From positions 1 through 31,326 of IMG/VR virus record IMGVR_UViG_3300027690_000117: a stretch of DNA of 31,326 nt. One strand, given 5' to 3'. Numbering within the stretch: position 1 is the first letter of the stretch; each line of letters starts with the position of its first letter. Below the pieces are notes generated by a model. That model was given only the letters and a program-made list of their open reading frames with translations. It was not told the origin of the DNA and did no database searches. Of this stretch, positions 1 through 31,326 are shown one piece after another. Origin of the DNA: a virus. Taxonomy: Duplodnaviria > Caudoviricetes. A program made the translations under genes and the position numbers.

Positions 1-582
1 CTACCCCCTCAAAGCTATGTAGGTATACGACCGGCCATTGTAGTTCGTGTAGTTGGCGCCATGGCCCGTGCAGTCGCCTACGGTGAACCCGTCGGAGTCG
101 AGAGAGATGACGGCGTCGAGGTAATACTCGAAGTACGCCGTGAAGTCGCCTGAGACGGTGACCAGAGTCAGGGCATTGAGCCCGTCCTGGTTTGTCTTGA
201 AGAAAATACAGGTGGCCCCTATCGTCTGGACCTTAGCCCAGAGAATTACAAGCTTAGGCTGGAAGCCCAGGCCGGTGATGGCCTTCGTCGCGTTCCCGTC
301 TCCGGTGTAGGTCCCGAAAGCCACCCAAGTCCCGACCTGAATCCAGAAGTCGTTGGCCAGATCGTAGGCGAACATCTGCTCCAGGTCTGTCCGGTAGAAC
401 AGCGTCCGGTCGGCCAGGTCCGTGCCGTTGTGCATCGTGGTCGGAAAGGACGTCCCGCTGTTGATTCCGCCGTACTCATTCAGGAGGCAGAGGGGCAGGC
501 GATTGAGGGTGTCCTCATAGGTGTCGCTGTTGGCCCCGGTGACTCTTTCGGACGCCTTGATTGTCTTGCTGGTTATTGCCAC
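1..582 (-). CDS. Tail fibre / tail tip-associated protein
   Basis: 193 aa ORF after the hub gene, with GGAGG RBS. The C-terminal half (GTYTGDGNATKAITGLGFQPKLVIL...DGFTVG...NYNGRSYTYIA) resembles a beta-rich module common in phage tail fibre proteins. Confidence 0.65.
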   Translation of the reverse strand: MAITSKTIKASERVTGANSDTYEDTLNRLPLCLLNEYGGINSGTSFPTTMHNGTDLADRTLFYRTDLEQMFAYDLANDFWIQVGTWVAFGTYTGDGNATKAITGLGFQPKLVILWAKVQTIGATCIFFKTNQDGLNALTLVTVSGDFTAYFEYYLDAVISLDSDGFTVGDCTGHGANYTNYNGRSYTYIALRG

Positions 583-591
583 ACTGGCCTC

Positions 592-1758
592 CTAAATGTA
601 TTCGGTGGTGTCGCGGTTTCCGCTGTCGCCGGTGATGAAGACACCGGTATTGAGGGCCTCTATCAGAACCTCGTTGCCGTCAAAGTCCGGGGCCACCGAG
701 ATCAGGCGAAACATCTGGTTTCTCAGCGGGTCCAGGTTCTGGTCATAGAACCACTGGAGAGAGACTCCAATGATATCCCCCCGTTCCAGCGAGGCCGCCC
801 TGGGCCCCCTCAACCTGGCCTTCAGAACCGCCGGAGCGCTCTTGTAAAAGGCCACGATCAGGGCCTGAATGAGCTGGACTTCGGCCTCAGTCCTGATCCA
901 GGGGAACTCGAAACCCACCGACCGGATGCTCCGGTAGCGGGTTTCATAGTCCGTGGCGGCCTCGGCCGCGCCGTCCTCGAACCCCTCGAAGTCGCCCTTG
1001 GCCCAGTTGTAAGCGTAATCGACCACGGCCCGGGTGCAGACGGCGTCGTCGTCGAAATCTAATGAAGTGTTGGAGGGATCAAGATCAGAAGTCTTGAAGT
1101 GCGCCACCACGTCGGAGTTTTGCAGAGAACTCGGAGCTATGTGCGGCTGAAAGATCAGGGTCCCTTCGCCGCCCCGCCACCACGAGACCAGGCTGCTGAA
1201 GATTTCGCTTACCAGGCTGTCCGGCCGGAAGTCACTGGCAATCACTCCGGCCGCTGTCATGGGCAGTCCGGCCAGGTAGTTCCTGGTTCGGGTCTTGGAG
1301 GTCTCGTCCCATTCCAGGGAATTGAGGCCCGATTCGTTCAGGATGTCCTCGACGATGTCCATGGGGTTGTCGATCAGGGAGGCTCCCTCGTTCTTGCCCT
1401 TGCACCTGATGCTGATGGGCTCCAGATCAGACGCGTCGGCGGCGAAGGTCAGGGTGGCGATGGTTCCCTGGCTCTGGTAATCATTGGCCTCGTCAAAGGT
1501 GTAGTCGCCGCCGTCGACCTCCTCTCCGTCCTGGCCGTAGACCGCGACGGAGTTGCCGTTGGCCAGGCTCAGAATCTCGTGCCCGGCCACACAGTAGACA
1601 TGGTTCTCAGTGTCTATGCAGGGGCACTCCCAGACTCCGCCCTCACCCCCCTGGGTCAGGTCGCCGTAGACCCAGGGCAGACGGTCGCTGTCTCGGCCCG
1701 GGTTCGCGTACCGGGAGGCCCTGTTCAGATAGACGGTTTGACTCAGATCGGTAATCAT
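592..1758 (-). CDS. Baseplate hub / tail tip protein
   Basis: 388 aa acidic ORF in the post-TMP position. NPMDIVEDIL and the C-terminal 'AASLERGDIIGVSL...MFRLISV' pattern are typical of siphophage hub/tip proteins. Confidence 0.65.
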   Translation of the reverse strand: MITDLSQTVYLNRASRYANPGRDSDRLPWVYGDLTQGGEGGVWECPCIDTENHVYCVAGHEILSLANGNSVAVYGQDGEEVDGGDYTFDEANDYQSQGTIATLTFAADASDLEPISIRCKGKNEGASLIDNPMDIVEDILNESGLNSLEWDETSKTRTRNYLAGLPMTAAGVIASDFRPDSLVSEIFSSLVSWWRGGEGTLIFQPHIAPSSLQNSDVVAHFKTSDLDPSNTSLDFDDDAVCTRAVVDYAYNWAKGDFEGFEDGAAEAATDYETRYRSIRSVGFEFPWIRTEAEVQLIQALIVAFYKSAPAVLKARLRGPRAASLERGDIIGVSLQWFYDQNLDPLRNQMFRLISVAPDFDGNEVLIEALNTGVFITGDSGNRDTTEYI

Positions 1759-2291
1759 CAGTCCGCCCTCAGCCTGAGAGTGACACTCTCCGGGCCTACC
1801 GAAGCCTGCTTGATTCGTCCGTAAAATCGCTTGAGGGCGTCGTCAGAGGTCAGCTCCGGGAAGTTGACCGTGATCTCGGCCTGGGAGCCGACCAGGCCCT
1901 CGCCGTTCAAGGCCACCAGACGGCTGAAGTGCAAGAGCCCCTCCTCATCCGCCGTGTTCTTGAGCTTGATCGACACGTCGCCGGTCCGGCCGGCCGAGAG
2001 GAGGCCGATCAGTTCCCCGGCGCTGGCCTGAAGTGATTCGCTCAAGCTGCCCATGGCCTCCACGTCCCCCCGCCGCGAGAGGATCGGGCTGGCGTAGCGG
2101 CCGGCAAAGTCTGTCCCGTCGGCAGACCAGGAGCCGTCGGCCAGCCTCGGCTCCTGAAAGCCGGCCAGGGACAAGGGGGGAGCCATCTTGGAGTAGAGCC
2201 TTCTGCCTCCGGGGGTAAGGATTGCCAGAACCACCAGAGGCTGCCGATTCGTTTGCGCGGCGGCCCACCAGGCTGCTGTGATTCTAAACAC
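1758..2291 (-). CDS. Tail tip protein (hub N-terminal-like), hypothetical
   Basis: 177 aa ORF overlapping both neighbours (translational coupling). Has an LADGSWSADG motif and ends in a beta-strand pattern (FYGRIKQASVGPESVTLRL). Confidence 0.55.
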   Translation of the reverse strand: MFRITAAWWAAAQTNRQPLVVLAILTPGGRRLYSKMAPPLSLAGFQEPRLADGSWSADGTDFAGRYASPILSRRGDVEAMGSLSESLQASAGELIGLLSAGRTGDVSIKLKNTADEEGLLHFSRLVALNGEGLVGSQAEITVNFPELTSDDALKRFYGRIKQASVGPESVTLRLRAD

Positions 2292-4647
2292 CGGACCTCT
2301 CCGCCTCCGTCGCCTGGATGGGAATGTAATAGTGGTCCCGCCCCGCCTGGACCCTGGAAATCTTGTCCGTTGAAATCTTCAGGAGGAATGTGTTGGCCGA
2401 CGGCGATTCATTGCCGTAACAGAAGAAAAACGGCCTTATCCTTCTGGAGGCCGGGTCGAGAAGCCCCATCAAGAAGGTTGAGATTTCCTCCTCGACCGCC
2501 AGGGAATCGGCCAGGAAGGTGAAGCTGAAGTCGTTTTTCGGATCGTGGTCAACCGAAGAGAGGTCGTACCCGCGCGTGACATTCTCGTCGCCGGTGATGA
2601 TCGCCGTGGGGATCAAGCCCGTCCCGACAAACAGTTCCGAGATCTCCAGGTAGCCATCAGGGTTGTCGGGGTCAGTAACCTCCAGGCGCCAATACCTGGC
2701 CGAGCCGGTCAGGTCCAGCTTGGCCATGGTCCCGGAGGCCCAGGCGAGTGAATGAGAGGAGGCGGCCGCCCAGGCCGCCTCCGAGTCTTCATTGCCGTAC
2801 TTGAGGTTGATCGCGGCCCCGCTGCCGAAGTTGTGGTCGAGGATGACAATGGCCGTGGGGGAGGCGGCAGAATCCAGGTTCTCGGGGCCCGCCTCGATCT
2901 GGGCCCTGGTCAGGGTCTCGTCGTAAATCCTCAAGTTCCCAACGTAGCAGGCGAAGCAGGTCGCCCCGCTCTTGAACAGCTCGATGTCGGCCGCTACCCC
3001 GAAAGCGCCGTCGTATGGCGTCTCGGAGCCGTGCGACCAGGCCGCTCCGTTGTAGAACCCGACGTGCATGTCGGCGTCGCCGGTTCCGTCGCCGGGCTTC
3101 TCACTGGCGCTGCCCCACCAGCGGGCGTAGACGATGTAGGTCGTGTCCTTGACCGGGCTCAGGGAGGTTGAATGGGTGTTCGTCCCGTCGTCCATGCAGA
3201 GATAGCAGCTTCCGCCGGCGTCCTTGCGCCAGTAGAGGACCCCGGCCGCCGAGCCGCTGACCGTGGCGATACCGATGGTCTTGTCGTTGGGCGCGTCCGC
3301 CGCGTCGAATCTGGGGGTCCAGTCGAGGTAGAGCACTCCGGCGTCGTCGCTGAAGTTCCCGCTGGCCGCAATGCAGGGCTGGCCCTCCTCGGTGGCCCGG
3401 GTGGCCGCCGCCGTGGTCGTGGGGATCCAGGAGGTAGCAAGAGCGCCGCTTTCATTTTGCGGGCATTCCAGATCCAGGGCAAATGTTCCGTTGAGCCCCA
3501 GGAAGAACAGAAGGGCGCAGTTCGAAGCGGTCTGATTGGCCGTGAAGGTCAGGTCAAACCGCTGCAATTCCGTCGTTACATTGATCGAGGTGTTCAACCC
3601 GACGCTCGTATAGCCGGTGACCTCCCACATGTCGACGGGGATGGTCTTGGCGGTGTCGGCCTTGGCGTAGAATGAGACCGTGTACGTGTTCCCGTTCACG
3701 ACGGATTGAGGGTTGAGTCCCGTGTCGTTCCCGTACACAATGTCCGTGGAAGCGCCACCCTGCGCCGTCACCGATATGCGAACAGCCCGGGCTCCGGTGG
3801 CCGCTCGAATGATCGAGGAGGTGAGGCTGGGGGTAGCGGCGGCCCCACCGGAGATGGAGGCGAACCAATAGGTGTTGACCGCTGCATCCAGCAGGATCCA
3901 ATTCCCGCCGCCCGCGTCATACCACTGACAGGTGGAGTCGATGTCCGAGCACAGGAAAGTGTTGGTCGCCGCCGGCTCAAGAAGGAGGGCCTTGCGCCCG
4001 TTGATCTCCTCGAAGCGCGGCTCGTTCGCCGAGGCTAGGTCAATTAGGCCTGTGTCCGGATCTACGTAGCTGGCCTGGGAGGCCCGGACAAGGGTCAGGG
4101 CGCCCTGGCCGGTCTTCAGGGTCAGGCTGCTTTCCAGCAGGGCCTGAACCAGGAGGGCCTCGTAGGCGCCGCCCAGGTCGGCGGTGATGTAATCGGGCGA
4201 GTCCAGGCCGTCCGACCGCCAGGCCGAGTCCCGGTTCAGATCGGACAGGTTGGCCAGGCCGAAGCTGGCCGCGGCGATGATCACCCAGTTATCGCCGACA
4301 ATAAAGTCATCTCCCTCCCCGGCGACCCACTTGATCTCCACGCCCCGGTCCAGCTCGATGTAAGTGTCGGACGTGGCGACGCCCTCGGCCTCCCAGGTGG
4401 CGGTCGAGTCGCTCCGCTTCCACCTGAAGGTCGCCTCACCGACGCTGGCCCCGCCGCTCACGTCGTCGATCTGGACGCAGTAGGTGACGGTGAACAGTCC
4501 TTCATAGGACCCGGCCGTGTAGGCCACGGCCGAGCCGGTGCCGGTCTTGATCGGGAAGCCGACGCTGCCGCCCTTGACCGATGAGGCGGCCAGGGTCGTG
4601 GCGTCCAGGCCGTCGAGGAGATTGGATTGTCCGAACCAGTATGCCAT
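2284..4647 (-). CDS. Distal tail (Dit-like) protein with inserted carbohydrate-binding domains
   Basis: 787 aa ORF directly after the TMP. A discoidin/F5-8-like fold is split into AWRS...YITADLG and PTAIVILDHNF...RYWRLEVTDPDNPDGYLEISELFVG. The insert carries CBM-like (GNTYTVSFYAKAD) and lectin-like segments. Confidence 0.6.
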   Translation of the reverse strand: MAYWFGQSNLLDGLDATTLAASSVKGGSVGFPIKTGTGSAVAYTAGSYEGLFTVTYCVQIDDVSGGASVGEATFRWKRSDSTATWEAEGVATSDTYIELDRGVEIKWVAGEGDDFIVGDNWVIIAAASFGLANLSDLNRDSAWRSDGLDSPDYITADLGGAYEALLVQALLESSLTLKTGQGALTLVRASQASYVDPDTGLIDLASANEPRFEEINGRKALLLEPAATNTFLCSDIDSTCQWYDAGGGNWILLDAAVNTYWFASISGGAAATPSLTSSIIRAATGARAVRISVTAQGGASTDIVYGNDTGLNPQSVVNGNTYTVSFYAKADTAKTIPVDMWEVTGYTSVGLNTSINVTTELQRFDLTFTANQTASNCALLFFLGLNGTFALDLECPQNESGALATSWIPTTTAAATRATEEGQPCIAASGNFSDDAGVLYLDWTPRFDAADAPNDKTIGIATVSGSAAGVLYWRKDAGGSCYLCMDDGTNTHSTSLSPVKDTTYIVYARWWGSASEKPGDGTGDADMHVGFYNGAAWSHGSETPYDGAFGVAADIELFKSGATCFACYVGNLRIYDETLTRAQIEAGPENLDSAASPTAIVILDHNFGSGAAINLKYGNEDSEAAWAAASSHSLAWASGTMAKLDLTGSARYWRLEVTDPDNPDGYLEISELFVGTGLIPTAIITGDENVTRGYDLSSVDHDPKNDFSFTFLADSLAVEEEISTFLMGLLDPASRRIRPFFFCYGNESPSANTFLLKISTDKISRVQAGRDHYYIPIQATEAERSGV

Positions 4648-4648
4648 G

Positions 4649-7600
4649 TCAGGCCCTCGCTCCGCGCTCGTAATACTTGATCCAGCTCACGACCTTGCTG
4701 CCCACCCGGTCCATGACCCGCGGGTCGTCAATGGACACGCCGTCGACGTGAACGTGGACCTCGTAGTTGCTGGTCACGCTCGACTGGGCGGGCGGCGAGG
4801 CCTGGCCCAGGGAGATGAGCTTGTTCAGGTAGGCCGGGATGACCGCCTCGCCCTGGTGGAGGGTGTAGCGCCCGGTCCGGGGAACGTAGGTGGTGCCGTG
4901 CTGGTAAGACTTGTTCTGGCCGCTCCTGTCAGGCTGTCCGGGCTTTGGAGTGGTGGGCTTATCCGTGCTATCCGCACCTCTTGAGGAAGCGGCTCTGACC
5001 CTATTAGCCCAATCCGAACCCATAATTGTTGATACGTAATTCCAGAAGTCCCCTTCAGCCCCGGAGGCCTGAAAGGTTATCCGCAGCATAGCCACTATCA
5101 GCCTATCAAAGGCCTCAATGAGCTCGTTGATCGGATTCTCTAAGTTGAGCGCCTCCGCCAACTCCTCTGCACGTTCGATTGTGGCCGCCATGACATCCCG
5201 ACTACCGGCCATGGCCGCGTCCAAGGCGGTCAGGTCATCTCCGGAGAGTTGCTGTAGATAGGTATCCAGCCTGGCCAAGGTCGAGTCCGTGAAATCAGTG
5301 AAGGTGAAACCGGTGGCCTCTATAGCCCGCCGCAGATCATCATCATTCTGAAGTAATGATCTGGTCGCTTCATTACTCAAGGCCGCCAAAGCAGCGCCAG
5401 CTTGAGATGCATCCTCTCCAGTCCACCAAGCCTGTAAAGCCTCGTATTCGCCCATCTGAGCCCTGAGCCCGGCCACGGTCCCACGCCGACTTGCGGCAGC
5501 CCCCAACACGTTCGCCCGTTCGTCTTCGGACAGGCCCCCGAATACCAGGGCGTTCCAGGAGTTCTTAAGGGTGTTAAGGGTGGCGGTCAGCCGGTCGGTT
5601 CCGTTCTCCAGCTGGGTCGCCTCGGCCCTGAGAATGCCCGCAGACGTGGTCAGGTTGGACACGTAGTCCTGGATGTCTTTGATGCTGTTCGCCAGGGATT
5701 CGTCGTCGCCCGAGAGCATGTTGCTCAGGACATTGGCGAACATGTTCCTCAGGCTGGTGAAGAGCTGGTTGAGGTTTTCGTCGTTGACTATCGCGTCGTA
5801 CATGTCCCCCAGGGCTTCCTGCCAGTATGAGGTGTCGCCCAGATCGTCCAGGATGTCCTGAAGGCTCTCCCGGGCCTGGCCGATGGATATGGCCGCGTTG
5901 GTCCCGGAAGCCCCGCCGTTCGCGGCCGTGTTCACCTCGCCCTCGAACTCCCTGACCGCGTCGCGGAACAGGTTGACCATCTCCTCAAAGGTGATGGTCC
6001 CGTTCCTGAACTGGTCCAGGATGGGCTCGAACTGCTCCCTGAGCTTGAGGTCTGAGGCCTCCCGGAGCAGGGCCTCGATGGTCCCGGACTGGCCCTGGAG
6101 CCACTGAGCCAAGGGCCAGTCGCCCCTCTCCATGTTGGAGCCATACCACTCGTTAAAGCTCCGCTCCAGGGCGTCGATCTGGTTGAAGACGTCGTACTGC
6201 TCGGGAATCCGGGTGTACATCTCGTACCGTTCCGGGCTCAGGTTGGCCCGGGCGTAGGCGTTCATCTGCTCCCGGGTCATCCCGCCGGCCCCGGCCAGCC
6301 AGGTGTAGTGCTGGTAGCCGGTCATGGCCCGGCGGAAGTAGTCCTCCCAATTGGTCTCGTCGGCCCCTTGAAGCAGGTGGAGCCGGCTGACGAAATCGCC
6401 CCAGTAAGGCCCCCGGGCCGCTTCCAGCATCTCCTGCTGGGAGCCGTAGCGCTGGCGCATCCTGGAGGTCCAGGAGGTGTTGCCCGAGCCGATCCCCAAG
6501 AACTGACCGATCATGGGACCGAACTGGGATATGGCCAGAGGCACGCCGTACAGGGCGGCCGGGCCCATCCAGGAGCTCCAGAAGGCGGCAAAGGAGCTGA
6601 AGGCAGAAGCAGCAGCGGATGTTGCCCCAGTCACCCCCGATATGGCGGCCCCGAACATGTCGTCAACCGCCGCCGCAAGAGAAGATCCGGAGCCAAAAAA
6701 GCTGGCGATGGAGCTTCCTATATTGCTGAAGAGCCGGCCGATGGCCGTGTCCTTGAAGACCCCGCCCAGGGCGCTCCTGATCCAGCCGCCCAAGGTCTGG
6801 CCCAGGCTCTTGGCGCTCAGGCCTTCCAGAACGCCCTTGAAGGCGTCCTTGAACAGGGTGTTGAAGGTGGTGGCAAAGAATTCGCCGAGGTAGTTGACGA
6901 CCACCTGGGAGAAGGCCAGGGCAAAGATGTCGCCCACGGCCTGGCCGAAGTTCTTCCAGGCGTCCTTGGCCCCGGTCATCCAGTCGGCCAAGCGCTGGGC
7001 GATGGCGCTCAGGGTGTTGCCCCAGGCTTGCTCGAAGACCCGGAAATACTCGCCGCACTCGTCAACGTAGCGCTCCTGGTTGGCGATGAGCCGGCCCGTC
7101 TTGGCCTCGTCCAGGGCCAGGCAGGTCTCGGCCGAGTCGGCGTAAAGACCTGCGGTCGCCTCAGCCGTCTGGTCGGCGGCCTGCTCCTGCCTGCGCAGGT
7201 TGTCCAGGTACTCGCCGGTGGTCTCCCGGTCCTGGCGGAGGAAGTCGGAGAAGGAGTCGGCCTGGATCTCCTTGACCGCCTCGGTGGTCTGTTGGACCGC
7301 CTCCCGCCGCTCCCTCTGCTCGTCGTTGATGCTGGCGATCCTCTCCAGACCCTGGTTCTCGAAGTCCCCGGTCCAGAGCTCCAAGTCCTTGCCTATAGCC
7401 GTGGTGGTGATCCGGCTGCTCTCGACCAGCCCGGAATTAAGGTTGGAGTAGGCCCGTCCCTGGTCCTGCGTCCCAAGGACGACATTGTTCGTGTACTTGC
7501 GCCAGCTCCCTTGGCAGACAAAAAGCGAATCAGTGGTCCCGTCTCTGAAACGGAGCACCGCTTGAAAAACGTTGTCCATTGCCTTAGTGGCTTGGTCGCT

Positions 7601-8497
7601 GTCCTGGACAAAGTTATAGGCGGCCGGCTGGATGGAACCTCCCTGGCCGCCTTGGAAGGACATGGGCTCGGCGGGCGATGGCGTCCAGCCTTCGGGCGGG
7701 GCTACCGGTTGATTTGTCCTATCCCTCTGCTCCTTTAGTCTCTGAATGGCCTCACGGTAAGCATTTCGTTCTTTTTCCAAGTATTCGCCGCCGTTCCCGC
7801 CGAGCTGAGCATCCGCATAATCTCTCTCGAAATCTAGGCGGCTCACGAAGTCCCGCAGCTCTTTTTGTGTCGGTTCAGGAAGAAATTCAATATCCTTGAT
7901 AGGGACGTTCAACCATTCAGCCGCCTTTTGTTGGAGTATTTGGATTTGGGCATCTCTCTTCTCTTTCATCCAGCCCAGTGCTGATTTCGCCAGATCAACG
8001 CTCCGTTCGAAAGATATTACGAGTTCGCCTATATACCATTCCAAGAAGTGCAATATATATGTTCGAGGATTGTCGAAAGCCTCAGCAGTAAGCCGCATAC
8101 TATCAAGCAACTTTTCGGGAATAATCTCCTGTCCCCTCCGAACACCCTCTCTGTAGTACGGGTCGAAGTCGGAAAGCATGTTGCGGCGGTACCGGGGTCG
8201 CCCTGTTGATGACGAACTCTCAGAATTGCCTGAAGATTCATTATATGCCTGTGAAGTTGCACCAGGCTGGGGCAGCATCTCTTGGATAGACTTCGCTTTT
8301 CTGCCCGCTTCCTCGAGCGCCCGGCCTAACTCGTTAGTTGCAGTGGTGGCCGCTAACTGAAAGCTTGTATTTAGTTGAGCGATGATGGTGGTTGAAGCCT
8401 CAATCTCTCTCTTGGTAATAGAGGTCACTTGCTTCAAAGCTTTCTCATATGGCCCAATGTCGGCCATTACCTTGATTCTCAAATCTGACAGATCCAT
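4649..8497 (-). CDS. Full-length tape measure protein (TMP-D), ~1282 aa
   Basis: Long Ala/Gly-rich helical ORF just upstream of the distal tail genes. TMP-type N-terminus (DLRIKVMADIGPYEKAL) and C-terminal motif YQHGTTYVPRTGRYTLHQGEAVIPA. Start moved to ATG 8497, behind a GAGAGGG RBS. Confidence 0.88.
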   Translation of the reverse strand: MDLSDLRIKVMADIGPYEKALKQVTSITKREIEASTTIIAQLNTSFQLAATTATNELGRALEEAGRKAKSIQEMLPQPGATSQAYNESSGNSESSSSTGRPRYRRNMLSDFDPYYREGVRRGQEIIPEKLLDSMRLTAEAFDNPRTYILHFLEWYIGELVISFERSVDLAKSALGWMKEKRDAQIQILQQKAAEWLNVPIKDIEFLPEPTQKELRDFVSRLDFERDYADAQLGGNGGEYLEKERNAYREAIQRLKEQRDRTNQPVAPPEGWTPSPAEPMSFQGGQGGSIQPAAYNFVQDSDQATKAMDNVFQAVLRFRDGTTDSLFVCQGSWRKYTNNVVLGTQDQGRAYSNLNSGLVESSRITTTAIGKDLELWTGDFENQGLERIASINDEQRERREAVQQTTEAVKEIQADSFSDFLRQDRETTGEYLDNLRRQEQAADQTAEATAGLYADSAETCLALDEAKTGRLIANQERYVDECGEYFRVFEQAWGNTLSAIAQRLADWMTGAKDAWKNFGQAVGDIFALAFSQVVVNYLGEFFATTFNTLFKDAFKGVLEGLSAKSLGQTLGGWIRSALGGVFKDTAIGRLFSNIGSSIASFFGSGSSLAAAVDDMFGAAISGVTGATSAAASAFSSFAAFWSSWMGPAALYGVPLAISQFGPMIGQFLGIGSGNTSWTSRMRQRYGSQQEMLEAARGPYWGDFVSRLHLLQGADETNWEDYFRRAMTGYQHYTWLAGAGGMTREQMNAYARANLSPERYEMYTRIPEQYDVFNQIDALERSFNEWYGSNMERGDWPLAQWLQGQSGTIEALLREASDLKLREQFEPILDQFRNGTITFEEMVNLFRDAVREFEGEVNTAANGGASGTNAAISIGQARESLQDILDDLGDTSYWQEALGDMYDAIVNDENLNQLFTSLRNMFANVLSNMLSGDDESLANSIKDIQDYVSNLTTSAGILRAEATQLENGTDRLTATLNTLKNSWNALVFGGLSEDERANVLGAAASRRGTVAGLRAQMGEYEALQAWWTGEDASQAGAALAALSNEATRSLLQNDDDLRRAIEATGFTFTDFTDSTLARLDTYLQQLSGDDLTALDAAMAGSRDVMAATIERAEELAEALNLENPINELIEAFDRLIVAMLRITFQASGAEGDFWNYVSTIMGSDWANRVRAASSRGADSTDKPTTPKPGQPDRSGQNKSYQHGTTYVPRTGRYTLHQGEAVIPAYLNKLISLGQASPPAQSSVTSNYEVHVHVDGVSIDDPRVMDRVGSKVVSWIKYYERGARA

Positions 8498-8719
8498 TGT
8501 CACCCTCTCACTTGGCTGAAGGAGAAACTCAACCACAAAGAGGCAAATAGAGCGGCCGGGGCGGTTTGAGCAGCCCGCACAGCTCAACAAGCGCCACCAC
8601 GTTTTTCGGTGTTTGTACCCTGATTATTGGGGTAATAGATTGTTACACACTTCAAGTGTGTGCAACAGCTCGCTGATATTTGACCTGCGCACCCTGTTTA
8701 CGGTGAGCATTCAGGGGCC

Positions 8720-9067
8720 TTAAAAATAGCTCATGATGCCAAACGTCAGGTAACTGAAAACGAAAATGGCCACGGAACTGAGCATGACTATGAGGCCGTA
8801 CCTCTTCCTACCTCTCGAGTACCCTAATCGCCCAAGGATGAAAGCGGCCACGTTAAGTGGAATACATGTTCCGGGGGGCATGATCAAAGTCCAAAATAAG
8901 AGGGCCAAGCCGATCCGGCTGAGGCGCAATGCTATCCGTTCCTGGCTACCCCGGGGGTAGGTGTTCTTCGCCAGCCCAAGCCAAGTTGTCGCGACAATAG
9001 CCGCAGGCAAACCAGCCAGCATCAGGTAGCCCCACCAGAATGGAACGCTCGAAGGTTGGCTCAACAC
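8720..9067 (-). CDS. Small multi-pass membrane protein (moron-like)
   Basis: 115 aa with 3-4 hydrophobic segments, GGAGGG RBS before GTG, lower GC, and its own promoter at 9142-9170. Not homologous to the five-member family. Confidence 0.75.
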   Translation of the reverse strand: MLSQPSSVPFWWGYLMLAGLPAAIVATTWLGLAKNTYPRGSQERIALRLSRIGLALLFWTLIMPPGTCIPLNVAAFILGRLGYSRGRKRYGLIVMLSSVAIFVFSYLTFGIMSYF

Positions 9068-9141
9068 TGTTCCCTCCTAGAGTATTACTTTGAGAGTTCA
9101 GGTTTGCCAGGCGAATTGTAACCTCCAGCCCGCGCCTTTCT

Positions 9142-9170
9142 ATTAAATCAAATGCGAGATATCGTGGCAA
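9142..9170 (-). promoter_or_regulatory. Sigma70-like promoter
   Basis: Minus strand reads TTGCCA-17 nt-TTTAAT with an extended -10 TG, the same architecture as the other cassette promoters. Confidence 0.6.
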
Positions 9171-9180
9171 CCTAAAACTC

Positions 9181-9387
9181 TTATGCAGTTTCCGGCTGAG
9201 CGTCCCCTTCCAGCGCTTGCCCCAGCACCACCGCCGCAGCGTTTACTTTCTGGAGACTTAAGCCAGACTTGGCTTCCATGGCTGCTATGGCCTCGAACCC
9301 CGGCCGGACGGTGGCAGGCATGCGGGCCGTGGCCAGCTCCAGGGGCCCAAGATTGGCTGCAACCTTTACTGTAAGATTCTCGGTCAT
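9181..9387 (-). pseudogene. Truncated TMP N-terminus (TMP-C, 68 aa)
   Basis: MTENLTVKVAANLGPLELATARMPATVRPGFEAIAAMEAKSGLSLQKVNAAAVVLGQALEG is nearly identical to the TMP-A N-terminus, then the ORF stops. Confidence 0.85.
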
Positions 9388-9492
9388 TTGGTGTACTTTC
9401 CTTTTTGTCTCCAGTGTCGGCCCCAAGGGGCCGCCGGGGTCTATACTGGGCAATCAAAAAGAGACCCGTGTGGGTCTCTCTTCTCAGACTTG
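9205..9492. repeat. Direct repeat of ~15026-15312 (terminator + TMP RBS + TMP N-terminus)
   Basis: Near-identical ~290 bp on direct comparison of the two regions. Confidence 0.9.
9456..9479 (-). terminator. Rho-independent terminator after the membrane gene
   Basis: AGAGACCC-acac-GGGTCTCT followed by a T run on the minus strand. Confidence 0.75.
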
Positions 9493-9547
9493 TTTGCCAC
9501 TCGTTTTAAGCAGGCGTAAAACGTTACAATCTGTTTATTATGACACC

Positions 9548-10120
9548 TCAATTCCGCATTTTTTCAAGTGTATCAATACTGATTAAAAGAGCAGATCCTT
9601 TTAATAGATTACTCCCTATAGGCTCGACCCCAAACGGAGCCTTATAGGCCAGTCCAAGATCTCCTATGCCCATCTTCAAGCGTCCGGAGAAAACAACCTT
9701 GTCCCAGGTTCGGAGACCTGCCACGTCCGCCTTGGAGGCGAGGGCTGGTGTTAACTCACCATAATACGCTATCTTTACGCCGCTGTACGCGGAAACAATC
9801 ACAATTTCAACCCTGCCGTGGTGCTCGACGATTCCGGCAGGGTCAACCCTGCCCCGCCAATTATCGATTTCTGTCCCGGTCGATCTGACGTAGCTCTTGG
9901 ACCACTCCCAGGTCCGGTACCAAACCTTGTCCCTTGTCTCTTCTCGCCAGGCCCCATCGTATTCCCGCAAGAACCCCCCTAGCTGCTTCTCGAACAGGAC
10001 TTGCCCGGTCGGCCGATCATCATGCCACCAACGTATGCGTTCAGGGACCTCATAGAATGCTAACATGGCTATAAACAAAAGAGGCCACCACCATTTCCCC
10101 CTCTTCGCCTGATCAAACAC
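9548..10120 (-). CDS. Membrane-anchored protein, cassette family member M5
   Basis: 190 aa, N-terminal TM helix, family motifs DRP..QV.FE, I.NWRG, L..WDKVVFSGR. AGGAGGGG RBS before GTG. Confidence 0.85.
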   Translation of the reverse strand: MFDQAKRGKWWWPLLFIAMLAFYEVPERIRWWHDDRPTGQVLFEKQLGGFLREYDGAWREETRDKVWYRTWEWSKSYVRSTGTEIDNWRGRVDPAGIVEHHGRVEIVIVSAYSGVKIAYYGELTPALASKADVAGLRTWDKVVFSGRLKMGIGDLGLAYKAPFGVEPIGSNLLKGSALLISIDTLEKMRN

Positions 10121-10266
10121 AACCCCTCCTCAGCAGCGCCCGCCGGCCTCCGGCTCTCCCCTTGTCTCTCTGGTCAGCCCTTCCTTACCCCCTTTTATTA
10201 AGCCACAAACGACATCTCGCGGCAAGCCTAAGTTATATTGAATTCAAACGATCTTTTCTTTGCTTA
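10113..10266. repeat. Direct repeat of ~15974-16124 (promoter + 5' leader + RBS)
   Basis: Near-identical ~150 bp. The promoter core recurs at 13074-13140, and partial copies lie at 16933-16948 and 17561-17610. Confidence 0.9.
10197..10225 (-). promoter_or_regulatory. Sigma70-like promoter of M5
   Basis: TTGCCG-17 nt-CTTAAT with extended -10 TG; identical to 13074-13102 and 16057-16085. Confidence 0.6.
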
Positions 10267-10269
10267 CAT

Positions 10270-12216
10270 CTATATAGCCGCCGCGCCCAACCCTCCCACG
10301 GGACCGCCGGCAGTCAGGGCGATCTCGCCGGGTACGGCCGTGCCGCCGAACAGGCCGGACAGCCAGCTCCAGCCCCGGCTCAGCCAACTCCCCAGGCGGG
10401 AGAAGATGCTCTCCGTGCCGCCGCTCCCCCCCTGGAACAAGGAGAGCACCAGGTCGATCGGTCCCCGGACCCGGCCCTGGGCGTCCCGGCCGAAGACCGC
10501 CCCGAAGACCCGGTTGACCAGGTCCTGGGAGAAGGCCTGGATGAACATCCGCCTGACCGTGTCCAGGAAGTTGGCAAGGTCGATCTTGTTGCCCGAGAGG
10601 AAGTCGGCGAACAGGTCGGCCATCCGGGAGAGGGTGTTGCTCCAGGCCTGCTCGTAGAGCTGGAAGGACTCGCCGCACTCGTCAACGTAGCGCTCCTGGT
10701 TGGCGATGAGCTGGCCCGTCTTGGCCTCGTCAAGGGCCAGGCAGGTCTCCGCCGAGTCGGCGTAAAGGCCGGTGGTCGCCTCGGTCGTCCGGTCAGCGGC
10801 CTGTTCCTGCCTGCGGAGGTTGTCCAGGTACTCGTCGGTGGTCTCCCGGTCCTGGCGGAGGAAGTCGGAGAAGGAGTCGGCCTGGATCTCCCTGACCGCC
10901 TCGGCGGTCTGTCGGGTCGCCTCCTGCTGTTCGTCCTGGCCGGCCTGGTAATCGGCGTTGATGGTTTGGAACTGAACCCCTAAATCCCCGGCAAAGTCTT
11001 GCCAGTCCAGGCCCATTGTCGTGGTGGCGATCCGGCTGCTCTCGGTGATGCCGGTATTGAGTAAGGAGTAAGCCTGTTCCTGGTCCTGGGTTCGAAGGAC
11101 AAAATCGGTCGAGTATCCGAGCAAGCTGTCTCCGCAGAGCGAAAACATAGCCTCAGTCGTGTCTCCTAAACGAATCACCGATTGAGAAGCGCCGTCTATT
11201 GCATCAACGACCTGGGCGCTGTCCTGGGGCAATCTCAAGAAGGCTTGCTGAACGATGCCGCCGGAGCCGAAGCCTTGGAAGGACATGGGTTCCAGGAGCT
11301 GTTGCGGCGAGCTGCCGGGCTGGCCGATGTTGTCGCCGGACATGACATTAAGCATTGTCTCTAGTTCCGCCCTGCGAGCACTTCCCGGTGTCCGCCGCCG
11401 CATCAGCTCCACGAGGTTGGCTTTGTATTGCTGCAGATTTTCCGGCATCTGCTCCGGGCGGCGCATGGCCTGCGCATAATTGCTTAATCCAATCTGGCGA
11501 GCCTCCGGGGAAAGAAGGCGGAAATCTTCATAACTCATTCCGAACCATTTAGCGGTGGCTTCATCTGACGGCCGGTTCATTTCCTGCTTTATTTCCGCTA
11601 TGCGCTCCTGAAAGTCCTTGTCTGAGTCTTTCCATTGCGCGATTGCTGTGCCTATTCCCGCCAAGGCGCTGATCGCAGCAGATACTGGATTACTAGCCCC
11701 CAGGGCGGATGCCGCTAAGCCGGCACCAAAACTCACCGCACCCGCGCCGACCGCGCCCATAGGAGGCTCTGCGTGTCCAAGGGAAAAGCGGCTAAGTCCA
11801 TGAATTAATAAAGCCGCTGAGTCCGAGATATATTTCTTCACACCGGCCCAAATACCAGGTTTGGGGACGTTATCTGACCCTGTAGCGAGGCTTACGCGTT
11901 CACTTGTGTCTCCACTACGAGCGATAGAGTCATTCATGGACTTCGTTGCGTCGGTAGCCGATTGCGCTGCTGTGGTAATCAAGTCCAGAGTGTTCCGCGC
12001 GGACGCTGCGGCCCCCGCCGAAGCTTCGCTAATTCCTTCCAGTTTCAGCCCCAGCTCTATAGCCGCTGCGGTCGCCTTTTGAAATCCCGTGCCCACTCGG
12101 GCTTCCATTAAGGCTACGGCCTCGAAGCCTCGACGAGAAATCGCATTCATCCGCCCCATCGCCTGCTCGTAGGGCCTGGTGTCGGCCACGAATTTAACCA
12201 TCAAGCTTTCGGTCAT
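10270..12216 (-). CDS. Short tape measure protein paralog (TMP-B), ~648 aa
   Basis: TMP-type N-terminus MTESLMVKFVADTRPYEQAM. Shares the EPMSFQG...QADSFSDFLRQDRE...YVDECGE block with TMP-A and TMP-D, and the C-terminal VPGEIALTAGGP.GGLG.AAI with TMP-A. Start at ATG 12216 behind AAGGAAGG. Confidence 0.8.
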   Translation of the reverse strand: MTESLMVKFVADTRPYEQAMGRMNAISRRGFEAVALMEARVGTGFQKATAAAIELGLKLEGISEASAGAAASARNTLDLITTAAQSATDATKSMNDSIARSGDTSERVSLATGSDNVPKPGIWAGVKKYISDSAALLIHGLSRFSLGHAEPPMGAVGAGAVSFGAGLAASALGASNPVSAAISALAGIGTAIAQWKDSDKDFQERIAEIKQEMNRPSDEATAKWFGMSYEDFRLLSPEARQIGLSNYAQAMRRPEQMPENLQQYKANLVELMRRRTPGSARRAELETMLNVMSGDNIGQPGSSPQQLLEPMSFQGFGSGGIVQQAFLRLPQDSAQVVDAIDGASQSVIRLGDTTEAMFSLCGDSLLGYSTDFVLRTQDQEQAYSLLNTGITESSRIATTTMGLDWQDFAGDLGVQFQTINADYQAGQDEQQEATRQTAEAVREIQADSFSDFLRQDRETTDEYLDNLRRQEQAADRTTEATTGLYADSAETCLALDEAKTGQLIANQERYVDECGESFQLYEQAWSNTLSRMADLFADFLSGNKIDLANFLDTVRRMFIQAFSQDLVNRVFGAVFGRDAQGRVRGPIDLVLSLFQGGSGGTESIFSRLGSWLSRGWSWLSGLFGGTAVPGEIALTAGGPVGGLGAAAI

Positions 12217-12284
12217 TTGTTGTCCTTCCTTTTTCCCTGCTGGCGGTAGCACGGCTGATAGGAGGAGGGAACTGTTCAACGACG

Positions 12285-12310
12285 AAAAGAGAGAGACGTC
12301 TGGTCTCTCT
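12285..12310 (-). terminator. Probable terminator after M4
   Basis: AGAGAGAC-cagac-GTCTCTCT followed by CTTTT. Confidence 0.6.
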
Positions 12311-12415
12311 TACAAGGAGTTATTATGCTTCAGTTCAAGGGAATTGGAGCTGCTTAATGGAGGAACCCAACCTTTATCTACAGAGGCCTTCCTCCCATAT
12401 TACCTTTGTGTCAGC

Positions 12416-12997
12416 CTAGTCACTCGCCCTGGCAATACGCTCCAGTTCAATCAAAAACTCTGGCCTCGCTAACCTGTCTCTATCGCTCCGGTAGGCCTCT
12501 GCCACTCGGGCAAAGCCTGTTACTGGCACGTATATGGACGGCTTGAATCGCCCTGTGAAAACAACATCATCCCATTCACCCAATCCAGATAAGGCTTTGT
12601 GGATTGGGTCCCCCGGAGGAAGTTCGGTGCTATAATGAATACCAGCGCACAAATATTCTGAATAAATAACTAAATACATATTGCCATTAGCCGTTTGGAG
12701 CATCGGTAATAACGCCTTGCCGCGCCAGTTGTTGATCTTCCATTTAGCGGCCTTGGCGTATTCCCCGGTCCATTCACCCGCCTCATAGAAAATCTTTGTT
12801 TTCTCCGCTTTGCTCTTGGCCGCCTCATAGTCTTTTAAAAAGCGACAACGTTGGTTCTCGAAGGCTACCTGGTCCGCCGGGCGCCGGTCGATCTGGTAGT
12901 GTCTGGGCTCCCAGTAATCGAAGAAGCTTCTTGTTGTAAAGACCGCCGCCATTCCAATCAGTCCACCAACTAAACCCGACAATAGCATTTTTTTCAT
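12416..12997 (-). CDS. Membrane-anchored protein, cassette family member M4
   Basis: 193 aa, N-terminal hydrophobic helix, DRRPADQVAFENQR, INNWRG, LGEWDDVVFTGRFK. Confidence 0.85.
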   Translation of the reverse strand: MKKMLLSGLVGGLIGMAAVFTTRSFFDYWEPRHYQIDRRPADQVAFENQRCRFLKDYEAAKSKAEKTKIFYEAGEWTGEYAKAAKWKINNWRGKALLPMLQTANGNMYLVIYSEYLCAGIHYSTELPPGDPIHKALSGLGEWDDVVFTGRFKPSIYVPVTGFARVAEAYRSDRDRLARPEFLIELERIARASD

Positions 12998-13073
12998 AAT
13001 TTATTCCCTTCAGCCGCTACCCTCCCCAGTTATCCCCACCTCCTTGACCGCCGGCTACTCCAACCTCCTTTCC

Positions 13074-13102
13074 ATTAAGCCACAAACGACATCTCGCGGC
13101 AA
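13074..13102 (-). promoter_or_regulatory. Sigma70-like promoter of M4
   Basis: Identical 29-mer, TTGCCG-17-CTTAAT. Confidence 0.6.
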
Positions 13103-13144
13103 GCCTAAGTTATGTTGAATTCAAAAGACTTTTCTTGCTTGCGG

Positions 13145-15208
13145 CTATATAGCCGCCATGCCCAACCCGCCCATGGGACCGCCGGCGGTCAGGGCGATCT
13201 CGCCGGGCACGGCCGCGCCGCCGCCGAACAGGCCGGTCAGCCAGCTCCCCGCGCTGCTGAAAAGCCGGCCCACGGCCGTGTCCTTGAAGATCCCGCCCAG
13301 GGCGCTCCTGATCCAGCCGCCCACGGTCCGGCCCAGGCTCTCGGCGCCCAGACCCTTGAAGATGCCCTTGAAGGCGTCCTTGAACAGGGTGTTGAAGGTG
13401 GTGGCAAAGAACTCGCCGAAGTAGTTGACGACCACCTGGGAGAAGGCCAGGGCAAAGATGTCGCCCACGGCCTGGCCGAAGTTCTTCCAGGCGTCCTTGG
13501 CCCCGGTCATCCAGTCGGCCAAGCGCTGGGCGATGGTGCTCAGGGTGTTGCCCCAGGCTTGCTCGAAGACCCTGAAATACTCGCCGCACTCGTCAACGTA
13601 GTGCTCCTGGTTGGCGATGAGCTGGCCCGTCTTGGCCTCGTCCAGGGCCAGGCAGGTCTCGGCCGAGTCGGCGTAAAGGCCGGTGGTCGCCTCGGCCGCC
13701 CGGCGGGCGGCCTCTTCGTGCTCCTCCTGGCTGGCAAGGTAGGCGGTGGTGGCCTCCCGGTCCTGGCGGAGGAAGTCGGAGAAGGAGTCGGCCTGGATCT
13801 CCTTGACCGCCTCGGTGGTCTGTCGGGTCGCCTCCTGCTGTTCGTCCTGGCCGGCCTGGTAACCGGCGGTTATTTCCTGAGTCTGGCCCAGGAGGTAATC
13901 GCTCCAGGCGCGCCAGGTCTGGCTGTTGGCCGCAGTGGTGATCCGGGTGCTCTCGGTGATGCCGGTATTGAGTAAGGAGTAGGCTTGTTCCTGGTCCTGG
14001 GTTTGAAGTAAGACATCGGTCGAGTATCCGAGCAAGCTGTCTCCGCAGAGCGAAAAAATAGCCTCAGTCGTGTCTCCTAAACGAATCACCGATTGAGAAG
14101 CGCCGTCTATTGCATCAACGACCTGGGCGCTGTCCTGGGGCAATCTCAAGAAAGCCTGCTGAACGAGGCCGCCGGAGCCGAAGCCTTGGAAGGACATGGG
14201 CTCCAAGAGCTGTTGCGGCGAGCTGCCGGGCAGGCCAATGTTGTCGCCGGACATGACATCCAACATTGACCCTAGTTCCGCCCTGCGGTTGACCTCCAAT
14301 TGGGCTTGGTTCTCCAGTTCCATCAGGTCAAAAGCAGGCTGGCGCCTTTCACGCCACATATGTGCTACAAGGTTCGCCTTGAACGATGACAGGCTCTCGT
14401 TTTGGATTTTGCCGCGGATCTCGGTGTCCAGGTAGACCCGCTTCATTCTTTCGCGGTCCTCGTCAGAGAATGTAAGAAACTCTTCATATGGCATCTCAAA
14501 CCAGGTTGCAGTGTTTTGCTCTATAAATTTCTGCCTTTTCTCCCTCAAGTATTTTAGCCGTTTTTGATTCTCATCCCCTCTCGTTAATTCCTGGGAATAT
14601 GACATTACATAAGGAACAGAATAGGGAGCTATTTTAAGACCGAGGCGGTTTAATAAAATACCTGTTAAAACTGGGATTATACTATTTAACGGTTCCTTAA
14701 GCCGTCCTCCAGTGAAACCACTTATAATTTCTGCTATTTCTCTATCAAGTAGTTCTTTCCATTCGTCGGTGCTTAGGCTGGCAGGAAATCTTTCGCGGGC
14801 TCCAAAACCGGCTTCTGCAGGAATCGACCTGGGACTCGTCCTTGAAGCTTCCTGCACGTCGTCTTCTGGCCACACTATTGTTCGGGATGTATCGGACGAA
14901 CCGTTGACTTTAGTGAGGGATTCAGCCACTGCCTCGATGCCGTTTGCAGTTGCCTGGGCCTCGGCCGCAACTAGATTAAGCCTTTTCTGTATGGATATCG
15001 TCGCATCTTCCCCTACCTTGCCTATCCCTTCCAGCGTTTGCCCCAGCACCACCGCCGCAGCGTTTACTTTTTGGAGACTTAAGCCAGACTTGGCTTCCAT
15101 GGCTGCTATGGCCTCGAACCCCGGCCGGACGGTGGCAGGCATGCGGGCCGTGGCCCGCTCCAGGGGCCCAAGATCGGCCCAGATCTTGACGGTAAGATTC
15201 TCGGTCAT
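13145..15208 (-). CDS. Short tape measure protein paralog (TMP-A), ~687 aa
   Basis: Starts MTENLTVKIWADLGPLE at ATG 15208 behind an AAGGA RBS. The central/C-terminal block is nearly identical to TMP-D (QADSFSDFL...GRLFS). Lacks the TMP-D C-terminal half. Confidence 0.8.
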   Translation of the reverse strand: MTENLTVKIWADLGPLERATARMPATVRPGFEAIAAMEAKSGLSLQKVNAAAVVLGQTLEGIGKVGEDATISIQKRLNLVAAEAQATANGIEAVAESLTKVNGSSDTSRTIVWPEDDVQEASRTSPRSIPAEAGFGARERFPASLSTDEWKELLDREIAEIISGFTGGRLKEPLNSIIPVLTGILLNRLGLKIAPYSVPYVMSYSQELTRGDENQKRLKYLREKRQKFIEQNTATWFEMPYEEFLTFSDEDRERMKRVYLDTEIRGKIQNESLSSFKANLVAHMWRERRQPAFDLMELENQAQLEVNRRAELGSMLDVMSGDNIGLPGSSPQQLLEPMSFQGFGSGGLVQQAFLRLPQDSAQVVDAIDGASQSVIRLGDTTEAIFSLCGDSLLGYSTDVLLQTQDQEQAYSLLNTGITESTRITTAANSQTWRAWSDYLLGQTQEITAGYQAGQDEQQEATRQTTEAVKEIQADSFSDFLRQDREATTAYLASQEEHEEAARRAAEATTGLYADSAETCLALDEAKTGQLIANQEHYVDECGEYFRVFEQAWGNTLSTIAQRLADWMTGAKDAWKNFGQAVGDIFALAFSQVVVNYFGEFFATTFNTLFKDAFKGIFKGLGAESLGRTVGGWIRSALGGIFKDTAVGRLFSSAGSWLTGLFGGGAAVPGEIALTAGGPMGGLGMAAI

Positions 15209-15275
15209 TTGGTGTACTTTCCTTTTTAGCTCCAGTGTCGGTCCCAAGGGGCCGGCGGAGTCTATAATGGGCAAT

Positions 15276-15300
15276 AAAAAAGAGACCCGTATGGGTCTCT
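15276..15300 (-). terminator. Rho-independent terminator after M3
   Basis: AGAGACCC-atac-GGGTCTCT followed by TTTTT. Confidence 0.75.
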
Positions 15301-15396
15301 CTTCTCAGACTTGCTTACCGGCCGTTTATACGGTTTTAAAAGGAGCTAGCACAACTCACATCTTTCTTTCTTAAAGACGTTCTTAATTTTTAAACA

Positions 15397-15981
15397 CTAG
15401 TTTTCTATTTTGTTAACAGTATCTAATTCGATCAGAAGAGCACTTTCTTCCAATATATTACTCTCGCTCAGCTTAGTCCCAAGAGGCGCTTGGAAAGCCA
15501 GGCCCTGGGCCCATAAACCCCAATTGAAGCGTCCTGAGAAAACAACCTTGTCCCAGGTGCGGAGGTCGGCCACAGCCGAACTTTTTGCAATATCCCGAGG
15601 TAAATGACCATAATACCAAATTCTCATGCCGCTGAACTTGGAAACGATCACCAACTCGATCTTGCCGGAATGCTCCACGATCCCGGCAGGATCGACCCTG
15701 CCCCGCCAGTCCTTTATCTTCATCCCGGCGGTCCAGGTGTACACCCTGGTCCACTGCCAGGCCCTGCGGCACACTTCGGCCTTCGTGGCTCCCCGCCATG
15801 CTCCGTTATATTGATCGAGGAAGTACACCAGTGTGCTCTCGAATTGCACCTGCGCGGGCGGCCGGGGATCGTGTCCCCAGCGGAGGCTGTCCCTGAATTC
15901 ATCGTAGGCTTGTAACGCAAATAAGCCTGCCAGCCCTACAATGACCCCCCACCATTTCTGCTCCTTCATCCAGTCAAACAC
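15397..15981 (-). CDS. Membrane-anchored protein, cassette family member M3
   Basis: 194 aa; closest to M5 (shared WRGRVDPAGIVEH and LRTWDKVVFSGR). Confidence 0.85.
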   Translation of the reverse strand: MFDWMKEQKWWGVIVGLAGLFALQAYDEFRDSLRWGHDPRPPAQVQFESTLVYFLDQYNGAWRGATKAEVCRRAWQWTRVYTWTAGMKIKDWRGRVDPAGIVEHSGKIELVIVSKFSGMRIWYYGHLPRDIAKSSAVADLRTWDKVVFSGRFNWGLWAQGLAFQAPLGTKLSESNILEESALLIELDTVNKIEN

Positions 15982-16056
15982 AACCCCTCCTCAGCAGCGC
16001 CCGCCGGCCTTAGGCTCTCCCTTGTCTCTCTGGTCAGCCCTTCCTTACCCCCTTTT

Positions 16057-16085
16057 ATTAAGCCACAAACGACATCTCGCGGCAA
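16057..16085 (-). promoter_or_regulatory. Sigma70-like promoter of M3
   Basis: Identical 29-mer, TTGCCG-17-CTTAAT. Confidence 0.6.
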
Positions 16086-16145
16086 GCCTAGGTTATATTG
16101 AATTAAAAGACTTTTCTTTGCTTAAGGCAGGCTAACCCGGGGATG

Positions 16146-16224
16146 TTCCTTAGAGCGCTTGCCCCAGCTCCACCTCCGCTGCAGTCGTTTTCTGGAGGCT
16201 CAAGCCAACCTTGGCAGCCGCTTC
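16146..16224 (-). pseudogene. Degenerate TMP N-terminal relic (TMP-E)
   Basis: Manual translation gives EAAAKVGLSLQKTTAAEVELGQAL*G, which aligns with EAKSGLSLQKVNAAAVVLGQALEG of TMP-C (TMP-A differs by one residue). Absent from the ORF track. Confidence 0.75.
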
Positions 16225-16230
16225 TAGTTT

Positions 16231-16857
16231 TCAGAAAATCGAACCAAGCCAATCTGTTATAGTATAATAAGGGACTTTGTTAATCTTGTCTAATTCAATC
16301 ACAAACTCAAGCTTCTTCAGGACCCCTTCAGATTGCATTGAATAAATCTTATCTCCGGAGCCCAAGACCACGGCCGGTCCGCCCGAACGCGATTTGAACC
16401 GTCCGGAGAACACGACCCTGTCGCCATTGTAGGTCCCTGCCAGTCCCCGGTGGATTGGGGCGTCGTGTTCTACCTCGCCCCTGTAAAGAACCGGCGCTCC
16501 GTTGAGATCGGAAATGATGCTCACCAGGACGGTCCGGCCGTCATCGCCCATGCTGAACCCGCCCAGCTTTCCCCGCCAGTTGTTGACCCTGCCGCCGAGC
16601 ATCTCAGCTTAGCCTCTGGTCCAGCTTTCAAACTGGCGGTATACCTCCTCTCGCTCCTGGCCGCTCTTGGTCCGTTCGAATCTCTTGAGGACGAAGTTTC
16701 GCTCCAGCTCAAAGGCCGCTTGTTCAATGGGCTGCTGGTCACGCTCCGGCCTGAAATCGATCCATTCCCCCCGATTGAGGTACAGGATGTAGGCACCAGT
16801 CGCAACAGCAAATGCGGTCGTAGCCCATCCGATCCATTTCCCCAAGCATAGAGCCAC
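16231..16857 (-). pseudogene. Cassette family member M2, split by an in-frame TAA
   Basis: ORFs 16609-16857 and 16231-16602 are in the same frame. WTRG*AEMLGGRVNNWRG aligns with WTREYAETAGWRINNWRG of M1, so the stop replaces a conserved Tyr. Confidence 0.85.
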
Positions 16858-16971
16858 CTGGCCCCCTTAAGCCCCTGCCGCAAGTGGACGGTCGTTTGGG
16901 TTTGCTAACCAGCCGATTTCAAATCCCTCTCTATTAAGCCACAAACGATGTCTGTAGGAAGTAGGTCAGCT

Positions 16972-17562
16972 TCAATCCTGGACCTTGGCAATCTGCTCGA
17001 ATTCAGTCAAAAATGCCGGCAATTCCAAGATGCTTTTTTCACTGGCCCTGGCCTCGGCCACGCCCGTAAACCCCAATCCGGCCACTCTGTTAGGCGGCTT
17101 AAACCGCCCTGAGAAAATGACATTGTCCCATTTACCCAGGCCGGCTATAGAATTATAGACTTGCTGGCCGAGAGGCTCATCTGCCTTGTACCAAATGCCA
17201 AAGCGGCTGTACTTGGAATAGATCGACAGCTCCGCACGCCCGACCTGCACAATCCGCGCCTTGAACACCCGTCCACGCCAGTTGTTGATTCGCCAGCCCG
17301 CTGTCTCGGCGTATTCCCGGGTCCACTGGACGGCGCGGTAGTAGACAGCGGACTTTTCCGCGTCTGTTTTAGCCACCTTGTATTCTTTGAAGAAGAGCGC
17401 CCGCTGGTTCTCGAACAGCACCTGCTCCGGCGGCCGCCGGTCGACACGCCACCGCTGCCAGTCAGTGTATGAATCGTAACGATTCAGCCCATAAGATATT
17501 GCTGCAATCAATGCCGTGGAAATAAGCGCCATCCACCTTTGCTTGAGTGACAATTTGCGCAC
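16972..17562 (-). CDS. Membrane-anchored protein, cassette family member M1
   Basis: 196 aa, N-terminal TM, DRRPPEQVLFENQR, INNWRG, LGKWDNVIFSGRFK. Closest to M4. Same RBS/leader as M3 and M5. Confidence 0.85.
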   Translation of the reverse strand: MRKLSLKQRWMALISTALIAAISYGLNRYDSYTDWQRWRVDRRPPEQVLFENQRALFFKEYKVAKTDAEKSAVYYRAVQWTREYAETAGWRINNWRGRVFKARIVQVGRAELSIYSKYSRFGIWYKADEPLGQQVYNSIAGLGKWDNVIFSGRFKPPNRVAGLGFTGVAEARASEKSILELPAFLTEFEQIAKVQD

Positions 17563-17601
17563 AACCCCTCCTCAGCAGCGCCGGCTCCCAACCTCCTTTG
17601 C

Positions 17602-17630
17602 ATTAGGCCACAGATGGCATATTGTCACAA
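17602..17630 (-). promoter_or_regulatory. Sigma70-like promoter of M1
   Basis: TTGTGA-17 nt-CCTAAT with extended TG; a diverged copy of the cassette promoter. Confidence 0.5.
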
Positions 17631-18088
17631 GAGTTGTGGTTCAGAAAATCATTTCTTTTGAATGTATCTTTATTAGCTTTTCATCTCTATATTTGTTTCA
17701 GCCATCCGGACAAAACACGGCTAGCCCCCGGCGCTGGGCTTTCTCCCCGGTTCCCTGAATAACTCATGGTCTCCAGGCAACCTCCTCTTTCTCGGCCCTG
17801 CCCCGGCCACGTCCAGGCCCGCCAATCCGGCCCCTGTCCCGGCCGGCCGGGCCGCCCTTGGCCCGCCCGGGGCCGCCTGGAGGCACACCTCCCAGGGCAG
17901 ATAGCCCTCGGGCCAGCTCATCAACCCGTCTCGTCCGTCCGCGATCATCTCCTGGCCCCTCCCTGGGTAGTCCCTTGTCCGGCCCGGCCGGGCGCCTAGA
18001 CCCACCCGGCCCGCGGCCTCGGGGTCTCACTGAATCACAGACGATATTTCGTGCCAAGGCCGGCCGGAGCTCTCGCGCCCGGCCGGCC

Positions 18089-18430
18089 TCACCTCTTTTT
18101 CCCGAAGGCCCGCCGGCCCAGGGCCCTCATCGAGGCCGGGTCCTGGGGCGTGCCCTGGCTGGCCCGGTCCTCCTCTCTCTTGTTCTGGCTCAGCTCGAAG
18201 CCCTTGCGCTCCCGCCACTGGCGCTTGATCTGGCCGTAGATCAGCTCCAGGCGGTCCCGGCGCGGCAGGGCCCTGACCTGGTGGGGGGCCAGGCCCACCT
18301 CCAGGCAGAGGCCGACCAGGGCCTCGGTCTCGCTCACCGGCGGCAGGCCGGCCGTGCCGTCCTGCTCGGCCCACCGCTTCAGATCGGCCCAGACCTCGGC
18401 CGTCAGGCCGAGGTCTCGCTGGACAAATTT
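18089..18430 (-). CDS. Frameshifted C-terminal extension of the tail assembly chaperone (gpT-like)
   Basis: The -1 frame is open from the slippery site (FVQRDLGLTAEVWADLKRWAEQDGTAGLPPV) into ORF 18089-18337. Confidence 0.8.
   Translation of the reverse strand, partial: KFVQRDLGLTAEVWADLKRWAEQDGTAGLPPVSETEALVGLCLEVGLAPHQVRALPRRDRLELIYGQIKRQWRERKGFELSQNKREEDRASQGTPQDPASMRALGRRAFGKKR
18391..18430 (-). promoter_or_regulatory. Programmed -1 ribosomal frameshift signal
   Basis: In-frame heptamer A AAT TTG (18430-18424), 7-nt spacer, then a perfect 11-bp hairpin AGACCTCGGCC-TGAC-GGCCGAGGTCT. Confidence 0.85.
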
Positions 18431-18972
18431 TCCAGCTCCTCCTGGCTGGCCGCGTCCAGGGCCATGACGTCCTCGACCAGCTTGGTGAAGTGCTGGAGCG
18501 AGAGCATGGCCGAGAGGATGCGGCCCCGGGCCAGGGCCTCGCTCACCGGCTCGCCCTGGCGGTCCTTGAGCTCGCCCTGGAAGGCCAGGCCGACCATGGC
18601 CGCGTTCAGCTCCTGCTGGTGGCGGGCCAGGGCCTCCTTGTACTCCGGGTCGTTGTGGTCCTCGATGTAGACCACGTGGCCCCGGGGCAGGCCTTTCTGG
18701 CTGGCCTCCTCCCGGCCGACGATGTGCGGCTTGATGGGCACCCGGGGCGCCCGGGCGTTGAAGTCGTCGAACAGCTCCCTCAGGCCCCGGGTGCTGACGG
18801 GCAGCTTGGCCCAGCTCGTCTGGCCGTCGGTGGTGATCTTGATCGGCCCGGCAAAGCCGGTGCAGTGGAAGTCGTCCCGACCCTGCTGCAGGCTGTTCAG
18901 GACGCGGACCTCGGGCTGAGGCCCCTTGGCGGCCGCCCGCCTGGGCGCGGGCCTGGCTTCCTGTCTGGGCAT
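18403..18972 (-). CDS. Tail assembly chaperone (gpG-like)
   Basis: Lies between the tail tube and the TMP region, has an AGGAGG RBS, and ends in a frameshift signal. Confidence 0.8.
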   Translation of the reverse strand: MPRQEARPAPRRAAAKGPQPEVRVLNSLQQGRDDFHCTGFAGPIKITTDGQTSWAKLPVSTRGLRELFDDFNARAPRVPIKPHIVGREEASQKGLPRGHVVYIEDHNDPEYKEALARHQQELNAAMVGLAFQGELKDRQGEPVSEALARGRILSAMLSLQHFTKLVEDVMALDAASQEELENLSSETSA

Positions 18973-18982
18973 TTGGCCTCCT

Positions 18983-19552
18983 CTAGGCGGTCACGTCCGT
19001 GCCGGAGGTGAAGTCATCGGACCGGGCAATGGTCCCGTAGCAGCGGCCCCTGAGCTGGACGGTGACCCCGTCCTCGGCCTCGCCCACGGTGGCCTGGTCC
19101 AGGGGGACGTGGACCTCGGCCAGCTTCCAGACCAGGTCGGTGGAGGGGCCGTCCAGCTTGAACTCGACGTTGACGCACTTCTTGGCCGAGTCGGCGAAGG
19201 CCGGGTTGGCCACGCCGGTGACCCGCTGGGTCGAGCCCTTGGTCGTGACCATGGCGTGGGAGTTGACCGTGCTCCCCTCCAGCCAGTCCATCAGGTAGCC
19301 GAAGGCGTCGGCGTCGGTCACCTGGGCCGAGAAGGAGACGTCGACCGGCTCCATGATGGCCGCGTCCGAGCCGCGGACGTAGCAGGCGCTGGCGTCGACC
19401 TTCTGCCGGTCCAGGGCCAGCGTCTCCTCGGGCTGGGGGATGCCGGCCGCGAAAGAGATGTCGCCCCCGGAGAAGACGATCTTGAGGTAGTAGGGCGTGG
19501 TCGTCCCGTCGTAGAGGCGGATCTCGCCGTCACGGTTGGTGAACTTGTACAT
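18983..19552 (-). CDS. Major tail (tube) protein
   Basis: 189 aa, acidic and beta-rich, AGGAG RBS, canonical position before the chaperone. No sheath gene is present, so the tail is non-contractile. Confidence 0.75.
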   Translation of the reverse strand: MYKFTNRDGEIRLYDGTTTPYYLKIVFSGGDISFAAGIPQPEETLALDRQKVDASACYVRGSDAAIMEPVDVSFSAQVTDADAFGYLMDWLEGSTVNSHAMVTTKGSTQRVTGVANPAFADSAKKCVNVEFKLDGPSTDLVWKLAEVHVPLDQATVGEAEDGVTVQLRGRCYGTIARSDDFTSGTDVTA

Positions 19553-19585
19553 TTCTCTCTCCTTGTCTCAGGGTTTTCTAATGGC

Positions 19586-20206
19586 TCACCCGGCCAGGCC
19601 GGGTGGTTGGCCCAGAAGCTCGGCCGCCCAGCCGCTCACGGCCCGGACGTTGTCCAGGAGGCCTGCCCGGTGGGCTTGCTCCAGGAAGGAGCGGAAGCGG
19701 GCCAAGCCGTGAAAGGACTCCTGGGGCGCGTAGTAGTGGCCCGAGTCGTCCAGGGAGCAGCCGGCCAGGACGATCAGGCTCCGGCCCTGGCCGAAGCCCA
19801 GGGCCAGAGCGATCAGGAGGGCCAGCCCGCCGGACCAGGCCGGGTCGCGCCCCCTGGCGAATTGCCAGCAGACGTCGGCCCGGTCCGAGGGCCGGCCGGC
19901 GTGACAGAGGGTGGCCCGGTCCTGCCACCTGGCCGGCCGGAAGTCCCGGGCGGCGAAGAAGACGTCGGGGTGGCAGGTGACCCAGTGGTCCAGCCGGCCG
20001 GGCCAGAGCAAGCCGCTCATGTTCACGGCCATGACCGGGCCCCGGTGGGCATAGGCCTTCAGGTCGGCCGGGGTGCTCCGGCCGTCGCCGAGGATGAGCA
20101 GGTCGCCCTCGGCCCGGGGCAGGCTCAGGCCGGGCCGGAGCCGGACTTGCTCGATGCCCCAGCGGCCCAGTCCGCCCGCCCGGCCGCCCGGACCGGGGGC
20201 GCTCAT
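19586..20206 (-). CDS. Maf/DUF115-like (sialyltransferase-like fold) protein
   Basis: LLILGDGRS, VMAVN, SGGLALLIALALGF...IVLAGCSL...HYY match the motif order of the Maf_flag10/MptE-like and GT29-type fold. Confidence 0.55.
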   Translation of the reverse strand: MSAPGPGGRAGGLGRWGIEQVRLRPGLSLPRAEGDLLILGDGRSTPADLKAYAHRGPVMAVNMSGLLWPGRLDHWVTCHPDVFFAARDFRPARWQDRATLCHAGRPSDRADVCWQFARGRDPAWSGGLALLIALALGFGQGRSLIVLAGCSLDDSGHYYAPQESFHGLARFRSFLEQAHRAGLLDNVRAVSGWAAELLGQPPGLAG

Positions 20207-20682
20207 CAGTAGGTCTCCAGCCAGGCCAGGAGGAAGACCAGGTTGTGCTGGTAGTAGCCCTCGGCGTCGGCCAGGCGGCGGTCGTTGACCAGGCTGAAGA
20301 CCTTGATCAGGCCGGCCGCCTCGGGCGGCTCGGCGTCGAAGTCCGTCAGGTCAAAGGTGAGGCCGATGGGAAACTCCTCGACCACGATGTCGCGGATCTC
20401 CCGGGGCCGGTAGGCGTTGGTCTGGGTGGCCTGCTTGACGAAGACGATCACGTTGAGCTGGCACTGGACCCAGTTGCCCCGCTGGCCGGAGGCCTCGGCC
20501 TGGCCGGCGTACTTGCGGCCGGCGTCCAGGAGCCTCAGCTGGACGAACTCGTCCTCCTCGGAGAGGTCCTGGTCGAGGCCCTCGTAGTCCACGACCAGGC
20601 TCTGGGCCTCTAGTTTGTCGCCCAGGTAGTCGTAGACGCTTTTGGCTGCGTTGGTCGATTTGCTCGAAGCGGACAGGCTCAC
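20206..20682 (-). CDS. Tail terminator protein
   Basis: Acidic ~158 aa ORF starting at a GTG that overlaps the upstream TAG (GGAGG RBS). The longer ORF-track start is GC-rich run-on. Canonical position. Confidence 0.65.
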   Translation of the reverse strand: MSLSASSKSTNAAKSVYDYLGDKLEAQSLVVDYEGLDQDLSEEDEFVQLRLLDAGRKYAGQAEASGQRGNWVQCQLNVIVFVKQATQTNAYRPREIRDIVVEEFPIGLTFDLTDFDAEPPEAAGLIKVFSLVNDRRLADAEGYYQHNLVFLLAWLETY

Positions 20683-21092
20683 TACTTGCCTCCGTTGGCC
20701 CGGCTGAGGGCCTGGCTGAGCCGGGCCTTGAAGGCCCGGCGCTGGCGCTCCACGGCCGACCGGAGCAGGCCCCTGGAGGCCTCCAGGTCCGGGCCGTAGT
20801 CCACGTTGTTGACCAGCCACAGCTCCAGGTCCCGGCCGCTCAGGCGGGGCTGGGCCGGCGGGGGGTAGCTCTTCCGGCCGGCCGGGGGCTTGGCCCGGCT
20901 GGGCTGGGGACCCAGGTTCCAGCCGGCCCGGAAGCGGCCCGTGTCCACTGGCGAGTTGCGGACGACCTCGCGCCACATCTCCAGGCCGGTCCGGCCGACC
21001 GCCCCGGCCGCGCCGTCGCGCACCCGGTCCAGGCGGCCCTGGAGCTCCCGCTCCAGCCGGGCTAATTGGCTTTCCAGGTCGTTCGAGGCCAC
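20682..21092 (-). CDS. HK97 gp10-like tail completion / neck protein
   Basis: SPVDTGRFRAGW and NNVDYG..LE motifs. Confidence 0.85.
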   Translation of the reverse strand: MASNDLESQLARLERELQGRLDRVRDGAAGAVGRTGLEMWREVVRNSPVDTGRFRAGWNLGPQPSRAKPPAGRKSYPPPAQPRLSGRDLELWLVNNVDYGPDLEASRGLLRSAVERQRRAFKARLSQALSRANGGK

Positions 21093-21094
21093 GT

Positions 21095-21469
21095 TCAGAT
21101 CCTCCTCAGCTGGAGCTTGTAGAGCCTGGCCTCGACCACCCCGATGGGCTCCAGGGCGATGAGGCGCCAGGTCTGACCGTCGACGACCACCGAGTCGGTC
21201 TGCAGGTCTGGCTGGCCGGGCAGGCCGGCCGCGCTCAGGAGCAGGAAGCGGTCCCCCCGCTCCAGCTGCCCTCCCGAGGCGGCCAGCTCGGCCAGGCTGT
21301 AGCCGCCCAGGACGCCCTTGACCTGGTAGTCGGTCGTGGTCGCGCCGGTGACCTGGCCGCTGGCCGGGTCGTACTGGCCGCCACTGGTCCGGCGGAAGGT
21401 GACCGCCTTGAGCCTGGTGAAGGGCAGGGCCTTGATCAGGGCCCGGTCCATGGTCTCAGTAAGGCCCAT
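21095..21469 (-). CDS. Head closure / head-tail joining protein
   Basis: 124 aa; GQYDPASG, GD..LLL, D.VVVDGQTWRL, YKLQLRR pattern; position. Confidence 0.75.
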   Translation of the reverse strand: MGLTETMDRALIKALPFTRLKAVTFRRTSGGQYDPASGQVTGATTTDYQVKGVLGGYSLAELAASGGQLERGDRFLLLSAAGLPGQPDLQTDSVVVDGQTWRLIALEPIGVVEARLYKLQLRRI

Positions 21470-21985
21470 CTAAGCCCTCCTCAGCCGCCGGCTCGAGCCG
21501 GTCAGGTAGTCCCGGAGCAGGGCCCGGATGGCCGGGCCGGTGCCCCCGGCCAGGTTGGAGGGGCGGTTCTGGCCGAAGTCCAGGGCCACGGCCCCGGCCA
21601 GGCTGACCTCCTCCGCGGCCCGGTCGTCGGCCGAGTCGTCGTCGGCCATCTCCCGCTTGAGCCAGCGGACCGCCTCCAGCTGGGCCGCCTTGACCGTTGC
21701 GGGCACGATCAGGACCCCCTCGATATCGGTGGCGGCCACGGAGCCGTCGGGCAGCCGGCGGGGAAAGGCCAGGGCCTGGTCCTGCTCGTATCTCTGGCCC
21801 AGGAAGTCGTGGCGGTCCACGGCCCGGGCCGCCTCGATCAGCCAGGCCGCCTGCTGCTCCTCGGTCAGCTCGGCCCAGGTGGCGGCGAAGCTGGGCACGG
21901 CCTCGAAGTAGGCCGCGGCCTCCGCCAGGGAGGCGTAGCTGTTGGCCGCGGACCCGGCCACGGTGGTGTCAAGACTGAGGGCCAT
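21470..21985 (-). CDS. Head-tail adaptor (DnaT-like phage family)
   Basis: ANSYASLAEAAAYF, F.G.R....QALAFPR and VP..VK.AQ.E motifs. Confidence 0.8.
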   Translation of the reverse strand: MALSLDTTVAGSAANSYASLAEAAAYFEAVPSFAATWAELTEEQQAAWLIEAARAVDRHDFLGQRYEQDQALAFPRRLPDGSVAATDIEGVLIVPATVKAAQLEAVRWLKREMADDDSADDRAAEEVSLAGAVALDFGQNRPSNLAGGTGPAIRALLRDYLTGSSRRLRRA

Positions 21986-22179
21986 TTCTTTCTCCCGGGC
22001 AGGCGGCCGCCCCGGAAGGGGGACCGCCTGAATGGCTGGGATTGATTGAAATTGCTAAACGCTCGGTTCAGGCTTGAGCGATCTGGCGATGGTGAGGCAG
22101 CGTTCCGGCCGGAGATGGACCACGGCCAGGATGGCCGGGCCACCTCCTGACTCCACCTCAACCTGTGGAGAAAGGCGGT

Positions 22180-22790
22180 CTCTTTCTCCCCGCCCCGCTG
22201 GCTGGGAGTGGGAAGGTCGTGGGGTAATTTGGCTGTATCTTCAGTCTGGTATTTCTGAAGAGTCCCCCCTCACCCCTCCCTCTCCCCCCGCAGGGTGGAG
22301 AGGGTGAAATAGGGGGGCCCCGCCGGGTCAGCAGACAGCGGTGGCCGCTAATGCGAGAGCTAATGAAATCGTGTATCGCCCTACCGGTTAGAGGAAGGCT
22401 CTTTTCCTCCAAGACCGAAGGCTTGGGCCGCCCTTGCCCCCTCAGGGGCTGGGCTGTAGTCAGTAATGTTAACATGCCGTGAATCAGCATATCTTGTGGC
22501 GCCAGGGCCGCGTCCCTGGCGCCAGGCCGCAGGCCGAGACAAGCCCCGGCTGAGGCGGCCCAGCCCGTTTCTCCCTCGTCCCTTTGGTCGAGAAGACTCT
22601 TTTCTACCAAGCTTGAAGGCTTGGGGCACCTTAACCGCCTGGCCAGCCGGATGCGCCTTCTTTACCCTCGCCCCGCTGGCGGGGAGAGGGGAGGGTTAGG
22701 GGTCTTATTGCAATAATATCAGTAAGTTAAAATCAATAGCCCCCCTCACCCCTAGCCCTCTCCCCCCGGTAGACCGGGGGGAGAGGGAGA
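22180..22790. repeat. Cluster of REP-like GC-rich palindromes
   Basis: Copies of CCCCTCACCCnnnCCCTCTCCCC...GGAGAGGG at ~22265-22305 and 22740-22788, with inverted copies at ~22664-22702 and degenerate ~22185-22225. Confidence 0.65.
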
Positions 22791-22921
22791 TAAAGAGAAC
22801 CGCCCCCAAAGGGGTAGAGAGGGGGAAGTGAAGCCAGGGCCGCGGCCGAGGCGTTGATTCCGAACCAATCCTCAGCACCTAACTCTTGAAGGCGTTCGAA
22901 CAAACTCTCAGACAGTTACGC

Positions 22922-23161
22922 CTAGTACAGCTTGACTTTGGGCCGGCTCAGACGGACCCGGCCGGCCAGGGCCTCCTCCAGGAAGGCGTCCACTTCGTCG
23001 ATCAGGTCGTTGCGCTGGCCGTTGACCAGGCTGACCGCGTCGGCCGCGGCCAGCCGCTCGGCGTCGGGCAGGGCGCGATCGCGCCGCCGGTCCTCCAGGT
23101 GCCAGAGCCTGATGTTGGCCACGGTCAGCTTGTCCATAAGGGAGCCTAAGGTCTCAGCCAT
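22922..23161 (-). CDS. DUF4254-like protein
   Basis: MAETLGSLMDKLTVANIRLWHLED...NGQRNDLIDEVD...KLY pattern. Start moved to ATG 23161 (AAGGGGA RBS). Confidence 0.75.
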   Translation of the reverse strand: MAETLGSLMDKLTVANIRLWHLEDRRRDRALPDAERLAAADAVSLVNGQRNDLIDEVDAFLEEALAGRVRLSRPKVKLY

Positions 23162-23354
23162 CGAGGATCCCCTTCTGGCGGCGGGTGGTCTTGTCAAAGA
23201 CGAGCCCGTCCTGGATGTAGAAGCTCTCCTGGCCCCTGACCCCCTCGCTGAAGGGCCGGTCCGGATCGAGCCGGCGGACAGGGGCCGGGGTCGGCGGGGA
23301 CGGAGTCGGGGCCGGCTGGGCCGCCCGGGCGGTTTTCTTCTTCCTGGCGGGCAT
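23154..23354 (-). CDS. Small hypothetical protein
   Basis: 66 aa, strong AGGAGGAG RBS, overlaps the next gene's start. Confidence 0.65.
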   Translation of the reverse strand: MPARKKKTARAAQPAPTPSPPTPAPVRRLDPDRPFSEGVRGQESFYIQDGLVFDKTTRRQKGILDG

Positions 23355-23378
23355 GTCTCCTCCTGCCGCTGATAGGTC

Positions 23379-24569
23379 TCAGGCCTGTCCTCGGGGGCTC
23401 CGGCTCAGGGCGGCCAGGCTGGCGGCCAGGACCCGCCCCGGGTCCAGGCGCTCCATGCACAGGATGGCCCCGGTCCGGGCCCCCCGGTAGCAGTCCAGGG
23501 TCAGCTTGCCGCAGGGGCTGCAGGGCGCCTCGGACTGGAGGCCCAGGCAGTTGCGGTAGTGGGTCAGGACGTTGCGGGCGTGGCAGATGGTCATCAGGGC
23601 CACCTTGGGCGTGGCCAGGGCCCCGGCGCAGTGGAGGACCGAGGAGTCCGGCCCGACGAACAGGTCGGCCGCCTCGATGAGGGCCACCTCGCGGCGGAGC
23701 CGGTTCCAGGCGACCTCGAAGCCCTGTCCGGCCACGGTCTGGCGCGAGGCCAGGGGGATGATTCGCGGCTCTCTCTCGGCCCAGCCCCACTCCAGGAGCT
23801 GGTCGGCCTGGACGCCCAGGGTCACCAGGGCCAGGTCCGGGCAGGCGGCCAGGAGCGAGCGGCAGAACCGGGGCCAGTAGGGCCAGGCCTTGTTGGGGCC
23901 GGAGCCGCTGAGCTGGATGACCCCCAGCCGCCGGCCGATAAGCCCTCGCCGGCGCTTGAACTTGGCCGCCCAGCGTCGCTCGGCCGGCAGAACCCGCCAG
24001 ACCGGTTCGGGCGCCACCCGGCCGGTCAGGCCGGCCGACTCAATCAAGATTTCGTAGTAGTTGTCGTAGCGGAAGGGCCGCTCGCCCCGCTCCCAGGGCG
24101 AGTGGTCCTCGACCTGGCGGACCCAGGCCCCCTCCCGGCAGCCGGCCACCACCTCCAGGCGGCGGGTCGGCCAGAGGTAGTGGTTCTCGATGATGTCGTC
24201 CAGAATGAGGATCCGGTCATAGCCGGCCCCCCAGACGGCCTCGGCCCGCCGCCAGGCCGCGGCCACCCGGCCCGAGAGGCCGCCCCGGGACCTGGCCCAG
24301 GCCTCGTCCTCGCCCCGCCAGACGTGGAGGCGATCGACCAGGCCCGAGCCGTGGAAGATGGCCCGGCCGTGGGGCTTGCAGATCAGGCCCACCTCCTCGC
24401 CCAGGGCCTTGAGCCCCTTGAGGACCGGGGTGATGAACATCAGGTCGCCGATGGCCCCCAGGCGGATGACCAGGGTCTTCGGCGGCCGTTGAGCCGGCCG
24501 GGGGGAGGCCCCGGCCTCTCCCCGGGCCGGGCTGGGGTTTAGGCCGAGTCCCACTTGACGCAGTGGCAC
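23379..24569 (-). CDS. Glycosyltransferase family 9 (heptosyltransferase-like)
   Basis: KTLVIRLGAIGD, ADLFVGPDSSVLHCAGALATPKVAL and C-terminal CSPC...C...CM motifs. Start codon uncertain. Confidence 0.88.
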   Translation of the reverse strand: MPLRQVGLGLNPSPARGEAGASPRPAQRPPKTLVIRLGAIGDLMFITPVLKGLKALGEEVGLICKPHGRAIFHGSGLVDRLHVWRGEDEAWARSRGGLSGRVAAAWRRAEAVWGAGYDRILILDDIIENHYLWPTRRLEVVAGCREGAWVRQVEDHSPWERGERPFRYDNYYEILIESAGLTGRVAPEPVWRVLPAERRWAAKFKRRRGLIGRRLGVIQLSGSGPNKAWPYWPRFCRSLLAACPDLALVTLGVQADQLLEWGWAEREPRIIPLASRQTVAGQGFEVAWNRLRREVALIEAADLFVGPDSSVLHCAGALATPKVALMTICHARNVLTHYRNCLGLQSEAPCSPCGKLTLDCYRGARTGAILCMERLDPGRVLAASLAALSRSPRGQA

Positions 24570-25525
24570 TGGTTGCCGTCGCCGCTCTCGTTCCAGAGAG
24601 TGCCGAAGGCGGCCAGCTCGTACCAGGCCGCCTCCAGCTTGCGGCCGAAGTCAGAGGCCGAGCCCATGTTGCGGGCCAGCTCGGCGTTGGTTCGCACCTC
24701 GGGCGGGGCGACCAGGACCTCGAAGCCGAAGCCGGCCCCGAAGAGATAGGCCTCGCCCGAGAGGGCGGAGTGGGTGAAGGGGTCGGTCAGGGCGTTGGTC
24801 GCCTCGATGACCCGCACCCCGAAGAGCCGGCCGACCTCGCCGTTGAAGAGGCCGCCGGCGGCGTTGCCGTAGGTGTCGGCCTTCTGCCAGGCCTCGTCGT
24901 CGAAGAGGTTGTCCACCACGGCCGGGCAGGCGATGAGAACGTAGTTGACCCCGTCAAAGGGGCCGACGTTGAGCTGTCTTAGCTTCTTGCGCATCTGGCG
25001 GAGGTGGTAGGAGTTGAAGACCGAGGCGTTGGTCGCCGTGGCCGTGCCGTTGCTGGTGAAGGCGCCGCCGTCGCTGGCCGTGCCCACGTAGCGCAGGGCG
25101 GCCAGGTCAAAGACGTTGCCCTCGATGTAGGAGTCCATGGCCTTGACCTCGTCGTTGAGGAGGCCGACGGCGATCTCGTTCTGGACGTCTACGTTGGCCA
25201 GGTCGTAGAGCCGGGAGTGGAAGGAGACGGAGTTGCCGAACTCCTCGACCGTGCCCGTGGCCTGGGAGAGGGTGAAGCTGCGGTCCACCGGCAGGGTGGC
25301 CGACTCGGCCACCTTGTCGCCCTGGGTGGAGATGTCGGACCACTTGGTGAAGTAGACCGTGTCCCCGGCCCGCTTGCCCAGTTCGATCTTCATCTCCAGG
25401 AACTGGCGGAAGCGGGTCAGGGGCTGGGGCTTGTGAAAGGCCTTCTCGGTCAGGATGGCGTCCACCTGGAAGCCGCCCGAAGCGTCGGTGCCGACGTACA
25501 TCGCCGGCGAGGTGCCGTAAGCCAT
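24539..25525 (-). CDS. Major capsid protein
   Basis: 328 aa after the scaffold, GAGGAGG RBS; GDTVYF, E.GNSV, YVLIACP...DL..D, GEVGRLFGVRVIE, DFGR motifs (N4-gp56-like coat family). Confidence 0.9.
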   Translation of the reverse strand: MAYGTSPAMYVGTDASGGFQVDAILTEKAFHKPQPLTRFRQFLEMKIELGKRAGDTVYFTKWSDISTQGDKVAESATLPVDRSFTLSQATGTVEEFGNSVSFHSRLYDLANVDVQNEIAVGLLNDEVKAMDSYIEGNVFDLAALRYVGTASDGGAFTSNGTATATNASVFNSYHLRQMRKKLRQLNVGPFDGVNYVLIACPAVVDNLFDDEAWQKADTYGNAAGGLFNGEVGRLFGVRVIEATNALTDPFTHSALSGEAYLFGAGFGFEVLVAPPEVRTNAELARNMGSASDFGRKLEAAWYELAAFGTLWNESGDGNQCHCVKWDSA

Positions 25526-25590
25526 TTGCGTCCTCCTCGGGCGCCGGGGGAGGCGGGGCCTTGAGGCGGCTCACGCCTCCCGGCGCCGGT

Positions 25591-26262
25591 TCAAACCGGC
25601 CGGCCCTGGAGCCGCTGGCGCTGGGCCAGCATCAGCCTGGCCAGCTCGGCCGGATCCAGGGCGGCGGTCGGGGTTGTCCGGTTCAGCTCGGGCCTGGCGC
25701 CCGAGCCGGGTCTGGTTGTAGCCCGGACCAGGTGGGGCTTCTGCTCCAGAAACCGAGCCACCACCTCTTCCAGGGTCGGCTCGGGCCCTTCCGGGTCAAC
25801 TCCGGCCAGCCCCGCCTGGTCTGTCTCCGGGCCCAGGCCGATGTGGACCTGCCCGTTGTGGAAGCTGATCTGAAACAGCTCCCGGGTCAGGGCGACCACG
25901 TCGGCCGGATCGTAGGCTCCTTCCCTGGCCGCGGCCTCGGTGAGCCGCTGGGTCAGGGTCAGCTCGCCCAGGCGCTGCCTGAAGTCCCGCTCCCGGGCGG
26001 CCCAGCCGGCCCGCTCGGCCTCCAGGACCGAGGCCTCGACCAGCTCGCCGCGGTCGGCGGCCTCGGCCCTGGCCTCCAGGTCCAGCCAGTTCTGGAGCCG
26101 GTCCGGCCAGTCCTGGGGCAGGGCGGCCAGGCTCTCCTGGAGAGTCCGGAGCTCCTTCTTCAGCTCCTGGCGCTGTTTGACCACCTGGCGCAGCACCTCG
26201 CGCGAGACCGGCTTGGGGTTTGACTGGGCGGTCTTGTCCGCCTGCTCGGCCACCTGGTCCAT
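25591..26262 (-). CDS. Capsid scaffolding protein
   Basis: Coiled-coil N-terminus and C-terminal FLEQKPHLV...GSGA motif; ATG 26262 behind AAGGAGG. Confidence 0.8.
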   Translation of the reverse strand: MDQVAEQADKTAQSNPKPVSREVLRQVVKQRQELKKELRTLQESLAALPQDWPDRLQNWLDLEARAEAADRGELVEASVLEAERAGWAARERDFRQRLGELTLTQRLTEAAAREGAYDPADVVALTRELFQISFHNGQVHIGLGPETDQAGLAGVDPEGPEPTLEEVVARFLEQKPHLVRATTRPGSGARPELNRTTPTAALDPAELARLMLAQRQRLQGRPV

Positions 26263-26290
26263 CCAGACCTCCTTTGGCAAGTTCAGTTAA

Positions 26291-27604
26291 CTAAACGATC
26301 CGTTCCTGTTCGGCCGCCTCTTCGCTGACCAGGCCGTGCCTGACCAGCTCCTTGACCACGGCCGGCTTGTCCAGGTAGCCCTTGTCGCCCAGCTCGACGA
26401 AGAGCCGGCCCAGGGCCTCGGAGAGGCTCTCCAGGTCGAAGCGGCGGTTGTACTCGATCTCGATGGGCTCGGCCCCGGCCCCGACCCAGGCCGCGGCCAG
26501 GCTCCAGAGCGATTTCTCGGCCTCCTCGAAGTTGACCGCCCGCTCCTCCAGGGAGGCCACGAACTCGGCCCGGTCCAGCCGCCTCTTGGCCGCCGACTCG
26601 ACTCCGGCCGTGGCCTTGTACTCGCCGATCTGCTTGACGGCGATGCGGAAGATATCCTGCTTGATCTCGGCCACCGTGGCCCGCAGGGACTCGATGGCCA
26701 CGCCCGAGTGCTCGATGAAGCGGGCCTCGTCGCCGGGCCTGAACTGGAGGGCCCGCGACTGGGAGAGTTCCACCTCGGCCACCTCCTCGTCGGTGAAGAT
26801 GACCAACTGGGGGAAGCCGGCCCAGTACTCGGCCTCGTCCAGGATGGAGGTCTTCTGGTAGAGGGCGTGGTTGAGGGGGGCGATGTCCTCGATGGTCGAC
26901 TCGCCCAGGAACTGGCCGGCCTTGAGGTTGTAGACGCAGACCAGGGGGACCAGACCCAGGGGGTTCTCGCCCTCGGCCACCTTGACCGGGGCCTCGTGGG
27001 GCTGGCGGCTGTGGAAGAGGGCCCAGGCGTCGGGCGTCCAGACCCGGTAGCGGGGCGGGCCGCCCCTCTCGTCCGGCTCGGCCAGGACGACCCGGTTGAG
27101 CCGGCCGAAGGCCAGGGGGTCGTTCAGCTCGAACTCCCAGTCCAGGACCTGCTGGGGCGAGAGGCAGACAAAGTAGGGCCTCAGGTTCCAGGCCAGTTCC
27201 TCGGCCCGGGTGGCCGGGTCCAGCCCGGCCGGGGCGTCGACCAGGACAAAGGCGTGGCCCTCCACGCCAGCGGCGGTGGTCACCTGGCGCATGAAGGCGT
27301 TGATGCCCGAGCCGAAGCGGTCCACGTCGCCGGTCAGGCCGGCCAGGGGCTCGGGCAGGCCGCGCCGGGGCTTGCGCCGCCAGAGGTGGGAGACGAAGAG
27401 ATGGACGATGGGCTTGCAGAAGTTGGGGTAGCGCGAGTCCTGGAGCCGGCGGCGGAAGTTGCGCTCGCTCTCCCGCTCGTGGCGGGAGAGGTAGCCGCGG
27501 CTGAGGTAGGCCAGCCCGCCCTGGTAGTGGTCGCGCAGGAACCGCCAGCGGGCCAGGTTGGCCCTGTGGAGGGGGTGACGCTGGGTCAGGTCGAGTTTGT
27601 CCAT
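26291..27604 (-). CDS. Portal protein (SPP1-like)
   Basis: HP...W...RD.Y.GG, YL..H.RE....F..RL, G.AFVLVD, N.LG.VP.V and ESA motifs. Start moved to MDKLDL. Confidence 0.9.
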   Translation of the reverse strand: MDKLDLTQRHPLHRANLARWRFLRDHYQGGLAYLSRGYLSRHERESERNFRRRLQDSRYPNFCKPIVHLFVSHLWRRKPRRGLPEPLAGLTGDVDRFGSGINAFMRQVTTAAGVEGHAFVLVDAPAGLDPATRAEELAWNLRPYFVCLSPQQVLDWEFELNDPLAFGRLNRVVLAEPDERGGPPRYRVWTPDAWALFHSRQPHEAPVKVAEGENPLGLVPLVCVYNLKAGQFLGESTIEDIAPLNHALYQKTSILDEAEYWAGFPQLVIFTDEEVAEVELSQSRALQFRPGDEARFIEHSGVAIESLRATVAEIKQDIFRIAVKQIGEYKATAGVESAAKRRLDRAEFVASLEERAVNFEEAEKSLWSLAAAWVGAGAEPIEIEYNRRFDLESLSEALGRLFVELGDKGYLDKPAVVKELVRHGLVSEEAAEQERIV

Positions 27605-27694
27605 GGGCGGCCGGTCCTTTGTCAAGAGGTTGGGGGGCGGCCGGGGGCCGCCATAAGAAAGGCTCGAAGCGGCTGCCGGGCCGGCCCGAGGCCG

Positions 27695-27730
27695 AAAAAA
27701 AGACCGCCGGATGAAGACCATCCGGCGGCT
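27695..27730 (-). terminator. Terminator downstream of the HicAB-SecB operon
   Basis: GCCGCCGGATG-gtctt-CATCCGGCGGT followed by CTTTTTTT. Confidence 0.75.
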
Positions 27731-27962
27731 TCTCGCCCGGCGCACCTTTTCGAGCTTGGGCCAATGATACGGGTTCAAGAGGGGGTGGTCAAGTGGGCTA
27801 AAGTCGGCTCAATTGCTCATTCAGTCGCAGAGGGACTCAACGTTGGACAATGGGCTGAACCTCTATAGGGTAGATCTAGGCTGGAGCTGGAATATCCCCT
27901 GACAGATTCAGTGCCAGGGGATAAACCAAGTCAAGGAGACGCCTGTTGACGGAGGGCCTGGA

Positions 27963-28460
27963 TCAATCCTTTCTGATCGAAGCTGGCAATGTCTTGAACA
28001 AGGGCATCGTGATGGGAGGTAGACCCATTCGGGTGCTAGTCGATTGCACGAACTCCCGAAAATAGGGCCAGACGTTCAGTGGCAGACTGGTTTTCGAGTA
28101 CATCTCGAAGAATTCCTGCGGCAGTCGCTCGGCTGATTCGTAAACCAAGTCGTATTCGCACTTTATCCTAAGGAAAGCCTTCCTTGAGCCCTTGCTTCGA
28201 GCCAGAAGATTGTAGGTGACGAGAACCTCAACACGCCCTTCTTCGTTGAGCATCATCTCTGCGTGATCGCTGATGTTTATTATTAGAGTTTCAACATATG
28301 GAGGAGGGTCACCCGATAGATCGGCTCTGAAGCTCCTGATCGAGATCGAAACGAGCCCTAACCCCCGTAGAAGGCGCCGGTATTCTCCCTGTTCTATTCC
28401 GCCGTTGGTTTTCTTGTCCAGAGCTCCGCGAGTCTTGGCCCGCCGCTCCTGTGCAGTCAT
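27963..28460 (-). CDS. SecB-like chaperone
   Basis: C-terminal WPYFREFVQSTSTRMGLPPITMP is the SecB-family signature. Start at ATG 28460 or TTG 28469 behind AGGAG. Confidence 0.85.
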   Translation of the reverse strand: MTAQERRAKTRGALDKKTNGGIEQGEYRRLLRGLGLVSISIRSFRADLSGDPPPYVETLIINISDHAEMMLNEEGRVEVLVTYNLLARSKGSRKAFLRIKCEYDLVYESAERLPQEFFEMYSKTSLPLNVWPYFREFVQSTSTRMGLPPITMPLFKTLPASIRKD

Positions 28461-28488
28461 TCGGGGCAATATATGTCTCCTGGTGTTG

Positions 28489-29022
28489 TCAGGCCGCTTC
28501 TTCCACAGCGGTCTCGTCTGGAAGACCTGTAAGCAATCGGATGCCAGAGACCTCAACCAATGCCCACCGCTCCGTCAGGTGCCTGGTCAGAAAATCCAAC
28601 TTCTTTTCCAACCGGTGGTTATGATCGCTTGCATGTTTAAGGGTCAGGGCGCCAGACAGCAGATACGTGACCAACTGATTGAGGCTGACTCCGTCCTGCT
28701 CGGCCGCTTCCGCGAGAGCTCTATGCAGGCTTTTAGGCATCCTAACGACAAATTTGCCACTGTACTCCTGGTCGAGTATCCTCGGCTGAGGAACCGTTTC
28801 ACCTCGCTCCGAGTATTCTTGCAGCAACTCTCCTGCCAGAACCTCAAGGTTTTCAAGCGCCTCACCTCGAGAGTCGCCGTCGCCGACAAACGCGTAGCTG
28901 CCGAGCTCAGGAATCGACGCCTCATAGCCACCCCCCAGTTTCTCCGGAATGGGGGTGATTTTTATCTCATACTTGTCGGCTAATTCTTTAGCCTTGTTTG
29001 CCTTTCCCACAACTTCCTCCAC
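28489..29022 (-). CDS. hicB: HicB-family antitoxin with RHH domain and C-terminal extension
   Basis: GGYEASIPELG...GDS..EALENL...GE.VP.P, then YSGKFVVRMPKSLHRALAEAAEQDGVSLNQLV, then ~50 extra residues. Confidence 0.9.
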   Translation of the reverse strand: MEEVVGKANKAKELADKYEIKITPIPEKLGGGYEASIPELGSYAFVGDGDSRGEALENLEVLAGELLQEYSERGETVPQPRILDQEYSGKFVVRMPKSLHRALAEAAEQDGVSLNQLVTYLLSGALTLKHASDHNHRLEKKLDFLTRHLTERWALVEVSGIRLLTGLPDETAVEEAA

Positions 29023-29038
29023 TTTGGTCGCGTCGGTC

Positions 29039-29332
29039 TCAATCTATTTCAACGTCCGGAAACTCTTCTGGGTTAAGAACAATCACTGCCTTTGCCAGAG
29101 TCCTCAGATACCAGCCTTTGACTTTCTGGCCTCCCTTGACGGGAACGGTAAACTCACCATTCGGTCCGAAGCCAAGATGCCCGGCTAAGCGATGATCGGT
29201 GACAACCAAGTGCTTGTGATATTGAAATTGCCCCTGGAAATATCGCTCAAGAACAGCCTCCACGGTCTTCTTGGGGGCGTCCACAGGCGGTGATTCATAC
29301 CATTGAATGATCCGCTTCCGTATACTACTCAT
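29039..29332 (-). CDS. hicA: HicA-family toxin (mRNA interferase), probable
   Basis: 97 aa directly upstream of hicB; P.D......EAVLE.Y, H.VV, FTVPVKGGQKVKGWYLR pattern. Confidence 0.7.
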   Translation of the reverse strand: MSSIRKRIIQWYESPPVDAPKKTVEAVLERYFQGQFQYHKHLVVTDHRLAGHLGFGPNGEFTVPVKGGQKVKGWYLRTLAKAVIVLNPEEFPDVEID

Positions 29333-29467
29333 GCACGTGTTGAACTGCAGCCGACTACTGCCTCAGTTCACCCGGCCCCCGGCAAGGCATTTTAGAAGAC
29401 CTTGGATTGTAACTCAGTCGCTTTCTCCGCAGTGCCTATCATCAGAGAGACGAACCTTACGGGACTC

Positions 29468-29495
29468 ATAGTACTACGGACAGTACTGAAGTCAA
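29468..29495 (-). promoter_or_regulatory. Promoter with tandem palindromic operators for the TA operon
   Basis: TTGACT-16 nt-TACTAT overlapped by the palindromes CAGTACTG (29481-29488) and TAGTACTA (29469-29476). Confidence 0.6.
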
Positions 29496-29662
29496 GACTA
29501 AAAAATGCAGACTATCCACCTAACATCTTGATCTCTCTTTCTTTTCCATTGCTCTTTTACTGATTAGGCAACAGGATGTTGTGGGAGCTCGACAGACACC
29601 CACCAGTTGTTGATTTTCGGCAAGGTTCCAGCCATCGGCTCCCCCCGGCCGCCCGCCGGCCG

Positions 29663-30922
29663 TCAATACCTGAACCCCCTCACCTTGCCCCGGATGGGAA
29701 ACTCCCGGCTGACGAAGTAGCCCAGGGCGTCCGAGGCGTGGCTGCGCCGGGGGTCGCTTTTGTCGATGAGGGCCCCGCTCTGGGAGCCGGCCAGCCAGGT
29801 CAGGCGCTCCAGGTCCTCGATCAGCTCCCGGCACCTGGGGTCGATGGCCAGCCCGACCTGGCCCCGGGCGTTCCTCAGGCGGGCGTTCAGGGCGTTGATC
29901 CGGTCCTTGACCGGGGGGTTGGCCTTGGGCACCTTGAGCCGGGCCGCGGGGAGGACCTCCTTGATGATGGCGTAGTCGGTCCGGCCGACCTGGCGGGTGT
30001 CGCGACGGCGGCCGGCCGCGTCGCCGTAAACGAACAGGTCTTCGCCAGCGCCGGGGTAGCGGGCCAGGAACTCCTGGGCCGCGGCGGCCGTGTCGGCCTC
30101 GTGGAGGACGATCTCGTCCAGGACCAGGATCAGCCCGTCCCGGCACTGGATGATCAGCCAGACCATGGGGTTGACGTTGAAGTCGCAGGCCAGGCCGACC
30201 GGCCGGCCCGCCTCGAAGTCCAGGGGCCGGACGTGGGCGGCCCGGTCAAAGGGGTGGTAGATCCGGCCCGAGGTAGTGTTCACGAAGCGGCCCTCCAGGT
30301 ACTGCTCGGCCAGGAGAGGCGGATAGATCTCCCGCAGACGGGCCTCGTAAGCCGGGCCGAGGAAGACGTTCTGCCGGGTCGGAGCGAAGAAGACCTCACA
30401 ATCGGCCGGCGGCTCGGCGATGAAGGCCCGGTGGAGCCAGTTGAAGCCCTCGGGCGTGGTGGTGATGAAGAGCTGCCTCTGGCTGGCCGCCGGGTGGCGC
30501 ACCCGAGAGAGGATGACGTGCCAGGCCGCCTCCTTCATCTGGGCCGCCTCGTCCAGCCCGGCCCAGGCCAGGTTGGTCCCCTTGAGCCGGGCCGGCCTGT
30601 CGGCCGAGCGGAGCCAGACCTCGCTGCCCCAGTCCAGGACTATCCTAGCCTGGCTGGCCAGATAGCGGTGCGGCACCTGGTAGGCTTCGAGCAGCTCCCG
30701 AAGGAGCCCGCCGGTCACCTCCACGGCCATCCGCTCGGTCGGAGCGGCCAGGAGTCCGGGCAGGCCCGGGTTGGCCGCGGCCAGGGCCAGGGCCTTCATG
30801 GCGCAGACGTGGGTCTTGCCCGCCCCGAAGCCGCCGATGTAGACGGCCTGAAAGGCCCGGCAGAGGAAGAAGCGGCGCTGGGCCGGCAGGGCCTGGAAGT
30901 TGATGGTGATTCGTCTGGACAA
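29663..30922 (-). CDS. terL: Terminase large subunit
   Basis: Walker A GGFGAGKT, Walker B WAGLDEAA, TTTPEG motif, nuclease motifs CDFNVNPM and HASDALGY. Confidence 0.95.
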   Translation of the reverse strand: MSRRITINFQALPAQRRFFLCRAFQAVYIGGFGAGKTHVCAMKALALAAANPGLPGLLAAPTERMAVEVTGGLLRELLEAYQVPHRYLASQARIVLDWGSEVWLRSADRPARLKGTNLAWAGLDEAAQMKEAAWHVILSRVRHPAASQRQLFITTTPEGFNWLHRAFIAEPPADCEVFFAPTRQNVFLGPAYEARLREIYPPLLAEQYLEGRFVNTTSGRIYHPFDRAAHVRPLDFEAGRPVGLACDFNVNPMVWLIIQCRDGLILVLDEIVLHEADTAAAAQEFLARYPGAGEDLFVYGDAAGRRRDTRQVGRTDYAIIKEVLPAARLKVPKANPPVKDRINALNARLRNARGQVGLAIDPRCRELIEDLERLTWLAGSQSGALIDKSDPRRSHASDALGYFVSREFPIRGKVRGFRY

Positions 30923-30957
30923 GGCGCTCTTGGGGCGGCCCCGGAGGACGGCTCGGC

Positions 30958-31326
30958 TCAGTCGCCCTCAGGGGCGTCGGTGACGATCAGCTCGACCACC
31001 AGCTTGTCGGACCGGCTGGGCTCAGACTGGTTCAGGAGCTGGAGATAGAACTTCTGGTGCTGGATGGAGCCCTGCTTGGCCTTGGCGGCCAGGGACTTGA
31101 GCACGTGCAGGCGCTCCAGGTCGCGGCTGGCCGCGAAGGGGGCCCTGATGGTCTCCTTGAGCCGACGCCGGAACTCCGGATCGCTCTCCAGCCACTCGGC
31201 GATGGTTCCCGGCGGCAGGCCGGCCTCCTCCTCGATCCGGGACGGCGAGCGCTCGTCCTCGGGGTTGGCCAGGGCGGCCAGGACGAGCTCCTTGAGGTCC
31301 TGATGTTCGGTGACGGTCCGGCCCAT
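30958..31326 (-). CDS. Terminase small subunit (HTH), probable
   Basis: 122 aa directly upstream of terL; HTH-like IEEEAGLPPGTIAEWLESDPEF, then LAAKAKQGSIQHQKFYLQL. Confidence 0.7.
   Translation of the reverse strand: MGRTVTEHQDLKELVLAALANPEDERSPSRIEEEAGLPPGTIAEWLESDPEFRRRLKETIRAPFAASRDLERLHVLKSLAAKAKQGSIQHQKFYLQLLNQSEPSRSDKLVVELIVTDAPEGD

Follow-up and report, generated by a model that had tools for sequence, protein, structure and literature searches.

Spare tape measure 5' halves interleaved with membrane-protein genes in a likely domesticated phage particle cluster

An array of tape measure gene pieces and membrane-protein genes

The 31,326-nt stretch of viral DNA analyzed here in full (the window) carries phage head and tail genes on the minus strand, with an array between the tail chaperone and distal tail genes. 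Its minus-strand order is M1, M2 (broken), relic E, M3, TMP-A, M4, TMP-B, M5, stub C, X, TMP-D; comparison of open reading frames and paralogs bears out this order, as it stood in the original prediction. The array totals four intact M genes, one broken M gene and one gene with three transmembrane segments (X). The tape measure protein (TMP) content interleaved with the M genes comprises two intact half-length genes, one stub, one relic and one full-length gene.

29663..31326, minus: large terminase and probable small terminase, the first cluster genes in G001-G003
within 18089..27778, minus: portal, scaffold, major capsid, GT9 glycosyltransferase, DUF4254, adaptor, head closure and neck
within 18089..27778, minus: probable tail terminator, tube and two chaperones
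18029..18057, minus: promoter-like motif at the array head, directly after the second tail chaperone gene
17602..17630, minus: promoter-like motif before M1, a variant copy
16972..17562, minus: M1, 196 residues, N-terminal membrane anchor and predicted OB fold; followed by no TMP piece
16933..16957, minus: partial promoter-like motif before M2
16231..16857, minus: M2, an M paralog broken by a single in-frame TAA at 16609-16611
16148..16230, minus: relic E, a TMP 5' remnant with 76-79% identity to the starts of TMP-A and stub C over 68 nt
16057..16085, minus: promoter-like motif before M3, TTGCCG-N17-CTTAAT with a TG extension, read by eye
15397..15981, minus: M3, 194 residues
15281..15302, minus: terminator-like hairpin and T run before TMP-A
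13145..15208, minus: TMP-A, an intact 687-residue TMP 5' half, orphan cassette
14534..14833, minus: hypervariable block of TMP-A, residues 126-225, containing a hydrophobic segment
13409..13678, minus: recombination anchor of TMP-A, codons 511-600
13074..13102, minus: promoter-like motif before M4
12416..12997, minus: M4, an M paralog, 193 residues
12292..12310, minus: terminator-like hairpin before TMP-B
10270..12216, minus: TMP-B, an intact 648-residue TMP 5' half containing an uncharged Gly/Ala stretch of 45 residues
10197..10225, minus: promoter-like motif before M5
9548..10120, minus: M5, an M paralog, 190 residues
9460..9481, minus: terminator-like hairpin before stub C
9181..9387, minus: stub C, 68 residues, 92% identical to TMP-A residues 1-61
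9142..9170, minus: promoter-like motif before X
8720..9067, minus: X, 115 residues, three hydrophobic segments, no relation to M; immediately upstream of the full TMP
4649..8497, minus: TMP-D, the sole full-length TMP, 1282 residues, adjoining the distal tail gene
1..4647, minus: distal tail protein with a CBM_4_9 insert, two tail-tip genes and a fibre-like gene

Most genes of 18089..27778 have orthologues in the clusters of G001-G003. The predicted array of TMP paralogs is real, except that TMP-A and TMP-B are 5' halves rather than full paralogs, both ending at one common point, GGPxGGLGxAAI. A repeat unit of promoter, M gene, terminator and TMP start had also been proposed, and the motif and hairpin patterns support it. 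One 21-nt pattern, derived from these same sites and allowing up to two mismatches, gave five matches where 200 shuffles averaged 0.005; it does not pick up the copies before M1 and M2. A generic terminator scan recovered one of the three hairpins, and its 11 hits were no excess over the 14.7 expected from shuffles. A promoter and terminator of its own between chaperone and TMP genes is a trait of the gp15 moron, present here as a sequence pattern.

Misassembly is unlikely, because the repeats are 74-92% alike rather than identical, a second assembly (L003) matches with 100% identity over 6964 nt from TMP-A through TMP-D, and the eight listed contigs of run X1 have a depth of 25.4-33.4; L003 and X1 are possibly one and the same sample. 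In X1 we found no cassette-skipping joint with long sides, contigs being prone to drop rare variants. An assembly artefact was rejected on these three grounds.

Exchange of tape measure 5' halves

TMP-A, TMP-B and TMP-D match TMP PHROGs, and TMP-B passes Pfam Tape_meas_lam_C. At the anchor, orphan and full-length genes are 96-100% identical; codons 511-600 of TMP-A match TMP-D at 98%, with a 116-nt perfect match (13421-13536 against 6890-7005). The array of L002, a close relative, comprises two cassettes and includes a new M gene; its full TMP shares the 3' half of TMP-D but has a 5' half of unrelated sequence, the identity to TMP-D being 89-93% after the anchor, in most of the intervals compared, and 16-59% before it. 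By this alignment, the window and L002 combine one 3' half with 5' halves that are unrelated to each other. Also in L002, the region upstream of M1 is fused directly to the M3 leader. The anchor identity and the exchange of halves support the predicted reservoir of swappable TMP alleles, for 5' alleles, and the search of relatives for variation in cassette number and content found it in L002 and L006. We assume that cassettes are exchanged by homologous recombination; family searches recognized no site-specific recombinase in the window.

Within TMP-A, residues 126-225 have been replaced between the window and L002, with 43% amino acid identity and saturated synonymous sites (51 of 69 differ, against a dS of 0.18-0.19 in the flanks). 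The upstream M3 is nevertheless 93% identical to its L002 counterpart, M3', and TMP-A residues 226-335 remain at 87%, in a comparison of few alleles (window against L002). No family match to a toxin domain was found in the TMP variable region, which resembles TMP sequence, and an enzyme toxin there was rejected for lack of a match. A Gly/Ala hydrophobic hairpin occurs in most TMP alleles and is missing from the active TMP-D.

Accessory proteins, relatives and the host locus

An array of its own is also present in a second species, G003, located at the same anchor and carrying the same promoter motif, whose two best matches in the G003 genome both lie inside the array. It holds a 5' stub, three paralogous signal-peptide proteins (the secreted N proteins) and a 119-nt TMP fragment that is 98% identical, at the homologous anchor, to the full TMP of G003. 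A long TMP is accompanied by upstream accessory genes in three of three cases (window, L002, L006), and a short TMP of 238-325 residues by none in three of three (L004, L005, L007). TMPs are 1282-1471 residues long in the window and G003 and short in G001, G002 and G004; the long-TMP cases may share one origin.

The M paralogs are 29-49% identical pairwise (BLASTP). An AlphaFold model of M3 (pLDDT 88) has a helix at 4-35, a helical hairpin and an OB fold, and fold searches with M return OB folds. The dN/dS is 0.17 for M3 and M3' and 0.23-0.38 in eight of ten M paralog pairs, the other two being saturated. These ratios indicate purifying selection on M, which is modeled as an OB fold with a membrane anchor and is predicted to face the periplasm. 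M found no match in Pfam, PHROG, NCBIfam or PADLOC, nor did N or X in PADLOC and NCBIfam; a PDB sequence search (best E 0.093) and an Rfam search returned nothing. The M profile has no match in G001-G003, and among 95 genomes of the class there is one clear homologue (G060), next to an XRE repressor in a region that resembles a prophage. The M tree is poorly resolved (1/4 inner branches supported). The likeness of M to N is weak (hhalign probability 9%), and the N family has no relatives besides its three members.

Judging from the orthologue loci, and by extension for the window itself, the element is likely a domesticated particle cluster rather than a prophage, a distinction described as hard to draw by sequence (PMC11841831). 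Cluster orthologues occur in all three genomes of one order, where the capsid gene is single-copy (3/3), and in 4 of the 95 genomes of the class. They lie between common host genes (CheZ-like, acyl-CoA dehydrogenase, sigma-70), and in G003 about 54 kb, including purA, rpsA and a radA-like gene, separates head from tail genes. None of 66 flanking proteins of G001 and G003 matches integrase or phage replication families, and no integrase, repressor or replication module was found inside the window or around the orthologues. Packaging and structural genes alone occupy the locus in G001, in G003 and within the window, and the orthologue genomes show the fixed host locus and vertical inheritance of GTAs and PBSX, with G003 also showing the splitting common in such elements. 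Capsids are 81-86% identical and the head and packaging genes well conserved, which is what a GTA would show. A small terminase with no DNA-binding domain is a further trait of such particles; the probable one here matched no HTH family at E<=1, with only Sf6_terminase at E 0.14, and has an HTH-like stretch by eye. An active prophage is disfavored by the host-gene flanks and the lack of integrase and replication genes at the orthologue loci. A sample of 401 genomes of the phylum added only distant capsids. A headless tailocin, raised by the tail-only L006, was rejected when the head module was found elsewhere on the contig; terminase, portal, scaffold and capsid are present in the window and in G001-G003.

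Candidate functions and comparison with known systems

The original prediction of superinfection exclusion by a prophage holds for the gp15-like placement of the M genes but not for the element, which looks domesticated and replication-less; the domesticated appearance moves weight from classical exclusion to killing and immunity. We tentatively favor a PBSX-like particle in which the N-terminal membrane segment of the TMP acts as an exchangeable toxin and the upstream genes confer immunity. Spare TMP 5' halves, each preceded by a membrane-protein gene of its own, lie in the likely domesticated cluster, at a fixed host locus with no integrase or replication genes nearby (as seen in relatives and presumed for the window), and recombination at the common anchor would likely load different halves onto the single full TMP. 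The cell would release head-tail particles, as with PBSX; the variable segment, with its Gly/Ala hairpin in most alleles, would enter the inner membrane of a rival target cell and kill; M, N and X, expressed from their own promoters, would protect the producer. M, with its predicted periplasmic face, is a candidate cognate immunity protein that binds the ejected hydrophobic segment. TMP pieces may decay while immunity genes persist.

Several observations count against the killing and immunity reading. The variable region has no recognizable toxin domain, and the change in TMP-A residues 126-225 without a change in M3 fits strict upstream pairing poorly. TMP-D lacks the Gly/Ala hairpin and stands behind X instead of M, M1 has no TMP piece, and M and N are only weakly alike. 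The G060 homologue adjoins a repressor, as exclusion genes do, head and packaging genes are conserved, and the long-TMP cases possibly have one origin.

It is rather unlikely, though next in order, that M, N and X are allele-keyed entry-exclusion proteins resembling gp15 or Ltp, which would block entry of DNA brought by a matching TMP without killing, the cluster being a GTA or a phage-fed remnant. Position and own promoter and terminator are those described for the HK97 gp15 moron (PMC3594210), TMP regions are described as determining sensitivity to the membrane defence SNIPE (PMC13190303), and the prophage-type repressor in G060, the failure to find a toxin domain and the GTA-like anatomy all agree with exclusion. 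Against it, no matching free phage was found in IMG/VR (capsid, distal tail, TMP, M and single tube queries) or INPHARED (tube protein query), in narrow searches that could miss near records; moreover, a non-replicating particle gains little by excluding itself, and short-TMP relatives lack such genes.

A pile-up of morons, in which envelope genes were captured at a recombination hotspot, the TMP pieces are passive scars and the M targets are unrelated, is unlikely. It would account for the constancy of M3, for the signs of decay (relic, stub, broken M2, TMP-free M1) and for the spread of the M family (134 matches in many domain architectures); a dN/dS of 0.6-1.3 in orphan TMP anchor regions may fit as well, by a crude method that gave 0.25-0.68 in control genes. 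Yet TMP-A, TMP-A' (of L002) and TMP-B are intact at 648-687 residues, the full TMP itself swapped its 5' half at the anchor, and G003 repeats the design with a different gene family.

The intact frames, the conserved stop of those three and their ribosome-binding-site-like leaders would also suit translation of TMP-A and TMP-B and their co-packaging as additional chains or cargo of the tail, a hetero-oligomeric tape measure that we consider very unlikely: both lack the C-terminal half, whose end persists even in short TMPs and in F-pyocins is described as anchored in the tail tip (10.64898/2026.02.24.707460), each is preceded by a terminator-like hairpin, and G003 retains fragments only. Least probable of all is an address system in which M is the recipient receptor for a matching TMP allele and DNA reaches kin alone; GTA-like anatomy, conserved packaging genes and the anchored OB fold suit it, but nothing comparable occupies this position in short-TMP relatives, the M profile fails in all of G001-G003, and we found no precedent in the open-access literature.

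Possible, but held more loosely than the killing and immunity reading itself, is a history in which a GTA-like Desulfarculia particle became a strain-specific weapon in one lineage, its TMP gaining about 1000 residues and a swappable N-terminal toxin reloaded from orphan cassettes, with OB-fold immunity genes banked alongside. If true, the tape measure would be the basis of a polymorphic toxin system, with dedicated immunity against a non-contractile phage-tail killer; the means by which non-contractile tail particles kill is described as unsettled (10.64898/2026.02.24.707460). Short and long TMPs within one family may reflect a past change from gene transfer to warfare, in a candidate domesticated particle cluster of the Desulfarculia. 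No precedent for a recombination reservoir of TMP entry domains was found in the open-access literature, and such a reservoir is notable even under exclusion. Since the locus offers several natural alleles of an isolated TMP segment of about 100-200 residues, with a candidate binder next to each, killing and exclusion are testable in a small allele-by-partner matrix.

The PBSX tail is contractile; family searches matched no contractile sheath in the window. PBSX of Bacillus subtilis is, like the present cluster, a defective head and tail element resident in the host chromosome, and is described as packing host DNA and acting like a bacteriocin (PMC7667829); no TMP cassette array in PBSX was found in the open-access literature. 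GTAs, as described (PMC11841831), share packaging and structural genes only, split loci and occurrence in every species sampled from a clade, as well as a short TMP like that of G001, G002 and G004, but they differ in phage ancestry and from the 1282-1471-residue TMPs and cassette arrays of the window and G003; the HTH-like stretch read by eye in the probable TerS would be another difference, and gene transfer is hypothetical here. MuF toxins of temperate phages likewise join a virion-borne polymorphic protein to an immunity gene, with competitors as the proposed target, but have a head-associated carrier, predicted enzyme toxins and replicating prophages, orphans going unmentioned in the text (PMC5576092). 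F-type tailocins are also domesticated non-contractile tails for which ejection of the TMP on contact is proposed; they are headless, immunity going unmentioned in that account (10.64898/2026.02.24.707460), whereas terminase, portal and capsid are kept here. HK97 gp15 likewise encodes a membrane protein, lies between the tail chaperone and TMP genes and has a promoter and terminator to itself (PMC3594210), but it stands alone in a replicating phage, whereas the cluster here is replication-less and has six such genes along with spare TMP halves.

Orphan CDI arrays are described as retaining immunity genes and reloading through recombination (PMC3150448), and CDI/Rhs loci as having, like this one, one full gene, partial copies with a conserved anchor that are exchanged onto it, retained partner genes and some decayed modules (PMC3150448). 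Here too a variable domain with sharp limits is set in a conserved carrier, but that carrier is the tape measure of a phage, the partner genes are preceded by a promoter motif of their own, searches turned up no enzyme toxin, and toxicity is hypothetical. In place of a C-terminal toxin with its immunity gene downstream, orphans and partners lie upstream. With the variable part N-terminal and the TMP 3' end adjoining the tail-tip genes, the array would be the mirror image of a CDI/Rhs array.

An array of TMP cassettes

The array of tape measure protein (TMP) cassettes is real and recurs in at least two species. The original prediction read, from the tail chaperones to the distal tail gene, the order M1, M2, relic E, M3, TMP-A, M4, TMP-B, M5, stub C, X and TMP-D, and the ORF map and sequence bear this order out on the minus strand. 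The intact paralogs of the OB-fold membrane-protein family M (M1, M3, M4 and M5) share 29-49% identity with one another, and M2 has a single in-frame stop. TMP-A (687 aa) and TMP-B (648 aa) each correspond to the 5′ half of a TMP and share their end point, C is a stub of 68 aa, E is a relic, and TMP-D (1282 aa) is the sole full-length TMP. A promoter-like motif lies upstream of each of M1-M5 and of the 3-TM gene X, and a 21-nt pattern derived from it has five sites in the window against 0.005 per shuffle. The promoter spacer (window 16057-16085 and copies) contains an imperfect palindrome, kept in the window and in genome G003, that may be an operator for a regulator. Terminator-like hairpins stand upstream of TMP-A, TMP-B and C; a generic scan found no terminator excess in the window. 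Misassembly of the array is unlikely: its repeats resemble each other at 74-92%, the second assembly L003 is 100% identical to the window across 6964 nt, and depth is 25.4-33.4 over eight contigs of sequencing run X1, L003 and X1 possibly being from one sample.

Twelve related loci were collected with a tail-tube profile, and one of them, in G003, holds an array:

L006:11937-13980 (G003:C3), TMP cassettes and three secreted paralogs

Its order is a TMP fragment, a hairpin-like element repeated after each TMP piece, a TMP 5′ stub, the genes N1-N3 and a 1471-aa TMP. The fragment (119 nt) is 98% identical to the locus's own full TMP and corresponds by homology to the anchor of the window, the near-identical stretch common to orphan 5′ halves and full TMP. 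N1-N3 are three paralogous signal-peptide proteins of no known family, encoded on the opposite strand and weakly resembling M; the promoter motif upstream of N1 and N3 represents its two best matches in the G003 genome. Three other loci (L004, L005 and L007) have a TMP of 238-325 aa directly after the chaperones with no intervening gene, seven more distant ones have a single 612-784-aa ORF at the TMP position and too little space for an array, and L012 has no recognisable TMP. Upstream accessory genes accompany three of three long TMPs and none of three short ones, the long forms possibly being of one origin.

Exchange of TMP 5′ parts

TMP 5′ parts have been exchanged, since the mosaic formed by the window and its close relative L002 shows it directly. 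The two are 92.5% identical in the neck-tail region. L002 has two cassettes, M3′ with TMP-A′ (its versions of M3 and TMP-A) and then the new paralog M6 ahead of a full TMP, and TMP-A′ stops at the same point as the window's 5′ halves. Beyond the anchor, the L002 full TMP agrees with TMP-D at 89-93% in most 90-nt windows, versus 16-59% ahead of it. Codons 511-600 of TMP-A and TMP-D are 98% identical, including a 116-nt perfect match, and upstream similarity is far lower. Identity between TMP-A and TMP-A′ is 43% over residues 126-225 of TMP-A; 51 of the 69 synonymous sites there differ, and dS in the flanks is 0.18-0.19. This replaced block is also present in runs X2 and X3, and in run X2 another block, close to the 3′ end of TMP-D (4906-5425), has been replaced. 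We infer that homologous recombination at the anchors drives the exchange; the window contains no gene recognised as a recombinase.

The TMP variable segment resembles TMP sequence and matched no toxin family. In this segment, 20-45 uncharged Gly/Ala-rich residues occur in TMP-A′, TMP-B and the full TMPs of L002 and G003; TMP-A has a shorter run of 15, and TMP-D, preceded by X instead of an M gene, has none. PMC3594210 and PMC13190303 support the entry of TMPs into the inner membrane and their targeting by membrane defences.

Partner proteins and a candidate domesticated cluster

Searches of Pfam, PHROGs, NCBIfam and PADLOC found no match for the M family. A profile built on it yielded 134 hits; most are proteins with a membrane anchor or a signal peptide, and zinc ribbons are frequent among them. 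A hydrophobic segment precedes the M domain in 100 of 136 proteins. Charges flanking the membrane anchor suggest an extracytoplasmic position for the OB domain, and the M genes are under purifying selection. The predicted M3 model (pLDDT 88) consists of an N-terminal helix, a helical hairpin and an OB fold; fold comparison gave a best Z of 8.4 (rmsd 2.4 over 84 residues), and Foldseek ranks the protease inhibitor Potempin A first (E 6e-4). Likeness of fold shows no function. One M homologue in the class is found in a prophage-like region that carries its own beta clamp:

L031:1425-3930 (G060:C27), M homologue flanked by a staphylococcal-type nuclease gene and an XRE repressor

Orthologues make it quite likely that the window's element is domesticated. 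The window is an internal part of a 666-kb contig, running from a probable small terminase start to a fibre-like gene stop. Orthologues (capsid 81-86% identity, portal 68-76%) are single-copy in three of three genomes of one order, G001-G003, and by tube profile occur in 4 of 95 genomes of the class. Upstream of the cluster, G001-G003 have a CheZ-like gene; downstream, G001 and G003 have acyl-CoA dehydrogenase and sigma-70 genes. In G003, about 54 kb holding purA, rpsA and other host genes separates the head and tail modules. No integrase or phage replication family was matched by any of 66 flanking proteins (chosen from 108 called, with others scanned separately). Syntenic, replication-less clusters in Desulfarculia are candidates for a GTA-like particle, with TMPs of 238-325 aa in G001, G002 and G004, and with a P22-type coat and M15 peptidase in G004:

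G001, C2:914500-930200
G002, C24, C73, C297
G003, C3:236300-243000 and 158700-175500
G004, C1:3671900-3686600

Further features of the window are as follows:

27963-29332 (-), insert of three genes between the large terminase and portal genes
23379-24569 and 22922-23197 (-), GT9 glycosyltransferase and DUF4254 gene directly after the capsid gene
22181-22307 and 22659-22790, pair of 130-nt repeats with 71% similarity
22756-22787, 32-nt near-perfect palindrome
2284-4647 (-), 787-aa distal tail protein

The insert encodes a 97-aa protein without a family match, probably HicA-type by position, a HicB identified by Pfam, and a chaperone resembling SecB (weak matches in Pfam, in NCBIfam and to PADLOC PD-T4-9_C). 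The three likely form a defence module of toxin, antitoxin and chaperone; in G002 another insert occupies this junction (L030 4444-5309). The glycosyltransferase, 70% identical across G001-G003, and DUF4254 protein possibly glycosylate the capsid or surface. The repeats and palindrome occupy a low-GC gap before the adaptor gene, without an Rfam match. The distal tail protein has an insert of ~430 aa that includes a CBM_4_9 carbohydrate-binding domain; orthologues of 347 aa are without it.

Possible roles and known counterparts

Tentatively, we favor a reading in which a particle of the PBSX kind would deliver the TMP to a rival strain, which its swappable N-terminal membrane segment would kill, and in which the upstream immunity genes would stay banked while old cassettes decay. 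For the polymorphism, a non-replicating particle would supply an arms-race reason, and self-exclusion would not. Against killing, the variable segment is without a toxin domain, M3 is unchanged across the TMP-A block swap, the active TMP is preceded by X and not M, and the packaging genes are conserved. Entry exclusion keyed to the TMP allele is a rather doubtful alternative, and a pile-up of morons with no M-TMP pairing is unlikely. Co-packaging of the short TMPs is highly improbable, and a role of M as receptor for gene transfer directed to kin slightly more so.

No TMP 5′ cassette array accompanied by partner genes came up in our search of the open-access literature. The proposed system would work as polymorphic systems with orphan modules do, but their toxins are C-terminal and their immunity genes downstream, which is not the arrangement here. 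It would be the mirror image of the CDI/Rhs orphan arrays, in which, as PMC3150448 describes, immunity genes are retained and modules reloaded via recombination. The gp15 moron has the same placement, whereas here there is an array, and the window's cluster is not a headless tailocin. We liken it to PBSX, which packs host DNA and has bacteriocin-like action (PMC7667829). Its orthologues also fit the GTAs, for which PMC11841831 describes split loci made up of packaging and structural genes; the split is seen in G003.
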